A DNA stretch of 64,000 nt, taken from IMG/VR virus record IMGVR_UViG_3300023278_002893, positions 62,001-126,000 of that record; one strand, given 5' to 3'. Both the position numbers and the translations under genes were made by a program. Below are positions 1 through 64,000 of the stretch, one piece after another. The notes beneath the pieces were generated by a model. It was not told where the DNA came from and did no database searches. It was given only the letters and a program-made list of their open reading frames with translations. Positions within the stretch are counted from its first letter, which is position 1. Every line of letters starts with the position of its first letter.

Positions 1-111
1 ACCCTCTCCTGCTAAAAACTGAGCCCAATTCACGGCAAAACGCACCTCCAAACCCCCATAGGCATTTATATGGTGCTGCTCAGGCCCATAACTACAAACG
101 GCTATCTTCAT
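1..111 (-). CDS. Partial CDS (N-terminus only, runs off left edge), possibly a GT-B/GT4 glycosyltransferase
   Basis: ATG at 111 overlaps the upstream stop (ATGA). Translation MKIAVCSYGPEQHHINAYGGLEVRFAVNWAQFLAGEG; MKIA...GGxE is typical of GT4 N-termini. Confidence 0.4.
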   Translation of the reverse strand, partial: MKIAVCSYGPEQHHINAYGGLEVRFAVNWAQFLAGEG

Positions 112-827
112 ACTAATAAATCCTCATCTAATCCGGTTATCAAATTTTGCGTTTTCTTCAGTACCGTCAACCCGTGCACACTTGCCTCTGGCCCAAACCC
201 TCTGGTGCCGTGATGAGTAGTAAATCCTTTACCTTGTCGGGTAGACACGATCTCATTCAGCAGATCGGCACCGATAGCGGCGGGGGCGGTATCTTCAATT
301 ATGTAAAACCCACCATCTTTCACAAACGGCCAAAAATCTTCAAAACTAAACTGGCAAGCATCCGCATCGTGGTTACCATCATCTATAACGATATCGAAAG
401 GCCCGTGCTTCTTCGCAATAGCTTTCATAGCAGGTCGATCCCTCTGATCTGCTATTTCATAGATAACTTTGGAAAGGGCTGCTGGATCAAAATCGGACTG
501 TCCTTCATATCTATTATGATCTACACCAATAATCTTGGTGTCTGAATGGGTAAAAAAGTCTTGGAAATATTCCATGGACGCACCATAATATACCCCAAGT
601 TCTAAAACTTTAATAGGTTCGTGTTTGAACGGATCAAACAGCACTTCGTATACATCTATAATAGAAGCATCCCATTTACTTGTCGAATATTTGAAGTAAG
701 GTCGCGTGACATAATGGCCCTTATCAAACCTAACCCAACGCGTACTGTAAGGCACGTCTGGATTATCTTTATGTGGATGTGGTGAGTCGGGAGGCATTCG
801 TCCCCACTCTTTAAAATCAACACTCAT
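108..827 (-). CDS. Class I SAM-dependent methyltransferase (sugar O-methyltransferase-like)
   Basis: Motif I VLELGVYYGAS, IIGVD, FDIVIDDGNH, and KDGGFYIIED. Confidence 0.75.
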   Translation of the reverse strand: MSVDFKEWGRMPPDSPHPHKDNPDVPYSTRWVRFDKGHYVTRPYFKYSTSKWDASIIDVYEVLFDPFKHEPIKVLELGVYYGASMEYFQDFFTHSDTKIIGVDHNRYEGQSDFDPAALSKVIYEIADQRDRPAMKAIAKKHGPFDIVIDDGNHDADACQFSFEDFWPFVKDGGFYIIEDTAPAAIGADLLNEIVSTRQGKGFTTHHGTRGFGPEASVHGLTVLKKTQNLITGLDEDLLV

Positions 828-846
828 GGTGTAATAACCCCCTTCA

Positions 847-1542
847 TTATGATAAAATAACCTGGCCGAGCGTACCTCTAGCTCTTAGCATTTGGGAAGC
901 ACACGCGTGAGAGTCGCACGGATAGCGCACTACCTCCACTCCAGGGCACGAGGCTATATGATTTGCATGATTCAAATCCTGCTGGCAGTCCTCCCCGATG
1001 TGAACTTTATACACTGTCTTCCCATTATAGTCCTTTATGACCTCCTTCAGATCACGAAAATCATTTTCAGGTGCTATGGTTGCGGTGTGCAGCTGTTTAC
1101 ATTTGTAAATTGTGGGATCATCGTGCTCTCTCCCCCAGTCTTCGTACAAAATAACCTGGGGACCAAAAGCATGCACGGAATCGACCTTCAACCAGTGCCC
1201 AAATAGTATTGACCCGTAGCCTCCTGCAGAAACCCCCACACAAGTTATACGCGAAGGGCGCATCGTGGTGATTAACTCTCTTAGGCACGCAAGAAGGTCG
1301 TGTGCATTAAGAATATTAGCATCTATCCCTAAATGATAATACGCCATATAGGGATCCCGTATAAAGATCTTTGAATGTGCGGACCCACTAGTAGCCTTAA
1401 CGAATTCAAAGTTTGCCAACTCATTTAACCCACGGGCATGTCCGGTAAATGCTATAACCAAAGGCGCCCCCACACTAGTCTCCCACATTATATGGGGGGT
1501 AACTAGTGCCTCTGTGTCTACCAAGGTATTACCTACCATCAT
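847..1542 (-). CDS. Alpha/beta-hydrolase-fold protein (glycan acyl-esterase/transferase-like)
   Basis: Nucleophile elbow GVSAGGYG, AFGPQ, C-terminal His (DSH); located inside a glycan cluster. Confidence 0.55.
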   Translation of the reverse strand: MMVGNTLVDTEALVTPHIMWETSVGAPLVIAFTGHARGLNELANFEFVKATSGSAHSKIFIRDPYMAYYHLGIDANILNAHDLLACLRELITTMRPSRITCVGVSAGGYGSILFGHWLKVDSVHAFGPQVILYEDWGREHDDPTIYKCKQLHTATIAPENDFRDLKEVIKDYNGKTVYKVHIGEDCQQDLNHANHIASCPGVEVVRYPCDSHACASQMLRARGTLGQVILS

Positions 1543-2114
1543 ACCAATCCTTTACCGCCTGTTTTCAAAAACACCGAGGCCGCCCACTTCATCGGGAGAG
1601 ACGGATTATTGGGATCCATCATCTCCTTACCGGTGTAGGGATTTAATCCGTAACTATAAAAGTCAAGGATATCTCCACCGGCCCAAGACCCCATGGTGTT
1701 GTAAGCGTCCATATGGCCGGGGCTGTCTGTGTTATCCATAAAGATCGCATACTTAGCTTTGGCGTAACACTCCTCCATACACTCTCTACGAAAGTGTCCG
1801 TCTACGAAAACGAGATCAAATTGACCCTCATATTCATGAATCAGTTTGGAGTAGCCTGCAATGTCAAATTTTCCACCAATGTCTGCTTTCAGCACGTACT
1901 CTACGTTTTTAATGTCGTGTTCTGCCAACTCTCTAGCACATGCTTCGTAACAATGCGGCATTCTATCGACTGCCACCACTTCTCCCGCATTCTTCCCGAA
2001 CCACAGAGTTGACTTTCCAGAGCCATACTCAAAGATTCTCATGTTTGGTTTCACAAAGCCAACGAGCCAATCATATGCGTCATAAGGAATAAAAGGTCTA
2101 ATATTATCTTCCAT
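1539..2114 (-). CDS. SAM-dependent methyltransferase
   Basis: IFEYGSGKSTLWF, VVAVD, FDLVFVDG, MDN. Confidence 0.7.
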   Translation of the reverse strand: MEDNIRPFIPYDAYDWLVGFVKPNMRIFEYGSGKSTLWFGKNAGEVVAVDRMPHCYEACARELAEHDIKNVEYVLKADIGGKFDIAGYSKLIHEYEGQFDLVFVDGHFRRECMEECYAKAKYAIFMDNTDSPGHMDAYNTMGSWAGGDILDFYSYGLNPYTGKEMMDPNNPSLPMKWAASVFLKTGGKGLV

Positions 2115-2117
2115 AAT

Positions 2118-2672
2118 TTACTCCGGGAGCCTGATCAAAGCGGTACCCTTACCGCCAATAAATAACTCACAATGAAATCCTGCTTTCGAAAGTTCTCTAA
2201 CCAGTATCTCAGGTCCTGTCCTCGGAGCCTTCACATCGTGCACCCCTACCAAACCACCGGGACGAACCATTGGGGAATAATTGTCCCAATCCGCTCTTGC
2301 AATTTCCTGAGTGTGCCCCCCATCTATCCAGAGGAAGTCATAGGGTGCATATTCTCTCACTTTTTCTATGATTTCCTGACTAGTAGAATCCCCTTGTATG
2401 AATAAAGGAACAGGTGCTTCGGGGAAATCAACCGTAAGCTGGGTATGATCTAAATCTAGGGACACCACCCTCTCAGAAGTAAGTAATTGCCAGAAACGAG
2501 TAGTCCCCCCGTACTGTACTCCTATTTCCAGGGTACGTGTAGGTCGGAGAATGTTCAACCTTTCAACTACTGGCCACAGCTCTTGGGGATCTTGAGCAAT
2601 CTTAGCACCCATTCCCCCCAATTCCTCGTTAAATATCTGATCGAAGCTACCTTTATCCATTAAACATCCCAC
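2118..2672 (-). CDS. SAM-dependent methyltransferase (Methyltransf_24-like)
   Basis: LEIGVQYGGT, IQGDS, YDFLWIDGGH, VRPGGLVGVHD. Confidence 0.75.
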   Translation of the reverse strand: MGCLMDKGSFDQIFNEELGGMGAKIAQDPQELWPVVERLNILRPTRTLEIGVQYGGTTRFWQLLTSERVVSLDLDHTQLTVDFPEAPVPLFIQGDSTSQEIIEKVREYAPYDFLWIDGGHTQEIARADWDNYSPMVRPGGLVGVHDVKAPRTGPEILVRELSKAGFHCELFIGGKGTALIRLPE

Positions 2673-3502
2673 TTTACGCGAGGATCATCACCCATCTTAG
2701 CTTTAATAGCCTCCTCGTTACCTTGGTAATGTAATATAGCAGCGTCAAATGCACTCTCTTTGTACATTGACCAGTACGCATTGTATGCGGAAGGTAGTTG
2801 TTCGTAGGTATCTGCTGTTTTTACCGCGGCGATAGTTAACGCAGTCTGTGTAAAATTGTGAGGACACTGCTCAATCCCGCTGTTGCGGATCTTCTTAGCT
2901 ATATCTAGCCAAGCTTCTGAAAACCCCCGACCATTCCTGAAAAAAACCAACGCAGAGTTGTAATAAAAGGTGCAGGACTTCCCTCTTATCTCGTTCTGAA
3001 AGGCATCTCCTTCCCCCATCCCCTCCTTAAACTTCTCCTCCGGAGGAGTAACTCCCACATGTTCGTAAAGCTGTTTCCAAATGTGGACATGTTCTGACCC
3101 GGCCCAACGTTGAAACTCACGTTCTGGGCCTACTGCTGCTATGTCCACCTGTTTGTCCAAGAGAGCTTCAAACTTCTCAGTATCCAAGACATACATATCG
3201 GTATCTATCCACAGAGCAAATTCGGTTGACACCGGGGTGCTGGCTGCTATGATTTTGTTACCGACACGCTCACACCCATTTCCTAGGGGTTCTCCCCCCA
3301 CTACCTTACACCCTGCGTTAGTTAGCCAGTCCTGGGTTATTTGTGAGGGGGAGTGATCCCTGGCATACCACATTACAATAGGAACATCTTTATACCTACC
3401 CCCGTTGGTTCTGATAGAATACACAAGCCTTTTGGCCATGGGCTCGAAGTCCGGATCAGGACGCTTCTCGCAGGCGGAAATAATAGTAACTTTGTTTGTC
3501 AT
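2660..3502 (-). CDS. GT-A fold glycosyltransferase-like protein (GT8-like)
   Basis: DxD motif WIDTDMYV, YYNSALV, YNAY, ILHY. Confidence 0.55.
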   Translation of the reverse strand: MTNKVTIISACEKRPDPDFEPMAKRLVYSIRTNGGRYKDVPIVMWYARDHSPSQITQDWLTNAGCKVVGGEPLGNGCERVGNKIIAASTPVSTEFALWIDTDMYVLDTEKFEALLDKQVDIAAVGPEREFQRWAGSEHVHIWKQLYEHVGVTPPEEKFKEGMGEGDAFQNEIRGKSCTFYYNSALVFFRNGRGFSEAWLDIAKKIRNSGIEQCPHNFTQTALTIAAVKTADTYEQLPSAYNAYWSMYKESAFDAAILHYQGNEEAIKAKMGDDPRVKWDV

Positions 3503-3532
3503 TTCTCATTCTCCTGTGAATTGCCTTTTCTA

Positions 3533-4552
3533 TTATTCAAACTCCTGATATAGTTCCGCAAAAGGCAAAGGGTGGGTACCTTGGTAGGTCAGCAGGTCGC
3601 TGTCCGTTTCCTTGGGGTTCTCTGTAAAAGCGTAACTGTCATACTCCCTAGTAGTAAAATCGTAGGGAGGTAATTCTGATTCCTTGGGTAGATTTTCTTC
3701 CGCGTGGAAAAAACTATCTACATTACGTACTCTACGGGCAATAACCTCCGGATCACCGATACGCGAGTAATGATACAGCCAAACATTGGTATTTGTAATA
3801 TCTGGCAGAGTGGGAGACTGCGCGGTGGGCGGGCGGATGAATTCAGGGAGAAGAACGTACAACTCCTCCGGTACAGGAAAATCCCCCAATTCAATTTCAC
3901 TCATCGGAACGTTTCGACAATTCTGTATCACAGATCTACAATTCTGGCCATCAAAACCATCGTAGGTATAACAATCTTTCCGAGTCAATCGGGTAATTTC
4001 AACCGTCCAATCCTTACGGATAGTGTGTATATTTCCGTAGAAATAAGGACGCCAAAAATCAAAACCCGTGATGCGGCCGAACTCTGCTAAATATTTCTCA
4101 ACTAAATGTTCCTTAATCGCGGGGGTCCTCGGTTTCAGCAGGGCGGCTCGAAGTGTATCCACCCAGGCGGCATACCTAACAGCCTCCCGAATCATTTTCG
4201 CATCATCTTCATGAAATGCCTCATCCTGCTGAACACATAGTCTCCACTCAGTATCAGGACTACATGCATCTACAGCAACTTGACTCTGGTGTCCTATCTC
4301 CAAGCCCTTCTTCATGTTATCCATGTTCCAGGGAGATTCGAATAGAACTATACCCAACTCATCGCGGAGCTGGAGAGCTAACTCGCGGGTACCATCGTCC
4401 GTCGTAGGGTCATATGACAATACCACTTCATCGCAGACAGGAAGCAACGCTTCCACACACTGGCGCAAAGGATACCCAAACTTTACAGAGTTCCTGGCAG
4501 CAACACAACCGCTTATGCTATTTTGTTCCTGTGACATGAAGCTCCCAGTCAT
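3533..4552 (-). CDS. Glycosyltransferase family 2-like protein
   Basis: ISGCVAARN..YP, CDEVV, DDGT, QQDE, LYHYS. Confidence 0.65.
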   Translation of the reverse strand: MTGSFMSQEQNSISGCVAARNSVKFGYPLRQCVEALLPVCDEVVLSYDPTTDDGTRELALQLRDELGIVLFESPWNMDNMKKGLEIGHQSQVAVDACSPDTEWRLCVQQDEAFHEDDAKMIREAVRYAAWVDTLRAALLKPRTPAIKEHLVEKYLAEFGRITGFDFWRPYFYGNIHTIRKDWTVEITRLTRKDCYTYDGFDGQNCRSVIQNCRNVPMSEIELGDFPVPEELYVLLPEFIRPPTAQSPTLPDITNTNVWLYHYSRIGDPEVIARRVRNVDSFFHAEENLPKESELPPYDFTTREYDSYAFTENPKETDSDLLTYQGTHPLPFAELYQEFE

Positions 4553-5111
4553 TCTCTACGACCCTACGCACGTTCTTGAATCCTGCTCGCTCCATGCGAG
4601 GCTTAAAAGACTCGAACGTGTACATAGCCTTGTGCGCTCCCCACTCTGTGTACTGCCCTGGGTGGGGGACTTCACCGTCTGGCATACAATCCCTCTCCCA
4701 GTCAGGGTTGCCGGAGATCTTCTCCCAACCATCGGGACCGCCAGGGTAATCGGAAAATCCTCCAAACAACGCGATCATGGTCTCTTCAGTGGAATGAGTC
4801 CCATCTACATAAGCGTGACATAAAAAGTCCAAATCAGGCATCTTGAGCCTAATGATTCCACTTGGTTTCAAAACTCTATACCACTCCCTAAGGACAGCGC
4901 CCACCTCTGTGTAGGAGAAATGTTCAACCGTATGGGCAGAGTAAAGATCATCCACCTCGTTGTCTGATATCCAATCCAGATTACGAACGTCTGACTCCCT
5001 ATCAACATTACCCACCTTTACAGCATCAACGTGGTAATATCCGGGCTCTCCGTGCGGGCCAGACCCCAACTCTATACGAACAGGACTACTTGCTGACGTC
5101 AGGAACTGCAT
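4518..5111 (-). CDS. Methyltransferase type 11-like protein
   Basis: IELGSG, YSAHTVEH, EWYRVLKPSG..PD. Confidence 0.7.
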   Translation of the reverse strand: MQFLTSASSPVRIELGSGPHGEPGYYHVDAVKVGNVDRESDVRNLDWISDNEVDDLYSAHTVEHFSYTEVGAVLREWYRVLKPSGIIRLKMPDLDFLCHAYVDGTHSTEETMIALFGGFSDYPGGPDGWEKISGNPDWERDCMPDGEVPHPGQYTEWGAHKAMYTFESFKPRMERAGFKNVRRVVENDWELHVTGTK

Positions 5112-7068
5112 CTGATACTTTCTTTTTAGTAGTCTGCCTGAATGACAAGCCTTTCTTATCTTTGGACAGACTAACTGTTACCTTCGACCCCGCACCAACG
5201 TCCTCTCCCAAGATCGCCTTGGCAAGGGGGGTGTTAAGGAACTTCTTTACTGCCCTTCGCATCGGGCGAGCGCCGAACTTCTTGTCGATGCCTCGATCTA
5301 AGAGGAAGTTTTTGGCACCCAGATTGAAAGTAAGAACCAACCCTCGGGATTTCTTGACCTGCTCGTTGATCTCGGCGAGGAGAATATCCAGAATGTGCAT
5401 GTAATCTCCACGCTCCAGCAATCGGAAATGAATCACATCATCAACCCGGTTCAAGAACTCCGGTTTGAACTTCTTCTTCAGTGCGGCCGAGCGTGCCTTG
5501 GTAGTCTTGGTCTCGTCCGCCTCGTGCTCCCCACCAAACCCCATAGTCTTGCCTACATTATCTACTTCCTTAACGCCGATGTTCGAGGTCATGATAATGA
5601 AGCACTGCTTGAAGGAAACTTTCTTACCCCCCTTACTCTCCGTAAGAACACCATCATCGAGGATCTGGAGGATGCGCTCGTGAAAATTACCATGTGCCTT
5701 CTCGATCTCGTCAAAGAGAACAACCGAGAAAGGATTCTTAGATACTTCCTTAGTCAGATGACCACCCTCATCATACCCCACATACCCAGGAGGGGAACCA
5801 GTTAGTTTGGCTACCTCATGAGACTGCTGGTATTCCTGACAATCTATCCGCACAAGATGTGCGTCCAGAACCTCAGCGAGAGCCTTCGCAGCCTCGGTCT
5901 TACCTACACCTGTATTACCGGTAAGCAGGAAGCAACCTAGGGGCTCGTGGTCACGTTTAAGTCCCACCGAAGCTCGCTGGATAGCATCTGTCACCATCTC
6001 TATAGCCTCATCCTGACCAACAATGTGCTTCTTCAACTTGTCGGAAAGATTAAGTAGGGTTTCCTTAGGAACATCCTCAAATCTCTTTCTTTTAGAAGAC
6101 GCAGACTGGCTCTCTTCATTCCCCGCCGCTGACATTCTTCTATTGTTCTTAGTCTTAGATCGCTGTCTATCCTTGAAATCTGCACGGATCTTCTTCAGAT
6201 CGACATTCTCCAACTTGAGAAACGGATTATAATCTATAGCGATTTCATACAGCTCCTGTACCAGCTTAGCGGGCTTAGTGTGCTGCGTAACGCCCATAGT
6301 ATCCAACAGATGGAAGATATCAGCAAAGTCTTCGATGCACAGATGTACTATCAGAAGATGATAGCCGCTAATGGTCTCAAATGGCGTACCTCCCAACAGC
6401 AATGATGCGGTATCTTCGTCTGCTTCATACTGACGAATGTTCAATCCCACACCTATCTTCTTCCAACGGTGTCCAATCAGCTCATAGGGCACATCGTCTT
6501 TGCCCCCACCGCCCCCGCCCGGGCTATCCCTGAAGGGGTTATCGGGAGGTGATTCGTCCTGGGGACCATCTAAAGAGCCGATCTCATCATCATCAAAGAA
6601 GGGATTCCTAGGCCCCTCTACCGCATCCGGCGCGCGGGTAATAACCGCAGGGCCGAAGTCGGAAAGCGGAGGGTCCTGATCCCATAGAGAATTACTGGTG
6701 AGGGGACGAGCATCCTCATCCTCCCGCACAGTGGCTTCGATCTTCATTACATTGTTATCATTTATCATGATATTCTCCGGCAAAAACGCCGGACAATACT
6801 TATAGACCAACGACAACGCTTCGGCCCTAATCTCTTCGACCCTCGTATAGAGTTCTTTTCTCCTGCGAAGGTGGTAGAAAAAAGGTGAGGAATTTGCCAT
6901 GCAAGTTCCTAGCACAAAATCCTCATAAAACACCCGATACATGAGTCCCTTATCGGGGGAGAGCAACGATAACTTATCATTTACATCCCCATCAGGGTAT
7001 TCGAGGATCATGACATGGAAATCCGCAGACTCCAAAAATACCTTATGTGTAACATAAGCTTTGGACAT
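5086..7068 (-). CDS. Clp/Hsp100 ATPase with a single (D2-type) AAA+ module and an unrecognised N-terminal half
   Basis: IVGQDEA, Walker A GNTGVGKT, pore loop GSPPGYVG, Walker B VVLFDEIEKA, MTSN, MGF loop, FKPEFLNRVD, sensor-2 GARPMRR; no D1 module. Confidence 0.85.
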   Translation of the reverse strand: MSKAYVTHKVFLESADFHVMILEYPDGDVNDKLSLLSPDKGLMYRVFYEDFVLGTCMANSSPFFYHLRRRKELYTRVEEIRAEALSLVYKYCPAFLPENIMINDNNVMKIEATVREDEDARPLTSNSLWDQDPPLSDFGPAVITRAPDAVEGPRNPFFDDDEIGSLDGPQDESPPDNPFRDSPGGGGGGKDDVPYELIGHRWKKIGVGLNIRQYEADEDTASLLLGGTPFETISGYHLLIVHLCIEDFADIFHLLDTMGVTQHTKPAKLVQELYEIAIDYNPFLKLENVDLKKIRADFKDRQRSKTKNNRRMSAAGNEESQSASSKRKRFEDVPKETLLNLSDKLKKHIVGQDEAIEMVTDAIQRASVGLKRDHEPLGCFLLTGNTGVGKTEAAKALAEVLDAHLVRIDCQEYQQSHEVAKLTGSPPGYVGYDEGGHLTKEVSKNPFSVVLFDEIEKAHGNFHERILQILDDGVLTESKGGKKVSFKQCFIIMTSNIGVKEVDNVGKTMGFGGEHEADETKTTKARSAALKKKFKPEFLNRVDDVIHFRLLERGDYMHILDILLAEINEQVKKSRGLVLTFNLGAKNFLLDRGIDKKFGARPMRRAVKKFLNTPLAKAILGEDVGAGSKVTVSLSKDKKGLSFRQTTKKKVSDAVPDVSK

Positions 7069-7085
7069 TTGATATTTCCCTTTCC

Positions 7086-7967
7086 CTAGAGGTTAGATGC
7101 AGCCCTTATTACTTTGATCGCTTCTGCATGGGTTAACTCTTCAAATACCTGCTTGGGGGCACCTAGATCATCCACAATACCGGGCGCTAGTTGGATCATG
7201 TCCGGTTGATTCTTACCTCTCTTCTCCGCAAGACTCTCCAACGCACCCTTCTGAGTAGAAGTAATACCCTTTTTAGAATTAGGATCCTCAAAAGGATTAG
7301 GACGCTCGCTCGAGGTGCTCGCGGCTACCGCTGCCGGCGGGCGGGGTGGTGGAGCAGGGCGCTGCACGGCTTGCGGTGGGGCTGGAGGAGAGGGCCTCTG
7401 CACGGCAGCGGGGGCAGGGACTGTTGGACGTGGAGGCCCGCCTGCAAACGGCTGTGCGGGCGGATCTGCGGGCGCTGGGGGGCGCGACGGCGGAGTTGGG
7501 CGAGGCGGCGGGGCGAGCGGGAGCGGAGACGGTTTAGACGCAGCGGTCGTCGAGGGGCGACGAGTTGGAGGGGTGAACGGAGCAGGCACGTCGTCCAGAT
7601 AAAGCTCAAGAGCCACACCCAACTGACTTGCACACTTCTTCAACCCATCACTGGCAGCTCCCTTCAGGGCGGCACCTGTATCAACACCTTTGTTAATGTT
7701 GCAGGAACCAAACTGCTGCTTAACTATAGGACTACCCTGCGAGTCCCACACCTTCAACTCAACCAAAGCGACAGCCAGGCCGTCAAAGATTTCGTGCTTA
7801 ATTATCGTAGTATCCCAAGCATAGTCGAATGCTTCGTTTAGAAGCTGAATCGCGTGCTCTGTTCCGATGTAATCGAAGGTCATTCCATGACCACCCTGTC
7901 GTTGCTTAACCCTTGAAGGGTCTAGGGGTCTTTGGATAACCTCTTTTGCCTGATCGCTAATTGACAT
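7086..7967 (-). CDS. Rad52/Rad22 (Sak-like) single-strand annealing protein with Pro-rich linker
   Basis: VKQRQGG..FDYI..AIQLLNEAFDYAW...ALKGAASDGLKKCASQLGVALELY, followed by a Pro/Ala-rich tract and a small C-terminal domain. Confidence 0.8.
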   Translation of the reverse strand: MSISDQAKEVIQRPLDPSRVKQRQGGHGMTFDYIGTEHAIQLLNEAFDYAWDTTIIKHEIFDGLAVALVELKVWDSQGSPIVKQQFGSCNINKGVDTGAALKGAASDGLKKCASQLGVALELYLDDVPAPFTPPTRRPSTTAASKPSPLPLAPPPRPTPPSRPPAPADPPAQPFAGGPPRPTVPAPAAVQRPSPPAPPQAVQRPAPPPRPPAAVAASTSSERPNPFEDPNSKKGITSTQKGALESLAEKRGKNQPDMIQLAPGIVDDLGAPKQVFEELTHAEAIKVIRAASNL

Positions 7968-8272
7968 TATGAATTCTCCTGCACTGTCTCTGTCCCCTGC
8001 TCCGGCTCAGTATATGTCTCGCCTTCTGGAAGAGCCATACCTTCGCGGGGAAAAATCTTTGTCTTCGTCACACGATCGGTGAGCTTTAACTTGTTGGCAA
8101 GTAGATAGGAATTAACTACGGGATCGTTGCGTAGAATATCACAAATAAATAGCATACGGCTATAATCACCGCCTGAAACACTACCCCCTACTGCAAGTTC
8201 TCCGACCCCATCGAAATGCTTAATCTCAGGAAGAACTTCTTCACGGGCGCTTACCCCTTTGAATTCTGACAT
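7967..8272 (-). CDS. Hypothetical protein
   Basis: Start refined to ATG 8272 (MSEFKG), preceded by AAGGAG; a promoter lies just upstream. Confidence 0.6.
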   Translation of the reverse strand: MSEFKGVSAREEVLPEIKHFDGVGELAVGGSVSGGDYSRMLFICDILRNDPVVNSYLLANKLKLTDRVTKTKIFPREGMALPEGETYTEPEQGTETVQENS

Positions 8273-8296
8273 TTGTATCTCCTTAATTACCCACCA

Positions 8297-8325
8297 ATCA
8301 TATGATGGGGGAGGATGTAAGTCAA
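8297..8325 (-). promoter_or_regulatory. Sigma70-type promoter for hyp-rad52-clp ATPase genes
   Basis: TTGACT-17 nt (TACATCCTCCCCCATCA)-TATGAT in an intergenic gap. Confidence 0.65.
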
Positions 8326-8339
8326 GCCCACAACTCCAT

Positions 8340-9086
8340 TTAATCACTTTTTTTAGCAGCCTCGTACTTATCAAGGGCCCGTAGAATGTTGATAACTATC
8401 TCACTCCGTACCACATCTTCAGTCTGAAAATTGATCACAGCCACATCATCTACTTCCTGAAGCACTTCCTGGAGTGCACCTAAGCCCCCCAACCTACCCT
8501 TCGCAAGATCGGACTGGTAAGGATCACCGTTGATAACCATCTTACAGTTCTCACCTACGCGAGTAACCGCCATAACTAGTTGATCAAAAGTGGCGTTCTG
8601 TGCCTCATCAATGATAACAAAGCAATCATCAAATGTACGACCACGCATAAACGCCAGAGGCGCAATCTCTATGTAATCCTTCTCCAACTTTTCGTTAACA
8701 ATCTCCACAGACGCTATGCTATGGAGGGAATCAAAGATCGGACGCAAATAGGGGTTAAGTTTCTCCTGAATGTCTCCGGGCAGAAAGCCAAGCTTCTCAC
8801 CCCCCGCCTCTACTGCGGGTCTGGCTATAATAATCCTCTTGACTTGCTTAGACCACAGATGACCCAACGCCTCATAAACCGCTAGGTATGTTTTACCTGT
8901 ACCTGCAGGTCCTGATGTGATTACAATGCTGTTGTTCTCCACCGCATCCAGGTACGCTGCCTGGTTTTCATTACGAGGAACTATTTTTTTCAGTTTAGCA
9001 AAGGTGCGTTCCTTAACTGGGGTGTTATTTTCTTTGCCAGATCTGCTACCACTATTGTTACGACTTCGGGTTCTATTTTTAGGCAT
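8340..9086 (-). CDS. phoH: PhoH family ATPase
   Basis: PRNENQ, GPAGTGKT, RPAVEAG.EKLGFLPG, PLAFMRGRTF, IIDEAQN, GDPYQSD. Confidence 0.93.
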   Translation of the reverse strand: MPKNRTRSRNNSGSRSGKENNTPVKERTFAKLKKIVPRNENQAAYLDAVENNSIVITSGPAGTGKTYLAVYEALGHLWSKQVKRIIIARPAVEAGGEKLGFLPGDIQEKLNPYLRPIFDSLHSIASVEIVNEKLEKDYIEIAPLAFMRGRTFDDCFVIIDEAQNATFDQLVMAVTRVGENCKMVINGDPYQSDLAKGRLGGLGALQEVLQEVDDVAVINFQTEDVVRSEIVINILRALDKYEAAKKSD

Positions 9087-9155
9087 TATAGTACGTCAGC
9101 CTCCTTGGAGGGAGTTATCCCCGCAAAACCTATAGGCAGTGCGGGGTAATGACTA

Positions 9156-9398
9156 TTACTCTAGGGACAGGAGTTCATAGAAAACTTCGCCAAAAGTATA
9201 TTGGAACATAGGCCCATCAAACTTCTTATGGTTCCCACACACACATCGGATTTCGGCGGTGAGAAATATCTTCTCTCTCCTGTCATCAGGCATCTCGTCG
9301 TAACCCTGTTTCCATATGGCATAAAGTTGATCATAAGAAACCGGGGTCGCTGAATTACACGCATCGCATCTTAAGTTTATGTCCATTGTTTCCTCCAT
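9156..9398 (-). CDS. Small hypothetical Cys-containing (Zn-binding-like) protein
   Basis: CDAC...CVCG; fits the operon. Confidence 0.55.
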   Translation of the reverse strand: MEETMDINLRCDACNSATPVSYDQLYAIWKQGYDEMPDDRREKIFLTAEIRCVCGNHKKFDGPMFQYTFGEVFYELLSLE

Positions 9399-9400
9399 GT

Positions 9401-9510
9401 GCTACCCAGACCATAAAGACCTGGGCAGCGGGGCGGGCGGATGTTTCCGCCGCTCTCCACCAGTAAGTTTTAGGTTCTTACAAACCCGGGATGTTAATCC
9501 CCGACCAGCC
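9401..9510 (-). other. Structured intergenic element (three hairpins plus a predicted H-type pseudoknot)
   Basis: Minus strand: CGGGGAT/ATCCCG hairpin; GGGTT-T-GTAAG-AACCT-AAAA-CTTAC pseudoknot; GGCGGA/TCCGCC hairpin; GCTGCCCAG/CTGGGTAGC hairpin. Confidence 0.35.
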
Positions 9511-9515
9511 TGAGT

Positions 9516-10010
9516 TTATAGTCTGCTCAAGACTCCGCGGTACCAGGGTGAGTTTATAGTCATTCCAGGACTTATCTCCCCGTCACCCAAGCGTAATCGC
9601 CTGAGCGAGTTCGTGCGTTTCCGTTTAAGGAGCCATTCTTGTCTTCTCTTTTCGACACGTAATTCATTTGCGCTCAACGGTTCGATATATGAGCAGTTAC
9701 TTCCTTCCTTCTCAAAGAATAATACGTTGTCCGTCCCGTAATAGCAAGCAGGTTTCTGTAAGTCAGTGCGGGGATTAGGATTAGTCTGCTCCACGCCTAT
9801 GCCTTTACAGGAGTAGGGGAAGCAATCGCGCACCTTCCTACGAGGGCCTCGGGGATCGTGGAAAATAATCCCAGGCCCTGTATTTCCTGTGGTTATTCTA
9901 AGGGTAGGCCTGGCAGTAACTCTTCTACCAGGACCTTCCGCACTAACTGGAAGGGTTATTAAGAAGATAAGGCATGCTAGTTTCAAAAACAGTGACCATC
10001 TCATCCTCAA
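9516..10010 (-). CDS. Hypothetical protein with predicted signal peptide
   Basis: N-terminus MRMRWSLFLKLACLIFLITLPVSA; several Cys. Confidence 0.55.
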   Translation of the reverse strand: MRMRWSLFLKLACLIFLITLPVSAEGPGRRVTARPTLRITTGNTGPGIIFHDPRGPRRKVRDCFPYSCKGIGVEQTNPNPRTDLQKPACYYGTDNVLFFEKEGSNCSYIEPLSANELRVEKRRQEWLLKRKRTNSLRRLRLGDGEISPGMTINSPWYRGVLSRL

Positions 10011-10282
10011 ACCCTCACCAAGTCAGCAGGTACGGTTAGGCATAATTCCCCATCGAAGTCTTGAACATCCGAATCGGGATCACATAGCAATCCATAGACC
10101 TTACCGGGGAGTATTTTACCGTCGAACCATTCCGGGGGCAGGATTCCATCCTTAACAACGTCTTCCGCCTCTTCCCGCGTGAGATAAACAATCCCCCCTA
10201 TAGCTTTCCGAGGGTTAGGATCTTCATCAAAATATTGTTCGTAGGCGACGGGATTACCCACCGTGTATGCATCAGGTTTCAT
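10007..10282 (-). CDS. Hypothetical protein
   Basis: Preceded by AGGAG; overlaps next gene. Confidence 0.6.
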   Translation of the reverse strand: MKPDAYTVGNPVAYEQYFDEDPNPRKAIGGIVYLTREEAEDVVKDGILPPEWFDGKILPGKVYGLLCDPDSDVQDFDGELCLTVPADLVRV

Positions 10283-10294
10283 TTTAATTCTCCT

Positions 10295-10585
10295 CTATAA
10301 TTGGCAAATCCACCAACAACTAACGCCCGGGGTCTCTACAGGCTTACCTTGCGCACGGATCCGATCCATGGCATCGGGATCAACCATTTTACCACCGCAG
10401 CCCCAACACATAGCGACAACTATACCAGGCATAATCTCCTCGTCCAGTACCCTATCGTGGTGTGGGTGCATGGTTGATGTCTTCGGGCAATTCTTATGAC
10501 TTACCCAACCAGAGCCGGGTATATTTTCCAAATCCTCGTAGGGTATATAGCCCTCGTCTTTGAGATATTCCAGGAACTTATTCAT
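10295..10585 (-). CDS. Hypothetical protein (CxxC)
   Basis: ORF track; fits the operon. Confidence 0.55.
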   Translation of the reverse strand: MNKFLEYLKDEGYIPYEDLENIPGSGWVSHKNCPKTSTMHPHHDRVLDEEIMPGIVVAMCWGCGGKMVDPDAMDRIRAQGKPVETPGVSCWWICQL

Positions 10586-10590
10586 GATTT

Positions 10591-10767
10591 CTACCTACCC
10601 ATAACAGCTGCAAATGCGTCCTCTTTCGTAGCAAATCTCTGCCCCACCCATTCAAAAGTCTTAGGGTCTTCTTTGGTGGGCAACGCGAGACGCCATGCCT
10701 CCTCCCAATACCAATAACTTATAGTGTATTCGTCGGTATGCGCGCTGCTGAAATCTTCTATTGTCAT
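10591..10767 (-). CDS. Small hypothetical protein (58 aa, not in ORF track)
   Basis: MTIEDFSSAHTDEYTISYWYWEEAWRLALPTKEDPKTFEWVGQRFATKEDAFAAVMGR*; ATGA overlap with upstream gene; fills the gap. Confidence 0.55.
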   Translation of the reverse strand: MTIEDFSSAHTDEYTISYWYWEEAWRLALPTKEDPKTFEWVGQRFATKEDAFAAVMGR

Positions 10768-11048
10768 AGGAATCTCTGACCTCCGGGGTATTTAGTGTAA
10801 TAAACTATTCCGCCGACCCAAAATAAATTGCCGATGAAAAGAAGTAAGCCTCCCCACCAAGACCATGACTGCTCCAGGTGTGAGTAGTAGTATAGATTCC
10901 AAGCACCCCAGGATGTAAAGAAAACCGTAGCATACTTAGACACGCCCGCCACCATCTTATCTTTACATACCTGCCTGAAGTGATCGAAGACGGCAAAGGC
11001 CCCAAGGAATTCAAATATACCATTTATCATGTCAGGCATGTCAGTCAT
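10764..11048 (-). CDS. Small 3-TM membrane protein, PQ-loop/SemiSWEET-like
   Basis: Three hydrophobic segments with a KDKMVAGVS loop and WNLYYY. Confidence 0.45.
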   Translation of the reverse strand: MTDMPDMINGIFEFLGAFAVFDHFRQVCKDKMVAGVSKYATVFFTSWGAWNLYYYSHLEQSWSWWGGLLLFIGNLFWVGGIVYYTKYPGGQRFL

Positions 11049-11255
11049 TTAGTTCTCTTTTCCTTTGGAATGAGTGTGTCTTACCGCAGTGCCGGGAAAC
11101 ACAACCCCGCCTAAATTATTCGCGGCGAAATTATATGCTTCGACCGAATCATCGAAGGTGCCCAACAACACATGTCCCTCTAAAGTAAGTCCATAGACAA
11201 AGAATACAGTTTTTATCTTTAAATCTGAGTCTCTATCTGATATTTCATAAGTCAT
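11049..11255 (-). CDS. Hypothetical protein
   Basis: GAGGAG RBS; ORF track. Confidence 0.55.
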   Translation of the reverse strand: MTYEISDRDSDLKIKTVFFVYGLTLEGHVLLGTFDDSVEAYNFAANNLGGVVFPGTAVRHTHSKGKEN

Positions 11256-11291
11256 TTACTTCTCCTCAAAAGTTCTACCTAGTACCTTGAT

Positions 11292-11463
11292 CCTAGTCCC
11301 TGAAAGAAACGAAGGGGGTTTCCAGACATATCCTCAGCCCAAATACAAATGGAACTAATAGCCTGAGTAATGTTCAGCCAACCAAACAAAGGCGCACTCG
11401 CTCCAAGACTAGTTCCATTTCTCATAACAGACTTTATAGCCCGTTGGAATCAGGTGGGCCAGG
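11292..11463 (-). ncRNA. Putative structured non-coding RNA (unidentified)
   Basis: ~220-nt gap in a dense operon. Nested stems on the minus strand: AAATGGAACTAGT/ATTAGTTCCATTT (13 bp), ACGGGCT/AGTCTGT, TTCCA/TGGAA, CCTGA/TCAGG, CCTGG/CTAGG; G:U pairs favour the minus strand. Confidence 0.35.
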
Positions 11464-11473
11464 CCCATCTATC

Positions 11474-12049
11474 CTAACTTACCAGAGATTCAAGCTTCTC
11501 AATTCTTTTTAGAGCACAATCCACACTGCTTTCGTTGTACTCCACCTGATTCAAAAACTTCCTAACAAAAGCACCCACATGATGAGCTGCGGAAATCCTA
11601 AGATCCCGAGGAGCATGGGTCAAACGTACTGTACTCCCCTCCAACCAAACATGTCTCATTTCAGGACCTTCTATACGATCTGGATCATTTTTCTCTACCC
11701 GGAAAAGATGGGCAACTATGTACCAATTAGTACTAAGTTTAGAATATCCCAATCGCCAGAAAAATAAAGCCCCTGTCGCATCCTCGTGAAAACAAAGTCG
11801 GTATTGACTATCTGTCGCAGGATCTGTATCCTCTTTAAGTATGAAAGGGTACCCAACCTCAAAATCCCTGAGCTTGTCCTCCAAGACTTTATAGAAATCT
11901 GTTACCCTTTCGGTCTTCGTGTTTATAGATTTGGAAAGATCTTCCAGTTTCTCTAACGCCACCTCAGTCTCCGACAGTTCCAACAAAATTCTCTTGTCGC
12001 GGTCACCGTCTATATACTTAGTTCGTTCTTCTTCTGTTTCGAATTCCAT
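11474..12049 (-). CDS. Hypothetical protein
   Basis: AAGGAGG RBS, 191 aa. Confidence 0.65.
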   Translation of the reverse strand: MEFETEEERTKYIDGDRDKRILLELSETEVALEKLEDLSKSINTKTERVTDFYKVLEDKLRDFEVGYPFILKEDTDPATDSQYRLCFHEDATGALFFWRLGYSKLSTNWYIVAHLFRVEKNDPDRIEGPEMRHVWLEGSTVRLTHAPRDLRISAAHHVGAFVRKFLNQVEYNESSVDCALKRIEKLESLVS

Positions 12050-12091
12050 TTTGGATTCCTCCTTTTTGTCCAGATTCCTCTGGAAATAAAT

Positions 12092-12455
12092 GCCCAGAAT
12101 TCTGTTGCCAGGGACTGGGCGACCCCCGCATACGTTATAGTAGTATCAGTACTTTACGCTGCAAATGCAAAAGACTCTACGAGGGTCTCGGTAGAACCGA
12201 ATTCCTTCGCGGCCAAATCTCTTGCGTACTCTACTAGAGAGTTAGTTTTGCCAATTGAAACATTTAGGATTTTTAACGAGGCCATCCTAAATCCTCGGGC
12301 TGCGTTCTCTACTTATTCCGTCCAGTCGATTCCAATTCTCCCCCAGTAATACTATACACACTCTGGTGGAGGAGGGGGGTGTCGAACCCCCGTGCTGATA
12401 CCGTCGTCAGAAGAGACCGAATAACAGCCATCTTGTACCTATACTCTCTTGTACA
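12092..12455 (-). ncRNA. ssrA: Circularly permuted (two-piece) tmRNA
   Basis: Acceptor piece first: ...GGCTGT...CAC-GGGGG-TTCGACA-CCCCC-CTCCTCC-A-CCA, ending at 12364. Then a 19-nt spacer. Coding piece from 12344: GGGGGAG-AATTGGAATCGAC...GCAGCC, pk1 (CGAGG/CCTCG, TTTAGGAT/ATCCTAAA), tag ORF, terminal pseudoknot. Acceptor stem GGGGGAG/CTCCTCC has the G3:U70 alanine identity pair. Outer ends are approximate. Confidence 0.92.
12154..12252 (-). other. tmRNA tag reading frame: (A)GKTNSLVEYARDLAAKEFGSTETLVESFAFAA*
   Basis: Resume codon GGC follows pk1 and TTCAATT; 32 codons then TAA; ends in the hydrophobic-AA degron. Confidence 0.85.
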
Positions 12456-12469
12456 GGTTCTACATATTT

Positions 12470-13132
12470 TCATCTCTTTAGACATAACTTCGGGTTGTAA
12501 AGCAAATTCCCCAAATTTTCCTCAATACGAACATCTGACCAACTGTCATTCCCCCTATCAAAAAAATCAAGATTTTTTAAGACGTAGCTGATAGCATCTT
12601 CGTATTCCCGTACGTTAATAATTTCACTCCCCAACGTAAATAGAAGGGGGCCAGCGCCGAGATGTTTACAACCCACTGTATAATTACAAATCTCTGCTAG
12701 TTGCATAAGACGCGGATGAATTATTTCCAATTCAATGTATTGTTGATGGTCTTTTTCTTTGGAACACATAGATTCAGATGGGGATTGTCTCTTTAATGTT
12801 AATGCACGTTTTGATTTTTTAATATAATCAGCAGCTCTCTTAAAAACGCCCCAAGTGAGTAGGGACGGCGTGGATTTTGGATCGTAGAGAGCGAAGTATG
12901 CCTGATAATAAAATACTAATCCACTCAACTCAAGAGCCTGGGAATTCAACTCAAAAGCCTGAGAAGTCAACTTAAGAGCCTGGTAATTTCTGCTCAGAGA
13001 CATGATTGCTACTATCAGAGATAATATCGCCACAAAAATGGCGACCCATGTTCCCATTTCTTCGGGCATGTTTAACTCCCCCAATCCCCAAGGAATTGAT
13101 ACATTATAAAACTCTGCCAAGATGTCACACAC
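12470..13132 (-). CDS. Hypothetical membrane-anchored protein (AT-rich)
   Basis: TM segment WVAIFVAILSLIVAIMSL followed by a heptad repeat. Confidence 0.6.
   Translation of the reverse strand: MCDILAEFYNVSIPWGLGELNMPEEMGTWVAIFVAILSLIVAIMSLSRNYQALKLTSQAFELNSQALELSGLVFYYQAYFALYDPKSTPSLLTWGVFKRAADYIKKSKRALTLKRQSPSESMCSKEKDHQQYIELEIIHPRLMQLAEICNYTVGCKHLGAGPLLFTLGSEIINVREYEDAISYVLKNLDFFDRGNDSWSDVRIEENLGNLLYNPKLCLKR
12925..12987. repeat. Three imperfect 21-bp tandem repeats within a CDS
   Basis: tcaactcaagagcctgggaat / tcaactcaaaagcctgagaag / tcaacttaagagcctggtaat. Confidence 0.7.
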
Positions 13133-13148
13133 AACCTGTTCTCCTTAC

Positions 13149-13316
13149 TTAATTCTTCGCAATAAAACCCGCAGCACCCCTATAATATTCCCTTACCACA
13201 CCACCAACTTCTTTTGCTTTTCTCTCAGCCTTTTCTTTATCTTTGAACTCGTCAGATATTTTTTCTTTACCTTCTGAATCTGTTCTAACTACTACATACC
13301 GAATCCATTTATCCAT
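13149..13316 (-). CDS. Small hypothetical protein (55 aa, not in ORF track)
   Basis: MDKWIRYVVVRTDSEGKEKISDEFKDKEKAERKAKEVGGVVREYYRGAAGFIAKN*; GAAGGA upstream. Confidence 0.55.
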   Translation of the reverse strand: MDKWIRYVVVRTDSEGKEKISDEFKDKEKAERKAKEVGGVVREYYRGAAGFIAKN

Positions 13317-13318
13317 AT

Positions 13319-13744
13319 CTAAAATCCTTCCCGCTGTCGATTCTTATCCATTGACTTCTTTAGATACTCTATTGAGGTTCGTAATCTTCTTGGGCTATCT
13401 CCAAAAAATCCTAGTCCAGAATTACAATTACCACAAAGCAAGCCTCTGACCTTCCCACTTTTATGGTCGTGGTCTATCACTAACTTCTTAGTGGAATCTA
13501 AACAAATAGCACAACTATCTTCTTGTTCCCAGACCATCCTGTTATAATCATCCTGGGAAAGTCCATACTTATGTAGCCGGGCGCGATTACTTTTACAATC
13601 CTTACATCTATGGTCGAACTCATCGTTCGTGTTCGGATCTCTATCGAAACTACTATGTGGTCGATGTTCGTGACAGCAGTCGCAGTATTTATTCTCGGCA
13701 AGATCTACGTCTGGTAAGCCAAAAAGACGGAACTGGGTGGCCAT
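13319..13744 (-). CDS. Endonuclease VII family (His-Me finger) nuclease
   Basis: KYGLS..DY..M...Q..CAIC...LVIDHDHKSGKVRGLLCGNCNSGLG. Confidence 0.85.
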   Translation of the reverse strand: MATQFRLFGLPDVDLAENKYCDCCHEHRPHSSFDRDPNTNDEFDHRCKDCKSNRARLHKYGLSQDDYNRMVWEQEDSCAICLDSTKKLVIDHDHKSGKVRGLLCGNCNSGLGFFGDSPRRLRTSIEYLKKSMDKNRQREGF

Positions 13745-13745
13745 T

Positions 13746-14000
13746 TTAATTCTTCCTATTCATCACATCATGCAACATATTAAGCATGAACATGAGTCCA
13801 TATGCCTTCTTAAAGAAATCATCTGGTGCTTTGCTAATCCTCTCCCACGCGGCGCTCTCTTCGGGAGTAAATTTACCCTCTTTAATCAAAGCCATGTGTT
13901 CTTTGTCTATCACAAAATCGTAATGGTAATGACCTTCTTCATCTTGGTAAACCTGTATGCCTGTTTTTTCTTCCGACATTTCTATCTCCAGAACACCCAC
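13746..14000 (-). CDS. Hypothetical protein
   Basis: ORF track; start uncertain. Confidence 0.5.
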   Translation of the reverse strand: MGVLEIEMSEEKTGIQVYQDEEGHYHYDFVIDKEHMALIKEGKFTPEESAAWERISKAPDDFFKKAYGLMFMLNMLHDVMNRKN

Positions 14001-14218
14001 CGGGGGTGCTTTATTCCATTCAAGGCGTCATGCTTTTTACGAAGATTTTTTCCGTGGCGACAAATACAATACTGCCAAATAGAATTGGCCCCTGGACGAT
14101 CCATATCATCATCCAGCCAACCTTTATTCTTACATTTTTGACAGTCACGATAAAACATACAAAACTCCCTAACAAGAGACCGTCGGAGGAATATCTCTCG
14201 AATCGCCCATACGTTCAA
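13982..14218 (-). CDS. Small Cys-rich hypothetical protein
   Basis: CQKC..GW...YCIC..G; true start probably MFYRD. Confidence 0.5.
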   Translation of the reverse strand: MNVWAIREIFLRRSLVREFCMFYRDCQKCKNKGWLDDDMDRPGANSIWQYCICRHGKNLRKKHDALNGIKHPRWVFWR

Positions 14219-14429
14219 ATGTAAAAACTAGGGACTCAACCTGGCTCGATTCTGCACCCAAGGTTGCGGTTGTGGCAGGAAGCCCTGCCCGAAAGATCTG
14301 TAATGCCCGCCCTACACACCACCCCATACGGCCACAACCTTCAACAATGTCCTCACAACCCACAGAGGCAACCTCTAAAGCTCCGCTCTCGTCATGTATA
14401 ATCAATGCAAGTCTCATCCCATTCCCCAC
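14169..14429 (-). CDS. Hypothetical protein
   Basis: ORF track; fits the operon. Confidence 0.45.
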   Translation of the reverse strand: MGNGMRLALIIHDESGALEVASVGCEDIVEGCGRMGWCVGRALQIFRAGLPATTATLGAESSQVESLVFTFERMGDSRDIPPTVSC

Positions 14430-14956
14430 TTCCTACGGATAGCATACACCACATCAAACGCATCATCTAATGCGTCGTGAGAGACCTCAGGTCGTCCTGT
14501 AAGCCTGTTTATCTCACCAAGGGTGGGGATATGGTCAAACTCGTCATGGTACATGCTACCGGGATCTAGGGTCCTTCTTAGGAATCGCCGGAAGAAAAAT
14601 TTATTGACCGGATTCTCCAGGATTTGGATGTCAAATCCAGCAACATTCTTACCCGCAGGGGTGAATCTCCCCGAAGGTTGTATCCTGTCCAACCACTTAA
14701 TAAAATCTACTCGTGCCTGATCAATAGAAACAACATCATCATTTCTAGCGGCCCGGTCGAGTAACTTGGCGTTTAGTTTCATGGCGTAGGGCTCAGAATA
14801 GTCGATACGGGGCCACTTTATAACCCGGTTGAAGGTAGGTAGATCCTTCAGATCCTTGCCGTTATCATAGACGGCTGCGAGCTGGAGGACATGCACTTTC
14901 TGCATCTTCACGCCGGTAGTTTCAATATCGATAGAGAGATATGGGAATCTAAACAT
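14414..14956 (-). CDS. DEDDh 3'-5' exonuclease (DnaQ-like)
   Basis: SIDIETTG, GKNVAGFD, HDALDDA. Confidence 0.85.
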   Translation of the reverse strand: MFRFPYLSIDIETTGVKMQKVHVLQLAAVYDNGKDLKDLPTFNRVIKWPRIDYSEPYAMKLNAKLLDRAARNDDVVSIDQARVDFIKWLDRIQPSGRFTPAGKNVAGFDIQILENPVNKFFFRRFLRRTLDPGSMYHDEFDHIPTLGEINRLTGRPEVSHDALDDAFDVVYAIRRKWGMG

Positions 14957-14980
14957 GTGTGTCCTTTCCTAGTATCAGTA

Positions 14981-15009
14981 ATGATAAGGGGATGATCCCC
15001 CATTGTCAA
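14981..15009 (-). promoter_or_regulatory. Sigma70-type promoter with palindromic spacer
   Basis: TTGACA-ATGGGGGATCATCCCCT (17 nt)-TATCAT. Confidence 0.7.
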
Positions 15010-15686
15010 GAAGTTCCTGAAATAGCAACAGCTGTGAGCGACACTCCCGCGAAGGGGCCACCACAATCTTCCCGACCTAACGACACCGGGCCTCCAGAAT
15101 CAGTGACCATATATGCTGTACTAAACTTGTGCATGTTAACGGGCGATGCGTCGAGACTAGTAAACAAGGAACCACTGGGCAATAGGTGAGCCGTGTGATT
15201 GCTTGACTGCGCCATACAAAGATCTACAACTAAATATCCAGAAGGAACAACCATCGTAGAGTCTGAAATAAGAAAATCAGGTCGCTGAGTATTTATAACA
15301 GGCCCTACATGAGGAATGAACGACGTACCCGTATCAATACCTGTAAATACAAAACCAGCCGCGTTCATAACCGCGACGGGGTTATCAAATTCCAACCTTA
15401 TTGTACCACTTGTAGCTGCGGGATCCTTCAATGCTATTATGAAACCCGCAGGGAACGGCTCCCCACCTACCCCAATATTGGAAGCCACCAGCTCCATGGG
15501 CTGGGTAGACATCGACGTCATTGTGAAGTTTGCAGAATGAAAATTAGACCTATCACCATCAACCATACCAACAAACGCATACATGATTTCGGTTCCCGAG
15601 ACGGGAATACCTGTCATGTCAATATTTATGTTGCGCTCGTTGAAAATTGAATTTCTAAGCCCAGAAGTGGTAAGCTCGACTATCAT
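15006..15686 (-). CDS. Hypothetical beta-rich protein, possibly virion-associated
   Basis: Ser/Thr/Gly-rich with repeated xSG motifs like the structural proteins at 50-64 kb. Confidence 0.55.
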   Translation of the reverse strand: MIVELTTSGLRNSIFNERNINIDMTGIPVSGTEIMYAFVGMVDGDRSNFHSANFTMTSMSTQPMELVASNIGVGGEPFPAGFIIALKDPAATSGTIRLEFDNPVAVMNAAGFVFTGIDTGTSFIPHVGPVINTQRPDFLISDSTMVVPSGYLVVDLCMAQSSNHTAHLLPSGSLFTSLDASPVNMHKFSTAYMVTDSGGPVSLGREDCGGPFAGVSLTAVAISGTS

Positions 15687-15892
15687 GCTGCAATTCTTCG
15701 AAGGCCTTTTTTAGTAATTATATAGACAGGCCACCCATAAGCCTTCTTATGTGTGGGTAAAGTTTTATGTAGAAGACCTTCCTTGACCATCGCCTCAAGA
15801 GTCCAATAGTCGGCCTCCCCCTGACGAGCGGTCACCCGCTTCTTACGTCTGGCAATCTTTAGGATTGCTGTTTTATCTGTAATACGAACCAA
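15683..15892 (-). CDS. Small basic hypothetical protein (winged-helix-like C-terminus)
   Basis: AMVKEGLL...YIITKKG; AGGAGG RBS. Confidence 0.5.
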   Translation of the reverse strand: MVRITDKTAILKIARRKKRVTARQGEADYWTLEAMVKEGLLHKTLPTHKKAYGWPVYIITKKGLRRIAA

Positions 15893-15911
15893 AATAACCT
15901 CCTATTCTCAT

Positions 15912-16781
15912 TTAGTAAAGCTTGTTCTGCCTAAAACGATCCGGAGCCACGTAGGAGGGGGCAATTGTATTAGCATTAACCGCCTTTTCTATGTTCTCCA
16001 ACGCCAGATCGTAGTATTTAGGATCTCTTTCTATCCCTGCAAACTTTCTTCGAACATTATACGCAGCAACGGCAGTGGTACCACTCCCAAGAAATGGATC
16101 AAACACCGTGTCCCCCTCCACCGAATAAAGTAAAACCAATCGCCGAGCGAACTCCTCAGGAAATTTAGCAGAGTGATCCCTATTAGAGGAAACACTGCGT
16201 AAATTCCACACAGCAGATGCCCACTTCTTCCAATCTTCTTTACTTATCGAATCAGTCACCGACATAACGCGCTCGTCTTCCGTCCCTTTGTTTAGGATAG
16301 GTAAATCAGGGCGCTTGGGGCTATCGCCTTTGTAATACACCCAGATATATTCCCAGTTGGGAAGCACACGCGTATAGGTGGCTGGAATTCCATCGTGATA
16401 ACCAACGTGTTGGGAGTTCTGCCACGGATCATCTTTGTGCCAGATAATTCTGGACAAAAGATGACAACTCAACCCCTTCATGTGATCAGCAATTATTCTA
16501 CTGACCTCAATATTCTCCTCAATAATACCCGAAACCTTAGAAAAAGCAGCAATGTCGGCGATATTGATTGCTATCTTCCCACCCTCTACTGTGTTTTCCA
16601 CCACATTAGCGAGAACGTCCTTGAGGAGTTGGATATATTCCTCGTAAGAATAATCCTCCTCATATTTCTTCCCTACAAAATACGGAGGTGAGGTAATAGT
16701 GAGGTGATAGGGACCTTTGGGATATCTTTTTAGATCCCGAGAATCACCATTTACTATATTATCCATCAATAAGACTCTCAT
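15912..16781 (-). CDS. DNA methyltransferase, N4-C/N6-A beta class
   Basis: TSPPY catalytic motif precedes HSAKFP and FDPFLGSGTT; SPPY suggests N4-cytosine. Confidence 0.9.
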   Translation of the reverse strand: MRVLLMDNIVNGDSRDLKRYPKGPYHLTITSPPYFVGKKYEEDYSYEEYIQLLKDVLANVVENTVEGGKIAINIADIAAFSKVSGIIEENIEVSRIIADHMKGLSCHLLSRIIWHKDDPWQNSQHVGYHDGIPATYTRVLPNWEYIWVYYKGDSPKRPDLPILNKGTEDERVMSVTDSISKEDWKKWASAVWNLRSVSSNRDHSAKFPEEFARRLVLLYSVEGDTVFDPFLGSGTTAVAAYNVRRKFAGIERDPKYYDLALENIEKAVNANTIAPSYVAPDRFRQNKLY

Positions 16782-17040
16782 CCCTTTTCATACCGTCAAG
16801 TTCTCGAGCAAGTGTGTTAGTCTGAAGCGATACCGTGGTGGCAAACTGCTGGAACCTACCAAGCAAGAACATAAACGCAATCCTATCCTGAGTAATTCCC
16901 TCAGGAAATCCATTCTGAACCCGTACCTCCTCGGCGAGATCCTCGTCGAACAGAATGGCGGTACACACATCCATTGTGGTCTCGAGCCGAACACCGGTCG
17001 GCTGAACATCGACGTCTTCATTCATTTTATAATCCTCCAT
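16759..17040 (-). CDS. Hypothetical protein
   Basis: ORF track. Confidence 0.55.
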   Translation of the reverse strand: MEDYKMNEDVDVQPTGVRLETTMDVCTAILFDEDLAEEVRVQNGFPEGITQDRIAFMFLLGRFQQFATTVSLQTNTLARELDGMKRDESLIDG

Positions 17041-17097
17041 CTCTTCAATGTAGAAGAGCTTGTGACCGGACTCGGTATTTCCGAGTCAAGTCTGTTA

Positions 17098-17592
17098 TCA
17101 CACACCCAATTTGCGGGTGATCTTCTGGGTCTGGGTGAATCGAGTGTACTTATTACCCCTCTCACCCCTCCAACTAGCAAGCGTCGCGCCAAATGCATAT
17201 CGTCGCTGGAACCGAACAGCCTCCTCAGTTCGTCCTAGAAACTGAGAAAGAAACTTGGTAGTGAAGTGATTCGTCGGCGCTATTAGTACCGCCGCGATAT
17301 CAACATCAGACCAGGCATCCCCACTATTTCCGGCATAAAAATCAATAAGATGGGCATTGCCGAGACGTGCCTTCTTATTCTCCTTCCGGAATCTTTCAGC
17401 GTTATATGCATAGAAATTGGCAACACCCCTAACCAGTCGAGTGGTTCTGGGATGTCGGGAAGAAGAAACCTTACGGAACTCCCGCAAAGCACTCTCATAA
17501 TCTCCCGCCTGTAGGAAACCAATCCCCTTTCGAATCGTATAAACACCCCGAGCTAGGGTAATCTTACGCTGTCGTCCATTGAAACTTACCAT
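17098..17592 (-). CDS. Hypothetical protein with Myb/HTH-like segment
   Basis: Start refined to ATG 17592 (AAGGAG RBS); WSDVDIAAVL...LSQFLGRTEEAVRFQRR. Confidence 0.5.
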   Translation of the reverse strand: MVSFNGRQRKITLARGVYTIRKGIGFLQAGDYESALREFRKVSSSRHPRTTRLVRGVANFYAYNAERFRKENKKARLGNAHLIDFYAGNSGDAWSDVDIAAVLIAPTNHFTTKFLSQFLGRTEEAVRFQRRYAFGATLASWRGERGNKYTRFTQTQKITRKLGV

Positions 17593-17593
17593 T

Positions 17594-18166
17594 TTAATTC
17601 TCCTTTTTACTTCCCTTAGAGCCAAACTTTGGTCTCTTGTCTGTAAACTTTGCGTTAACTCTTTTAAGCTGCACCATGTGCTTAAAATGCTCACTCACAA
17701 CTTCCGCTAGATCCTCTATTGGACAATAGCATATTGCCGGATGATCTGGATCGGTAATGAGATAAAAATCATTACATGTAAAATGGCTTGATGTTTGATT
17801 TTTATATCCATCCTTTTCTGATGAAAATACATACGACATTGGAATCACTGCAGCCCTTGTCATCTCCCTATTTACTTTAACAAACAGGGACATGGGGTGC
17901 CGAACGAAGAACTTATGCTTCCGTGCAGGCACCGAGAACCCCTTCTTCCAGGTAGGAGGGTAGGGTTCCGCGGTAGGCCACTTACTGCCCTGAGTACTCT
18001 CAATTTCAATAGCAAATCCCTCATAGCCCTCAGCGGTTGCCTCCACATCTACCCCAAACTTGTCACTTTCATGTAGGGATAGCTTGTACTTCTTCAACTT
18101 CTTAGAGTCTTTGAGGAGTTCCATTACCTTCTCCTCCGTAGACCATGCATTTTTATAATCTACCAA
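17594..18166 (-). CDS. Hypothetical protein, possible PD-(D/E)XK nuclease fold
   Basis: FGVDVEA...FAIEIE. Confidence 0.45.
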   Translation of the reverse strand: MVDYKNAWSTEEKVMELLKDSKKLKKYKLSLHESDKFGVDVEATAEGYEGFAIEIESTQGSKWPTAEPYPPTWKKGFSVPARKHKFFVRHPMSLFVKVNREMTRAAVIPMSYVFSSEKDGYKNQTSSHFTCNDFYLITDPDHPAICYCPIEDLAEVVSEHFKHMVQLKRVNAKFTDKRPKFGSKGSKKEN

Positions 18167-18168
18167 AG

Positions 18169-19059
18169 TTATTCTCCCTCGCTTTGACAGCTTGGGCAGA
18201 AGTGGGTTGATCTACCATTCAGCTTGATTTTCTTGATGACCTCCTGGCAGTAAGAACACTCCTGTCCTGTTTTTTGGTATACTTTGTGATGCTTTTGAAA
18301 CGAACCTTCTAGTCCAGCAGCGTCGGTATAATCCGACACGGAAGAACCTCGGTACTTCAAACCCTCCTTCAGAACAGTCTTGACTGCCAACCACAGCTTG
18401 GCTCGTTCCTCTTTGGAGAGAGATTCGCCTTTCCTAGTCGGGTGAATACCTGCTGAAAAGCAAGCCTCATCCGCATAGATATTGCCCACACCTGCAATCT
18501 TCTTCTGATCCAGAAGAACGGTCTTCACAGCTCGCCTAGTCCCCATAATACCACTAAACTCCTGGATAGAAATACCCAAGGCATCGGGCCCCAAATCTTT
18601 CAAACCCGGAACCTGTAAATTCTCAATGTCATCCACTTCGGGGACTAACCATATATGCCCGAAGAGACGCACATCGTTGAACTGCATCTCTACATCCGCA
18701 GAATCACCCGAAGGATCAGAAAATTCCAATATAAAGTGCGTGTGTCTGTCTACAAAACCTGTGCCAGTAAATCTATCCTCGAAAGACACATCAGGTACAT
18801 CCCTAACTAGAATCTTACCTGTCATGCCCAGGTGCATGACGATAACTGAGTTGTTATCTAGGGGCACAATGATATACTTACCCTTTCTAACAACAGTTAC
18901 CACGATTTGAGTCATGACATTCTCATAGAACGTCTGAGCATCTACGTTTAGCAAACTAGACTGAGCTTTGGGGCGTATAACCAGACCACTTATCATTTTA
19001 CCAATGAGAGCAGGTCGGATATCACGAACTATAGTTTCAACTTCCGGGAGTTCCGGCAT
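18169..19059 (-). CDS. mutM: Formamidopyrimidine-DNA glycosylase (Fpg)
   Basis: N-terminal MPELPEVET (start refined to 19059), RKGKY, HLGMTG, DVRLFG, LGPDAL, H2TH GVGNIYADE, C-terminal Zn finger CSYC...RSTHFCPSCQ. Confidence 0.93.
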   Translation of the reverse strand: MPELPEVETIVRDIRPALIGKMISGLVIRPKAQSSLLNVDAQTFYENVMTQIVVTVVRKGKYIIVPLDNNSVIVMHLGMTGKILVRDVPDVSFEDRFTGTGFVDRHTHFILEFSDPSGDSADVEMQFNDVRLFGHIWLVPEVDDIENLQVPGLKDLGPDALGISIQEFSGIMGTRRAVKTVLLDQKKIAGVGNIYADEACFSAGIHPTRKGESLSKEERAKLWLAVKTVLKEGLKYRGSSVSDYTDAAGLEGSFQKHHKVYQKTGQECSYCQEVIKKIKLNGRSTHFCPSCQSEGE

Positions 19060-19528
19060 GCGCGATCTCCTGTTCCTTACGTGCAAGGTAATAAGCTTCA
19101 AAGCCCTTCTTATTTAAGTCCTCACGACTACCTCTGAATATATAAGCAGCGATGCCTAAACAATTGCTTTTCTTCCCAAGAGCAGCTACCACACGGTCGG
19201 CTGCCCCGAAGGTGGTGATAACGTCATCGATGATCAGATAATTACCAGTGCTGAACTCCGGCCCGCGCAGATTGTCTCCCTTATCAACAATTACCAACGG
19301 CTTATCCTTAGCAAACGCTACAAACGTCGCAGGGACAATCCCTCCTATGGCGGGGGCTACAATGAAATCTACACTATCCCAATCAAACACCGGCTTCATC
19401 TGCCGGAGGAGCTGCTCTATATACGCTGCGTGTTCTCGCATACTAAGAAGATCAAAATCATAGAAGACGTTGGACGCTAGTCCGGACGAAAGGGTAAAAC
19501 TACCTTCTAATCGACACTCCTCAAACAT
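19037..19528 (-). CDS. Orotate phosphoribosyltransferase-like type I PRTase
   Basis: GSFTLSSGLASNVFYD, PRPP motif LIIDDVITT; start refined to MFEEC. Confidence 0.7.
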   Translation of the reverse strand: MFEECRLEGSFTLSSGLASNVFYDFDLLSMREHAAYIEQLLRQMKPVFDWDSVDFIVAPAIGGIVPATFVAFAKDKPLVIVDKGDNLRGPEFSTGNYLIIDDVITTFGAADRVVAALGKKSNCLGIAAYIFRGSREDLNKKGFEAYYLARKEQEIAHAGTPGS

Positions 19529-20114
19529 ACTCTGCAACTCCTCTGAAAGTCTTACGATGTAAAGGGGTAATCCCATGTACCATTATAGCCTGACGGTGTT
19601 CTTCTGTTCCGTATCCCTTGTTGCGGTCCCACCCATACTGAGGGTGATCCGTATGCATATCCTTCATGTATTTATCCCTGATAACCTTCGCAAGAATACT
19701 AGCAGCTCCAATACATTTTACTATATCATCCCCACCTTTTATACATTCTTGACTTATGTGAGGGGGAAGTTCCTGAAGAGGTCTATTACCATCTACAAGT
19801 ATTAAGGTGTTGTCTGGAGAATCTGCCATCTTATAAACATTCTGTGCGGAGGTTCTCATCGCCAAAAGGGCTGCGTTGAGTATGTTAATGTCATCAATTA
19901 CTCCGACACCTATTCCCTGAATATCATGAACACAGTTCTCCATTATCAATTCCGCAAGATGCTCTCGTTTCTTAGCAGATAATTTCTTACTATCCCTGAT
20001 TTCTCCCCACCAATCAAAATGCTCTGTCGGTTCCAGGACTGCGGCGGCGAAAACATCCCCCGCCAAGCAACCACGGCCGACTTCATCCACACCTATAACA
20101 ACCTGATCACTCAC
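19521..20114 (-). CDS. rnhB: Ribonuclease HII
   Basis: IGVDEVGRG, DSKKLS, LVDGN, KGGD..IGAASILAKV.RD, NKGYGT..H, HRKTF; probable GTG start at 20114. Confidence 0.92.
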   Translation of the reverse strand: MSDQVVIGVDEVGRGCLAGDVFAAAVLEPTEHFDWWGEIRDSKKLSAKKREHLAELIMENCVHDIQGIGVGVIDDINILNAALLAMRTSAQNVYKMADSPDNTLILVDGNRPLQELPPHISQECIKGGDDIVKCIGAASILAKVIRDKYMKDMHTDHPQYGWDRNKGYGTEEHRQAIMVHGITPLHRKTFRGVAEYV

Positions 20115-20553
20115 CTTCTTTGTCCTCAGGAGTCCAGATGGCAATCTCCTCCTCACCCGGACGACCATGCACCGACTCACCTACCGACTCAAGAGGGGCG
20201 ACGACCGGTATCTGGGCCGTTGCGGTAGTTTTGAACGCCGCAGGATTTGCCACTTCTACAAGAGGTTCGATAGATCCTCCCGAAGGAGGGGCAGGTACAG
20301 GACTCTGCTGACCATCAGGAAGAACGCCCATTTTCATAAGCTTACGCATCAGCCTGCGCGTCTTGGGATCCACATGGGGCACATAGACAGCATCAGCAGA
20401 GCACCTATTAACGAACTCACCCCCGAAGACGTAGCGTCCGCAAGACCTACGCTTCTTGATTGAGACCTTAGACCCCTTAGCACTACATACAGCACCCGAT
20501 AGCCTGGAACAATCAACACAGCGAACCTTATTTCCGCCTTCAAACTTGGACAT
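20107..20553 (-). CDS. Hypothetical protein with Cys-rich N-terminus
   Basis: CVDC...C...C. Confidence 0.55.
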   Translation of the reverse strand: MSKFEGGNKVRCVDCSRLSGAVCSAKGSKVSIKKRRSCGRYVFGGEFVNRCSADAVYVPHVDPKTRRLMRKLMKMGVLPDGQQSPVPAPPSGGSIEPLVEVANPAAFKTTATAQIPVVAPLESVGESVHGRPGEEEIAIWTPEDKEGE

Positions 20554-21008
20554 TATTCATCCTCTACCGTTATATGAACGTTTGACTTCCTATCCTCACC
20601 CTGATCGCCCAGAACCTGCTCCGGCGTCCCCGACTTTACCCCATAATTAGCAGCCGGGCGTGCAGTGGGATTAAATCTCCGCACTGCCCTCTCCTGTTCT
20701 TCCGGAGAAGTAACTTTGTCCAAAGGTAAACTATTCTGTGCCTGCTCCCACAGCGCATCCTTCTTAGAATCCACCTCATCCGCGGGCTCAGACGCTTTCT
20801 TCTTATTCTTTGCTCCCCGCGGGCGGCCCCTGCCTCTCTTCTTCTTAGCGACTGTGGGAGTGGGAACATCCTCCCCCGCCTCGTCCGATCGGAGCTCTAC
20901 GTAAATCTCACGTTTAGCAATCAGACGACCGAGTGTATCCTCCGTCTCCTCTATAGCATCATCCAGCTCGGAGATTCTGGTATCTAATGTTTTGATTATA
21001 TCACGCAT
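20553..21008 (-). CDS. Coiled-coil plus AT-hook DNA-binding-like protein
   Basis: N-terminal heptads, then KKKRGRGRPRGAKNKKK; start refined to MRDIIK. Confidence 0.55.
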   Translation of the reverse strand: MRDIIKTLDTRISELDDAIEETEDTLGRLIAKREIYVELRSDEAGEDVPTPTVAKKKRGRGRPRGAKNKKKASEPADEVDSKKDALWEQAQNSLPLDKVTSPEEQERAVRRFNPTARPAANYGVKSGTPEQVLGDQGEDRKSNVHITVEDE

Positions 21009-21009
21009 C

Positions 21010-21612
21010 TTATCCTCTCGTACTCTTAGTCTGGATTTTATCAACAATTCCAAACTCCATTGCTTCCTCCGCAGACATCCATTTGTCTCTGTCGTAGAGG
21101 GATTTACACTCTTCCACCGTTTTACCCGTGTTCAGTGCTAAATCTTTCATCAAGATCTCATTAACGGTTTCCATCTCACGCATCGTGATCTGGACATCGG
21201 TAATATCGCCCTTCGCTCCGCCAGATACCTGATGCATCATAATACGTGCTCTCGGCATAGAATAACGCTTACCTTTTGTACCTCCCGCCAAAAGAAAACA
21301 CCCCATGCTAGCAGCAGACCCAACACATAAAGTATGAATGTCGGGCTTGATGTATTCCATCGTATCATATATCCCAAGACCTGCGGACACCGACCCACCA
21401 GGTGAGTTGATGTACATAAATATGTCCTTGTTGGGATCGTCATTCTCCAAAAAGAGGAGTTGACCTATGATAAGATTGGCCATCGCATCGCTAACTGGGG
21501 TGCCTAGGACTATAATCCTATCTCTCAATAACCTTGAGTAAATATCGTACGCTTTCTCACTATTGCCATCCTTTTCGATAACAACCGGCATTGGAATTCC
21601 TGCTTCAGACAT
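21010..21612 (-). CDS. clpP: ATP-dependent Clp protease proteolytic subunit
   Basis: YDIYSRLLRDRII, YINSPGG, catalytic AASMG, IMMHQ, DRDKWMSAEEA.EFGIVD. Confidence 0.95.
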   Translation of the reverse strand: MSEAGIPMPVVIEKDGNSEKAYDIYSRLLRDRIIVLGTPVSDAMANLIIGQLLFLENDDPNKDIFMYINSPGGSVSAGLGIYDTMEYIKPDIHTLCVGSAASMGCFLLAGGTKGKRYSMPRARIMMHQVSGGAKGDITDVQITMREMETVNEILMKDLALNTGKTVEECKSLYDRDKWMSAEEAMEFGIVDKIQTKSTRG

Positions 21613-21624
21613 CTATTAAATTCC

Positions 21625-21792
21625 TTAGTTAAGTAAGACAGCGTCATTGCTGTCGGTATAAACAAAACCGTTTTCAAAACAGAGCTCACACGGACGACGC
21701 TCAGGCTTCAGAGGATCTTCAGCATAAGCATTACATACATAAACCACACCGTCTTCGCACTCAGGATCAGGGCAAGGGATTCTTTTAGACAT
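21625..21792 (-). CDS. Small Zn-finger-like protein (55 aa, not in ORF track)
   Basis: MSKRIPCPDPECEDGVVYVCNAYAEDPLKPERRPCELCFENGFVY...; AGGAG RBS. Confidence 0.6.
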   Translation of the reverse strand: MSKRIPCPDPECEDGVVYVCNAYAEDPLKPERRPCELCFENGFVYTDSNDAVLLN

Positions 21793-21819
21793 TTATTGTA
21801 CTCCTATGATGACAGGACA

Positions 21820-21848
21820 ATAATAAGGGGACAATCCCCTGTTGTCAA
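21820..21848 (-). promoter_or_regulatory. Sigma70-type promoter with palindromic spacer (clpP operon)
   Basis: TTGACA-ACAGGGGATTGTCCCCT (17 nt)-TATTAT. Confidence 0.7.
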
Positions 21849-21900
21849 GCACCGTCTAAAGTTTCCTGCTCTGCATTCTTAACTCTATCGAAATCCCTGA

Positions 21901-22062
21901 TCAACCGATCCCACTCACGCCGTACAACGTAACCATTATCCACGCATTGTCTAAATAAGGTATAAGATCACACATCGCATTAACTTCTCGCGGGGCGGTA
22001 TAGACTTCCGCCAGTCCCCTTACCCTATCCTTGGATTTAATTTGGGGTTTCATCTCTTCCAT
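21901..22062 (-). pseudogene. Truncated N6-adenine DNA methylase (R-M modification subunit) remnant
   Basis: QIKSKDRVRGLAEVYTAPREVNAMCDLI resembles the KSKxRVxxxGEVFTxxxxVxxMLDL N-terminus, but the ORF stops after 53 aa. Confidence 0.55.
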
Positions 22063-22068
22063 GTCCCA

Positions 22069-22097
22069 ATCATACACTATACTTCCCCCATTGTCAA
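22069..22097 (-). promoter_or_regulatory. Sigma70-type promoter
   Basis: TTGACA-ATGGGGGAAGTATAGTG (17 nt)-TATGAT. Confidence 0.65.
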
Positions 22098-22105
22098 GGA
22101 ACACC

Positions 22106-22915
22106 TTACTCGTGGTAGGTTTTAATTTCGCCTATGTAGTTGTTCTTCATATGTTCTTTGTGTGCGCGAGTCGCCGCATTTCGTGCCGCTTCCACCTCTT
22201 TCTCTGTGGCATTTTTGAGACGGCCGTCAGCAAGCATATGATGACGCCTACACAAAGGAAGCCAATTAGAACCATCCAAAGGATTATTTTCATGATTGCC
22301 GTCTAAATGATGGCAATCCACACTCTTAACGTTCTTACCTTCGACTTTATCACAACCAGGGAAGAAACATTTGATTGGATCACCGAAGATTTTCTTCAGC
22401 CGAAACTTACCCTTACCAAAGTAGAGGTGTCGGGAGCGTCCGCCCTTCCAAGAATTACTTTTATCTCCAGACTGGGCTTCTGAAATTCTCCTCCGCCGCT
22501 CGTCGGTAACAACGACTTGACTTAATTTAAGTCTCGTGGCGTCACTGACCTCATGTCCTAACAAACTGGCACTGATGGCTAATTTGTGTTCTTCGGAAAG
22601 CTTCGAACCCAATCGAGCCTGTCGAATCTTCTCTTTGGTTTCTTCAGAGTGCTTCTTTCCTGTATTAGCAATGGCAAGCTTGAGGGCTTTGGGTGTCAGA
22701 TACTTCTCTGGCTTCTTGCCTCTCTTCTTTAAGATAAACCTCAAGCGAGACAGCTGCATTCGCCTTCTTGTCAAGGGTGATACAACTGGTGCGTTGGGAA
22801 ACTGCTCCCTGTATTTCTTTGAATTCAGGTCATGTGTTTTTAGATGACCGGGTAATGATTTATATCTGTTGAAACAAATTTCACATTTTACTGTTGGAGT
22901 TAATTTCTGTGCCAA
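22106..22915 (-). CDS. Free-standing HNH homing endonuclease with NUMOD3 repeats and N-terminal Zn finger
   Basis: CEIC...HLKTH; GKKHSEETKEKI-type repeats; CHHLDGNHENN..NWLPLCRRHH. Confidence 0.8.
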   Translation of the reverse strand: MAQKLTPTVKCEICFNRYKSLPGHLKTHDLNSKKYREQFPNAPVVSPLTRRRMQLSRLRFILKKRGKKPEKYLTPKALKLAIANTGKKHSEETKEKIRQARLGSKLSEEHKLAISASLLGHEVSDATRLKLSQVVVTDERRRRISEAQSGDKSNSWKGGRSRHLYFGKGKFRLKKIFGDPIKCFFPGCDKVEGKNVKSVDCHHLDGNHENNPLDGSNWLPLCRRHHMLADGRLKNATEKEVEAARNAATRAHKEHMKNNYIGEIKTYHE

Positions 22916-22954
22916 ATCATAGCACCGTCCTTTACTCCCCGATATTTATCCCCA

Positions 22955-23617
22955 TTATAGCATAATCCTAGCATTATCTATTTCTAAATCACGCACTTCT
23001 GAAACCAGAATAAAGCCAGGAAGTAACTCACCCGTCGTAAGATAATACAGATAGTCTAAAAAATCAAAGGCGGCTTTGGTGGCTACCAAATCATCTCTTC
23101 GAAAGAAACAAACAGCTTGCTTTGACCAACCTTTCTGCCCCGGGGCCAGAAGACAAATAATATCTATGTTAGTATTATTCTCCTTACTATTCAAACTATC
23201 AGCCACCCGTATTTGAACCTTTGCAAGATCTTGTGAAATCAGTAATATAAGAATTGCTGGTAGGTCACTAGAATCTAAGAAATCTGGTAAAGTTCTCAGA
23301 GATAGAAATTTTCCAGTAGCTTCTTCCATCACATTTTGTAACCACCACTCTGTGTAAGAGGTAGTCCGTTTTTTATGTTCTGCCAGTATCCACTGACTCT
23401 CTTTCGTCTCTATTAGAAAATCAGGCCTTTTACCAATATCTGATATATCTTTTGGATCATCTATATACAAATAAACTTTGTCTCCAAACCATTTTTCTGA
23501 CCAGGGTGGGGGGTTTTGTTGTTTCTTCAACTGCCTCTTATGGTTTTCCCTTTTTCTATAACGATCTTCTTTCGACTTTCTCGACAATTTCCGCTTCTTC
23601 TTATTTACCATCATCAC
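22955..23617 (-). CDS. Hypothetical protein (AT-rich, basic N-terminus)
   Basis: ORF track; composition differs from flanks. Confidence 0.55.
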   Translation of the reverse strand: MMMVNKKKRKLSRKSKEDRYRKRENHKRQLKKQQNPPPWSEKWFGDKVYLYIDDPKDISDIGKRPDFLIETKESQWILAEHKKRTTSYTEWWLQNVMEEATGKFLSLRTLPDFLDSSDLPAILILLISQDLAKVQIRVADSLNSKENNTNIDIICLLAPGQKGWSKQAVCFFRRDDLVATKAAFDFLDYLYYLTTGELLPGFILVSEVRDLEIDNARIML

Positions 23618-26600
23618 TCACATCCGCTATGACCGCAATCGGCGCACTTCACACAACCACTCTCCATAATCAATTTCTTAGACTGACAGGAGCGGCATCT
23701 TGAAACCTCTAAATACTCTTCGTCTGTAATATACTTCTTCAGTACCCGCAGGATCGCTTTACTGAACGCAGTTACCTCCCCATCACACTTCGTGAGCTGG
23801 GAAACCAGCGCGTTGAGTGGAGCCCCGTGTCTAAGACTGGTGGATAAGAGACGGGTGACCATTCGATGTTCATCATTCAGAAGGAGCTGAGCTACGTTTT
23901 TGATTGTCCAGGTGTCCTCACCTGTACCAATCACGAGGTTATATCTACCGTGCCCATTCCTCCTCAGCATACCACCTGTGCGGGATGAGGATATTTCGAT
24001 ATGTTCCTCCGGGAAACAGAAAACCTCATAGGGTTTCCCATGGAGAAGACCAACCAAAACCTTCCACTTCTCGCCCTTTACACTAACCGTATGAATGTCA
24101 CAATCCAGATCATCGGGCCGTACAGGGGCATTCATCGTTACCACCGTTTTTGGCCTGGAACCTGGATTCTTGGACGGATTCTTGAGGGTCTCCAAGATCT
24201 GAGTCTTGGAACCGTCCCGATATACGGCGGTGGATTTGATATTACTATCGAAAGCACCTATATAAGCACCCATGATATCGTCTACAGTCGCTTCAGGCGG
24301 GAGATTGATGGTATTATGAGATACTATACCAGATACAAGATAGTTATGTGATTCTTCAACCTCCACATCATACATTGAGATTTTGCCTGAATTCTCTATT
24401 GAAGAAATCTTCATCACCTTGCCCAAAATTTCTAATCCTAATTCTTCTGCCAATTCCCGAGTACAATGTTGGGATCTTCTTTGTCGTAAATTACGGACAG
24501 CAGAATAACGAGGATGGTCCGATTTGATAGGCAGTGTGAACACATCTTCATGCTCGAATGCAACCAGGTGTGCTCTACCGCCATTAACTTTGGGAGAACA
24601 TTTGTGTAACTCTAAAGGTGTGATGGTTTGCATTAGTTCATCAGAAACCATTACGGAATGAACGTAATAGCCGTGAGACTTAACTAGTTTCTTACCACAA
24701 TAAACACGGGGCTTTCCAAAAGAACGAAGCATTTCTGCGACTTGATACGCCAGTGCTTGGGATTTACCTTCGTACACAACCAAACCCCTTCCCGGCCGCA
24801 AATAACCATCTAAAGTAAGTCCTTCGATAAAATGTCTCTTTTCAGCAAAACTTCCTTGTAAAATCTGATCAGGAACTCTCTTATCATCACTCCTATAACC
24901 AATCAATTCTCTAAGATATCTAACTAATACACGAGAGGTAAGTCTGTGCTCAACCACACCCGTCCGCGAATCTATATGAACTTCTGGAATAACGCCAAAT
25001 ACATCTTCAGCGAGTGTGTTGTAGAAATTCCCCACATTCCCTGAATCTTTTTCGTATAAAGAAACCTTACCAGTGGATTCCTCCAAATGACCATCCGCAG
25101 CCAACATTCCTAAAAGTTTAGCTAGATAAACCGACATTTTATCCGGTAAATTTATAAAGTTCGCATTAGTTTTCCTATCAAAATCTATATTTATTGTACG
25201 AGAATTCTCAACATCAAAAACCTCAAAATCGTCGTTGATAAATATCAAATCATCGGGAACTAGATCACCCAATGTTTTCCAACCCCCGATAGTTTTTACT
25301 TTATGAGAATCAGATGCGCCAGTTATGGATGATCCGTTTTGCAGAACAAGACTGGTTGCATCTTTCTCACCGGCACTGTAATGGGAAAGTACTTTACGAT
25401 GAATACCCTTCTCATCTATAACCATCAGATCCTGAAGCGGTTCCCCAAAAACATCAACACCGCGTGCGTTACCGCACTGCTCAATAGGTAAAATTCCTCT
25501 ATTAGTATTGATCAAAGTACCCCCAGCTAAACATTTACTCACACTAGAATCAACCTGCTCAGAAAACACCGCCTGCATCGCCAAGTGGTCTTGCCAGCTG
25601 ATGTCCTGAGCCTGCTCGAAGTACTTTGGCACCCTCTTATGTCGCCTTAGTTCCCGGAAATCGTGGTTGTATTCCGCAAAGTCAATACCGCGAGTCTCCA
25701 TCCATTCTAAAAATGAAGGGCAACCATCCATAATAGTTCCGATATTGGAATTCCGCTGATACGCCATAGCAAAATAAGGCTCGCACCCAGAAGAATAACC
25801 GGTAATAGTTCCAGTTGTTCCCGTAGGAGCTTGCGTAAGGATAGTGACATTCGCAATACCATGGGTCTTTAACTCCTTCTCCAGATCAGGTCTCTCCTTG
25901 AGAAGCTGCTGGATGAACTTACTCTTCTTGAACTTCTTGAAGTCGTAAGCTGGGAATGGACCAATCTCTTTGGCCATATCAATGGACGCTTCGTACGCTG
26001 TGTGCTTGATGAACTTGAGAATCTTCTTAGCCATTCCGCGGCCAGAATCTTGACTATAAATGTAATCCTTATCGGTGCGCATGGACATGCGGATTAACGC
26101 CTCGTGCATACCAATGGTTCCCAAACCTATGCGACGCTCTTTCTGGGTGTTCTCATCAATCTTCTCAACTCCAGTCTCGTTGAGAAGGGTAATCCAGTTA
26201 AGACTACGCACCAAAACAAAGACTGCTTCCCTCAACCCATCCCAATCCACCGAACCGTCCTCATTTACAAACTCAGGAAGGACAAGACTGGACAAGCAAC
26301 ACACTGACCATGGTGGAAGAACCTGCTCTGCACAAGGATTGGTTGCGTCTAACGGATTAAAATATTCCCCATTGTGATAAGCACGTGCCCTATCTACGAA
26401 AAAGATACCAGGGCACCCATCCTCCCATGCATTGGTACAGATACGTCTAAACCACTCATATGCGGTAAGGTGATAGGAACTCTTGACAAGTTTTAGATGC
26501 TTAGTATTCCTAAAAGGAACCTCATTCGTAGCCTCATGTAGTGCTATTTCTTCATCTGGCGCGCACACTGAAATGGGAATAACAGTCTCCACGCCGGGCA

Positions 26601-27387
26601 TTGTGGGATCATACATAGTCAATTCATAATCCCAGAGCGCCCAGGTCTTTTCTTCCCAACTCAACTTCCACGGCTTCTTCGACTGACGCTTAACCTGGCG
26701 CATAAAATTATCTGAAATAGCGACAGAAACATTGAATGTCTGCCATGGATAGGGGTTAGTCCATTGCCACTGCTCGAACATACTCTCATCGGTGATCACT
26801 GCAAACTTGCGAAGATTCTCCCAATTGCCTCGGGACTTCTTCGTAATAAACTTCAGAAGACCGGGGTGGGTATCATTCAGAATACCCATATTAGCGCCGC
26901 TACGATTACCTCCCTGCTGAATATTAGAGGAAGCGTATCCCATAGAAGTAATGAAACCTTCAGGGCCACTTGCGCGCGCATTGGCACCCTTACACCAAGC
27001 GCCTGCCGGGCGCAAGCTGGAGAAGTTGATCCCCGTGCCTCCCCCATGTGCCTGGATATGGAAGTGAATCCGCTGGGCCTCAGAGATCTCCTCCCGGCTG
27101 TCCCCAATACCTAGGACAAAACAATTGAACATGTTCTTGATCCCCGTACCTGCTTGGGCAAGAGGACGTCCTGCGTACATGATCTTCTTCTCTTCGCACA
27201 GGGTCTGCGCGAGGGCTCTTCGGTGGTCCTCATCGTTCTGATAAATATAGTTATTTGTACGATTAAATGTTTCAAAAATATCCTTCTCGACCGGGAGACC
27301 GGAGTCGTCTTTGAGGTAATAACGGGAACCCGCAATAGACTCGTGAGCGGGATTAGTGAAGTAAGTTTTAGCTGTGTACTTACCCAT
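23614..27387 (-). CDS. nrdJ: Class II (B12-dependent) ribonucleotide reductase, intein-containing
   Basis: NCFV, GGGTG.NFS.LRP, TNPCAEQ..CCL, RRIGLG, APTGT, DSSVSK/TIN, C-terminal TSCPD-like domain and CxxC...ESGCVKCADCGHSGC; no beta-subunit gene nearby. Confidence 0.9.
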   Translation of the reverse strand: MGKYTAKTYFTNPAHESIAGSRYYLKDDSGLPVEKDIFETFNRTNNYIYQNDEDHRRALAQTLCEEKKIMYAGRPLAQAGTGIKNMFNCFVLGIGDSREEISEAQRIHFHIQAHGGGTGINFSSLRPAGAWCKGANARASGPEGFITSMGYASSNIQQGGNRSGANMGILNDTHPGLLKFITKKSRGNWENLRKFAVITDESMFEQWQWTNPYPWQTFNVSVAISDNFMRQVKRQSKKPWKLSWEEKTWALWDYELTMYDPTMPGVETVIPISVCAPDEEIALHEATNEVPFRNTKHLKLVKSSYHLTAYEWFRRICTNAWEDGCPGIFFVDRARAYHNGEYFNPLDATNPCAEQVLPPWSVCCLSSLVLPEFVNEDGSVDWDGLREAVFVLVRSLNWITLLNETGVEKIDENTQKERRIGLGTIGMHEALIRMSMRTDKDYIYSQDSGRGMAKKILKFIKHTAYEASIDMAKEIGPFPAYDFKKFKKSKFIQQLLKERPDLEKELKTHGIANVTILTQAPTGTTGTITGYSSGCEPYFAMAYQRNSNIGTIMDGCPSFLEWMETRGIDFAEYNHDFRELRRHKRVPKYFEQAQDISWQDHLAMQAVFSEQVDSSVSKCLAGGTLINTNRGILPIEQCGNARGVDVFGEPLQDLMVIDEKGIHRKVLSHYSAGEKDATSLVLQNGSSITGASDSHKVKTIGGWKTLGDLVPDDLIFINDDFEVFDVENSRTINIDFDRKTNANFINLPDKMSVYLAKLLGMLAADGHLEESTGKVSLYEKDSGNVGNFYNTLAEDVFGVIPEVHIDSRTGVVEHRLTSRVLVRYLRELIGYRSDDKRVPDQILQGSFAEKRHFIEGLTLDGYLRPGRGLVVYEGKSQALAYQVAEMLRSFGKPRVYCGKKLVKSHGYYVHSVMVSDELMQTITPLELHKCSPKVNGGRAHLVAFEHEDVFTLPIKSDHPRYSAVRNLRQRRSQHCTRELAEELGLEILGKVMKISSIENSGKISMYDVEVEESHNYLVSGIVSHNTINLPPEATVDDIMGAYIGAFDSNIKSTAVYRDGSKTQILETLKNPSKNPGSRPKTVVTMNAPVRPDDLDCDIHTVSVKGEKWKVLVGLLHGKPYEVFCFPEEHIEISSSRTGGMLRRNGHGRYNLVIGTGEDTWTIKNVAQLLLNDEHRMVTRLLSTSLRHGAPLNALVSQLTKCDGEVTAFSKAILRVLKKYITDEEYLEVSRCRSCQSKKLIMESGCVKCADCGHSGCE
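24313..25533 (-). mobile_element. Intein with LAGLIDADG homing endonuclease (407 aa) in nrdJ
   Basis: Starts CLAGGTLI after VSK; ends YDVEVEESHNYLVSGIVSHN before Thr+1; LAGLIDADG blocks LLGMLAADG and FIEGLTLDG; AT-richer than the exteins. Confidence 0.92.
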
Positions 27388-27422
27388 AGTACAGCGGTGC
27401 CTCCTTGTAATTCTGTTAGTTT

Positions 27423-27788
27423 TTACAGATTGGTTATAGTATCGCCAACACTAATACCATTCTGTTCGAAAAAACCAACAGGGGCCTCTAGTGCATAGCG
27501 TGCGCGGTTTGTGGATGCCTGTGTTACCCCATCTGAGGCACTCAACACTTTGATTTCTTCTATCAATCCGTCGTTTGAAATGAATGCTACATCCAGATCT
27601 ATCAAACAACCTACAGGTGTCATTTGTATTGGTGCGATCCAACCAAAATCAAATAACATTCCATCATAGACTCCCAGATCATCTACCCCCTTGAGTCCAG
27701 CCGTCAACTCAACACCTGTATATGCACAGGAAACTTCGTAACTGGAATCGTTAATAACAATAGTCTTACCTGGTGGTAGTTCGTGCAT
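27423..27788 (-). CDS. DUF192 family protein
   Basis: GL...DGMLFDF...M....IDLDVAFI...RYALEAPVG...GISVGD. Confidence 0.75.
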   Translation of the reverse strand: MHELPPGKTIVINDSSYEVSCAYTGVELTAGLKGVDDLGVYDGMLFDFGWIAPIQMTPVGCLIDLDVAFISNDGLIEEIKVLSASDGVTQASTNRARYALEAPVGFFEQNGISVGDTITNL

Positions 27789-28269
27789 CTATGAATCTCC
27801 TTCTCTCTCTATATTTGTTTATATCTCGACTGGTCAGCCTCAAGTCTATGCTGATATCATTAAGAGAATCTACAATTTGCGGGAAAATCTCCGCCAACTC
27901 TTTGAATACCCCCAAGTCGATGCTGTCATATGCTACCCTTCCAATATCGATGTAATCTCCTAAAGTATAAGCAGTCTTTCTTTTACGTGCATGAAAACTA
28001 TCTGGAAAAATACCCGACACGAGGAGCGCCAGATCGCCAGTTACTCTTAAATACTCATGCCTTATGTTCCCACTAGAGTTCAACCCCTGTCTCAACATGT
28101 CGTCAAGGCGTAAAGATCTAGGATCTGCATAAGTAGCATGAATGCTAGAACATAACACCTCAACAATATATCCCTCCAAACGAGGATCAATCTGTTTATC
28201 CTCCAGGGCAGCACTGACTAAAGATGTAAAAGTCTCCTTACTGGTACTCAATAGTATCGCTATAACCAA
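27766..28269 (-). CDS. Conserved hypothetical helical protein
   Basis: LRVTGDLALLVSGIFPDS...YIDIGRVAY...FKELA resembles an uncharacterised bacterial family. Confidence 0.6.
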   Translation of the reverse strand: MVIAILLSTSKETFTSLVSAALEDKQIDPRLEGYIVEVLCSSIHATYADPRSLRLDDMLRQGLNSSGNIRHEYLRVTGDLALLVSGIFPDSFHARKRKTAYTLGDYIDIGRVAYDSIDLGVFKELAEIFPQIVDSLNDISIDLRLTSRDINKYRERRRFIDARTTTR

Positions 28270-28278
28270 ATGCGCCTC

Positions 28279-30228
28279 CTATTTGCTCCAGTGGTCGGCG
28301 ATAGTAACCTCTACCCCATCATCCTTTCCAACCGGAACAGTCCGGACAAAGCGATGGAACGCCTGTCTCATGACTTCAGCCTTGATCTCCGATACTTCCT
28401 CTGCTCTATCATCAGGTACCTCTGAAACGATTTCATCATGGACGGTAAATAAAAGCTTGGCGCCATTGATCTTATCATATACTCTCTGGAGCCGGTTAAG
28501 AGCCTCCTTGGTAATGTCCGCATTAGTACCTTGGATAACAGCATTGTTACCTGCCCGGCGAGTTGCGTTCTTAGAACGCCTGAACATCTGCTCGTCTTCC
28601 GGATCAGCAAGAGTGTAGTAGCGTTTTCGGCCGATTATGGTTTTGCTGTGTCGGAGAGCGATAGACTCATGTCCATTGCGATCCAACCACCGTTTAATAC
28701 CACTATACGTATTGAAGTAATCATCAAGAATCCCCTCAGCCTCACCTTGTGGAATCTTAAATCGTCCCGCAAGAGACCACGCACTGAGACCATAAGCAAT
28801 ACCGAAGTTAATCACCTTAGTCTTGCTTCGGAAGTCATAAACCTTACGATATATAGATACGTCAGATTCACTGTACAAGTCAAGTAGATTAACTGACGGA
28901 TGATCCTTTTTCTTAATTTCATTATACACATCTAGATCCGCGTCAGTAAATCCAAACACCTGCTTTGCTGTAATGATATGGAGATCCCCTCCTCCCTCAA
29001 AAATTTCAATAAAGCGTCGATCTTGTGAGACTTCCGCCAGGATGCGCAACTCACACTGACTATAATCCGCAGTAAGAATCTTGTTTCCCGGCAACGCTTT
29101 GAAGCATTCGCGGAAAGAGATCTTTACAAACTCATCCTCCCTATCCTGAGGCATGTTCTGTAGATTAGGTTTATCCGAACTAAGACGCCCAGTTGTAGTT
29201 CCCAGCTGATGAAACGTAGCGTGAAGTCTGTGCGTGGTGCGCGAAATCTTCTGTAGAACAGGCTCTCCATATGTAGAGACTAACTTATCGTAACCTCTCC
29301 ACTCCAGAAGGAGTCTGGCCAGGTCGTGATCTATATCCTGAAGGGTCTTCTCCTCGGTGTTCTCCAAGCTATATCCTAACTTGTCAAACGCATCTAATAA
29401 CTGATCCTTACTGGAAATATTCACCGTGGAGGCGCCAAAGAGCGTGTTCTGCTCCTGGAAAGGCTCCAATATGGTAGTTATATCTTTACTAATTACTACC
29501 GACTGATCCTTAGCTTCTTGTATGATTCTACGCCAATGTTCCTGGTCGATGGTAACGCCATTGAGTTCCATTTCTGAATTCGGCCGAAGAAATTCAAATT
29601 CCAACAGAGCAGTGTCAATGAGACCCTCACGCATCAACATGCCGCTAAGAACATCCACCAGCGGGTGTAAGAAAAGCACATCATCTGCCGCGTATTGCAA
29701 CTGTTTGGGCGTAAATTCCTTGTGATATTGATGGTTAATGAAGCTGGTACGGACAGACTTGTCCATGTTAATACCTAGGAACTTCTTCGCCAGGAATGCC
29801 AAACTCTTATAAGGGAATTGCTTCTTATGCTTCTCCCCCATTGGAATAAAACCACCACGATTGTCATCTATAATACCCGAGGTTAGAAGTCTGTAGGCTA
29901 TTTGAGTATCAAACATACCATCCAGTTGGATACCCAACTGCTTACGGGTAGCCTGATAATCGAACTTAAGGTTATGTCCAATTTTAAGGATACCAGGATC
30001 CTCCAAGATAGGCCCTAAAAGACGACCGTCTATCTTACGAGGATCGAAGAGATAAGCCACCTCCTCGGTACCCAGCTGCATTAGAAGCAACCTGTCAATG
30101 CCCTCAACCACCTTCAATCCGGTGGTTTCCACATCATAACCTAGGCGGGAGAAAGTTGAAAGATACTCTAGTGCCTCTTTGGCCTTATACTCATCATCGA
30201 CATAGACGTAATTGCAATCCTCTATCAC
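28279..30228 (-). CDS. polA: DNA polymerase family A (3'-5' exonuclease plus polymerase; no 5'-3' exonuclease)
   Basis: YDVETTG, GHNLKFD, YAADD, TTTGRLSSDKPNLQN, motif A ADYSQCELR, motif B KVINFGIAYG (Phe at the E. coli 762-equivalent), motif C TVHDEI. Confidence 0.95.
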   Translation of the reverse strand: MIEDCNYVYVDDEYKAKEALEYLSTFSRLGYDVETTGLKVVEGIDRLLLMQLGTEEVAYLFDPRKIDGRLLGPILEDPGILKIGHNLKFDYQATRKQLGIQLDGMFDTQIAYRLLTSGIIDDNRGGFIPMGEKHKKQFPYKSLAFLAKKFLGINMDKSVRTSFINHQYHKEFTPKQLQYAADDVLFLHPLVDVLSGMLMREGLIDTALLEFEFLRPNSEMELNGVTIDQEHWRRIIQEAKDQSVVISKDITTILEPFQEQNTLFGASTVNISSKDQLLDAFDKLGYSLENTEEKTLQDIDHDLARLLLEWRGYDKLVSTYGEPVLQKISRTTHRLHATFHQLGTTTGRLSSDKPNLQNMPQDREDEFVKISFRECFKALPGNKILTADYSQCELRILAEVSQDRRFIEIFEGGGDLHIITAKQVFGFTDADLDVYNEIKKKDHPSVNLLDLYSESDVSIYRKVYDFRSKTKVINFGIAYGLSAWSLAGRFKIPQGEAEGILDDYFNTYSGIKRWLDRNGHESIALRHSKTIIGRKRYYTLADPEDEQMFRRSKNATRRAGNNAVIQGTNADITKEALNRLQRVYDKINGAKLLFTVHDEIVSEVPDDRAEEVSEIKAEVMRQAFHRFVRTVPVGKDDGVEVTIADHWSK

Positions 30229-31130
30229 TTTAATGCCCTTTTTCTTTTCTTGATCATTGCGGCCAATTCGGTTTCAAAGTCGGCGGCACATTCAAAACAT
30301 AGGAGTTCAGTCGCTTGGGTAGTATCTGCCACTGAGTCGGTAACTTTTATCCTATTATCTTCTAGAAATTTGAGCTGACCTTTGAACTCAGTGACTTCTT
30401 TTATCTTGGTGGCCAAATCCTTTATAGACATACCCACCCCGGTGCCAATATCCAAAATACCGAGATCTTTTATCCTAGAATTAACAACCAATTCCGTGGC
30501 ACGCACAGCATCCGACACGTGAATAAAGTCGCGAACACGATTGACGTTATAAAGAGCGACGTCGCGCCCCGTTAGCATGACATCTGTAAGGAAATTGATC
30601 ATGCTGTTGGAGGAAAAGGATTTGCTCAGACCATACATCTCAGAAAACCTCAACGACACCGGCTCTATGCCCAGCAGAGGCGCAACAAGATGGAGGAGAT
30701 CCTCACTCCCCCGCTTTGAAATACCGTAATGCGATACCGCATCACGGGCGGCCTCACAGGAAGCGAAGATTATCTTAGAAGGTTTGGTATTAACCACACT
30801 ACACGCATCTAAAAGATTAGCCATCCCCACATAGTTGGTCTCAGCACACGTTCGAAAATTATCCACCGATTCTGGCCTCGTTACAAATGCGGCCAGGTGA
30901 ATGATGACGTCAGGCTTATCCCTATCAATGACCCTGAAGATATCGTAGTAGTTACGAATGTTACCCACGACTGCGGGATGGACATTCTTCCTCTTCGGGA
31001 ATTTCTGCGCAAGAGATGACCCGTGCATAAAACTATCCAGGATAAAAATCTGGTTGCTGCGAGTCTTGGCCAGGCTAGCTATCAACTCCTGCCCAAGAAA
31101 ACCAGCACCGCCTGTAATTAGAATCCTCAT
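30225..31130 (-). CDS. NAD-dependent epimerase/dehydratase
   Basis: TGGAGFLG, HLAA, YGISK, RDFIHVSD. Confidence 0.85.
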   Translation of the reverse strand: MRILITGGAGFLGQELIASLAKTRSNQIFILDSFMHGSSLAQKFPKRKNVHPAVVGNIRNYYDIFRVIDRDKPDVIIHLAAFVTRPESVDNFRTCAETNYVGMANLLDACSVVNTKPSKIIFASCEAARDAVSHYGISKRGSEDLLHLVAPLLGIEPVSLRFSEMYGLSKSFSSNSMINFLTDVMLTGRDVALYNVNRVRDFIHVSDAVRATELVVNSRIKDLGILDIGTGVGMSIKDLATKIKEVTEFKGQLKFLEDNRIKVTDSVADTTQATELLCFECAADFETELAAMIKKRKRALK

Positions 31131-31131
31131 C

Positions 31132-32052
31132 CTAGCTAGATTCCTTTAGAATCTCAAGATACCTAGCGTATGCACGGAGTTCTCCCGCAGACTCCCCATC
31201 AATACCTTCCCTACAGTGACGGTTCTTTTCGATGAACTCAGACAGCACGGGGTGTAGTTTTTCAGAAACCATAAGGCTGTTGAAGTGGGAAAACAAAGAG
31301 ACCTCTGGGTGATGTTCCGCAAGCAATCTTTTCATCTCATGCCATTCTTCAGTACGAATGCCATCCGATCGTCCCCCTCCCGGCCACTCCCCTGCAATAA
31401 AATAATTGCGACAAGCGTTGCGGTACTCATCCCGTGTGCTCTTTATGTGATAGTAGTGTGCCTTACTTCTAGCCACCGGCCCAGTCATTCCCTGAAGAGC
31501 CTGATGTAGATCCACATCGTATCGCATGTTGGGATTCCACTTGAAGAAAATTTGCCGATAATACTCACACGGCCCATTATCTACACGATTAGCCCAGTCA
31601 CCTTCCTTGTAGGAAATATCATTGGCCCGAAATTCCATCACACCAAAATTACGACCACCCTCAGACTGCTTAACCGCTTCTCTGAGAGAGGTAAGCAACT
31701 CTGCGGAAGGAACCTCATCATCATCACAGAGGAGAACCCAACCCCCCTTGACGTGCTTTAGATATTCATTATACTGGTTGGCAAAGCTGTCATCCCACTC
31801 TCGCTGGAACACCTCAACCTTAGAACCCAGAGACTTGAGATACTCATAAGACCCGTCCTTACTGAAACCATCCACAATTACTGCACGATCTACATAAGGG
31901 AGAACTACGGGAAGGTTCCTCTTGACGTTATTGATCCTGTCTTGGGTAACAGAGACATAAGTAATAGTATCGTCAGACCACACGTTCGTAGGAACAGCCA
32001 CCATGGGTTCAACGTTGTCAGACGAGGTTGTTCTAAATCCTTCAAATTTCAT
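31132..32052 (-). CDS. Glycosyltransferase family 2-like protein
   Basis: IVDGFSKDGS, WDDSFANQYN, LCDDDE. Confidence 0.7.
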   Translation of the reverse strand: MKFEGFRTTSSDNVEPMVAVPTNVWSDDTITYVSVTQDRINNVKRNLPVVLPYVDRAVIVDGFSKDGSYEYLKSLGSKVEVFQREWDDSFANQYNEYLKHVKGGWVLLCDDDEVPSAELLTSLREAVKQSEGGRNFGVMEFRANDISYKEGDWANRVDNGPCEYYRQIFFKWNPNMRYDVDLHQALQGMTGPVARSKAHYYHIKSTRDEYRNACRNYFIAGEWPGGGRSDGIRTEEWHEMKRLLAEHHPEVSLFSHFNSLMVSEKLHPVLSEFIEKNRHCREGIDGESAGELRAYARYLEILKESS

Positions 32053-32061
32053 TTGTTTCTC

Positions 32062-32961
32062 CTAGTAAGTCATCTCACCTTGATGGGGTTTGCGATCCTT
32101 ATTGTATGGGATCTCTTTGTTTCCGGCCAAATAAATATTCTGATCGGGGTGCATGAGTCCGAAATAGACCGTAAACCAACTACGAGCCTCAGAGTTCTCA
32201 CTATCACGATTCAACAACATCCACTGCTTGAACTCGTCCTTGATTGTACCATTGACCATCTCAGGGTAGAACTGATCAAAGGTCTCGAATCCATTGTCAG
32301 AACACATCTTCTTGAACTCTGCCCACTCAGGAACGCTAGTGTTGTTCTGGGCAACTTCTCCCGTACTCCAATAATTCTTACACCCCCGCAATAGCTCCGA
32401 CGCGGTAGTCTTGATGTGGAAATAACGATAATCCACCTGACCAACCGAGGGCTGCGCATAAGGGGTGTGTATCCCACCATGAGTCTCGCCGTTCCAGTTT
32501 ATTCCACGAGACACTTTGAAAAGAACAGGGTTGTAGTAATTAGACTTGTTGTCATATACCTCACCCTCGATGCTGATTCTAATATCATGTGCATTGAATG
32601 CTATCCTATTCACACCACCGGCCTCAGCCTTGGCTATCATAGTACGCAGTTGATACAGTGCGGGATCTTCTAAGAACTCATCGCAATCCATGTGGAAACA
32701 CCACGAGTCCTCAGGGAGCTTGCTTAGATACGCATTCCGAAGTGTTGGCGGGTGATAGGGAACATTGATTATTTCCCACGCCACATTCCACGCCTTGCAC
32801 TCTGCAGAAGCTAGAAACTCCTCACTCTCCTTACAGCTTCCATGCAGAATAATAATAGATCGATCTGCAAATGGGGCATGCGTACGAACAACCTTTATCA
32901 ATTCTTGTGGTCTTCCTTTAACTACCGTTGCAAAGATCAATTCTGTCATAATAATCTCCAA
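32062..32961 (-). CDS. Glycosyltransferase family 2-like protein (paralog of 31132..32052)
   Basis: LRNAYL, HMDCDEF, GETH, and shared YFHIK...CKNY and EWxEFKK blocks. Confidence 0.6.
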   Translation of the reverse strand: MEIIMTELIFATVVKGRPQELIKVVRTHAPFADRSIIILHGSCKESEEFLASAECKAWNVAWEIINVPYHPPTLRNAYLSKLPEDSWCFHMDCDEFLEDPALYQLRTMIAKAEAGGVNRIAFNAHDIRISIEGEVYDNKSNYYNPVLFKVSRGINWNGETHGGIHTPYAQPSVGQVDYRYFHIKTTASELLRGCKNYWSTGEVAQNNTSVPEWAEFKKMCSDNGFETFDQFYPEMVNGTIKDEFKQWMLLNRDSENSEARSWFTVYFGLMHPDQNIYLAGNKEIPYNKDRKPHQGEMTY

Positions 32962-33742
32962 CCTCTTTTAAAATGTCTACCCTATCAAAGGTAAGACCTA
33001 ATTCTTTTGGGGAATTGAACTGATAACATACGCTTGTCATCAGCTCTCCCATCAGTTTCACATCAATATTATACTTTTCGTTTAGATAACTGGCGACATC
33101 CAACAAATTTGTCGGCTGTCCGGATCCTATATCAACTCCCTTGGGGTGATCTAGGGCAATACCTTTCTCGACAGATTGCTGGGTAAATTCTCCCAACAAC
33201 CTGACTGCCTCATCAATAGGAATAAAATCACGGAGACAGGAATATACCTGCACCGCCCCTTCCCTCTTTGCGGTATAGACCATCTTAGAAAGACCATCTT
33301 TGTCGGGGTCACGATTGAATATCGTAGAGAACCTGATATTTTTGTACGCCACTTTATCCACATACCGCAATGCCATCTTCTCCATCAGGAACTTAGACCA
33401 CGCATATAGACTCATATCCGACGGGTGTTTATAACAACGCCAAGTTGCCAGGACACTCATCGAACTTATAAGTATAACCGGAAAAGAAGAACCCCGTACC
33501 TGATGGACAATCTCTAGAACATCCATCGGCAGGAACGCGTTATCATCTATCAGCTGGATCTCACTGTCAGAAGACAGAGAGGCTCCAGCACACACCAACG
33601 CATCGACACTCATTAACTTATCAGCCAAGACATCATATTGAGACCTATTCCTATAACGAACAGAAACTGGAACAGTCTCGGGGAACTGTCTTATAAATTC
33701 CCGACCAATAGAACCACTAGCTCCTGTTAGAGCAACCCGCAT
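32918..33742 (-). CDS. NAD-dependent epimerase/reductase (extended SDR)
   Basis: TGASGSIG, ISSMS, YAWSK, RDFI. Confidence 0.75.
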   Translation of the reverse strand: MRVALTGASGSIGREFIRQFPETVPVSVRYRNRSQYDVLADKLMSVDALVCAGASLSSDSEIQLIDDNAFLPMDVLEIVHQVRGSSFPVILISSMSVLATWRCYKHPSDMSLYAWSKFLMEKMALRYVDKVAYKNIRFSTIFNRDPDKDGLSKMVYTAKREGAVQVYSCLRDFIPIDEAVRLLGEFTQQSVEKGIALDHPKGVDIGSGQPTNLLDVASYLNEKYNIDVKLMGELMTSVCYQFNSPKELGLTFDRVDILKEVGDYYDRIDLCNGS

Positions 33743-34698
33743 TATCTCAACTCCTCCTCATCCCGGGGTCTTACTACCAGTTCCTGCCAATATCGGAAGA
33801 TATTCAATCCATTCTCCACATAATGAGAAACCTTTTCGCCTCTCAAATAATTTAGCACCATCTCAGGCTCGTTGAATCCCGCCAAAGTACGAGCTGCGGT
33901 AGTTCCAGAACAACGGGCATTAATCTCCAGCACGTAGGGAATGTTATCCCTAACTATAAGCTGAACATTACAAGGCCCGAAAGGTTTGATCTCACTAATC
34001 AACTCGCGGAGAAATTCCATAACCATCGGGTTTTGATTTACTCGTGCTTTATAGGTATCCCCAGAGCGCAGCTCCCGGGTCATGCAGATTATACCCTTGA
34101 CGTCCCCATCGAAGCTGACTGTGCCGCAAGTATATTCCTCTCCCTCTATATACGACTGCATTATCTGCTGAGAACCCGCCTCAATGTTACTATTGGCCTC
34201 CCACCGGGTGGGAAACCTCATAAAGCCCTGAGAACGGCAACCTGTACGGGGTTTAAGGATAACAGGTTCTTCCGGAATCCCCGCACACCCACCCGTTTCG
34301 TAATCATACGTAGGAGTGAAAGGCAGATTCTTAAACTCAAGAAACTTCATCAGCGCAAACTTATCCTCACTGAGGGTTATTACATCAGGCGTGCTTATAA
34401 TAGGAGTAATTCCAGAAGCACGAAGCTTCTCAGCCTGTTCGGAAATTACTTCAAGCTCTGCGTCAAACCCGGAGAAAAGATATTTAGCTCCAGAGCCGTG
34501 GCAGATACTGATGAGACTATCTATGAATTCTGGGTCGGTATAATTCTTGCCTATGTACCCGTAATCTGCCATGTAAAGTCCGGCAGCTTGATTACTAGGA
34601 TCAATAGCAACTGATTCATACTCGGTATCTTTTAGAGACTTTATGATACTCTGACCTACCCCTCCGCCTGCAGCGGTGACTGCTACTTTTGTACTCAT
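33742..34698 (-). CDS. ATP-grasp ligase (short CarB-like family found in glycan clusters)
   Basis: VTAAGGGVG, DK, KPRTGCRS, QSYIEGEEYT, GPCNVQ, EINARCSGT. Confidence 0.8.
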   Translation of the reverse strand: MSTKVAVTAAGGGVGQSIIKSLKDTEYESVAIDPSNQAAGLYMADYGYIGKNYTDPEFIDSLISICHGSGAKYLFSGFDAELEVISEQAEKLRASGITPIISTPDVITLSEDKFALMKFLEFKNLPFTPTYDYETGGCAGIPEEPVILKPRTGCRSQGFMRFPTRWEANSNIEAGSQQIMQSYIEGEEYTCGTVSFDGDVKGIICMTRELRSGDTYKARVNQNPMVMEFLRELISEIKPFGPCNVQLIVRDNIPYVLEINARCSGTTAARTLAGFNEPEMVLNYLRGEKVSHYVENGLNIFRYWQELVVRPRDEEELR

Positions 34699-35273
34699 GT
34701 CGTTATACTCCCCAATTCCTCAAAGATCACATCATTTCCATCCAGTAGGGCGTAACCTCGTGAATGCCCTCTTCTACCATGTGTAATGGAGCCTGGATTT
34801 ATAACCGACCGGCGGTCAAATCTAAACCAATTCTGGGTATGTGTATGTCCTATAACAATTATGTCCTTATCTGTTTGGTCCAATAAGAGACGGGCAGAAT
34901 CCTCTACAAAGATGTAATCGTTAACTGGATGAGTGTGGGTAACAAATATGTTACCTTCCTCATACACCTCCGGCAAAGACTCCATGTACTCTCTATATTT
35001 ACCTTTAAGGTTCTCCCTGGCCCATAGTACGGGTTCGGTGATGAAATCCGGATAGGGAGACAGGTTGTAGTCCTCATCCAACACCATCTCATCGTGATTT
35101 CCTCTAACAGTCTTCACGTCCAAATCTATGAGCATGTCAATGACATACTCCAAGTCAGTGTTATAGCCGCAAATATCCCCGGCACAGATCAGCTCATCAA
35201 AGCCACCCGCAACGGCCTCGATATCCTGAGACGCCCTCTTGCTGGAATGTATGTCGCTGAATAGTAATTTCAT
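34695..35273 (-). CDS. Calcineurin-like metallophosphoesterase
   Basis: SDIHS, GDICG, RGNHD, GHTH, NPGS. Confidence 0.85.
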   Translation of the reverse strand: MKLLFSDIHSSKRASQDIEAVAGGFDELICAGDICGYNTDLEYVIDMLIDLDVKTVRGNHDEMVLDEDYNLSPYPDFITEPVLWARENLKGKYREYMESLPEVYEEGNIFVTHTHPVNDYIFVEDSARLLLDQTDKDIIVIGHTHTQNWFRFDRRSVINPGSITHGRRGHSRGYALLDGNDVIFEELGSITT

Positions 35274-35275
35274 TT

Positions 35276-36361
35276 CTAGTCCCTAAAAAAAGAAGCCACT
35301 GTGCCTATAATAAATTCAATCTCCGAGTCCTTCAATGCTGGGTATAGGGGGAGCGTAAGACACGTAGAGGATAAACGTCTTCCATTCTCCGCACTACTCA
35401 CAATACCCGCAAACGAACCCATATCTGGAATTGCAGGATCAAAGTAACGCTTAGTGCCCACCCCTCTCGCATTTAGAAAGGTTTCTAGACGATTCCTAGT
35501 GGCCGGGTGCTCCAGAAAAATAACACAATCCTTGTAAGAAGGATCAACTCCTAATCTAGGCTCCCACAGACGGACGGGAAGATTAGCGAAACCATTGCGG
35601 TAAGTATTCATAAGATAAGTTCTTCTATCCCGAGTCTTCCCGAAACATTCAATAGCATGATATGCCAGAATAGAATTGAACTCCTGAATCTTACCATTCA
35701 ATCCCCTAGTTCTAGTATCCAAACTTCCCACCAACCCATGACCCGATCCCTCCCGAACGCCCTCATAAATGTCCTTATTTCCAGTGATAATTAGACCACC
35801 TTCTCCTGAAGAAATCTGCTTGGTGGCGGCAATACTATGAACAGTGGCGTCGCCGAGGGTGGAAATGTGTCTGTCTTTATATCTGGTGCCGAAGACATGA
35901 GCGCCATCGAAGAACAAGCGAGCGCCATACCTACCACACACCGCCTCATGTTCTTCTGGATAACACGCATTGCCCCACATATGAACAGGCATCACCGCAG
36001 CAATATCTGGGTGCGTACGGAACGCACCCTCCACCTTGTCAGGCAGAAGCTGCCCGTTGTTATCCACATCCACCACGACGGGGATATGATCATTCCACTC
36101 CAACGCCTGTAAAGTTGCATTGAAAGTAAAGGAGGGCAGAACAACCTTAGATCTGGGGGGTATAAGATTCAGCAGTAGGATCAATCCCAAAGAACAACTA
36201 GAAACTGCATGCACGTGAGAAACTCCAAACAGATCAGAGACCCGCTGCTCCAAACGATCTGTGTACTTACCCGGATAGAGCATACCGGACGCATACATCT
36301 CTCTTATTTCAGGCTCCACCACAGAGTACGGGGGGAGCTGAGGTTTATAAATGGGAATCAA
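35276..36361 (-). CDS. DegT/DnrJ/EryC1/StrS sugar aminotransferase
   Basis: PSFTFNAT, PVHMWG, DGAHVFG, PLP lysine in SIAATK..GEGG, LPLYP. Confidence 0.9.
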   Translation of the reverse strand: MIPIYKPQLPPYSVVEPEIREMYASGMLYPGKYTDRLEQRVSDLFGVSHVHAVSSCSLGLILLLNLIPPRSKVVLPSFTFNATLQALEWNDHIPVVVDVDNNGQLLPDKVEGAFRTHPDIAAVMPVHMWGNACYPEEHEAVCGRYGARLFFDGAHVFGTRYKDRHISTLGDATVHSIAATKQISSGEGGLIITGNKDIYEGVREGSGHGLVGSLDTRTRGLNGKIQEFNSILAYHAIECFGKTRDRRTYLMNTYRNGFANLPVRLWEPRLGVDPSYKDCVIFLEHPATRNRLETFLNARGVGTKRYFDPAIPDMGSFAGIVSSAENGRRLSSTCLTLPLYPALKDSEIEFIIGTVASFFRD

Positions 36362-36373
36362 TTATACACCCTC

Positions 36374-37336
36374 CTAGGTTGCCCAATAGAACTGCTTGGG
36401 GTTCTTGTGATATTCTGTGTACCACGGGATGGCAGCCCTGATACCTTTCCTCAGGTCGTAATTACACTTCCATCCCAGTCCCTTGATCTTCTCCGCTTCG
36501 AGGTACTGTTCCTTGATCTCAATGAAATCCTTCTCCAGTACCTGAGGCTCAATATCTACTCCCATTTCTTCGATTATCATCTGGGTAGTCTCGAAGATAT
36601 TGAAGAAGCCCGAACCTCCAACATTGTACGCCTCACCTGGGAGTCCCCGATCTTGAACAGCCATGTACGCATTAACAACGTCATCGATGTACATGAACTC
36701 TCTCTTGTAATTACCTACTCCTTTATAGATCACTGGTCGGATTCCATCGAGAATTCTCAGGATACTTCCAGGGATAATTCTAGATTTATTGAGATCGCCC
36801 GGCCCAAATATATTCCCCGAACGAATAATGGAGGTGTCCAGTCCATATGTATATGCATAAGACTGGGCAACTAGATCCGTGCAAGACTTAGAGGTACTAT
36901 AAGGGTCACTCGCCAATAGTGCGAAATCCTCTTTGTAGGGCAGCTTGTCATGGACACCGTACGCTTTATCCGAGGAAGCAACTACTACCTTGGAAACATG
37001 ACCACACTCCCGGGCAGCTTCCATTACATTAACGGTACCCATAAGGTTAGTCTGCCAACAACTCTTGGGATCTGCTGTTGCCATCTTAAGAATAGTAATA
37101 GCACCTATGTGGAAAATAGTGTCGATCTCATACTTAGAAACAGCGTATCTAACTGTGTCATAGTCGCGAAGATCTCCATAAACTACAGAAATGTTATCCA
37201 AAAGAGAACGCCTGGATTTATAGTTACGATCACGTACCAACCCAACCACCGTCTTGTCCATGTCTAAAAGTCTCTGGCATATTGCAGATCCAACGAATCC
37301 ATTCGCCCCTGTAACAAGGACATTATTCATCTGCAT
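36374..37336 (-). CDS. NDP-hexose 4,6-dehydratase (CDP-glucose/GDP-mannose 4,6-dehydratase-like)
   Basis: TGANGFVG, ASSDKAYG, PYSTSK, RSGNIFGPGD.N.SRIIP. Confidence 0.85.
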   Translation of the reverse strand: MQMNNVLVTGANGFVGSAICQRLLDMDKTVVGLVRDRNYKSRRSLLDNISVVYGDLRDYDTVRYAVSKYEIDTIFHIGAITILKMATADPKSCWQTNLMGTVNVMEAARECGHVSKVVVASSDKAYGVHDKLPYKEDFALLASDPYSTSKSCTDLVAQSYAYTYGLDTSIIRSGNIFGPGDLNKSRIIPGSILRILDGIRPVIYKGVGNYKREFMYIDDVVNAYMAVQDRGLPGEAYNVGGSGFFNIFETTQMIIEEMGVDIEPQVLEKDFIEIKEQYLEAEKIKGLGWKCNYDLRKGIRAAIPWYTEYHKNPKQFYWAT

Positions 37337-37973
37337 CTTTCATCTCCTTTTCAATCTCTGTATAAAGATAATCCTGACTCTTTTGTTTTGCACTACTCTT
37401 GTAGTGTAATATGTTAAAACGGGAAGGTTTTTCTAAAGAATCAGAATCGAAATCTATCTCTGTTCTATTTTTAAACCCTACAATCTCTTCATGCACGGGG
37501 TTTTGAAAACGACAATAATTCCTAAACAATCTGTACTGGTAGTCTGGATAAGTATCAGTTTGAATTCCATCAATAAAATTCCTACGAGGAATACCAAAAC
37601 AATCAAACTGCTTATCAGTTTCAGGCAGAACACCCGCAAGTTGCAACGACGCCTGTCCTTGTTCAGGATCTATCAATAGGGGTATAATTTCCAACAACGT
37701 AGGCTCCAACCTCTCATCAGGATCGTGAAGATAGATCCAATCTGTATCCAACGACGAGATTGCGAGATTCTTCTGAGCCGAGAAATCCCTCTCGAAGGGG
37801 TGATTTATGACCCGCGCACCTAACTTCTCACACCAACTAACAGTATCATCTTTAGAACCACCATCCACTACCACAATATCATCTACTACATTATAAAACT
37901 GCGGGATGGTTGCGGGAATGTGTGACTCCTCATTCTGGGCAATCATCGCGAGTCCGATTGTGGGCTTAGCCAT
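37323..37973 (-). CDS. Glycosyltransferase family 2
   Basis: MIAQNEE, VVDGGSKDDT, DFSAQKN, DPDE, YPDYQYRLF, VHE. Confidence 0.85.
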   Translation of the reverse strand: MAKPTIGLAMIAQNEESHIPATIPQFYNVVDDIVVVDGGSKDDTVSWCEKLGARVINHPFERDFSAQKNLAISSLDTDWIYLHDPDERLEPTLLEIIPLLIDPEQGQASLQLAGVLPETDKQFDCFGIPRRNFIDGIQTDTYPDYQYRLFRNYCRFQNPVHEEIVGFKNRTEIDFDSDSLEKPSRFNILHYKSSAKQKSQDYLYTEIEKEMKDADE

Positions 37974-39099
37974 TTAAACCTCCCCTATCTATTTCATCCA
38001 GTCTATTGACAATCATGTCACCAATCTTATCCCAAGTAAAGTTTTCTTGAACATTTTTACGAGCCAAAAGACCTTTCTCCTTAGCACCCTCTCGATTATT
38101 ATAAACATGACGCATCTGGGAAATAGCGTGACCAATGTCAGGCTCACACCACCTCTGATCTCCTGTATAATAAGGAGACCAGGTCATTCCATCCACGGGG
38201 GTCAAATTATAATCCACCGGATAACTGTTCTCCTCATTTAGAAAGTCAGTCTGACCTCCATAAGAGGGAGTAATGACAGGATTACCCATCGCCGCGGCTT
38301 CAAAATGTGGAAGACCCCACCCCTCCGAACGCTGCACCAAGGAGAAGCAATCTCCTCGTTTGTGGAGACCCATAATATCTCCATGGCTCATATTCTCCAC
38401 AATAACATACATCTTGGGATAGTGCCCCAGAGTCATGTACTTCCTGTACTCCTTGACCAGATTAACAATCTTGTCACGGTCAGCTCCGTGATCTTTCATG
38501 TAGGTCTTAAGTACCAAGACCACATCATCGACACCTGTGAATGCTGCGTTGTACGCGGACAAAAGACCATAAGGGTTCTTACGCTCTTGCCACTGAAAAA
38601 TAGAGTAAAACACATAGTCATTTACCCCAACACCTTCAATATTAAAATCAACAACACTATCTAAATCGGGAACATCTATTGCGTGGGGGATTTTATACAG
38701 AGGGACTGTGACTCCCGAGTCTCTAAACACTCCCATATTCCAATCACAAGGTAACCAAACCTCATTAGCCCTATTACAAGACATAGTCCAGGTAGGATGA
38801 AGCTTGCTAGTCTCCCACACAGTATAACCTATGAGGTGTTTATTGCTTTCAAACTTAGTCCAATGTGCCCACAAATCAGGGGTCGAATGAACGATGATCT
38901 TATCATAACCAATGTTATTATTGATGAGACTCGATAAGATCTCACCATCCTCTCCCAGATCTGGGCGAGCCTGCTCGAAGGAAATCGGAGCCAAGGTAAT
39001 AGGATACCCCTTTCGATGGATAGAAAGAACGTAATTCCTTGCCGCTTCTGCGTACCCACTTCCATCGAAGACAGGTCCTATGTATTTGACTCCAACCAT
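37966..39099 (-). CDS. Glycosyltransferase family 4 (GT-B)
   Basis: SGYAEAAR, WET, ERKN, EGWGLPHFEAAAMG. Confidence 0.85.
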   Translation of the reverse strand: MVGVKYIGPVFDGSGYAEAARNYVLSIHRKGYPITLAPISFEQARPDLGEDGEILSSLINNNIGYDKIIVHSTPDLWAHWTKFESNKHLIGYTVWETSKLHPTWTMSCNRANEVWLPCDWNMGVFRDSGVTVPLYKIPHAIDVPDLDSVVDFNIEGVGVNDYVFYSIFQWQERKNPYGLLSAYNAAFTGVDDVVLVLKTYMKDHGADRDKIVNLVKEYRKYMTLGHYPKMYVIVENMSHGDIMGLHKRGDCFSLVQRSEGWGLPHFEAAAMGNPVITPSYGGQTDFLNEENSYPVDYNLTPVDGMTWSPYYTGDQRWCEPDIGHAISQMRHVYNNREGAKEKGLLARKNVQENFTWDKIGDMIVNRLDEIDRGGLNG

Positions 39100-40433
39100 T
39101 ATAACATTTCTCCCTTAAATACAGGTTTGTTAGCATCAAGAGTGGTCTCAAGGAGAGAACTACTAGATGTACTCACAATCTTGTCGAAGACATCCACCCA
39201 GCGAGGGTTTATGTGCTTATCCCAAAGGAGATTATTGGAAACCATTTCGAATGCGGCTTTGGCTCTCTTCTTTCCCTCATCTCTGTTATCGTGAAGAATA
39301 ATCAGCTGCTCCACCATCTTGTGAAGATGTCCGGTGGGACGAGGAACCTCATTGTCGTGAGGAAGAACAGTAGTGTGATCAATATCTCCACCACTGGGGT
39401 AAGGGAAACCGGTCTCTTCGGTAATATATTCTCCTAAACACGTGTTGTTCGGGAAGACTACCGGAGTCATGGTCGCCATGGCCTCAGTCCATGATAATCC
39501 CCACCCCTCACCTACTGTAGTGCTAACAATACAATCACTTGCATTGTAGATCATATTGACTACTTCCAATGGGAAACCATTGGAGGGAGTAAAATTCTGG
39601 GGTAGGATCACATCTTCTTTTATATCCAGACCGTGTGATTTGATAACCTCAGGTAAATTCCACCCCTGATCAACCGCCGCCATGTGGAGATACAGGACAG
39701 AATTTGGACGCAGCTTCTTGAAATCCTGGAAAGCTCGGATTGTGGCAGGGATATCCTTACGTTGCTGATTCCTATTCACATTGGTAATGATGAACTTGTC
39801 AGCCTGTGGGCCAAAAAACTGTTTGCGGAAATTAAGTGTGTCTTGCTCGGAAAGCGGAAAGAAGACATCTGGATTAACACCGTGAGGCATAACCTGGAGC
39901 CTATTAGCAATCTCAGGTACCAGTCTAACAGACTGTTCCCGAGCGAATTGGGAATAGGTTACGGGAAAATCTACTGAGTTGGCAGCCCGAATCCACTCCT
40001 CCTTAGGAATACCATCTACCGGATAGTAAAAGACACTCTTGAAACGCTTACCGGACTTCTTCAAATTGTCTAACAAACCGGGGACAAAATCAAGAATGAA
40101 CGTGTCCTGTAGAAAGAACAAGATGTCATAGTCTAGATTGGGGTCAAGTAGGTGCTGCTGCAGGCGCTGCCGTCCATAAGGATCGCGCTGCTGATTGACA
40201 GCCATGGGCCAAATATTGAAAGGATACTCATGAGGATCTCCCCAATAATTAATGCCTAAGATATCAACTTCGTAGCGTCCGGAATTGTACAGAGCGGGAA
40301 GGATGTTACGCGACACCTGCCCAAATCCCGTGGCACATGTAGGTGAATCTCCGTAGAAAATAATCTTAGACTTCTTCTTCTTTTTCTTACCGATATTTGG
40401 ATCCATTCTATCTAAAAATTTCGGCTCGGCCAT
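39099..40433 (-). CDS. Glycosyltransferase family 4 (GT-B)
   Basis: TGFGQV, PHGV, NRNQQRKD, GEGWGLSWTEAMA. Confidence 0.85.
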   Translation of the reverse strand: MAEPKFLDRMDPNIGKKKKKKSKIIFYGDSPTCATGFGQVSRNILPALYNSGRYEVDILGINYWGDPHEYPFNIWPMAVNQQRDPYGRQRLQQHLLDPNLDYDILFFLQDTFILDFVPGLLDNLKKSGKRFKSVFYYPVDGIPKEEWIRAANSVDFPVTYSQFAREQSVRLVPEIANRLQVMPHGVNPDVFFPLSEQDTLNFRKQFFGPQADKFIITNVNRNQQRKDIPATIRAFQDFKKLRPNSVLYLHMAAVDQGWNLPEVIKSHGLDIKEDVILPQNFTPSNGFPLEVVNMIYNASDCIVSTTVGEGWGLSWTEAMATMTPVVFPNNTCLGEYITEETGFPYPSGGDIDHTTVLPHDNEVPRPTGHLHKMVEQLIILHDNRDEGKKRAKAAFEMVSNNLLWDKHINPRWVDVFDKIVSTSSSSLLETTLDANKPVFKGEML

Positions 40434-40440
40434 CTTAAAT

Positions 40441-40650
40441 CTAACCTCCAGTCAAGAGCAACAACGCTCTCTTAATTATACGACGTGGGACGTCGATTGT
40501 GTCTTTATTTTTATCTTCAAGGTAAATTTTATACTGAGTGAATTTAACCACATACCCAAATAACTTAGACCCGTCAGCACATTCTATACCCATGAACGGA
40601 TGATCTAACTCCTCAAGCTGCGCTTGCGTTCTCGTTATCTGAGACATCAT
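40441..40650 (-). CDS. Small hypothetical protein (Sm/SH3-like beta barrel?)
   Basis: ORF track; start uncertain. Confidence 0.45.
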   Translation of the reverse strand: MMSQITRTQAQLEELDHPFMGIECADGSKLFGYVVKFTQYKIYLEDKNKDTIDVPRRIIKRALLLLTGG

Positions 40651-41782
40651 CCACCTTATGCTCCCTCACTTTAAAGACAGGAGCATTATAACTGACCTTG
40701 GCTACCTTAGAGAGCGGATCTTTGAGCTCCGGCCTGTCTTTAACAAAGCGATCCAGTTTGGCTTTATTTACTACCAAAACGTTGAAAAGATCTGCTTCGG
40801 GAATGATATTTATGACATCCTCAAGATCGTAATTAGTTCGTCCTGCTTGAGTACTGTAAAGTTCCCGCTGGGCGGTGGCAATGGTCTCACCTAGAACTGC
40901 CTTCTCGGAAGCCATCATCTTCATCTCACGCTGACGGTTCTCCAGGATACTCTTCTGACCTGCGACATGCTGCCAGTGCTCCAAGAATCCGGCAGGATCC
41001 ATATCGGTAATAGAAGTAAGAACCCTACGACTATCTGCGACAGTGTCGGCATATTCAGGGCAATACACGCTATAATCGCACCACCCACATAGATTATTGA
41101 TCCGACCTTTTTGCTCCGCATCAACGATCTCATTCATGTGCTTCCAAGTACTTACCAAAAACCTACGGAACGTATCCTGCTGGGCGGCTGTCCTGTAGGA
41201 AGACACACTCTTATTGATTCGAGGATACTCCAAGGTAAGAATCCTATTGGAATACTGCGGCCAAACAATACTCGCTGCTAAATCATACATGGAGAGCTGG
41301 ATATCATCCTTCAGCTGCCATGTAGAAAGAGCAGTACGTGAGGTCTTATAATCCACAACCTCAATAGTATCTTCATTGATGATTCTAACCTTATCAATTG
41401 CACCTACAATTGGGATGTCATCGGGAGTATTGATCTTGAAGAAATGCTCAACTTCTAAGACCTGCTCTGCGGGATCCCACCTGTCGATCCACTCAGTAAT
41501 CATGGTCTTCCCGTCTTCATAGAACTCCATGTTAGCCAGACCGATGTCTGTCGCCTTATCCATGAATACGGTGACGGCGAACTCATAATCTGACGGAGCC
41601 GGAAAGCTCTTCTTTTCCATCATACGACGTGTAAATTGCTCAAGTGCCTCATGGACAGCAATACCCACACGTGCATGGTCATTCATTACTCTCGGAATTT
41701 CACGGTCGTATCGGAACACCGTCTTCAATTTACACTGAAGAAAGTCCTTAATTCCCGTGGCAGATAATCCTCTAATATCCAT
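40613..41782 (-). CDS. PD-(D/E)XK nuclease, RecB/AddB/Cas4-like
   Basis: SATGIKDFLQC, GIAVHEALE, GAIDKV..VVDYKTS, QLSMY, LCGWCDY..YCP. Confidence 0.85.
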   Translation of the reverse strand: MDIRGLSATGIKDFLQCKLKTVFRYDREIPRVMNDHARVGIAVHEALEQFTRRMMEKKSFPAPSDYEFAVTVFMDKATDIGLANMEFYEDGKTMITEWIDRWDPAEQVLEVEHFFKINTPDDIPIVGAIDKVRIINEDTIEVVDYKTSRTALSTWQLKDDIQLSMYDLAASIVWPQYSNRILTLEYPRINKSVSSYRTAAQQDTFRRFLVSTWKHMNEIVDAEQKGRINNLCGWCDYSVYCPEYADTVADSRRVLTSITDMDPAGFLEHWQHVAGQKSILENRQREMKMMASEKAVLGETIATAQRELYSTQAGRTNYDLEDVINIIPEADLFNVLVVNKAKLDRFVKDRPELKDPLSKVAKVSYNAPVFKVREHKVDDVSDNENASAA

Positions 41783-41785
41783 CTG

Positions 41786-42301
41786 TTATCTCCTATTTTT
41801 CTTACGCGTCTTCTTTTTGGTGGGTTCCGGCCCGGCCTTGATTAGCCCTCGGTATCCCCACAATAACGCCATTGCGTCTGTGATGTCATTCATCTTGTTG
41901 AATGTCCAATCGTCCAAATCATATTTGGTCTTGAAAAATTCAAAGACCTCTTCCTTCTTGAACTTACCTTCTTGCTCACCACAACAATGCTTCCTAGCAG
42001 TAGTAGCGGTAATTATCTCCACCTGAATACCTTTACTTGTACACAACTCTTGTGCCACACCTGCAAACTTAACTAAAGCCTTGAGGGTGTGGATGCTACC
42101 AAAACCAGGTCGGTAGTACGCGTCCTCCACGACCACAAGGTCTGGTTTGTATTTGTCTAAAATCTCTTCCAACTCGATTCGAAAAACCACCAGCTTGTCA
42201 TTGAATGATAACTTAGGGTTAGGAGCAATTATACCACAGGAGCGTTTAGCTATGAACCATCCAGTACTTTTAGTAGAGACATCCAATCCTAATATTTTCA
42301 T
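41786..42301 (-). CDS. ruvC: RuvC-like Holliday junction resolvase
   Basis: ILGLDVS..STGW, VVVED, DITDAMA. Confidence 0.75.
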   Translation of the reverse strand: MKILGLDVSTKSTGWFIAKRSCGIIAPNPKLSFNDKLVVFRIELEEILDKYKPDLVVVEDAYYRPGFGSIHTLKALVKFAGVAQELCTSKGIQVEIITATTARKHCCGEQEGKFKKEEVFEFFKTKYDLDDWTFNKMNDITDAMALLWGYRGLIKAGPEPTKKKTRKKNRR

Positions 42302-43080
42302 TTGCTAAATAGCTGACGCAGCTTCTCCTTTTCTTCATCTGCGATACCCGACACGTCAGGGTAATTAATTTGAACCACTACCATTACATCTCCCCGAGGG
42401 CCTCCATTGAATCCCGCCCCTCCCTGGCCTGCCAATCGCATAGTATTTCCATGTTTTACTCCGGACGGAACTACCAAATTAAGTATCTTCTGCTCAGGGA
42501 CAACACCCTTTCCATTACAGGGGGTACAGGGAGTCTTTATTGATTGTCCTTGCGCCTCACATTTATCACAGCCCTGCTGGATGAACATACTGCCATGCTG
42601 CTGTTGAATAAACCCACCGCCCTTACACTGATCGCACATCTCAAACTCTGTCCCACCCCTACCAGAACAGGCAGAACACCCAGAAGTTAGATTATAATCC
42701 AATGACATCTCTGCGCCGAACAGCGCGTCAAACACGGTAATCTCCAAAGGAATCTGAATACTCTGACCCTTCATGGGTGGGTTCTTTTGGGGAGGGCCGA
42801 ATGGAGAACGTCCTCCAAAGAACATACCAAAAGGATCACCTGTAGTTCTGAAACCTCCAGAAGAACCATTAGGAGAGCCGGTCATGTCATAAGACTGTCT
42901 CTTCTCAGGATCAGACAGCACCGAGTAGGCTTCGGAGATCTCTTTGAACTTCTCCTCCGCCCCCTCGGCGCTGTTCTTATCGGGGTGCCACTCCTGGGCC
43001 AATGTACGATATGCTTTTTTCAAAGCATCGGGCGCAACGTCCCTGGAAACCCCAAGTGTGTTATAATAATCCTTAACCAT
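42298..43080 (-). CDS. dnaJ: DnaJ chaperone (J domain, Zn finger, truncated C-terminal domain)
   Basis: KDYY, HPD, four CxxCxGxG-like repeats; start refined to MVKDYY at 43080. Confidence 0.9.
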   Translation of the reverse strand: MVKDYYNTLGVSRDVAPDALKKAYRTLAQEWHPDKNSAEGAEEKFKEISEAYSVLSDPEKRQSYDMTGSPNGSSGGFRTTGDPFGMFFGGRSPFGPPQKNPPMKGQSIQIPLEITVFDALFGAEMSLDYNLTSGCSACSGRGGTEFEMCDQCKGGGFIQQQHGSMFIQQGCDKCEAQGQSIKTPCTPCNGKGVVPEQKILNLVVPSGVKHGNTMRLAGQGGAGFNGGPRGDVMVVVQINYPDVSGIADEEKEKLRQLFSK

Positions 43081-43225
43081 TGGGCGTTCCGGCAGCTTCA
43101 ATGTGTACAACTACGGTGTTACCACAAGCCCCACAATTGTAGACAATCTGCTCACCTTCACGGCCGACTGACCACTTACTAGAACTGTCGCAATAGATAC
43201 AAATCGGATAATCTGCCTGTCCCAT
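43073..43225 (-). CDS. Small Zn-ribbon protein (50 aa, not in ORF track)
   Basis: MGQADYPICIYCDSSSKWSVGREGEQIVYNCGACGNTVVVHIEAAGTPNG*; AGGAG RBS. Confidence 0.6.
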   Translation of the reverse strand: MGQADYPICIYCDSSSKWSVGREGEQIVYNCGACGNTVVVHIEAAGTPNG

Positions 43226-43227
43226 AA

Positions 43228-43557
43228 TTATTCTCCTGCGGATTTGATGATCTCACCGTGAACGATAACTTTATCGTCATTATGTTCTAGTCCGGCGATG
43301 CTGAAACACTCATCATCTTTCAATGACGGATACTGCGAGGTAGCGAAAAGAACCCTATTCAACTCGTACATCAGAAATACATTGTCTTCATAAATTGAAA
43401 ACTCATCAGGTCCTGGAACCTCAGACGTCGGCGCGCCTGGAAGCTCGCTGATCTTACCTCTCAGAGGTACCTCAATCTCATGTCTTCCTCCCAACTCCCA
43501 ATCATAATCCTTAGCTGGGAGCAGAACGGGACCAGAAACTCCTTTTACATTACCCAT
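43228..43557 (-). CDS. Hypothetical protein
   Basis: ORF track, AGGAG RBS. Confidence 0.6.
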   Translation of the reverse strand: MGNVKGVSGPVLLPAKDYDWELGGRHEIEVPLRGKISELPGAPTSEVPGPDEFSIYEDNVFLMYELNRVLFATSQYPSLKDDECFSIAGLEHNDDKVIVHGEIIKSAGE

Positions 43558-43558
43558 A

Positions 43559-44203
43559 CTATGCTCCTACTTCACCGGCGGTGAAATTGGTAACAACCGC
43601 ATCAGTAAAGAAACGCGTCTGTCCGTCCGGCGCGTTCCACTTTCGCTCCTGAACATGGCCGGAAACCTTAACAGCCCCCTGCTCACCTATCTGATCCAAC
43701 TGCTCAGCAAGCTCATCCCATGCAGTAATTCTAACATAGGAATGTCGTAGTGTTTCTGGATCATCGGCGCGGTAATAGGGCACCTTAACCTTAGCGTGAA
43801 ATAGAGAAGTATCCTTACTCGGACCAACCTTCTTCAGCTCAGGCCACTGCAAAGTACCTTCCAAAACAAAGAGGTTTACTCCTTCGTTGGAATTTTCCAC
43901 GACCTCAGCAGAATCCACTACGAGATCCGTAACATTTCGCTTCTTGCCCTCATGAACATAACTTCGCTCATTGATTCGGGTGTTTGCCTTGATAATAGTA
44001 CCCTCAGGCAAACTTCCCAACCACTCTGCCCAATCTTCCCACGCAGTGATGCGAAGAACAGACTCCCGGGCATCGCCGGAACGCTGATCGGTAGTGGGGA
44101 TACCAATCTTACACTTAAACAGAGACTTCCCACCACTGGTTTGTTTAAGTTCGGGCCACTTAATTGCCCCTTGAATTACTGCACTGTTTGTTCCTACTGT
44201 CAT
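43559..44203 (-). CDS. ssb: Single-stranded DNA-binding protein with two tandem OB folds
   Basis: Duplicated unit N...G...WPELK...SLF..K...RITAW...AE.L...ER; start refined to MTVGTN (GGAGG RBS). Confidence 0.8.
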   Translation of the reverse strand: MTVGTNSAVIQGAIKWPELKQTSGGKSLFKCKIGIPTTDQRSGDARESVLRITAWEDWAEWLGSLPEGTIIKANTRINERSYVHEGKKRNVTDLVVDSAEVVENSNEGVNLFVLEGTLQWPELKKVGPSKDTSLFHAKVKVPYYRADDPETLRHSYVRITAWDELAEQLDQIGEQGAVKVSGHVQERKWNAPDGQTRFFTDAVVTNFTAGEVGA

Positions 44204-44204
44204 T

Positions 44205-45215
44205 TTATCCTCCAAGATGTTCTCTGACATCGTTATAAGTAAAGTCCTTAGGATCTTTACCATCTGGTAAGCCAACAACTATCGTGCTGACAAAAGGTTC
44301 GAGCATTTTATTCACACGCTTCGCACCTTCTCTTCCTGCCTTATCTGCGTCCAACATGATGGTCACATTTTCCGCATACTTAGAGAGAAGACCTCTCTGT
44401 ATTGGTGTAATGTCTATTCCCATAGCAGCAACAACATTATACACGCCCTGCATTGCCAATCCCCAAACATCTACAAATCCTTCTACCAATATTAAAGTTC
44501 TATCCTCGCCTTGTAGAACATCACCGACATACCATTTGGCAACATCCAGATTATATAAAGTAGTTCCTTTGTTTATGTTCTTCATCAGAAGATATTTGGG
44601 ATCTTCGTTGGAATCTGTTCTACGACCACTAATGGTAAGTAGATCGCCATTTTCGTCCCGAATAGGTATAGTTTCTCTGTGAATTCCCTTACCATCAGTA
44701 TAACCTCCTATCTCATAGAAGTCTAGGAGTTCTGCAGGGAAACCACGATCTTCAAAATAACTGGAACGATTTGATTTCAAATCTTCTAAGACCAACTCTG
44801 GAAAAAACCGGGTAGTTGAGGAGACGGGGGTACTTGCTTTGATTTCCCTTTGTACCTCCCGCTGTTGTTTCATTTCTAAATACTTGTCAGACAGAGTTTC
44901 TTGATTGTTTAGATCAATACCGGCTATATCCGCTAAGAACCTAACAGCATCGACAAAAGTTACTCCCGATGCCTTCATCACCAACCCCACTAAATCCCTG
45001 TCACCCTCCCCCTCACAATGTCGGGTGTAACAGCACCACGTTCTGGTCTCTAAATTGAACCGGAAACCTGTGATGTTATCTCCTCCGTGAATTTTACACG
45101 GGCCTCGGAGTTCCCGACCACTCCGCTTGACTATATTAAAACCAAGGTGGTTAAGAACACTCTCAGGATCAACCGAGAGCTTAACATTAACAATAGTTTC
45201 AGGCTGGATCTTCAC
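44205..45215 (-). CDS. dnaG: DNA primase (CHC2 Zn finger plus TOPRIM)
   Basis: CKIHGG...WCCYTRHC, SGRR, PKYL, LVEGFVD, MLDADKAG, GKDP. Confidence 0.88.
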   Translation of the reverse strand: MKIQPETIVNVKLSVDPESVLNHLGFNIVKRSGRELRGPCKIHGGDNITGFRFNLETRTWCCYTRHCEGEGDRDLVGLVMKASGVTFVDAVRFLADIAGIDLNNQETLSDKYLEMKQQREVQREIKASTPVSSTTRFFPELVLEDLKSNRSSYFEDRGFPAELLDFYEIGGYTDGKGIHRETIPIRDENGDLLTISGRRTDSNEDPKYLLMKNINKGTTLYNLDVAKWYVGDVLQGEDRTLILVEGFVDVWGLAMQGVYNVVAAMGIDITPIQRGLLSKYAENVTIMLDADKAGREGAKRVNKMLEPFVSTIVVGLPDGKDPKDFTYNDVREHLGG

Positions 45216-45663
45216 TTGATGCTCTCACAATCTGTTCAAAAACTACCCTAACATTGGTTCTAAGTGACTCATCACTGATATTAGGCACGCCGCGGACACC
45301 CGCGTCTCGGTACCTCTTAAGTTCTATGGACAAGAACTCAAAAACATCATCCTCCACCTCTTCGAAGCTGGTGTTAGTAGAATCTGCTAAAGTGTCTCTA
45401 AAAAAGTCAGCAAGTCGGGCAGATACTTTCAACGCATCTGCGGTATCGAACTCACTCGGATCGTCCTCAACCTTGGATGCTGCCATATTAAGAAGAGTAG
45501 ATAGCGGTATGGATTTTAAGATACGATCTACCCACATCTTAACTTTGGGATTCTTAAAGTAAAAGAAAAAAAGTAATCCAAGTCCCGCTGTCGCTGCTAC
45601 CGTACCCACCAGATCTAGAATTTCTCTAATATCCATTTCCATCCTCCTCCCCGTCCCCACCAC
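45199..45663 (-). CDS. Hypothetical protein with one N-terminal TM helix
   Basis: LVGTVAATAGLGLLFFFYF. Confidence 0.55.
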   Translation of the reverse strand: MVGTGRRMEMDIREILDLVGTVAATAGLGLLFFFYFKNPKVKMWVDRILKSIPLSTLLNMAASKVEDDPSEFDTADALKVSARLADFFRDTLADSTNTSFEEVEDDVFEFLSIELKRYRDAGVRGVPNISDESLRTNVRVVFEQIVRASSEDPA

Positions 45664-47068
45664 TAGACATCAAGTCTCTGAGCTGGACACGAGATTCCTG
45701 CATAGTCAATATTTTTTTGCGGAAATTCATATCAATTCCGCTGAAATTAGTTCCACCTGCACGGGTATCCAGGATCTGAAGACGATGCGTTCCCATACCA
45801 AGTGCATTATCTCTACCGTACTCCTCCTCCAACTTCTTCATTTCCTCGTGTGTCTTAGGAGCCAATCCTAAGAGGGTGTTTGCATACCTGAGGATACGAT
45901 CTGAATCTGCGAAGTCAGTCGCAGTGACGCGTCCCTTGTTGGCCCCCTCCCTGCCAATCTGGGCTGCAGTCAAAACTGGTATCTCCAATTGCCCTGCTAG
46001 ATTCTTGAGCGCCACACACAAATAACCAAGGGCCTGATATTCTTTCACCTTTCCCATCTGCTGGAGATCCGCATCTGGGAGTTTAATGTAATCAAAGATT
46101 ATACAGCCAATACCGTGCTGATGCTTATATTTTCGTGTGAGAGCACTCACCCCCTCAGCTGTGAAGTCGGGGTAGTACTTGTGTAATATCTTGCCTCTCT
46201 GAGCAATGTCGAGCGCCTCATCCACCGCCTTGTCCCATTCGGGGTTAGATGTATAAGTTCCGTTCTTGATCTCCTTCTCATAAACACTAGACAAAATAGA
46301 CAACAAACGAAATTGCTGCTCTTTGGTGCTCATCTCAGTATCCAAATACAGGACTGGGATGTTCTCCACATATGCCAAATGCTGAGCGATATTCATAAGA
46401 GTGGCTGACTTTCCCGCCTTCGGGCGGGCTCCCAGAACCGTCAGAGTCCCGGGCTCCAGGCCGTTGATGGCGGTATCGAGGAGTTCGAATCCGGTGGATA
46501 GTCCTCTAACGCTGGTAGGATCTGACTTCGCCTCCTCAACAAGCTCGGCCAGTCCCTCTGATATATTTACCGCATCGGTTCCTTTATTACTCTCAACCGA
46601 GATCTGGAGGAACTGCTCCTGGGCATGACCTACTATATCCTCGGCAGCCAGGGAATCTCCTGTAAGGACCCGGTTCTGATCGGTCATCTCGTGGATCTCT
46701 GCGGACGCTTTTATGATCTTGAATTTAGTGCTGGCATCCAAAACTCTCTTAATGTAGAACTCTATATTGTTAGGCTCCACTCTCTTATCGAAGAGGGCAT
46801 TAACGTAATCATATCCGTAGATCTTCTCCTCAAGGCCCATGGTGCCCGCCTGAGTTAGAATAGCGGCAGCATCTAAGGTAGCAAGATCCTCCCGCATCAG
46901 ACCTTTTATGATAGTCCAAAGAGCACGATTGTGGGAAGTTAGAAAATCACCATCACTTAGTTTAGCCTCGACTTCGAAATAATTTGTAGGATCTTTGAGA
47001 ACACACGCTATAATCGTCGCCTCATTACCGGCATGTGAGAACTTAACTTTAGTTTGTTCCAAATCCAT
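45626..47068 (-). CDS. dnaB: Replicative DNA helicase (DnaB family)
   Basis: GLSTGFELLD, GARPKAGKS, DTEM, IFDYIK, LKNLA, AAQIGR. Confidence 0.92.
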   Translation of the reverse strand: MDLEQTKVKFSHAGNEATIIACVLKDPTNYFEVEAKLSDGDFLTSHNRALWTIIKGLMREDLATLDAAAILTQAGTMGLEEKIYGYDYVNALFDKRVEPNNIEFYIKRVLDASTKFKIIKASAEIHEMTDQNRVLTGDSLAAEDIVGHAQEQFLQISVESNKGTDAVNISEGLAELVEEAKSDPTSVRGLSTGFELLDTAINGLEPGTLTVLGARPKAGKSATLMNIAQHLAYVENIPVLYLDTEMSTKEQQFRLLSILSSVYEKEIKNGTYTSNPEWDKAVDEALDIAQRGKILHKYYPDFTAEGVSALTRKYKHQHGIGCIIFDYIKLPDADLQQMGKVKEYQALGYLCVALKNLAGQLEIPVLTAAQIGREGANKGRVTATDFADSDRILRYANTLLGLAPKTHEEMKKLEEEYGRDNALGMGTHRLQILDTRAGGTNFSGIDMNFRKKILTMQESRVQLRDLMSSGGDGEEDGNGY

Positions 47069-47553
47069 TAAGAGCGTTCCCTAGAAACAATAGTGCGTTC
47101 ATCCCGGCGTCTATTATTTTCAGCCTTGATCGCATTCATAAGTTCGATAATGGGCTTATCCACACCATCGAGGAGATCCCTTTCCGCAGTGGCTATAGTA
47201 AGTTCTAACTCCAGTGCGCTCAATTCCCCAGAAGAAGCAATCGCATTGGCTTCTCTCTCTTTAAGAGTACCACCGGGTATGTTACCTGATTGGATAAGGG
47301 ATTTGACTCTTCGATCCAACACCTTCTTCTTTGTACTCGACTCAACCCTCGCAACATTGGATCTATACTGAAGAGTAATAAGGTACTGCCCCAACATGAC
47401 TACATACTGGGACAAAACCTGGGAGGAGTATGCCTCCATGTCCCGCGCGTTGAAGTTAAACACCTCTTCGATCTGAGAAGGAGGTGCGGCGGCATGAAGG
47501 GACAAATCATTCGACACCTGCTTCAATCTGTCTCTGACCGACTCATCCATCAT
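47068..47553 (-). CDS. Helical protein, possibly a UvsY-like recombination mediator
   Basis: All-helical, ~160 aa, basic C-terminus, between recA and dnaB; function is inference only. Confidence 0.4.
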   Translation of the reverse strand: MMDESVRDRLKQVSNDLSLHAAAPPSQIEEVFNFNARDMEAYSSQVLSQYVVMLGQYLITLQYRSNVARVESSTKKKVLDRRVKSLIQSGNIPGGTLKEREANAIASSGELSALELELTIATAERDLLDGVDKPIIELMNAIKAENNRRRDERTIVSRERS

Positions 47554-47893
47554 TCTGCGCCTCTTCTATTTTGATTAGAATATCTTCTGTAGTGATCGGA
47601 ATTTCGTCAAAGTTTATACGAAGAAGAGTATTGTCATGTAAATCACACCACTCCTTCTTCATCTTATCTCGTTTCTTCTGACCTTTAAAAGCCATAGCGT
47701 CTTTGTGAAAATGTTTATTGAACGAAGTGTGTTGTTGTCCCTGCACTTCCACATAGAGATTGAGTGTGGGTAGATAGAAATCAAAAAACAACCGCTGTCC
47801 TTGGAACTCCACGTACTCCTCGTGCTTGATGAGGAGATTAGGCAGCGCTTTTTGAAGACTTTCTAGTACGCTTTTTGCTAGATGGCTTGTCAT
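47543..47893 (-). CDS. Vsr/DUF559-like endonuclease
   Basis: FFDFYLP..NLYVEVQGQQH...RDKMKKEWC...LLRI. Confidence 0.7.
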   Translation of the reverse strand: MTSHLAKSVLESLQKALPNLLIKHEEYVEFQGQRLFFDFYLPTLNLYVEVQGQQHTSFNKHFHKDAMAFKGQKKRDKMKKEWCDLHDNTLLRINFDEIPITTEDILIKIEEAQNDG

Positions 47894-48950
47894 CTACTTG
47901 CTCCCCCACAATCTCTTTTTCTGGCTCGTCAGGAACATCAACTACCCCACCTGTAATTATAAGACGTAATTGCGCTTCCAGGGAAATTTTCAGAGAAATA
48001 TCTTTCTGTAGTTCCAATTTAGCTCTATCTTTACCCTGCCACTTATGCTCTCCATAAGTTAGCCACGAACCGCCCTTCTCAATAAGACCCATATCCACAC
48101 CCATCTCTATCAACTCGCCATCAGTATCATAGCCCATACCGTAGATCAAATCTACTTCGGCTGTTCGCCAAGGGGCTGCTCTTTTATTCTTCACCACCTT
48201 GAAGGTGGTTCGGTGACCATACACCTCACCTGTACCCGCATCCAGAAGCTTGCTGGCCTTAGACTGCCCTCCTCTAACATCTATCCTGTAAGCGGCATAG
48301 AAGGGAAGGGCCCTACCTCCGGTAGTGGTTTCTGGATTACCATAGGTTCCGATCTTATTTCGGATTTGATTGATGAAAATTAAGAGCGTGTTAGTTCTCT
48401 TGACTATAGGTAAGATCTTCTGAATTCCAGCACTTAGGAGACGGGCATGTTGTCCTATAGACTGCTGGTCAAAATCGGCTTCCATACGTGCTTCCGGAAC
48501 CAGGGCAGCAACGCTATCTATCATAACAATAGCAAACTCGCCTGTCTCCATGAGCTTCTGGGCTATACTTAAATTGGCTTCCCCGGTAGGCGCACCGTCT
48601 ACAACCATGACTTGGTTTTCCGGAAGGCCGAGTCTTACCAGAAGTTCGGTATCTAAAGAATTCTCGGCATCTATGATGGCGCATTTATGACCACGGGCAC
48701 AGGCCTGCAACATGGTGGCGTAACCGAGAAAACTCTTCCCCACACCTTCTGGTCCGAAGATCTCAAGAAGAAGTCCCCGTTCAAAACCACCGCGACCTAC
48801 GGCGTTATCCAAACCCAAACATCCGGTAGAAAGATACTCACGTTCCTCCTTCGCAGCTTCTCCCAGCCACTTAATTACATGGCCGTATTCCTTTTCAATC
48901 GCTTTAGTGGTGACGTTAATTACCTGATTATTATCAGTCGGTGTTATCAT
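47838..48950 (-). CDS. recA: Recombinase RecA
   Basis: STGCLGLD, EIFGPEGVGKS, IDAE, IDSVAALVP, IFINQIR, PETTTGGRALPFYA, VVKNK. Confidence 0.95.
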   Translation of the reverse strand: MITPTDNNQVINVTTKAIEKEYGHVIKWLGEAAKEEREYLSTGCLGLDNAVGRGGFERGLLLEIFGPEGVGKSFLGYATMLQACARGHKCAIIDAENSLDTELLVRLGLPENQVMVVDGAPTGEANLSIAQKLMETGEFAIVMIDSVAALVPEARMEADFDQQSIGQHARLLSAGIQKILPIVKRTNTLLIFINQIRNKIGTYGNPETTTGGRALPFYAAYRIDVRGGQSKASKLLDAGTGEVYGHRTTFKVVKNKRAAPWRTAEVDLIYGMGYDTDGELIEMGVDMGLIEKGGSWLTYGEHKWQGKDRAKLELQKDISLKISLEAQLRLIITGGVVDVPDEPEKEIVGEQVDDKPSSKKRTRKSSKSAA

Positions 48951-49476
48951 TTAGTTTCTCCAAAATCTTCTTTCTTTTCTTTGCCGCATTCTCGAAATCC
49001 TCCTGGGAATTTTCACGATCCAAGACTTCGTTTATCTTCTCAATGTACTCATTAGTTTTTAACTCCTCCACCTCACTCACATCACCATTGACGAAATTAC
49101 AAACTCTATCCATGATAGAACGGGAGGTTAGAATAGTCAAATGATTTATCGGCTCGCGAAGTTTCAAAAACTCCTCATACTTAAACAAAGCATCTACCAA
49201 CTCGGCTGACTCTCTAACAGCATTTTTCCTGCTGAGCCCTAACTTCTGACGTGAACGAACTAAATCGGCCGCGTATAGGTTATCCTTACCCCAGTCTATA
49301 GATGCGGGGAATTTACGATCTTCATTGTAGTAGAACCGGCGAGCATAGAAATACTCTACCAACCTCTTAACACTGGTTACCGACTCAGTGCTAGGAAATT
49401 TTACCTTAATGACTCGATAACCCCGATCTTGAAGAGACTTGACGGCATCTTCCTCATCAAAGTATAATCCAGACAC
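48934..49476 (-). CDS. Hypothetical protein
   Basis: ORF track; between dnaN and recA. Confidence 0.6.
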   Translation of the reverse strand: MSGLYFDEEDAVKSLQDRGYRVIKVKFPSTESVTSVKRLVEYFYARRFYYNEDRKFPASIDWGKDNLYAADLVRSRQKLGLSRKNAVRESAELVDALFKYEEFLKLREPINHLTILTSRSIMDRVCNFVNGDVSEVEELKTNEYIEKINEVLDRENSQEDFENAAKKRKKILEKLNDNTD

Positions 49477-50633
49477 TAATCAACCTTTTTAAGGGTACAA
49501 ACAAAAGCCTTGAAAGCGTCATCCTCAGGCTCTTTCAACAGAACACCACGAGCATCCGAAGTAAAGTAAAACTCAAACTCCGCACCCCTCAACTGGCGCA
49601 AGGAATTCTGAAGCAACATGGAATCGAAGTGTAGTATGAAATCAGCAGGAGTGGAAACCTCAAGATCGGAACTCTCCGCCTCACCCGTCACGCTGGAAGT
49701 TGAGAGGCTGGCGGTTCCTTTCTCGGCAGCATCCACTACCAGGCGATGACTCTTAGCATCCACAGATGGCTGCATTCCCTGGAGAACAGACATAAATGCT
49801 TCTCGGGGGAAAGTTGCCAGTTCTAAACCGGAAGTAACCATATAGTCAGTATAGTCTGGAAACTTAGTACTAATTAAAGTACCCACCAAAGTAGTACCAC
49901 CGCTCTTCAAGAAAAACTGGTCATCCTCAACATACATATTCACAACATCGAATGAAGGATTGACCAATTTAGATGCGACGGTTGCAAACTTAAGCCCCAA
50001 AATGAAAGAGCCGCGAAGGCCATTGACCTCCGCGTCTCGTCTAAACTCTGCAATTTGAATGCCGTCTGTTGCGGCGAAGACAACTTCATCCTCGGTGAGG
50101 GTGAGTTGGATACAATTAAAGTGCAATTTGGAAACATCTTTGGATGCGGCATGTCCTACCTTGGACAGGCCGTCCATGAACTGAAAGGCTGGAAACTCAG
50201 TGGCCAAAGAATCATTGAACTCGGGGGCCTCAATGAAGAAACCAGAATTCAGCAGTGGGAAGTTCCGCACATGCTTTAGAGTATGCTCTTCAGACACACG
50301 ATTACCACCAGAAACCTTGAGAGTACTCTTGGAAGTGGTCGCGAGAATAACATTATTTGGTTCGTTATCAAAACCAAAGTCCTCAAAGGTAGCAGTAACG
50401 GAGGTCGCTACCGCACCTGCCTTAACTAGGGCCTCCCCCTCTTCCTTAACAATTGCGGGTACTTGTACCCTAACACCTAAATTATCGTCAGAGGAAGTAA
50501 AAACCGCAGTGGATCCTTCTGCGCGAACAAGGACACCGGTCTTCTCCTCTGCGACGGCAGAACTAGCGGGTGCAATTTCGTTGCACGTGTTCAGCGCCCG
50601 CTTTAAATCTTGCGCAGCAATCTCAATCTTCAT
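49476..50633 (-). CDS. dnaN: DNA polymerase III beta sliding clamp
   Basis: 385 aa three-domain pattern; HAASKD, AATDG, LISTKFPDY. Confidence 0.8.
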   Translation of the reverse strand: MKIEIAAQDLKRALNTCNEIAPASSAVAEEKTGVLVRAEGSTAVFTSSDDNLGVRVQVPAIVKEEGEALVKAGAVATSVTATFEDFGFDNEPNNVILATTSKSTLKVSGGNRVSEEHTLKHVRNFPLLNSGFFIEAPEFNDSLATEFPAFQFMDGLSKVGHAASKDVSKLHFNCIQLTLTEDEVVFAATDGIQIAEFRRDAEVNGLRGSFILGLKFATVASKLVNPSFDVVNMYVEDDQFFLKSGGTTLVGTLISTKFPDYTDYMVTSGLELATFPREAFMSVLQGMQPSVDAKSHRLVVDAAEKGTASLSTSSVTGEAESSDLEVSTPADFILHFDSMLLQNSLRQLRGAEFEFYFTSDARGVLLKEPEDDAFKAFVCTLKKVD

Positions 50634-50656
50634 ATGTACCTCTCCATAAGTATTAA

Positions 50657-50673
50657 GACAGGAGTCTCCTGTC
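50657..50673. promoter_or_regulatory. Perfect inverted repeat, operator-like, just downstream of the dnaN promoter
   Basis: GACAGGAG-T-CTCCTGTC. Confidence 0.4.
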
Positions 50674-50684
50674 GCTACAAATCA

Positions 50685-50713
50685 ACTATACGACATAGTC
50701 CCCTCAATGTCAA
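50685..50713 (-). promoter_or_regulatory. Sigma70-type promoter for the replication block
   Basis: TTGACA-TTGAGGGGACTATGTCG (17 nt)-TATAGT. Confidence 0.7.
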
Positions 50714-50735
50714 GTATTTAATTTCGCGGATTGAA

Positions 50736-52736
50736 TTACGGATCACCTGTAATAGTGGCGCTTAGATCTACTGGGAATACTCTATTGGCTAGAGCATTCA
50801 TATCGAAGAAGTCCCGGACAGCGGAGACTTCTGCGGGGAGGGAAACTGTTCCACCAGAACCCGTAATAATTGCTGACATGTCGAACTCTCCTTGAAGTCC
50901 AATTACGGAGGCAATGCAATTTCGTACCGCCTCATCTAATGTAGCGAAAGAAGTAAGGTTTCCTAAGCGACTTACCCGACCGGCTGCGAAATCTCCAAAC
51001 AATCCGGAGGTGATTTCACGAAAGGATCTAACATTGATCTTCCAATTCTCTGTACTGTCACCGATGAACGCATCCTGAGTACCATTGACGTAGAAGTAAT
51101 CTAGGAGCTGTCCTTCTAGTTGTATTCGAATCTCCTGAATATCTAATTCTCTGCCCCCTCTGAGCTCCGCTGCGGTTATCGAATTGCGAGCAGGTGACAC
51201 ACGTGGGAGTCTACGTAAAGCTTTGATACGTGCAGGGAGATCTACATTTGGGGCACCTGCTGAAATAGCCGCACCTAAATTCAGACCACGGAAAGGCGAG
51301 AAAACAACACTAATAGTATCTGTTGTCAGGAATGTGGGTAGTTGCGGAAGCATAGGAGTGAATCTAACTAAAATAGAATCCATTGTATAGAATATTTCTT
51401 TCTGGTTTATAGTAGCGCCGAGATCGGCGTCTATAAAAGACAATATGTTAGCACCCAGATCACCTACATGTTGTGCGGTCGCAGTTGCGGAAAGGGTTAG
51501 GTTTGCGGAACCTCCTGCACAAGTGGGGCTACCTATGGTGGCGCGGATGTCAGACGCATTGAGGGTACTGATAGTTAGAATAGCAGTAACGAAAGTCTCC
51601 GAGGCCCGGAGAAATGCAGAAAGATCTGCGGTGTCACGAAGAGATTCGATGGTCGCGGGCAGGTTGTGAAGATTAGAGTTGGAAGAAATAGAAGCAAGAA
51701 GATTACTGGGGTGGAAAGGCTCTAAGGTGGCTGCCAAAAACCTATCGTGCTCACCCAAAAGCCAAGCGCTTGTGGTGGCTGCGAGAGTCTTAGAGGAAAG
51801 GAAAGTAATGGTGGCTGGGAGATCCGCTTCAACTTCTATCTCCAGACCGATTGTGGCCTTTAGATCAGCAGGGACGAGACCCAACAGCGACACAGGTAGA
51901 TCTATCAAATCCTTACTGGAACTTAGGAACGCCGAAAGATCCGACTCATCAAGGGGATCTCCTGTAATGGTGGCTGTTAGGAAATCCTCCATGCGGGAAG
52001 AAAGGGTTGCTGGTATATTTAGTTGGGCCGCTGAAAAACCTGTAACATATGCGAATAGCTTAGGGGCCGCGAGACCAAGCATTGTTCCGGGCATATCCCT
52101 ATACTGAAAGGCAAAAATGTCGGCGGGAACATCAAATTTCTGAACTGATTGGATAAGGCCTGGAAGATCGTGGGGAGCCCAGATAATAGCACCCAAGTTG
52201 GTTCCGTGTTGGGAGAACACAGTTGCTGCCAGATCAGGAGCTGCTATCCCTAGGATTATTCCTCCCAAATCTTTTTGGGTAATCTGTAAACGAGCACCGA
52301 GATCAAGTTGTGCTAGAACACCTGTGATAGAAGCAGGCAAATCTGAAGAAAACAGTCCGAAGATTACAGCCTGAAGTTCTGGTAGGAATGCTACTGGAAA
52401 AACACACGCGGGAAGATCAAATGCTTCCTGAGCCCTAATAAACAAAGCCAGATCTTCCGTACCTGTCTGTACGGCACGCATAACTGCGCGAAGATCTGGA
52501 AAGTTATATGCAATAGGGGGCTTGCGAACGATACCTTCGATAATGGTAAAGTCTGAAATAAAAGAAATACCAGACTGAGTTTGATCTGAGGCTGGAGTAG
52601 GGGTACTTCCCAACACGGCCTGGATATGAGGGCCGGTATGGGCAGATATAATAGAGCGTATCAACGCCCCCGCGTCTTCACGACCGGCATTATATAGGGC
52701 ACTATTATATGTATTCCTATTATAAGTACCTGCCAA
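50736..52736 (-). CDS. Repeat-rich putative virion fibre protein
   Basis: N-terminal YNRNTYNSALYN; about 30 degenerate D/N-L-x-A-x-I repeats at ~12-aa spacing. Confidence 0.6.
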   Translation of the reverse strand: MAGTYNRNTYNSALYNAGREDAGALIRSIISAHTGPHIQAVLGSTPTPASDQTQSGISFISDFTIIEGIVRKPPIAYNFPDLRAVMRAVQTGTEDLALFIRAQEAFDLPACVFPVAFLPELQAVIFGLFSSDLPASITGVLAQLDLGARLQITQKDLGGIILGIAAPDLAATVFSQHGTNLGAIIWAPHDLPGLIQSVQKFDVPADIFAFQYRDMPGTMLGLAAPKLFAYVTGFSAAQLNIPATLSSRMEDFLTATITGDPLDESDLSAFLSSSKDLIDLPVSLLGLVPADLKATIGLEIEVEADLPATITFLSSKTLAATTSAWLLGEHDRFLAATLEPFHPSNLLASISSNSNLHNLPATIESLRDTADLSAFLRASETFVTAILTISTLNASDIRATIGSPTCAGGSANLTLSATATAQHVGDLGANILSFIDADLGATINQKEIFYTMDSILVRFTPMLPQLPTFLTTDTISVVFSPFRGLNLGAAISAGAPNVDLPARIKALRRLPRVSPARNSITAAELRGGRELDIQEIRIQLEGQLLDYFYVNGTQDAFIGDSTENWKINVRSFREITSGLFGDFAAGRVSRLGNLTSFATLDEAVRNCIASVIGLQGEFDMSAIITGSGGTVSLPAEVSAVRDFFDMNALANRVFPVDLSATITGDP

Positions 52737-52782
52737 TTTTATCTCCTACAATTATTCTATTTTATATGACCCCTCTCAGTTA

Positions 52783-55700
52783 TTAGTCGGGAGTAACCTT
52801 CAATGTGTGGCCTGCTGAAATATCCACCCAAACATCCCCAGCATTCAAAGAACCCGACGACGTAGGCAATCCTGGCAAGTTCAAGTTTTGAGTGAAGGTA
52901 CCGCTGATAGAAGAAATGTCATTAGGCGTGGAAGCTACCGGATCTATAACCTCAAGACTAAAGTGAATAAACGTATCAGGGGAGGCACTAGAACCAAGAG
53001 TGAGGGTAGTACCCTGTGTGTGTAAAACACCGGGAGTAAATATATCACCCTCTACGACGTCAAGAACAGGAGTGATTGCCTGTTGCCTCAAATCAGATGT
53101 AAGATTAGGAGCGCCTCTCCAAGAACCCACGGTGGCACCGTTCTTACTAATAAAGAATGTTCGATCGCCGGTCGAGCCTGTAGGGAAAGACCCTCCATAA
53201 CTCACCCTTACTTTATTAATTCCTGCGGGTATGACAAATCTTCCCTCCTGCGCAGTGTCAAAAAAACCATCCGTATCAAAATGTACAGTATCAAAAGAAA
53301 GTGTGCCATCGCCGTTAAACGCGATGGCGCCGGAGTCAACGTCGATCCCACTAGAGCTGGCTACCTTCGCTCCCCTGAAACCTGCGGAAGAGCCGGGGCT
53401 AAGGGGAATACCTTGAAGAGTTATGGTGTCTGAAAATATACCAGATGCAGTGATAATAGATTTATCATCGATTGCCGTACTTGCGGTACCTATTGTGATA
53501 CCATCGGTAAAGGTACCTGTTACTGCAGTAAGTTCTCCAGTACCATCTAACTCAAGAGGCTTGCCGCCCGCTGTCGTTATAGTCCCATCCCCGCTGTCAT
53601 AAGCGTCTTGAAGAGTTCCACCCCCGCCCCCTCCGCCCCCGGTAGTAATCGTTACCTGACCGCCGCCGTCATCTGTTAAAGTACCAGTAGTAACTACAAT
53701 GGTATTTACATTAGATACAGTAGGAACACCGTCAGTTTCTTTGACAGTCAAAGCGGCGCCGCCACTTGTACCTGTAGAAACAGGAGTTCCTGAGATTGTC
53801 AGAGAGTCTGAATATATACCCGAAGACAAGACGAGGGGGTCAGACACACTCGCTTGCTCGCCACTGACCGTCATGATCTGTCCATCTTCTGTTATGGTTA
53901 CTGAACCTGCACCTGCTGCAGTAACCGAACCGGTGATGGAATTGATTTCAGTAACTCCAGAGTCTGTAGAAACAGGAATACCCGAAACAGTCAGGCTGTC
54001 GGACACCGCACCGCTAGTGGTTGTAAAATGAACGGCATCTAGATTCTCTACAGTTGCGGTACCTGTAACTGTAATATCAGTAAATACGAGAGAATCGGAG
54101 AGTTCGGTCATAACCGGAATACCCGAAACCGTTGCTGACTGGCTGATCTCTACAATATCTGCATCAAGCTGGTGAGTAGTAATGTTATCACTATTGATGG
54201 TAGTAAATGACACATCCGGCGATCCGGGGGGAGGCGACATGCCCCAAATAATCAATGAGCCATCCGTATTAGTAATGGTACCCCCGTTTGTTCTTCGCGC
54301 ATATAAATCGAAATCCTTGAAGGTAAGAACATTATCTAAAGTGCGGAACATCATAGTAGGTCGATATAAAACATCATCAAAAACAGATCCCTCATTAAAG
54401 GGGTGCTGTCCTGAATCTACACTATAATCTTCTCCATCTGTAACATTTTTTATCTTGTATCCAGCGGCAGTGGTATCCGTAGTCGTAGTAAAACCAGCAA
54501 TTCCAATAACTAACAACTGTTCTCGTTGGCGAGGAGTATACGTCTGAGAATATGCATTAAGTTTAGCGGACGTGGAAGATGAAATAGATTGATCCGCGGC
54601 GTCCCTAACTCCCTGAATCTGATCAAACGCTGACGTATTGACTACAAAAAATCTAGCTCTCTGTGAAGCTGAAGTTGAAGAAAATGCAATATTAGTGCTC
54701 TGCTCCATCTTCAAAATATGAGAACCCGCTGTTAGGGTTTCAATAACTGCGCCTGGGCAGGGGGATTTAAAATTGTTACCTGACTCTGCCTGAGTCATCA
54801 GCTCGGCACCGTCCAATAAGAATCTATTTCGACCTTCAAGTCCCGCACTAAGCTCACTCCCAAATAGTATGAGGTATTCTCCAGTTTCGGGGGCGGTAAA
54901 ATTAAGCGATGAGAAAAATTTACCTGTGTTATCAAAATCTTCAAAGGCGGACTGGTCGTGTGTTTGTCCTGTATCACTTCCATTAGTAAACCAATAGTCA
55001 GTCCCCGACACAAGACTCATCTGCTCAAGAGGAACAGAAACAATACCCATTGCGCCGTATTGACCGGTATTAGCACCGGAACCTAACTTAACTTGAATCG
55101 TAGCGGCAGAAACAGCGTCACCTGTAATGACCTTAAATCCCGCAACCTCAGCACCGCCCGTATGCCCAATTTTTACAGAAGACTGGGCGGCGCCTTCAGC
55201 CATGACAGACGTACCAAACCGGGCACGTATGTCCAAACTACCCGTGCTGGCGCTCGAAGTATCAAAACCAATATTACCTCTATAAAAAACAAGAGACTCG
55301 CCTGCTGAAATAGGGGCCGTCGAATGAACTGTCGTAAATGCAGCTGAGCTCATAGTGCCGGTAGAGTCATCAAAACTACCAAGAGCTGATGGAAAACTAC
55401 TAACAGGTATTTCTCCAAAAGTTGCAATACCTGAAACAGTCACGTCTTCCTTGAAATCGGCCGGGCCAGAAACTACCAATGACCCCGATGCTGTAATCCA
55501 ACCCGCCTCGATTAGATTATCTACGGTGAGAGTACCTGAGATATTAACATTACCAAACTCATCTTTTGGAACAAACTCTGGCGAACCTGAGATACCTACA
55601 AAAGTTTCTAACGCAATGATGGCATCCTTAAGTTCGTTGTGGTGCTCCGCCATGACAGTGAAATCCACATTATCATTTTGGTTATGTGCGACTGCGGTCG

Positions 55701-55953
55701 TGCCTCCGGCCCCGCGCTCAGCCCCACTGAACGTGGTCTCCGAGAACCCGTCGTAACGAATAGCCTCCGCCAAAGTTATGTCGGAAGGATCTGAAAGAAT
55801 AGTAATGAATCCCGCAGTCGGATAGCCAGTCGTAGTAACAACGGGTATCGTAAGCGTAGTATTGTCAATAGAGGACGTTAGTTGGGTACGTCCGTTATTG
55901 ATCGCTAAGAATAACGAATCATTATCATCTTTAGAATTTGGAAAATTAGGCAT
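52783..55953 (-). CDS. Putative tail fibre / receptor-binding protein
   Basis: S/T/G-rich with TVSGIPV-type repeats and Gly linkers; C-terminal C1q-like segment FRGAKV...FDTVHFDTDGFF...RFVIPAG. Confidence 0.65.
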   Translation of the reverse strand: MPNFPNSKDDNDSLFLAINNGRTQLTSSIDNTTLTIPVVTTTGYPTAGFITILSDPSDITLAEAIRYDGFSETTFSGAERGAGGTTAVAHNQNDNVDFTVMAEHHNELKDAIIALETFVGISGSPEFVPKDEFGNVNISGTLTVDNLIEAGWITASGSLVVSGPADFKEDVTVSGIATFGEIPVSSFPSALGSFDDSTGTMSSAAFTTVHSTAPISAGESLVFYRGNIGFDTSSASTGSLDIRARFGTSVMAEGAAQSSVKIGHTGGAEVAGFKVITGDAVSAATIQVKLGSGANTGQYGAMGIVSVPLEQMSLVSGTDYWFTNGSDTGQTHDQSAFEDFDNTGKFFSSLNFTAPETGEYLILFGSELSAGLEGRNRFLLDGAELMTQAESGNNFKSPCPGAVIETLTAGSHILKMEQSTNIAFSSTSASQRARFFVVNTSAFDQIQGVRDAADQSISSSTSAKLNAYSQTYTPRQREQLLVIGIAGFTTTTDTTAAGYKIKNVTDGEDYSVDSGQHPFNEGSVFDDVLYRPTMMFRTLDNVLTFKDFDLYARRTNGGTITNTDGSLIIWGMSPPPGSPDVSFTTINSDNITTHQLDADIVEISQSATVSGIPVMTELSDSLVFTDITVTGTATVENLDAVHFTTTSGAVSDSLTVSGIPVSTDSGVTEINSITGSVTAAGAGSVTITEDGQIMTVSGEQASVSDPLVLSSGIYSDSLTISGTPVSTGTSGGAALTVKETDGVPTVSNVNTIVVTTGTLTDDGGGQVTITTGGGGGGGGTLQDAYDSGDGTITTAGGKPLELDGTGELTAVTGTFTDGITIGTASTAIDDKSIITASGIFSDTITLQGIPLSPGSSAGFRGAKVASSSGIDVDSGAIAFNGDGTLSFDTVHFDTDGFFDTAQEGRFVIPAGINKVRVSYGGSFPTGSTGDRTFFISKNGATVGSWRGAPNLTSDLRQQAITPVLDVVEGDIFTPGVLHTQGTTLTLGSSASPDTFIHFSLEVIDPVASTPNDISSISGTFTQNLNLPGLPTSSGSLNAGDVWVDISAGHTLKVTPD

Positions 55954-55971
55954 TAAGGTTCTCCAAGAGGA

Positions 55972-56949
55972 TCAAGGAAGTTCTGGCCATACATCTATAT
56001 CCACCGCACGAATGACATTCGAGATACCCGTAACCGTAGTGATACTTCGCGTGCCTGATTCTGAGGTATGTATGGCTGAAACATTATTTTCGGACATATC
56101 AAATACTAAAACAGCACCACTGGTGGCAGTGTATAAACTACCACTTGTGTAATAGGAACCTAAACTGAAATCCACACTGACGGTAGGATCAGTAGTTAGA
56201 ACGGTATTATTAGCAGAGGATTCACTGCCCTGGTCTTCTTCAAATACAAAAGTGCCCCCCGAGGTAGCTACCCCAATTGCAGGGAGCTGCCCGGATACTT
56301 CGGAAAGGGTTATGTCAAAGGGAGGTTCCGCAGGAAGTGCGGGAGATGAGGTATTACTATACTCAAAATCTACATCAATTATATTTGTTCCGGTCGTAGA
56401 AAGCAAGTCGTAATTGGTCTCCACAGAGCCTTCATGTATTCCAGACGCAGTAGTCCAATATCCTCCCGCAGCGGTCAATCTTACAGAGTCGGATCCGCTG
56501 ACCACAGTACGAGTGGCATATTCTGATTCATCTGTAATGAAATCGACCCCCGACGCGGTGCCAATTAGAAGGCGTCCTGGGCTCGCATCTAAGTCCTTTA
56601 TGTGGTTATCCGACACTGGAGGACTAGTTAGAGTAGTAAAACGCTGTACAAACTGATCTGAGAAGTCTGAGCCCGGTGTACGGATGCGTATGTATTCCAT
56701 ATCGAAGATACCACTAGCCACAGTGCCTACATACAATTTACCCCGCAAGGGGTATGCACGCCAATCTACCGCAGCAGTAATGGGCTCTGAGGGAAGGGTG
56801 CCGGAAGAGATCACGTACCCCTTGAAAAGATCCACCACGTCAATGCCGCCGGAGGTAACGACGACCGCGTAGCGTTCCTCCACAATAAAGACATCGCGAG
56901 TGGCTGTCCCCGCTCCCGTGATCAAAGGCGTAGTGATCACAGTTCCCAT
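55972..56949 (-). CDS. Putative virion protein (beta-rich)
   Basis: S/T/G-rich with many xSG motifs, in the structural block. Confidence 0.55.
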   Translation of the reverse strand: MGTVITTPLITGAGTATRDVFIVEERYAVVVTSGGIDVVDLFKGYVISSGTLPSEPITAAVDWRAYPLRGKLYVGTVASGIFDMEYIRIRTPGSDFSDQFVQRFTTLTSPPVSDNHIKDLDASPGRLLIGTASGVDFITDESEYATRTVVSGSDSVRLTAAGGYWTTASGIHEGSVETNYDLLSTTGTNIIDVDFEYSNTSSPALPAEPPFDITLSEVSGQLPAIGVATSGGTFVFEEDQGSESSANNTVLTTDPTVSVDFSLGSYYTSGSLYTATSGAVLVFDMSENNVSAIHTSESGTRSITTVTGISNVIRAVDIDVWPELP

Positions 56950-59900
56950 TAGTTCGGCAACTCCCAGAAAACTTTCAGATTACCCGTCTGATCGCCCAAA
57001 GACTGACCCTCGGGGATATCAGTGCGAAGATAAAGATCTGTGGTTCCAGAGGCGGGGATAAGTCCGACCCGCAATCCCTGATCCAATTGGGAAGTCACGA
57101 GTTGAGGGCTAGTAGTGTGGTCAGGGCTAGAAGTCAGAGTGTATTGAACCTGTGCGTATCTTCCGGTAGGGAATAAAACACTTCCCTCCTGAAGAGAATC
57201 GTAAGCCAAAGTTCCAGAGAGGGCACCCCATACCGGATCTATTCCGCGCGGAGTTACTGGCGTGATTGCGTATTCCAGATCGGGGCCTGCGGAGCACGAG
57301 TACATAAACTGAATGGTCTTGTGGTCATAACGCCTATTGTTGTTAATCCTATCACCAATCTGTATGTCATAGTCTTCTGAGAATTGTGCCTCTCTACATT
57401 GGAGCAGATTAAAAGATTCTCTCTCGGAGTCATAGGTACTAGCTGCTAGGAAAAGCAACTGGCGGTCGGAGAGCAACTCCGTAGCATCCGATCCCGCCGC
57501 GGAGGTGCCCGAGAATCCGGAGCGTCTCATTCCTAATTCTGCCAAACTGACACCATTGCGCACCGACACGCCTCTCGGATCTACCAAATCTACCTTGGTA
57601 ACAGAGACGAGGGTACCCGCAACCAGCACAACTCTCAGTGCGTACATTTCGGGACGTCGGTTTGCGGAATTATTGACACTGTTAAGGGGGTTTCCAAAAA
57701 AAAGATATAACAAACCATCTATTGGATTATAAACACATTGCATAGCATTGGGATTACCATCTGCCTCTGACATACCAGGAATGGTAGATAAATCTATAAC
57801 CACTGACTCTGATACCAGTGTGTTGTCTTCCGTTACTAAATCCCCTCTCTGGATAACCATCAAAAGATCACCAGAGGAACTATCCACAGTATCGCTAGTA
57901 AGTGCGTAAAAATAAGTACCATCGAAAGTTAGGCAACTCATGTTATTCCAGCGCGTTGAGGAGCCCCCTATAGAATCTTCTCGCCAACTACTACGAAGGA
58001 AGTTACCCTGAGTATCCATTGTAATTGCATAATAGATAACGGTGTTTACGAAGAAATAGGGCTGTCTCTGTACTATATGAATCTCATCGAATGCGGCATC
58101 CCAAATCATACCCACAGGTTCGAATGTTTCGGTCGCAGTGACGGCGGCTTCATAACTATAATTTATCTGGCCTTGGAGATGATCTGTTCTCATATACTCA
58201 AATGAATTGGGATCATAGACATCCCAGATAGGACGTAAATCACTAGGGGCTGTACCGCTCAGCAACACATTGAGCACCCACAACTCATCATTGTCTGGGT
58301 GATACATCATGGCCCCACCTAAATTCTTAATTGTGTTGGTACCGGCGACTTCTCTACTGGTAACAAATCCATTGTTTTGGTTTATGATCCAATCATTTCC
58401 GCCGGAAGCATATTCCTCCTCATTAAGCCACTTGGCTGTTGGATAAACCCCAAGAGCAGTTGAGAGTTGATTGGTAGGATAAGTACTATCTGATCCCCAA
58501 TTAGATCTAATCAATTCCTGACCTATTACAGGTGAGGAAATGGGCGGAGTATCGCTTGCTCTGGCTCTGATAGTCTTGAATGCTGACGCGGTGTCACTAT
58601 CTATAGACGACTCTCGGGTCTCAATGGACGTAAAAGAAGAAGACACAAGTGAAGGCTGGGAACCGCCATCAAAAACAGGAGTCGTGTAGGTACCTGTAGC
58701 CAGGTAATCCCCAATGGGGATAGACTCAAACCAAATATTTGTCAAGTGGGTAGCCTCAGAAACCCAAGTCGATGCGAAATTAAGATCCTCTTGACACGTA
58801 GCCGCATCATTGAGAAGTATCGATCCGTTTCCCGGGTCACTTGCATCGGCTCTCCAGGTCAAAGCACCTGGCGACTGGGGACTATACCAAACATCTGCAT
58901 TATTTTCTTCGCTGGAGTACCCAATAAAATCGCCGGGGGCTGCCTTCCAAAATACAAACGCCTCCTGGGATACTGGATTTTGGCCTCCGATCTGTTGGTA
59001 TTGTGCAGTATTCTTGACTATGAAATTAGTACCAGAGGCTGAAGGAAAGTTAAATTGAGGATTATCCTCATCAAACCTGAACAAGAAACAGCCCGTTCTG
59101 GTAGTATTAGCCAACGATGCTATAGACATTATCTTAGTAATAATACAAGGTTCTTTTATCCGAGTATTGAGAGATAAAGTCACACCCTCCTGACGATGAA
59201 AAGAAGTACCATCATTTACCATCGAGGGACGTATCCCCGACGCAACCGTGCGACGTTCTAAAACAACACGATCTGCTCCAGAACTATGAAAAGCCTCGAT
59301 CTCGAAGAAATCGACATCAATGGCGGTACCAGTAACCGCAGTAAAGGGCTGGACACTAAGGCCTCTGACCGTGTGAAATGGAGCACCTGACCACGTGGTC
59401 ACTGAGCCTACATCAAATATGAAATCCTGGATCTCCCCACTTAGATTATTATAAGGGAACTGACTAAGTACGGAATTTTCTACAGGGTAAGGATCTCCCC
59501 CAGCATCCTCCACCCATCTCCAGCGGAGACGAGGGCCCTCAGACACATCATTAACTCCAAGAGGCCCCCCACGCATGCGGACGCGGACGCGGTCATAAAG
59601 ATCGGTATCTATCAGGACATGATTGTTATGGGGACCAAGAATATTACCAATGCCCGCAGGCTCTGACATCAATAAGGCTTCGCCGTCAGTATAATCACCC
59701 ACGTTAATAAAGCTGGGGCCGAGACCTGTGCTGGTATACCCAGCAGCACCATCGAGAGTAAATTCTCTAAACGATAGAGCACTCAATCCCCAACCAACGA
59801 CATCCTGAGAATCTGACCATCTATGGTAAAATCCACTAGAAGTCACCGTGCGTGTGCCTTGCAAAGTACCGGCTGCCCAGGAAGTAACTGCGGGCTGGGA

Positions 59901-60551
59901 ACTCTCAAGAACCTGACGGCCGAACCAGGGGCCGTTAGTACTGGTGGAGATCTCAAAAAGTTCATCCGCGTCTGTACCAGTGTCATCAATAAAGACAAAC
60001 GCAGACCCCTTCTTGGGAAAACGATTGAAAAGTTTGAGAATCTGTACGTTATCAGAGGGCCTGCCCACGGGAGCATCTTCTATCTCTACCTCTGTTTGGT
60101 TACCATCAGCTCCGAAATCTACAAGAGTATCGTCATTGATGGCTTTCCATTCAAATGTATCGACATCTCCGGATGGTGCATGTGTGTATCTAATATATCT
60201 TGGGGCTCCTGAAATTGTAGAATCAGCAATATCTCCAACGTACAAATTAGGGGAGCCAGTTAGTGTAACAGGGAAGTATGCAATATCATCATCGCTTATG
60301 GCCATCTCAGCGGTTGAGGCGTCTTCGGTGTAAAGCTCAATGCGATTCAGCTTCCAACGCGCTCCGAGATCCGCAGTCAGTACAATACTCTCAGTGGCGG
60401 AAACGGTGACTGCTGGAACAGAAATAGCCCCGTCCGCCATAACAGTCATCTGCTGTTCGTCTAAGAGCTGACTACCAGAGAATGTAGGATCAGTGGGAGA
60501 ATTAGCTGTGTTTCTAATAAACCCTTCCCGAATCATATTTCGTTCTACCAT
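56949..60551 (-). CDS. Large putative virion/baseplate-associated protein
   Basis: 1200 aa, acidic and beta-rich; C-terminal LYLRTDIP...LKVFW resembles the neighbour's IYIRSNIP...LLVRW. Confidence 0.6.
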   Translation of the reverse strand: MVERNMIREGFIRNTANSPTDPTFSGSQLLDEQQMTVMADGAISVPAVTVSATESIVLTADLGARWKLNRIELYTEDASTAEMAISDDDIAYFPVTLTGSPNLYVGDIADSTISGAPRYIRYTHAPSGDVDTFEWKAINDDTLVDFGADGNQTEVEIEDAPVGRPSDNVQILKLFNRFPKKGSAFVFIDDTGTDADELFEISTSTNGPWFGRQVLESSQPAVTSWAAGTLQGTRTVTSSGFYHRWSDSQDVVGWGLSALSFREFTLDGAAGYTSTGLGPSFINVGDYTDGEALLMSEPAGIGNILGPHNNHVLIDTDLYDRVRVRMRGGPLGVNDVSEGPRLRWRWVEDAGGDPYPVENSVLSQFPYNNLSGEIQDFIFDVGSVTTWSGAPFHTVRGLSVQPFTAVTGTAIDVDFFEIEAFHSSGADRVVLERRTVASGIRPSMVNDGTSFHRQEGVTLSLNTRIKEPCIITKIMSIASLANTTRTGCFLFRFDEDNPQFNFPSASGTNFIVKNTAQYQQIGGQNPVSQEAFVFWKAAPGDFIGYSSEENNADVWYSPQSPGALTWRADASDPGNGSILLNDAATCQEDLNFASTWVSEATHLTNIWFESIPIGDYLATGTYTTPVFDGGSQPSLVSSSFTSIETRESSIDSDTASAFKTIRARASDTPPISSPVIGQELIRSNWGSDSTYPTNQLSTALGVYPTAKWLNEEEYASGGNDWIINQNNGFVTSREVAGTNTIKNLGGAMMYHPDNDELWVLNVLLSGTAPSDLRPIWDVYDPNSFEYMRTDHLQGQINYSYEAAVTATETFEPVGMIWDAAFDEIHIVQRQPYFFVNTVIYYAITMDTQGNFLRSSWREDSIGGSSTRWNNMSCLTFDGTYFYALTSDTVDSSSGDLLMVIQRGDLVTEDNTLVSESVVIDLSTIPGMSEADGNPNAMQCVYNPIDGLLYLFFGNPLNSVNNSANRRPEMYALRVVLVAGTLVSVTKVDLVDPRGVSVRNGVSLAELGMRRSGFSGTSAAGSDATELLSDRQLLFLAASTYDSERESFNLLQCREAQFSEDYDIQIGDRINNNRRYDHKTIQFMYSCSAGPDLEYAITPVTPRGIDPVWGALSGTLAYDSLQEGSVLFPTGRYAQVQYTLTSSPDHTTSPQLVTSQLDQGLRVGLIPASGTTDLYLRTDIPEGQSLGDQTGNLKVFWELPN

Positions 60552-60563
60552 ATCATCCTTTTC

Positions 60564-63500
60564 CTAATCACAATTTACGAGCGGGGTCTTCCACCTAACC
60601 AAAAGGGAAGCGTCACGATTCTCGTTACCTGTTATATCCTTGGGTATGTTGCTTCTAATATATATAGTAGCCTCTTCCCCGTCTTCTACTCCCAACGAAA
60701 CCAGAGGCAAGTCGTCAGAGCCTGAGCTGTGGAAATTAACATTGTCCAGAGAAATCTCAATCATATCAGAGGGCTTTAGTAACTGACTACGTAATAGATC
60801 TCTATCAAACCTGTCGCTGAAGTCTGTCTTAGCATAATTATAAATCTTAATGTTCTCTAAAAGTGCCCAAGTGGATGCAGTATTTGTAGCAGGTTGGGTA
60901 GGAACTGGCGTGAAAGTTGTCGCTGTTTCGTTTTGAGGGGCTGCGGCAATTGCCTGCCCGACCTCACCCCCAAACATAACAGACGCGCCTCCCTCCCTCA
61001 CACCTTCCCAGGAACGATTACTACCATAGACTATCTCCCCATCAACGACTATCTGGACAGTAGAGTTAAGTGGCCCAATACTCCCATTGACATCCCACAC
61101 CAAAGCAACGTGCATTGTCTGATACTTCGCGAACGTGTAATTCTCTATCTTAGATTGGAACTGATACAACCTTTCCAAGTCATTTATGATCACAATAAAA
61201 CCAATTCCAGGTCGGAAAAAGAAAGTCATGAACTTACCATCAGGTCGTGTTATTTTGAAGATACTGGGAAGTACATCCGTGAATTGATTAACTCTACCAG
61301 TCTCTCCCCAATCAGGCTGGAACCAGAACTCAACAGTACCTATGGAAATATCCAGACCTTCCTGATAAATAGTAAAGGTCTCGCTGTTATTCAAATAAAG
61401 GGATGGGGTGAAGTTACAAACGTCGTCGAAGTTATTGCGAACAAATTGCATATCATCCAAGATTAATTCTAGATTCCTGGAACTACCAACGCCCCGGAAC
61501 TCTAACTCAAAGTATCGTATTCCTGGGGCATCAAAGACATTCCTTGTGTAGTTACCATCCACCGAGGAGGTTATCACAAAGTCCGCAGTTACGAAATCTA
61601 CCTGACTCTCCCCTGTATTTAAATCATAACTCGCCCCGGGCTGAAAAGGAATCTCAGATCGGTCAGCCGCTGATTTAAATTGAAGTTTGATCTCATTCCA
61701 ACCAGATTGCAATGATAGTTCTTTCATATTCCACACATAGGAAATATCGCGATCGTTTCCTAGGCGTATAGTTCCGAAATTAGTATCAAGAAGTGCTATA
61801 TCATTTATCTTCATCCAAAAAACAAAGAAATCTCGCTCGGAGAAATCAGCATCGTTGTTAGCATCTATACCATCCAGGGACACAGCTGCGACTGCGACCG
61901 AATCAACAGCGTATGTTATCTTAGTGCCTCTTTGATTAGTACTGTTAGGATGTACCTCTGGAACATCAGCCATTTCTACCAAAGGAGTCAATTGAATCTC
62001 CGACTCCAGCAAACGAAATTCATGAATAACTATAGAATTGGCATCCTCACCCTGACCTTGTACTGAATCCACCTCTAAAGTCCAGGTATCTGCAGTTATT
62101 GGAGGATTCAACGTACCGCTGAAAGTCAACCCGACGAAATCCTCCTCGGTCAGGACAACCTGCTCGACAGAACCAGGGTTAGCTTTGAGGGTAAAAGTAG
62201 CGGGCGCGTTAGTACGTAAGCCCGTGCCTACCTGCTTGGCATAGCTCTCGTCCATCTCCCATTCAAATCTGTTTACGGTTTTAGGCTCAGCAAGAGTAAC
62301 AGTAAGGGTATCTGTAAATCCGGTAGCTTGCCAGAAAGTCCCATTATCGCCATCCACCATATAAGACGCCTGGTGTTCGGGGACAAAGGTTAGAGACGAT
62401 GCCGTAGAACCCCAGGCATGGTTGGTCTCGATGAGTCCCTGTATATTAGCGGAAGACACGGTCTCTTCAAACAACTGAATAGACACAACACGTGTCTGGG
62501 GACCACGACCAATACCAAACTGATTGGATTGTCCTACTTCATTGGGCTCATTGAGAACAGACTCATCGGGATAAACACTGTCTTCTACATAAACACGCAT
62601 TCCTGAGGTCTCTATGGTATTGATAAAAATATGTGTAAAGCCAATACCCTCATTATAACTATCCACTCCTGTAAAAGACGCCTGATCGATGTCTAACCAG
62701 CTGGCATCAAGTGTGGGATCTGATTCTGAATTGGTCAAAGTTTGGATCTTGAAGTCTGTGGGGTAAAATTCTGTGTCGTACCCCAATACAGTAATGGCTT
62801 TAATCTCTTTGGTAATCACGTCACCTCTGTACGCGTCATGGAAAACTCTCCAAACATAGTGGGGAAATTCACTGCCCGGTACCACAAGATCAGTCAATGT
62901 GTTCTTAGTAAAGACACCCCAATAATCATCTTCGGATATCTCATCGAACTTACCATCCCAAAGGAAGAAGGGGTCACCTATAGTATTGACATCAGAAGAG
63001 TTATGGCTAGCTCCATAATCCACACCCTCCAGCAGACTATAAAGATTGCCTTGAGTATTATTAAAGGTGGAGACATCCTGTAATCCTGCACGGGTAGTAC
63101 TAAACCAATTAGAGTTCTCCGTGAATATCTCTGGTTGGGCCGGAGCAAAATTAACACCAAACAAAGTACCACCCTGCGTGTTAAAGTTATACTGCTTAGG
63201 CTGGGAGGCTAAATCCGACTGCAAGAGATTACTATCACCACGTACGGCCACCCATCTAATTGCGGTAGAGGGAGTAGCAGTACCCCAATCGGAATACTCT
63301 ACATTCTCAGGGCTGCCCACTCCAATAAATGACTTATTGGAATACGTAAAATTGCTATCATCATCTACATCCCAATAGCCTTTATCGTCTGTTGCGGGTT
63401 TAGCTCCCGGTGTCAGTAAGTCTCGTCTAAGTTCGGTGGCTGCGGAAAACGTACTGAGTCTGTAGGGCCTATTTAAATCAAAGCATATTACGGGATAGTC

Positions 63501-64000
63501 TGAGTAATTGATGGAGGTGGTGTTTCTGTTGTCCGTAAGCACATCTCCCAAAGGATCCCAAAAATGGTTTGGTCCTTGATGGGGTATGGCTGCCTGAGTT
63601 ATCCGAGGATATATCCTCGCTTGGTATAAAATGGCCTGGGGAAAATTATCTATCTGGTAAGGAGACTTACCCTCCGTGGTGGAGCCCCCAGTACTTCCCT
63701 GGACGTTAAGCTCAAATTCGGCGGCGGCTGAAGATTCAAATCGAATCCAACGGGCAAAGGAAGAAGAACCTGCCCAATCAACTAGGTTGGGATCAGAGAC
63801 GTCATCCCCACTAAATAGCGCTGTGTTGGGCCAAGGGGTCTGATTTAGAGTTTCGGAAATTAATTCAAAAACACGGGAAGCCGTGTCGATATTAAAGTGT
63901 CTTCCCAGATCGACTGCAACATGAATGACACCACCCACTCCCCCACACTCCGCTACGCCGGGAGTATATTCCCTATCAACGGTGTTGTCTACGGGCAGTG
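60564..64000 (-). CDS. Large putative virion protein with discoidin (F5/8)-like and LamG-like domains; 5'-partial
   Basis: Frame stays open to the window edge; MVDGDNGTFW (discoidin-like), GTVEFWFQPDW...HVALVW...IVVDG...IKIYN (LamG-like). Confidence 0.65.
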   Translation of the reverse strand, partial: LPVDNTVDREYTPGVAECGGVGGVIHVAVDLGRHFNIDTASRVFELISETLNQTPWPNTALFSGDDVSDPNLVDWAGSSSFARWIRFESSAAAEFELNVQGSTGGSTTEGKSPYQIDNFPQAILYQARIYPRITQAAIPHQGPNHFWDPLGDVLTDNRNTTSINYSDYPVICFDLNRPYRLSTFSAATELRRDLLTPGAKPATDDKGYWDVDDDSNFTYSNKSFIGVGSPENVEYSDWGTATPSTAIRWVAVRGDSNLLQSDLASQPKQYNFNTQGGTLFGVNFAPAQPEIFTENSNWFSTTRAGLQDVSTFNNTQGNLYSLLEGVDYGASHNSSDVNTIGDPFFLWDGKFDEISEDDYWGVFTKNTLTDLVVPGSEFPHYVWRVFHDAYRGDVITKEIKAITVLGYDTEFYPTDFKIQTLTNSESDPTLDASWLDIDQASFTGVDSYNEGIGFTHIFINTIETSGMRVYVEDSVYPDESVLNEPNEVGQSNQFGIGRGPQTRVVSIQLFEETVSSANIQGLIETNHAWGSTASSLTFVPEHQASYMVDGDNGTFWQATGFTDTLTVTLAEPKTVNRFEWEMDESYAKQVGTGLRTNAPATFTLKANPGSVEQVVLTEEDFVGLTFSGTLNPPITADTWTLEVDSVQGQGEDANSIVIHEFRLLESEIQLTPLVEMADVPEVHPNSTNQRGTKITYAVDSVAVAAVSLDGIDANNDADFSERDFFVFWMKINDIALLDTNFGTIRLGNDRDISYVWNMKELSLQSGWNEIKLQFKSAADRSEIPFQPGASYDLNTGESQVDFVTADFVITSSVDGNYTRNVFDAPGIRYFELEFRGVGSSRNLELILDDMQFVRNNFDDVCNFTPSLYLNNSETFTIYQEGLDISIGTVEFWFQPDWGETGRVNQFTDVLPSIFKITRPDGKFMTFFFRPGIGFIVIINDLERLYQFQSKIENYTFAKYQTMHVALVWDVNGSIGPLNSTVQIVVDGEIVYGSNRSWEGVREGGASVMFGGEVGQAIAAAPQNETATTFTPVPTQPATNTASTWALLENIKIYNYAKTDFSDRFDRDLLRSQLLKPSDMIEISLDNVNFHSSGSDDLPLVSLGVEDGEEATIYIRSNIPKDITGNENRDASLLVRWKTPLVNCD

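Follow-up and report, generated by a model that had tools for sequence, protein, structure and literature searches.

A phage-encoded two-piece tmRNA with an unusually long tag, and a Clp-type unfoldase as its possible reader

The tmRNA gene and its place in a jumbo-phage genome

The stretch of DNA analysed here (the window, 64,000 nucleotides) comprises bases 62001-126000 of the virus record IMGVR_UViG_3300023278_002893, a sediment-derived genome of 297,725 bp with 47% G+C and 29 tRNA genes that CheckV rates complete (label G000). Because the record carries phage head and replication genes (among others a phage major head protein, DNA polymerase, helicase, recombinase and ribonucleotide reductase), the tmRNA described below is a jumbo-phage gene. 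It lies on the minus strand, where window positions 12429-12154 give a full-length match to the Rfam family tmRNA_permuted (RF04321) with 78.3 bits (E 2.6e-13; gathering score 47); the window's own tmRNA has no match to the alpha, beta or cyano lineage models at the gathering cut-off. The acceptor half stands upstream of the coding half, a permuted order identical in 13 of 13 aligned relatives, and together with the Rfam match this bears out the first-pass annotation, which had taken the gene to be of the two-piece kind.

That annotation had also placed a 32-residue tag at 12154-12252. Translation of the interval yields exactly 32 residues and a stop, so the reading holds with one correction, that the feature is on the minus strand. 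In the RF04321 alignment the codon GGC coincides with the consensus resume codon, and the last four codons and the stop with the consensus A-V-A-A-stop; compared with the model, the tag is longer by an insertion of 57 nt (19 codons), in keeping with the earlier description of the tag as unusually long. ARAGORN 1.2.41 at default settings did not call the window tmRNA, which RF04321 finds, and pipelines relying on ARAGORN only would leave it unannotated; the program does call the homologue in a related phage (G003), with a tag of 31 residues.

The window copy has a 7-bp acceptor stem with a G3:U70 pair, a T-arm and an encoded ACCA, and its tag frame lacks a start codon, opens on a resume codon of the Ala/Gly/Asp type, closes with a small hydrophobic end and a stop, and shows coding-type evolution. 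Judged by comparative sequence analysis, this is a genuine, conserved, phage-encoded two-piece tmRNA with a translated 32-residue tag. The phage encodes no SmpB, which implies dependence on a host factor. Neither a sigma-70-like promoter nor an intrinsic terminator was found within 11900-12700, and the tmRNA is probably cut out of a long minus-strand transcript.

Table 1. Features of the tmRNA locus and associated genes, in window coordinates
Feature	Position	Strand	Description	Basis
Acceptor piece	12364..12429	-	66 nt	Rfam alignment; covariation in P2, T-arm and acceptor stem
Intervening segment	12345..12363	-	19 nt, from CCA end to G1	Rfam alignment
Coding piece, minimum extent	12092..12344	-	Starts at G1; 3' limit is a minimum	Rfam alignment, covariation
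Pseudoknot PK1	12262..12297	-		Both stems covary
Tag reading frame	12157..12252	-	32 codons	Translation, family alignment, coding signal, internal repeat
Tag stop codon TAA	12154..12156	-		Rfam alignment and translation
Stop-codon helix	12128..12162	-	12162-12156 with 12135-12128; small inner hairpin	Helices 9 and 10 100% paired
3' H-type pseudoknot	12092..12128	-		Both stems change compensatorily across relatives
191-aa ORF	11474..12049	-	Conserved, unassigned function; directly downstream of tmRNA	Syntenic marker for relatives
Phage ClpP	21010..21612	-	200 aa	PF00574 245.5 bits; NCBIfam NF001368 280.6 bits (cut-off 249)
Single-ring AAA+ unfoldase	5086..7068	-	660 aa	Residues ~335-650 resemble the D2 module of ClpC/ClpA/ClpB

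The acceptor piece contributes the 3' strands of the P2 helices and of the acceptor stem, as well as the T-arm (5 bp with the loop UUCGACA), and its last four bases are the encoded ACCA (12367-12364). The segment that follows varies among relatives in both length (9-35 nt) and sequence and is presumably excised by tRNA-processing enzymes. The coding piece opens with the 5' acceptor strand GGGGGAG (12344-12338), which includes the G3:U pair, and continues through a D-loop-like UCGAC and the 5' strands of P2 to PK1, the tag frame, the stop-codon helix and the 3' pseudoknot. In PK1, stem 1 pairs 12297-12293 with 12281-12277 and stem 2 pairs 12292-12284 with 12270-12262, which leaves 9 nt to the resume codon GGC (12252-12250). 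The stop-codon helix is comparable to helix 5 of one-piece tmRNA. Beyond it, the pseudoknot that the first-pass annotation had noticed at CTGGCAACAGAA proved real, as part of the H-type pseudoknot at 12128-12092, in which stem 1 pairs 12128-12123 with 12114-12109 and stem 2 pairs 12120-12115 with 12097-12092. Its loop AACAGAA (12106-12100) is near-invariant, reading AACAGGA in three relatives and ACCAGAA in one.

Two other features of the record may be mentioned in passing. Outside the window, the 29 tRNA genes include one, called by ARAGORN at G000:C1:1116-1192, with a four-base anticodon (ttca) and unassigned amino acid. Within it, the ribonucleotide reductase large-subunit ORF (23614-27387, minus strand) runs to 1257 aa, with a family match over residues 14-618 only and a G003 match of 355 residues, and may hold an intein or a fused domain.

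Relatives, covariation and allele exchange

About 17 related tmRNAs were found in sediment metagenomes, together with one syntenic 296-kb phage. A generic tmRNA 3'-end pattern run over IMG/VR returned at least 118 stretches, on which ARAGORN called 60 tmRNAs; a separate acceptor-stem pattern script gave 35 loci of permuted order, the window copy included (34 of about 120 viral loci besides). The syntenic phage, G003, is a complete record of 295,848 bp in which 223 of 391 ORFs match the source phage in genome-wide synteny, at a median identity of 51%; its tmRNA sits in the same genomic place, scores 83.5 bits and has a tag plainly related to that of the window. Contigs with homologues of the downstream 191-aa ORF carried permuted tmRNAs as well. 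A peptide-pattern scan of JGI metagenomes added nine further contigs, using a query from a four-tag alignment since a six-tag alignment was too variable, and contigs with a homologue of the unfoldase gave four further tmRNAs. All relatives come from marine or other sediment metagenomes.

Other searches found no further member of the family. Megablast of window positions 11000-14000 gave no match among 50,697 phage records, and single neighbour proteins used as queries in viral contigs yielded none. No tmRNA was present on a 35.6-kb contig (L120) whose DNA polymerase is 84% identical, where coordinate arithmetic puts the syntenic site off the contig end, or on any of the 29 contigs that share the major capsid protein, most of which are small fragments; one of these 29, a near-identical record of 196.6 kb, has the locus off its end, again by coordinate arithmetic. 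One gapped DNA pattern scan produced chance matches in coding regions only and missed the known minus-strand match in G003, so that gapped patterns may overlook matches.

For covariation we aligned 13 distinct members (alignment A5) under a structure of nested helices plus PK1. Across these members 94.9% of cells are paired and 38 of the 56 pairs show compensatory changes, values reached by none of 500 shuffled controls; shifting the partner strand by one to three columns lowers the paired share to 35-45%. Pairing reaches 96.7% in the acceptor stem and 100% in the T-arm. The third acceptor pair is invariant (UG in 13 of 13); a G3:U pair is a mark of alanine identity. Helices 7 and 8, which form PK1, are paired in 100% and 92% of cells, with four of five pairs in each showing compensatory changes. 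In the stop-codon helix, the third positions of the last two alanine codons covary with their partners (UA:8/AU:5 and GC:7/CG:6). Of the two stems of the 3' pseudoknot, the first was counted as helix 11 and the second was read directly from the sequences.

Some members depart from the standard 3' end or T-loop. ACAA or ACUA takes the place of ACCA in several (L208, L212, L215, L216 and L225), and there CCA would need adding after trimming. T-loops without the usual UUCGA occur in three members (L212, L214 and L225), and an odd loop, GGCAGUA, in two unrelated assemblies. With a missing encoded CCA or an odd T-loop in some relatives, not every allele need be active.

Are the parts of this gene of mixed descent? 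The first-pass annotation had stated that the B. subtilis tag begins GKTNS, which is correct (PMC8767453), and had seen a conflict between that start and an alphaproteobacterial two-piece body. No such conflict exists. Tag starts vary within the family (GKTNS, AKTNS, AKNS, DNSS, DNS, GNS and GKMS), which confines the five-residue match to B. subtilis to one subclade, and the first four codons are the sole part of the tag that evolves near neutrally, with a pN/pS of 0.95. Under the older Rfam models, six relatives reach 55.9-73.7 bits with beta_tmRNA (cut-off 84), and L225 alone passes alpha_tmRNA (62.3 against 50). A chimera of Bacillus-type tag start and alphaproteobacterial body, an assembly artefact or a pseudogene would account for the five shared residues and for the failure of ARAGORN on the window copy, but would sit badly with a variable, nearly neutral start, with most relatives lying nearest beta_tmRNA, with an intact structure and reading frame, and with the recurrence of the same allele combinations in independent assemblies. 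We consider this explanation largely refuted and hardly credible.

Mosaic structure does occur within the family. One pair of members is 62-63% identical in the tRNA-like domain and PK1 but 99-100% identical in the tag and 3' pseudoknot, and another is 93% identical in the tag and about 60% on either side. The flanks of L215 and L217 are 89-93% identical, yet the two carry different tRNA-like alleles, with both combinations recurring in a second, independent assembly (L216 for L215, L218 for L217). Between the otherwise unalignable contigs L203 and L215, the tag region is the only alignable island. From these alignments, the mosaicism is between alleles of one phage family. HNH endonuclease genes lie directly upstream of the tmRNA at L203:1214-1483, L208:1565-2260 and L225:3221-3553; they may drive the exchange of tmRNA alleles, which looks like a homing-driven cassette swap.

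A 2025 tmRNA database has scattered "Permuted (beta)" tmRNA entries for Asgard, Nanoarchaeota, Halobacteriota, Thermoplasmatota and unusual bacterial phyla (PMC11915505, Supplementary Table 2). Members of the present family come from the same kinds of sediment assemblies as these stray calls (L213 is LAZR01005140.1), and one homologue of the unfoldase (P0023) is labelled as from an Altiarchaeales bin. Some of the "archaeal tmRNAs" and stray permuted calls in unexpected bins may be phage contigs of this kind.

Selection on the tag and its internal repeat

Judged by its substitution pattern, the tag evolves as coding sequence and is selected as a peptide along its whole length bar the first four residues. 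Tags in the family are 28, 30, 31, 32 or 38 codons long, all members falling within 28-38, and every indel is a multiple of three. Across 28 pairs pN/pS ranges from 0.06 to 0.74 in frame and from about 0.7 to 16 in the two alternative frames, where 5 of the 53 computable values lie below 0.9. The best-resolved pair has 15.5 synonymous against 5.5 non-synonymous differences in the tag. This comparative signal upholds the frame in which the tag was originally read. We also considered the frame one base later, starting at GCA, and rejected it: it runs for five codons to a stop here, starts on Pro or Thr in relatives and has no conserved ending.

The constraint is not confined to the end of the tag. 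In four independent pairs, pN/pS is 0.40 in the extension and 0.39 in the last nine codons, so that constraint on the extra segment equals that at the degron end. Every tag in the family starts on a resume codon GGC, GCC or GAC and ends A-x-[AS]-[AS], and upstream of this end the pattern S-[LIV]-[VM]-x-Y-A-x-x-L-x-x-[KE]-E-[FL] is conserved. Even in six divergent tags, S5, Y9, A10, L13 and E17 are invariant along with the final A-x-A-A.

These figures bear on an explanation in which the extra 20 or so residues have no role in recognition and act as a spacer that exposes the degron or fills the exit tunnel, or are conserved for RNA structure. RNAalifold predicts a long hairpin within the tag (columns 237-313) with some compensatory changes, the last two alanine codons clearly serve RNA pairing as well, and tag length varies from 28 to 38, all of which such an explanation would accommodate. 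It does not fit the codon-periodic substitutions or the equal pN/pS of extension and degron end, and a mere spacer would not keep the five specific residues that are invariant in divergent tags. We think it unlikely, and favour a peptide role for the upstream segment.

The tag of the source phage is laid out as a first unit (residues 1-15), a KEF linker (16-18) and a second unit (19-32) that ends A-F-A-A. In this phage and its nearer relatives the first unit aligns to the second with one gap, at a score about twice the shuffle mean (p 0.003-0.007); the three most distant tags no longer show it. The first-pass annotation had suggested extension by duplication, and the similarity of the units supports this in part, whereas a nucleotide repeat is clear in one relative only (16 of 17 bases, p 0.005), so the halves could instead have converged on a degron-like motif. 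The alignments fit a tag that, in the subclade of the source phage, consists of two tandem ssrA-like units joined by KEF, the product of an old duplication.

Whether near-identical long tags are common in some bacterial lineage was a point that the first-pass annotation had itself raised. Two tag-peptide patterns searched against 185,579 bacterial and archaeal species genomes (one genome each) gave 134 pattern matches and no related tag, in a search that very distant kin may escape. Among viral contigs, tags of at least 20 residues occur in 10 of the 60 tmRNAs called by ARAGORN, among the matches listed, which makes long tags a recurring phage trait and not one unique to the source phage; they may be a general trait of phage-borne tmRNAs. 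Unrelated tags of 31 residues were seen on viral contigs of 9 kb (L028), 21 kb (L055) and 158 kb (L046).

Phage Clp proteins, a proposed route for tagged products, and known systems

The phage encodes a true ClpP and, about 5 kb downstream of the tmRNA, a single-ring AAA+ unfoldase whose gene lies 4-6 kb away across syntenic relatives. The unfoldase matches AAA_2 (173 bits) and ClpB_D2-small (65 bits), as expected of a D2-type module with a small C-terminal domain, and the D2 modules of ClpB, ClpA and ClpC in the PDB match it with E 1e-74 to 1e-70. A loop reading MGF lines up with AGF in S. aureus ClpC and LGF in ClpC1-type chains, in a stretch closer to ClpC (E 1e-16 to 1e-13) than to ClpB (E 1e-8), and is a candidate ClpP-docking loop. 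Residues 1-330 match no Pfam family and include neither a Clp_N repeat domain nor a D1 ring; with one ring and no Clp_N, the protein is not a member of ClpA or ClpC proper. An AlphaFold2 model of the N-terminal region (pLDDT 71) has two similar domains (residues 1-130 and 195-312), each a beta-hairpin plus helix, and a disordered linker. Foldseek found no match to this model in the PDB at E <= 0.001, so the fold carries no mark of a tag-binding domain. The region is common to about 70 homologue clusters from sediment metagenomes, all of about 650 aa. As separate observations, the linker has repeated D-N-P-F motifs, and intein or homing-endonuclease domains are found in three homologues of 983-1064 aa.

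In each of the seven contigs that allowed a check for both (G000, G003, the 320-kb contig of L207, and L222 to L225), the unfoldase is accompanied by the tmRNA. G023, a complete relative with a capsid protein 69% identical, has ClpP and lacks both the unfoldase and any tmRNA. This co-occurrence is suggestive of a functional tie; it may also stem from common descent of a gene block, the two genes being neighbours in syntenic genomes and the one genome without both counting as a single event.

How might such a system work during infection? We propose that two cuts, one at the CCA end (12364) and one at G1 (12344), would release both pieces from the precursor, that the two would stay base-paired, and that the tRNA-like domain, with its G3:U pair, would be charged with alanine by a host enzyme. 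Charged tmRNA and host SmpB would then enter stalled ribosomes, and translation would resume at GGC (12252) and append the 32 residues. The tag is most likely a bipartite degron, with the C-terminal A-[FI]-A-A engaged by the pore of a Clp unfoldase and the conserved upstream segment serving as a second recognition element; the most probable receptor of the tag would be the phage unfoldase, with its novel N-terminal domains, acting with phage ClpP. Ribosomes stalled on broken host messages could in this way be freed and their products destroyed by the phage's own route. Overall, we put at roughly even odds the reading of the locus as a working two-piece tmRNA whose bipartite degron tag is read most probably by the phage unfoldase and ClpP.

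Recognition by an adaptor or a phage ATPase, which the first-pass annotation had suggested for the extra segment, appears the best lead, supported by the strict co-occurrence with the unfoldase. That the phage unfoldase in particular recognizes the tag has, in our estimate, about one chance in three. A complex prediction for unfoldase residues 1-335 with the 32-residue tag scored 0.00 in a run without controls, which counts neither for nor against binding. At much the same odds, tmRNA, unfoldase and ClpP could form a private and self-contained degradation circuit in which one half of a doubled, phage-specific degron goes to the N-terminal domains and the other to the pore, feeding phage ClpP. 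If so, rescue products would be routed away from, or independently of, the host ssrA-SspB-ClpXP pathway, and the virus would encode an orthogonal pair of degron and reader.

A possible alternative, to which we likewise give less than an even chance, is that the tag is read by host machinery only, whether ClpXP helped by an SspB-like adaptor, ClpAP, Lon or FtsH. Other tasks, such as virion maturation or the turnover of host proteins, would then fall to the phage unfoldase and ClpP, which would adjoin the tmRNA only by descent. With A-[FI]-A-A at its C terminus the tag has a standard ssrA-type ending, one open to host ClpXP unaided, bacterial tags are established to be bipartite too, and the phage already relies on host SmpB; moreover, ClpP occurs in relatives that have no tmRNA, and phage Clp genes are known without a link to tmRNA (PMC7824862). 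Against it, the absence of any related tag from the species genomes searched means that no host adaptor is known to have co-evolved with this one, and in all cases examined the unfoldase and tmRNA are either both present or both absent.

We regard as very improbable a tag that is not a degradation signal and marks or sequesters products, or a tmRNA that mainly competes with host tmRNA for SmpB and ribosomes. Inhibition of host tmRNA is reported for a phage tmRNA reduced to its tRNA-like domain (PMC4131195; PMC11915505), and in our reading of the tag alignment the upstream segment has the spacing of an amphipathic helix. Here, however, conservation extends to the full messenger-like domain, the helix around the stop codon and the degron-like end, and the phage carries ClpP, which favours the degron reading.

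The logic proposed for the bipartite degron resembles that of E. coli. The ssrA tag there has 11 residues, SspB binding its N-terminal part and ClpX its C-terminal LAA, so that the C-terminal part serves the pore and the upstream part a second site. The difference is that in E. coli the adaptor is a separate host protein, whereas here the upstream part has about 20 residues and its proposed reader is the N-terminal domain of a phage unfoldase. Bacterial two-piece tmRNAs likewise have a tRNA-like domain made of two RNAs, a G3:U pair, PK1 ahead of the resume codon and a small hydrophobic tag end, but 10 residues is the commonest length of a bacterial tag (PMC11915505), against 28-38 in the present family.

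Two-piece tmRNAs have been described in phages before and make up 53 of 133 unique phage tmRNAs (PMC9004378). Those of marine phages, such as the OM43 phage Melnitz and the pelagimyophages (PMC9004378), are likewise permuted, come from aquatic or marine settings and occur without a phage SmpB. They group with the alphaproteobacterial lineage, some with a glutamine riboswitch, whereas the present family fits no older lineage model well and differs further in its 28-38-codon tag, its own 3' pseudoknot, its occurrence in sediment phages of about 300 kb and a Clp unfoldase nearby. Large phages with a tmRNA also include Bacillus phage G and mycobacteriophages (PMC4131195), and phage G, like the source phage, has a Clp protease pair. 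Its tmRNA has a predicted 13-residue tag and its Clp proteins are ClpP and ClpX (PMC12484599); here the partner would be a single ring resembling ClpC D2 with a novel N-terminal region, and the tag appears doubled. Jumbo phages with ClpP, ClpA or ClpX have been noted (PMC7824862), and our literature search returned no account of a tag that is doubled or of a tmRNA linked with this unfoldase family.

The purpose of phage tmRNAs is still guesswork, and here the tag itself carries information: it has three times the usual length, is conserved at the level of residues across phages whose proteins are about 50% identical, is built like tandem degrons, and is inherited with a protease and an unfoldase of unassigned specificity. 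The question of why a phage would have its own tmRNA becomes a direct test with a few purified parts. A tag and unfoldase that prove to be a matched pair would make a compact, orthogonal degradation system of practical use.

What the first reader, a model, noticed from the sequence alone, without database searches (positions are those of the whole stretch)
30225..40433. Eleven-gene NDP-amino-sugar and glycosyltransferase pathway embedded in the replication region
Seen, in transcription order: GT4, GT4, GT2, 4,6-dehydratase, DegT aminotransferase, metallophosphoesterase, ATP-grasp ligase, SDR, GT2-like, GT2-like, SDR, running straight into polA. Established: a 4,6-dehydratase plus DegT makes amino-6-deoxy sugars, and ATP-grasp enzymes form amide bonds. 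Inference: an N-acylated rare sugar is transferred to virion proteins, to DNA, or to the host surface. No flippase, polymerase or TM segments are evident, which favours a cytoplasmic acceptor. No hydroxymethylase or TET/JBP gene is in view, which weakens the DNA option.
Basis: partly seen in the sequence, partly recalled or inferred. Interest (0 to 1): 0.7.

Follow-up and report, generated by a model that had tools for sequence, protein, structure and literature searches.

The report
Swappable sugar-coating gene island in jumbo phage
A 298-kb phage carries a complete, membrane-free toolkit for making an unusual N-acylated amino sugar and attaching it to something inside the infected cell, most likely its own proteins, and close relatives carry different versions of the sugar-making part, much as bacteria swap surface-antigen genes.

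Summary
Eleven tightly packed minus-strand genes (30225-40433) encode two GT4s, three or four GT2-type transferases, a 4,6-dehydratase, a DesI-like aminotransferase, a phosphoesterase, an ATP-grasp ligase and two SDRs. They end 4 nt inside polA. The record is a 297.7-kb tailed phage, not a cellular locus.

New findings:
- The island is modular. GT4a, GT4b, a small GT2 and the last SDR form a constant frame, and the middle cassette differs between close relatives in four variants. In one variant a PglD-like N-acetyltransferase replaces the phosphoesterase/ATP-grasp/SDR trio, so the trio is probably the N-acylation step.
- The same ATP-grasp/phosphoesterase/SDR/DegT module recurs in glycan loci across Bacteria and Archaea and has no characterised member.
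- Thirty-six phage islands contain no membrane protein, whereas 48 of 61 cellular loci with the module do.
- The GT2s most resemble the protein/peptide glycosyltransferases GmaR, SunS and ThuS. GT4a most resembles a chlorovirus GT.
- The genome has a true ThyA and no TET/JBP or sugar nucleotidyltransferase.
- A second cluster of methyltransferases, a radical-SAM enzyme and a GT2 lies 30 kb away.

Best reading: an autonomous cytoplasmic glycosylation system, probably acting on phage (virion) proteins. The acceptor is unproven.

The parts
40441..40650 (-). orf69, a small conserved ORF directly upstream of GT4a; function unknown
   Evidence: No Pfam hit. Conserved at 46-84% identity in the same position in the near-clade loci.
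39099..40433 (-). G1 / GT4a: retaining GT-B (GT4) glycosyltransferase, the conserved anchor of the island
   Evidence: Glycos_transf_1 33.7 bits. E309-x7-E317 is invariant in 34 orthologues. AF2 model pLDDT 85.5. Best fold match is 3oy2, a chlorovirus NY2A putative GT, E 5.5e-21 against about 1e-15 for cellular GT4s. It brings in 52 viral loci and 1051 homologue clusters; the best 120 lie on contigs of 334 kb or less. The L027 orthologue carries an intein inside the ExE motif.
37966..39099 (-). G2 / GT4b: second GT4-like protein, paired with GT4a in about 40 of the loci that extend past GT4a
   Evidence: Glycos_transf_1 28.8 bits. Adjacent to GT4a, or separated by 0-2 small genes, in about 40 loci. 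Invariant E259-G-x-G-L. Inteins in L024 and L027. Predicted GT4a-GT4b complex has only weak support: ipSAE 0.33, best control 0.00.
37323..37973 (-). G3 / small GT2 (GT-A), part of the constant frame; absent in L006 and in variant D
   Evidence: Glycos_transf_2 47.6 bits. Best solved-sequence match is GmaR 22ao, E 2.3e-11, then SunS/ThuS. 250 homologues; the best 120 are on contigs of 320 kb or less.
36374..37336 (-). G4 / NDP-hexose 4,6-dehydratase (extended SDR), first gene of the variable cassette
   Evidence: Epimerase 177 bits and GDP_Man_Dehyd 161 bits. TIGR01181 dTDP-glucose 4,6-dehydratase 168 bits, LegB 148, CDP-glucose dehydratase 141, all below equivalog cutoffs. Best PDB match is 6vlo. 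GxxGxxG and YxxxK present; S-D-K where 6vlo has T-D-E.
35276..36361 (-). G5 / DegT-family PLP sugar aminotransferase, DesI-like (C-4 amination inferred)
   Evidence: DegT_DnrJ_EryC1 200 bits. Best NCBIfam model is PLP_DesI, 166 bits, below cutoff. Best PDB match is 2po3, E 2.4e-40. PLP lysine (A-T-K) conserved. No ketoisomerase was identified among the eleven proteins.
34695..35273 (-). G6 / YfcE-type calcineurin-like metallophosphoesterase, member of the acylation trio
   Evidence: Metallophos_2 76 bits; TIGR00040 57.8 bits against cutoff 56.25. Motifs DxH, GD, GNH[DE], H and GHxH are all conserved. A phosphoesterase lies within 4 kb of the ATP-grasp gene in 57 of 62 cellular loci. The only good solved relative is uncharacterised (3rqz).
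33742..34698 (-). G7 / ATP-grasp amide ligase (PRK12767 'carbamoyl-phosphate-synthase-like' family, PylC-like N-domain)
   Evidence: NF009402 236.8 bits against cutoff 218. ATP-grasp_3, ATPgrasp_Ter and PylC-like_N. The best solved relative by far is the uncharacterised 2pn1. 763 homologues. Found in 80 cellular genomes of many phyla at 38-49% identity.
32918..33742 (-). G8 / short divergent SDR, member of the trio
   Evidence: Epimerase 24.6 bits. GxxGxxG and YxxxK conserved across phage and cellular orthologues. No PDB sequence match. A G8-like SDR lies next to the ATP-grasp gene in at least 32 of 62 cellular loci.
32062..32961 (-). G9 / GT2-like transferase, paralogue of G10; co-varies with the sugar cassette
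   Evidence: Glyco_tranf_2_4 26.9 bits. Paralogous to G10, E 1e-14. D110, D112 and E113 (G10 numbering) are invariant in the family alignment A5. Present in variants A and C, replaced in B, absent in D.
31132..32052 (-). G10 / GT2 (GT-A) transferase with a helical C-terminal region, SunS/ThuS-like
30225..31130 (-). G11 / GalE-like extended SDR (4-epimerase or 4-ketoreductase), constant frame; overlaps the polA start
   Evidence: Epimerase 97 bits. Best NCBIfam model is GalE, 92 bits, below cutoff. Best PDB matches are 4zrm UDP-glucose 4-epimerase and CDP-tyvelose 2-epimerase. Present in all four variants, including D, where it is the only partner of the dehydratase.
28279..30228 (-). PolA-type DNA polymerase, the downstream boundary gene (context, not part of the pathway)
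   Evidence: DNA_pol_A 282 bits and the 3'-5' exonuclease domain 105 bits.
1..5111 (-). Right-hand part of cluster 2, which continues upstream to genome position C1:55748. The part inside the window holds methyltransferases and unknown ORFs; the B12-binding radical-SAM enzyme and the GT2 lie upstream of the window.
   Evidence: Methyltransferases inside the window: 108-827 (Methyltransf_24 40.3 bits; RMNT_CmcI 21.5, below its cutoff), 1539-2114 (weak), 2118-2672 (RMNT_CmcI 47.3 bits) and 4518-5111 (Methyltransf_11). Upstream of the window: C1:55748-57268 B12-binding radical SAM; C1:57279-57929, 58890-59585 and 59582-60157 methyltransferases; C1:60157-61104 GT2. This GT2 is the only GT outside the island.

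Best explanation
The eleven genes are a phage-encoded, self-contained cytoplasmic glycosylation island.

Shown: the enzyme families, intact catalytic motifs, conserved synteny, absence of membrane components, and a modular build. The constant frame is orf69, GT4a, GT4b, the small GT2 and the terminal GalE-like SDR. The middle cassette is exchangeable.

Inferred pathway: a host-made NDP-glucose (the phage has no nucleotidyltransferase) is dehydrated by G4 to NDP-4-keto-6-deoxyhexose. The DesI-like G5 aminates it at C-4. The ATP-grasp ligase G7, working with the phosphoesterase G6 and the SDR G8, then puts a non-acetyl acyl group (identity unknown) on the 4-amino group. G11 supplies a second sugar by 4-epimerisation or 4-keto reduction. 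The conserved GT4a/GT4b pair and the GmaR-like G3 start and extend a glycan. The SunS-like paralogues G9 and G10, which co-vary with the cassette, add the cassette-specific sugar. A separate methyltransferase/radical-SAM/GT2 cluster probably methylates and extends the glycan.

The acceptor is most likely a soluble protein made in the infected cell, and I favour phage structural (virion) proteins. On that reading, cassette exchange gives related phages different glycan 'serotypes', as in the clade-specific fibril glycosylation clusters of Megavirinae.
For: Enzyme identities and motifs.

Synteny: the island recurs between the PD-(D/E)XK nuclease and PolA at 36-85% protein identity.

Modularity: L010/L015 has a PolA 84% identical to ours and is its sister in the PolA tree (97/97), yet it keeps only GT4a (83%), GT4b (82%), G3 (69%) and G11 (75%). 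Its middle is a 41%-identical dehydratase, an unknown 337-aa protein and two other GT2s. There are four variants, A to D.

The trio as the N-acylation step: in variant C a PglD_N+hexapeptide N-acetyltransferase follows DegT in place of G6-G8. In 62 cellular loci the ATP-grasp gene has a phosphoesterase within 4 kb in 57, a DegT in 48 and a G8-like SDR in 35. Contexts include a Mycobacterium locus that looks like a glycopeptidolipid locus and an archaeal glycan locus.

Cytoplasmic protein acceptor:
- 0 of 266 ORFs in 36 phage islands have two or more hydrophobic segments, against 107 of 946 in cellular loci.
- G3's best solved relative is GmaR (E 2.3e-11), and G10's are SunS/ThuS by sequence and fold.
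- GT4a's best fold match is a chlorovirus GT.
- The best 120 GT4a and G3 homologues all lie on contigs of 334 kb or less.
- In Synechococcus phage S-CBS4 the GT4a homologue lies between the portal and the head protease/major head protein genes.
- Inteins sit at conserved motifs of GT4a and GT4b in relatives, marking them as conserved, expressed phage genes.

Analogy: Megavirinae clusters with a 4,6-dehydratase, a PLP aminotransferase, an N-acetyltransferase, GT2s and a methyltransferase, clade-specific in content (PMC10117803). Mycobacteriophage capsid and tail-tube glycans are cited in PMC12619734.
Against: There is no direct evidence for any acceptor.

The island sits in the replication module and appears co-transcribed with polA, not beside structural genes. 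That placement is what one expects of DNA-modification or early host-takeover genes.

No Ser/Thr-rich acceptor tails were found in the proteome.

The GT4a-GT4b complex prediction gave only weak support.

O-antigen GTs are also soluble, so the lack of membrane proteins does not exclude use of the host's lipid carrier and exporters.

G4 has S-D-K instead of T-D-E, and every equivalog score is below its cutoff, so the nucleotide and the sugar stereochemistry are unknown.

The roles of G6 and G8 are guesses. No member of the trio has a characterised close relative.
Confidence: 0.45

Rival explanations
1. Host-envelope remodelling. The soluble phage GTs act at the cytoplasmic face on the host's undecaprenyl-linked O-antigen, capsule, teichoic-acid or S-layer glycan precursors. 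Host flippases and ligases export the altered glycan. The changed cell surface blocks superinfection or lets progeny escape from debris.
For: This is the published reading for sugar/GT clusters of jumbo cyanophages (PMC7824862, section 3.4.10). Cassette swapping between close relatives resembles O-antigen locus diversification. The DegT/ATP-grasp/SDR/phosphoesterase module is borrowed from cellular surface-glycan loci. GTs of surface-polysaccharide loci are usually soluble. The island is expressed with early or middle replication genes.
Against: No initiating phosphoglycosyl transferase, flippase, polymerase, ligase or any multi-pass membrane protein occurs in 36 islands, or (beyond three small ORFs) in the whole genome. 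The GT4a/GT4b pair, with a highly conserved N-terminal domain, is kept in about 40 of the 52 loci and in over 1000 clusters. That is hard to square with acceptors that differ from host to host. The best GT2 relatives are protein/peptide GTs, not lipid-carrier GTs.
Confidence: 0.25
2. DNA hypermodification. The GTs decorate bases of the phage genome with the rare sugar to evade restriction or CRISPR, which would explain the position inside the replication module.
For: The island is embedded between a recombination nuclease and polA and appears co-transcribed with them. Phage GTs are known to hypermodify DNA with diverse glycans (Pyle et al. 2024, cited in PMC12619734). There are weak, below-cutoff hits to GT4-conflict PF20706.
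Against: Known DNA glycosylation needs a 5-hydroxymethyl-pyrimidine handle. The genome has no TET/JBP. Its only ThyA-family gene is a true thymidylate synthase, and it has a dCMP deaminase, which indicates canonical dT and dC. Five or six GTs plus about eight methyltransferases build an oligosaccharide far more elaborate than any known DNA glycan. The nearest GT relatives are protein GTs and a chlorovirus GT.
Confidence: 0.07
3. The acceptor is a host protein or a small molecule. In one version the phage glycosylates a host cytoplasmic protein (flagellin, pilin or a translation factor) to take over or disarm the cell. In the other the island makes a secreted glycosylated metabolite.
For: GmaR glycosylates flagellin and SunS/ThuS glycosylate peptides (own knowledge; the matches are). 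Cellular GT4s near GT4a in fold space act on small acceptors (BshA, MshA, GlgM). The ATP-grasp/phosphoesterase pair also occurs without sugar genes in Amycolatopsis. PMC7824862 raises a secondary-metabolite reading for a second cyanophage cluster.
Against: A host target would vary with the host, yet the constant frame is conserved across a very wide phage clade. No exporter, peptide precursor or NRPS/PKS partner is present. Cassette diversification is more typical of exposed antigens than of enzyme-like takeover functions.
Confidence: 0.13

Closest known systems
Megavirinae (Mimivirus) fibril-glycosylation gene clusters (R141 4,6-dehydratase, L136 PLP aminotransferase, L142 N-acetyltransferase/GT, GT2s, R132 methyltransferase)
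   Same: A virus-encoded cluster that makes a 4-amino-4,6-dideoxyhexose (viosamine type), N-acylates and methylates it, and transfers it with several GT2s without membrane machinery. Cluster content differs between related viruses (PMC10117803). G4's best solved relative is 6vlo, which I recall to be Mimivirus R141.
   Different: This one is in a bacteriophage. The acyl step uses an ATP-grasp/phosphoesterase/SDR trio instead of an acetyl-CoA transferase. The frame is a GT4 pair. The cassette is exchanged between near-identical backbones. The island lies in the replication module. The acceptor is unknown, and no nucleotide-sugar precursor genes were identified (no NTP_transferase; a class-II amidotransferase of unknown role is present).
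Jumbo cyanophage sugar/GT clusters (for example P-SSM2, about 15 genes)
   Same: Large phages with 1-4 NAD-dependent epimerase/dehydratases and several GT families, polymorphic between relatives (PMC7824862).
   Different: According to that paper, the cyanophage clusters include sugar kinases, cupin-fold sugar isomerases and nucleotidyltransferases, and they are read as LPS/capsule modifiers. This island lacks those genes, has the DegT/ATP-grasp module, and has GT2s of the SunS/GmaR type.
Mycobacteriophage virion glycosylation (Freeman et al. 2023)
   Same: Phage-encoded soluble GTs glycosylate capsid and tail-tube proteins in the cytoplasm (as summarised in PMC12619734).
   Different: From my own knowledge, those phages carry one to a few GTs near structural genes and use host sugars. 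Here there is a full rare-sugar pathway, six or seven GTs and about eight methyltransferases, located away from the structural genes.
Glycocin S-glycosyltransferases SunS/ThuS and Listeria GmaR
   Same: They are the best sequence and fold relatives of G3 and G10. From my own knowledge, they are cytoplasmic GT2 enzymes that glycosylate peptides or proteins directly from NDP-sugars.
   Different: Identity is only 12-16%. No glycocin precursor peptide and no TPR/anti-repressor domain is present. Acceptor specificity cannot be read from the fold.
DegT + ATP-grasp + SDR + metallophosphoesterase module of cellular glycan loci (Mycobacterium avium-complex GPL-like loci, Halobacteriota/Bathyarchaeia/Thermoplasmata, Bacteroidota, Planctomycetota)
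   Same: The same four families are adjacent to each other, with 38-49% identity for the ATP-grasp enzyme.
   Different: The cellular loci carry exporters, flippases and acyltransferases. I found no biochemical characterisation in the searched library. A link to N-acyl (such as lactyl) amino sugars of MAC glycopeptidolipids is from memory only; that paper could not be read.

Membership tests
NDP-hexose 4,6-dehydratase (extended SDR) | Rossmann GxxGxxG and catalytic YxxxK | tested here: met
   TGANGFVG and PYSTSK are conserved in 7 orthologues. Epimerase 177 bits and GDP_Man_Dehyd 161 bits.
NDP-hexose 4,6-dehydratase (extended SDR) | Acid/base pair after the catalytic Ser/Thr (T-D-E in RmlB-type enzymes) | tested here: inconclusive
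   S-D-K aligns to T-D-E of 6vlo: the Asp is kept and Glu becomes Lys. From memory, CDP-glucose 4,6-dehydratases have D-K here. All equivalog scores are below their cutoffs.
DegT/DnrJ/EryC1 sugar aminotransferase | Family HMM above cutoff, and the PLP-binding lysine | tested here: met
   PF01041 200 bits against cutoff 19.8. The Lys in S-I-A-A-T-K is invariant in 6 orthologues.
DegT/DnrJ/EryC1 sugar aminotransferase | C-4 regiospecificity (DesI/viosamine type) | not testable with these tools
   Best hits are DesI-like (TIGR04427 166 bits, below cutoff; 2po3 E 2.4e-40). No 3,4-ketoisomerase was identified in the island. Variant C pairs this enzyme with a PglD-like acetyltransferase. All of this is indirect.
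ATP-grasp amide ligase, NCBIfam NF009402 (PRK12767.1-1) | Score above the curated cutoff; ATP-grasp metal/ATP residues | tested here: met
   236.8 bits against cutoff 218. The E-x-N-A-R block and the K/E/Q motifs are invariant across phage and cellular members.
ATP-grasp amide ligase, NCBIfam NF009402 (PRK12767.1-1) | Known substrates or product | not testable with these tools
   The only close solved relative is the uncharacterised 2pn1. The family is absent above cutoff from all 14 control genomes.
Calcineurin-like metallophosphoesterase, YfcE subfamily | Five metal-binding motifs; subfamily HMM | tested here: met
   DxH, GD, GNH[DE], H and GHxH are conserved. TIGR00040 57.8 bits against cutoff 56.25.
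GT4 retaining GT-B glycosyltransferase | GT-B two-Rossmann fold and E-x7-E motif | tested here: met
   GT4a model pLDDT 85.5, matching GT4 structures with TMt 0.7-0.8. E309 and E317 are invariant. For GT4b only E259-G-x-G-L was checked.
GT2 (GT-A) glycosyltransferase | GT-A fold and DxD motif | tested here: met
Cell-surface polysaccharide locus (O-antigen/capsule type) | Initiating phosphoglycosyl transferase, Wzx/Wzy or ABC exporter, ligase (multi-pass membrane proteins) | tested here: not met
   0 of 266 ORFs with two or more hydrophobic segments in 36 phage islands, against 107 of 946 in 61 cellular loci. None in the eleven proteins.
Cell-surface polysaccharide locus (O-antigen/capsule type) | Located in a cellular chromosome | tested here: not met
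   297.7-kb IMG/VR virus record with terL. Relative G001 has direct terminal repeats. The flanks are phage replication genes.
Phage DNA glycosylation system (T-even or TET/JBP type) | An enzyme that makes 5-hydroxymethyl-pyrimidine (ThyA-like hydroxymethylase or TET/JBP dioxygenase) | tested here: not met
   No PF12851 hit. The single PF00303 hit is a true thymidylate synthase, NF002497 458 bits against cutoff 327.
Virus-encoded virion glycosylation system (Megavirinae/chlorovirus/mycobacteriophage type) | Soluble virus-encoded GTs, with or without sugar-nucleotide tailoring enzymes, and content that differs between lineages | tested here: met
   Compare PMC10117803.
Virus-encoded virion glycosylation system (Megavirinae/chlorovirus/mycobacteriophage type) | Glycan demonstrably attached to a virion protein | not testable with these tools
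   No isolate and no sequencing run could be listed. No obvious S/T-rich acceptor tail.

The most novel reading that the evidence does not exclude
This widespread clade of large environmental phages coats its own virion proteins with a cytoplasmically built oligosaccharide, using SunS/GmaR-like protein glycosyltransferases. The terminal rare sugar is set by an exchangeable cassette, in effect phage 'serotypes'. Variant A makes a new N-acyl amino sugar through an uncharacterised ATP-grasp/phosphoesterase/SDR acylation chemistry shared with glycan loci of Bacteria and Archaea.
Probability: 0.3. Interest if true: 0.8.

Novelty: new variant of a known kind. Interest (0 to 1): 0.62.

Why it matters
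Virus-encoded glycosylation with bacterial-type rare sugars is well documented for giant eukaryotic viruses. In phages it is known only as one to a few GTs in mycobacteriophages, or as unassigned clusters in cyanophages.

This island would add three things:
- A full amino-sugar pathway and six or seven GTs in a large, environmentally widespread phage clade. GT4a alone has more than 1000 homologue clusters.
- Cassette exchange between near-identical backbones, which implies selection on glycan identity and gives a handle on phage-phage or phage-host recognition.
- A conserved four-gene module (DegT, ATP-grasp, SDR, phosphoesterase) found across many bacterial and archaeal phyla whose chemistry appears to be uncharacterised. 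The compact, soluble phage versions would be good material for reconstituting it.

Inteins inside glycosyltransferase catalytic motifs are also unusual.

Tried and rejected
- Near-identity DNA search of the island against 50,697 phage records found nothing. PolA is under 32% identical to any listed phage.
- The search for related loci with the single ATP-grasp protein found nothing in viral contigs. Alignment-based scans worked.
- Literature on the ATP-grasp/phosphoesterase cassette gave no characterised example. The M. intracellulare serotype-7 GPL paper (PMC1797286) is not held, so the link to N-acyl GPL sugars remains a memory-based lead.
- The 'moraphage' jumbo lineage (PMC12619734) was considered as the identity of this phage and judged unlikely. 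That paper builds a family B polymerase (PolB) tree for the moraphages, while I found a PolA here and did not search this genome for a PolB.
- Sequencing runs: none was listed, so expression timing and read-level evidence for DNA modification could not be examined.
- The window has no tRNAs. The host was not identified. Two homologues are labelled as from an Altiarchaeales MAG, which may be a binning artefact.
- GT4a-GT4b complex prediction: weak support only. Median ipSAE 0.33 (runs 0.51, 0.33, 0.29), best of three controls 0.00, at least 55% contact agreement between runs, partner pLDDT at least 85. At scores of 0.60 or under, this mark was reached by 7 of 80 solved complexes and by both of the 2 mismatched pairs (of 110) that passed, so such a pass is more often wrong than right unless the pairing was already likely. 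It is not used as evidence.
- The scan for Ser/Thr-rich acceptor tracts found no extreme tracts, only moderately S/T-rich large proteins.
- The promoter scan showed no enrichment. The terminator-like excess (25 against 13.7±3.7) consists of weak sites inside ORFs and is not informative.
- The 'cellular O-antigen locus' reading is rejected.
- PHROGs gave nothing for most large ORFs, so the major capsid and tail proteins were not identified and no acceptor candidate could be named.

Full report
**1. What is there**

The minus strand between 30225 and 40433 carries eleven ORFs. Their junctions range from a 44-nt overlap to a 12-nt gap, and the last ORF overlaps the start of a PolA-type polymerase by 4 nt.
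- GT4a (444 aa) and GT4b (377 aa).
- A small GT2 (G3, 216 aa).
- An RmlB-like 4,6-dehydratase (G4).
- A DegT-family aminotransferase (G5).
- A YfcE-type metallophosphoesterase (G6).
- An ATP-grasp ligase (G7, NF009402 236.8 bits against cutoff 218).
- A short divergent SDR (G8).
- Two GT2-like paralogues (G9 and G10).
- A GalE-like SDR (G11).

G9 scores just below the Pfam cutoff, but it is a true paralogue of G10 (E 1e-14) and shares its DxD motif. Catalytic signatures are intact and conserved in orthologues:
- G4, G8 and G11: GxxGxxG and YxxxK.
- G5: the PLP lysine.
- G6: all five phosphoesterase motifs.
- G7: the ATP-grasp metal ligands.
- GT4a: E-x7-E.

None of the eleven proteins has a transmembrane segment.

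**2. Context**

The window is bases 62001-126000 of a 297,725-bp IMG/VR virus record that CheckV rates 100% complete. The flanks form a replication and recombination module: SSB, DnaJ, RuvC, a PD-(D/E)XK nuclease, PolA, DUF192, an intein-containing RNR, a DnaB-like helicase, a UvsX-like recombinase and a clamp. A large terminase lies at 194.5-196.3 kb. A related genome of 295,848 bp has direct terminal repeats. The 'cellular O-antigen locus' refutation therefore does not apply. The phage is very divergent: there is no near DNA match, PolA is under 32% identical to any catalogued phage, and most large ORFs have no PHROG match.

**3. The island is conserved and modular**

Using the ATP-grasp protein, PolA and GT4a as probes, I recovered the same arrangement, PD-(D/E)XK – orf69 – island – PolA, in several metagenomic phage contigs. 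Four variants exist:
- **Variant A** (this window, L003/L004, L005, L006) has the full set. L006 lacks G3.
- **Variant B** (L010=L015, L025) keeps GT4a, GT4b, G3 and G11. Between them it has a different dehydratase (41% identical), an unknown 337-aa protein and one or two other GT2s.
- **Variant C** (L016, L023, and L020 as far as that contig reaches) keeps G4 and G5. L016 and L023 also keep G9 and G10, and they have a PglD_N+hexapeptide N-acetyltransferase exactly where G6-G8 sit here.
- **Variant D** (L024, and L027 as far as that contig reaches) has only GT4a, GT4b, G4 and G11.

Cassette type does not follow phylogeny. In a PolA tree this window pairs with the variant-B phage L015 (97/97 support, 84% identity), and that pairing excludes the variant-A phage L003. 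Variants A and B also each recur in distant relatives with 55-57% PolA identity. So the cassette is exchanged horizontally on a constant frame.

In a deeper clade, where GT4a is 50-56% identical, the GT4a/GT4b pair is still next to the nuclease. At least in L044 it is followed by other GTs: a methyltransferase, a GT2, a GT9 and several GT4-like proteins.

GT4a has 1051 homologue clusters at E ≤ 1e-20, and the best 120 all lie on contigs of 334 kb or less. The same holds for G3, whose best 120 lie on contigs of 320 kb or less. In L027 an intein splits GT4a inside its E-x7-E motif. In L024 and L027 an intein sits at the conserved N-terminal loop of GT4b.

**4. The ATP-grasp module**

G7 has 763 homologues. 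A scan of species-representative genomes returned 80 cellular loci at 38-49% identity. They come from Planctomycetota, Bathyarchaeia, Thermoplasmata, Methanobacteriaceae, Chloroflexota, Actinomycetota (Mycobacterium, Amycolatopsis), Bacteroidota, Patescibacteria, Myxococcota and others. Among the 62 loci with at least 4 kb on both sides, a phosphoesterase lies within 4 kb in 57, a DegT aminotransferase in 48 and a G8-like SDR in 35. The SDR count is a lower bound.

Examples of these contexts:
- A Mycobacterium paraintracellulare locus with MMPL and EryCIII-type GT neighbours, which looks like a glycopeptidolipid locus.
- A Halobacteriota glycan locus with a Wzx-like flippase and PMT_2 proteins.
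- A Bryobacterales locus with GT41-type transferases.
- A minimal DegT – phosphoesterase – ATP-grasp – GT4 cassette in a Phycisphaeraceae MAG.

None of the three trio proteins has a characterised close relative in the PDB, and my literature searches found no biochemical study. Variant C substitutes an N-acetyltransferase for the trio. That substitution is the best evidence that the trio caps the 4-amino group with an acyl group other than acetyl. What G6 and G8 do is inference only. They might, for example, dephosphorylate or reduce the acyl moiety.

**5. Pathway model**

Shown:
- The phage has no NTP_transferase.
- The only Epimerase-family hits in the genome (PF01370) are G4 and G11.
- The only GT outside the island is a GT2 in cluster 2.

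Inferred:
1. A host NDP-glucose is converted by G4 to NDP-4-keto-6-deoxyhexose.
2. G5 makes the NDP-4-amino-4,6-dideoxyhexose. Its best relatives are DesI-like, and no ketoisomerase was identified in the island.
3. G7, G6 and G8 make the N-acyl derivative.
4. G11 is GalE-like and is the dehydratase's only partner in variant D. It supplies a second sugar by epimerisation or 4-keto reduction.
5. GT4a, GT4b and G3 build a constant core, and G9 and G10, which track the cassette, add the variable sugar.

The nucleotide is undetermined. G4 has S-D-K where the Mimivirus enzyme 6vlo has T-D-E, and it scores similarly against the dTDP, LegB and CDP dehydratase models.

**6. Second cluster**

About 30 kb upstream (genome 55.7-67.1 kb, window 1-5111) lies a co-directional block. 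It contains:
- A B12-binding radical-SAM enzyme.
- Eight methyltransferase calls (two of them weak). Three match the rhamnosyl-O-methyltransferase/CmcI family above its cutoff.
- A GT2.
- Several unknown ORFs.

The same mix surrounds a G7 homologue on a 168-kb contig. Methylation capacity also varies: a complete variant-C relative has one RMNT-type gene and a complete deep-clade genome has none. An elaborate methylated glycan fits a protein or lipid acceptor better than DNA.

**7. Acceptor**

*Against DNA.* The genome has no TET/JBP. The only ThyA homologue is a true thymidylate synthase, and a dCMP deaminase is present.

*Against a lipid-linked or surface route.* In 36 phage islands (287 kb) no ORF out of 266 has two or more strongly hydrophobic segments. 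By the same measure 107 of 946 ORFs do so in 61 cellular loci that carry the module, and 48 of those 61 loci have at least one. The whole phage genome has only three small ORFs of that kind. The host could still provide the carrier and the export machinery, so this weakens the surface reading without excluding it.

*For a protein acceptor.*
- G3's best solved relative is GmaR (E 2.3e-11), followed by SunS and ThuS.
- GT4a's best fold match is a chlorovirus GT, 3oy2, at 5.5e-21 against about 1e-15 for cellular GT4s.
- In Synechococcus phage S-CBS4 a 32%-identical GT4a homologue lies between the portal and the head protease/major head protein genes. In Tetrasphaera phage TJE1 a 40%-identical homologue lies in a small sugar module just upstream of the terminase.

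These are leads, not proof. The similarity is mostly in the donor-binding core. The island here lies in the replication module. No S/T-rich acceptor tail was found. The GT4a-GT4b complex prediction gave only weak support.

**8. Comparison and novelty**

The closest functional analogue is the Megavirinae fibril-glycosylation cluster. It has a dehydratase, a PLP aminotransferase, an N-acetyltransferase, GT2s and a methyltransferase, comprises 6 to 33 genes, and differs between clades (PMC10117803). Jumbo cyanophage sugar/GT clusters (PMC7824862) and mycobacteriophage virion glycosylation (cited in PMC12619734) are the phage precedents.

The island differs from all of these in several ways:
- Its frame is a conserved GT4 pair.
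- Its cassette is exchanged between near-identical backbones.
- Its acylation module (ATP-grasp, phosphoesterase, SDR) is uncharacterised.
- Its GT2s are SunS/GmaR-like.
- It sits in the replication module.
- Orthologues carry inteins inside GT catalytic motifs.

I rate it a new variant of a known kind.

**9. Verdict**

My confidence in each part:

| Claim | Confidence |
|---|---|
| Functional NDP-sugar plus GT island of a phage | about 0.9 |
| Product is an N-acyl 4-amino-4,6-dideoxyhexose | about 0.6 |
| Acceptor is a cytoplasmic protein | about 0.55 |
| Acceptor is specifically a virion protein | about 0.4 |
| Rival: host envelope | 0.25 |
| Rival: host protein or small molecule | 0.13 |
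| Rival: DNA | 0.07 |

Noticed in passing
window 1-5111 and genome C1:55748-62000 (L068:1749-10115): A second glycan-tailoring cluster: a B12-binding radical-SAM enzyme, eight methyltransferase calls (two weak; three match RMNT_CmcI above its cutoff), a GT2 and several unknown ORFs. A ConA-like lectin-fold protein (C1:54710-55486) and a dCMP deaminase (C1:54202-54696) lie just upstream.
   Followed up: partly
L027:9989-12556 and L024:11320-13497 (also L027:12556-14739): Orthologues of GT4a and GT4b carry LAGLIDADG inteins. The GT4a intein sits inside the E-x7-E motif (GEGWGL | intein ending in HN | SWTE), and the GT4b intein sits after about residue 13 at the conserved FDG/SGY loop. I know of few if any inteins in glycosyltransferases.
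   Followed up: partly
window 23614-27387: The ribonucleotide reductase (1257 aa) contains an intein with a LAGLIDADG domain. The L003 orthologue is 852 aa and shows no intein.
   Followed up: no
L003:7425-8325 versus L004:7363-8325: The 4,6-dehydratase is split into 48-aa and 236-aa ORFs in one sample's contig and is intact (320 aa) in the sister sample's otherwise collinear contig. This is either an assembly error or a recent frameshift.
   Followed up: no
genome C1:26734-29898 (L151:735-3899): A 1054-aa protein has weak matches to both RNA polymerase Rpb2 domain 6 and Rpb1 domain 2. It may be a fused beta/beta'-like phage RNA polymerase.
   Followed up: no
genome C1:37249-38919 (L151:11250-12920): A 556-aa protein has a class-II glutamine amidotransferase N-domain (PHROG 'GlmS-like') but no SIS or Asn-synthase domain. 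It could feed amino-sugar or amidation chemistry.
   Followed up: partly
genome C1:190217-192559 (L149:14218-16560): A 780-aa protein two genes from the large terminase has chitin-binding CBM_14 (57.7 bits overall, from several weak stretches) and DUF6582. It may be a carbohydrate-binding virion protein.
   Followed up: no
window 42298-43110, 5086-7068 and 8340-9086: The phage encodes a full-length DnaJ (J, Zn-finger and C-terminal domains), a Lon-like ATP-dependent protease and PhoH. Relatives also encode ClpP.
   Followed up: no
genome C1:112736-174029 (window 50736-64000 and beyond): A run of very large minus-strand ORFs (666, 1056, 325, 1200, 2631, 2208 ... 4554 aa). Those tested have no PHROG or Pfam match, and some are 21-25% Ser+Thr. 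They are presumably structural or fibre proteins and are candidate glycan acceptors.
   Followed up: partly
proteins P0125 and P0253 (homologues of GT4a and G3): Two close homologues on short contigs (2.9 and 11.8 kb) are labelled by NCBI as from a 'Candidatus Altiarchaeales archaeon' MAG. This is either a binning artefact or a hint at the environment or host.
   Followed up: no
L009 (Amycolatopsis acidiphila) 10001-11643: The ATP-grasp/phosphoesterase pair also occurs without any sugar genes, among amino-acid catabolism genes. The pair may therefore have a function that is not tied to sugars.
   Followed up: no
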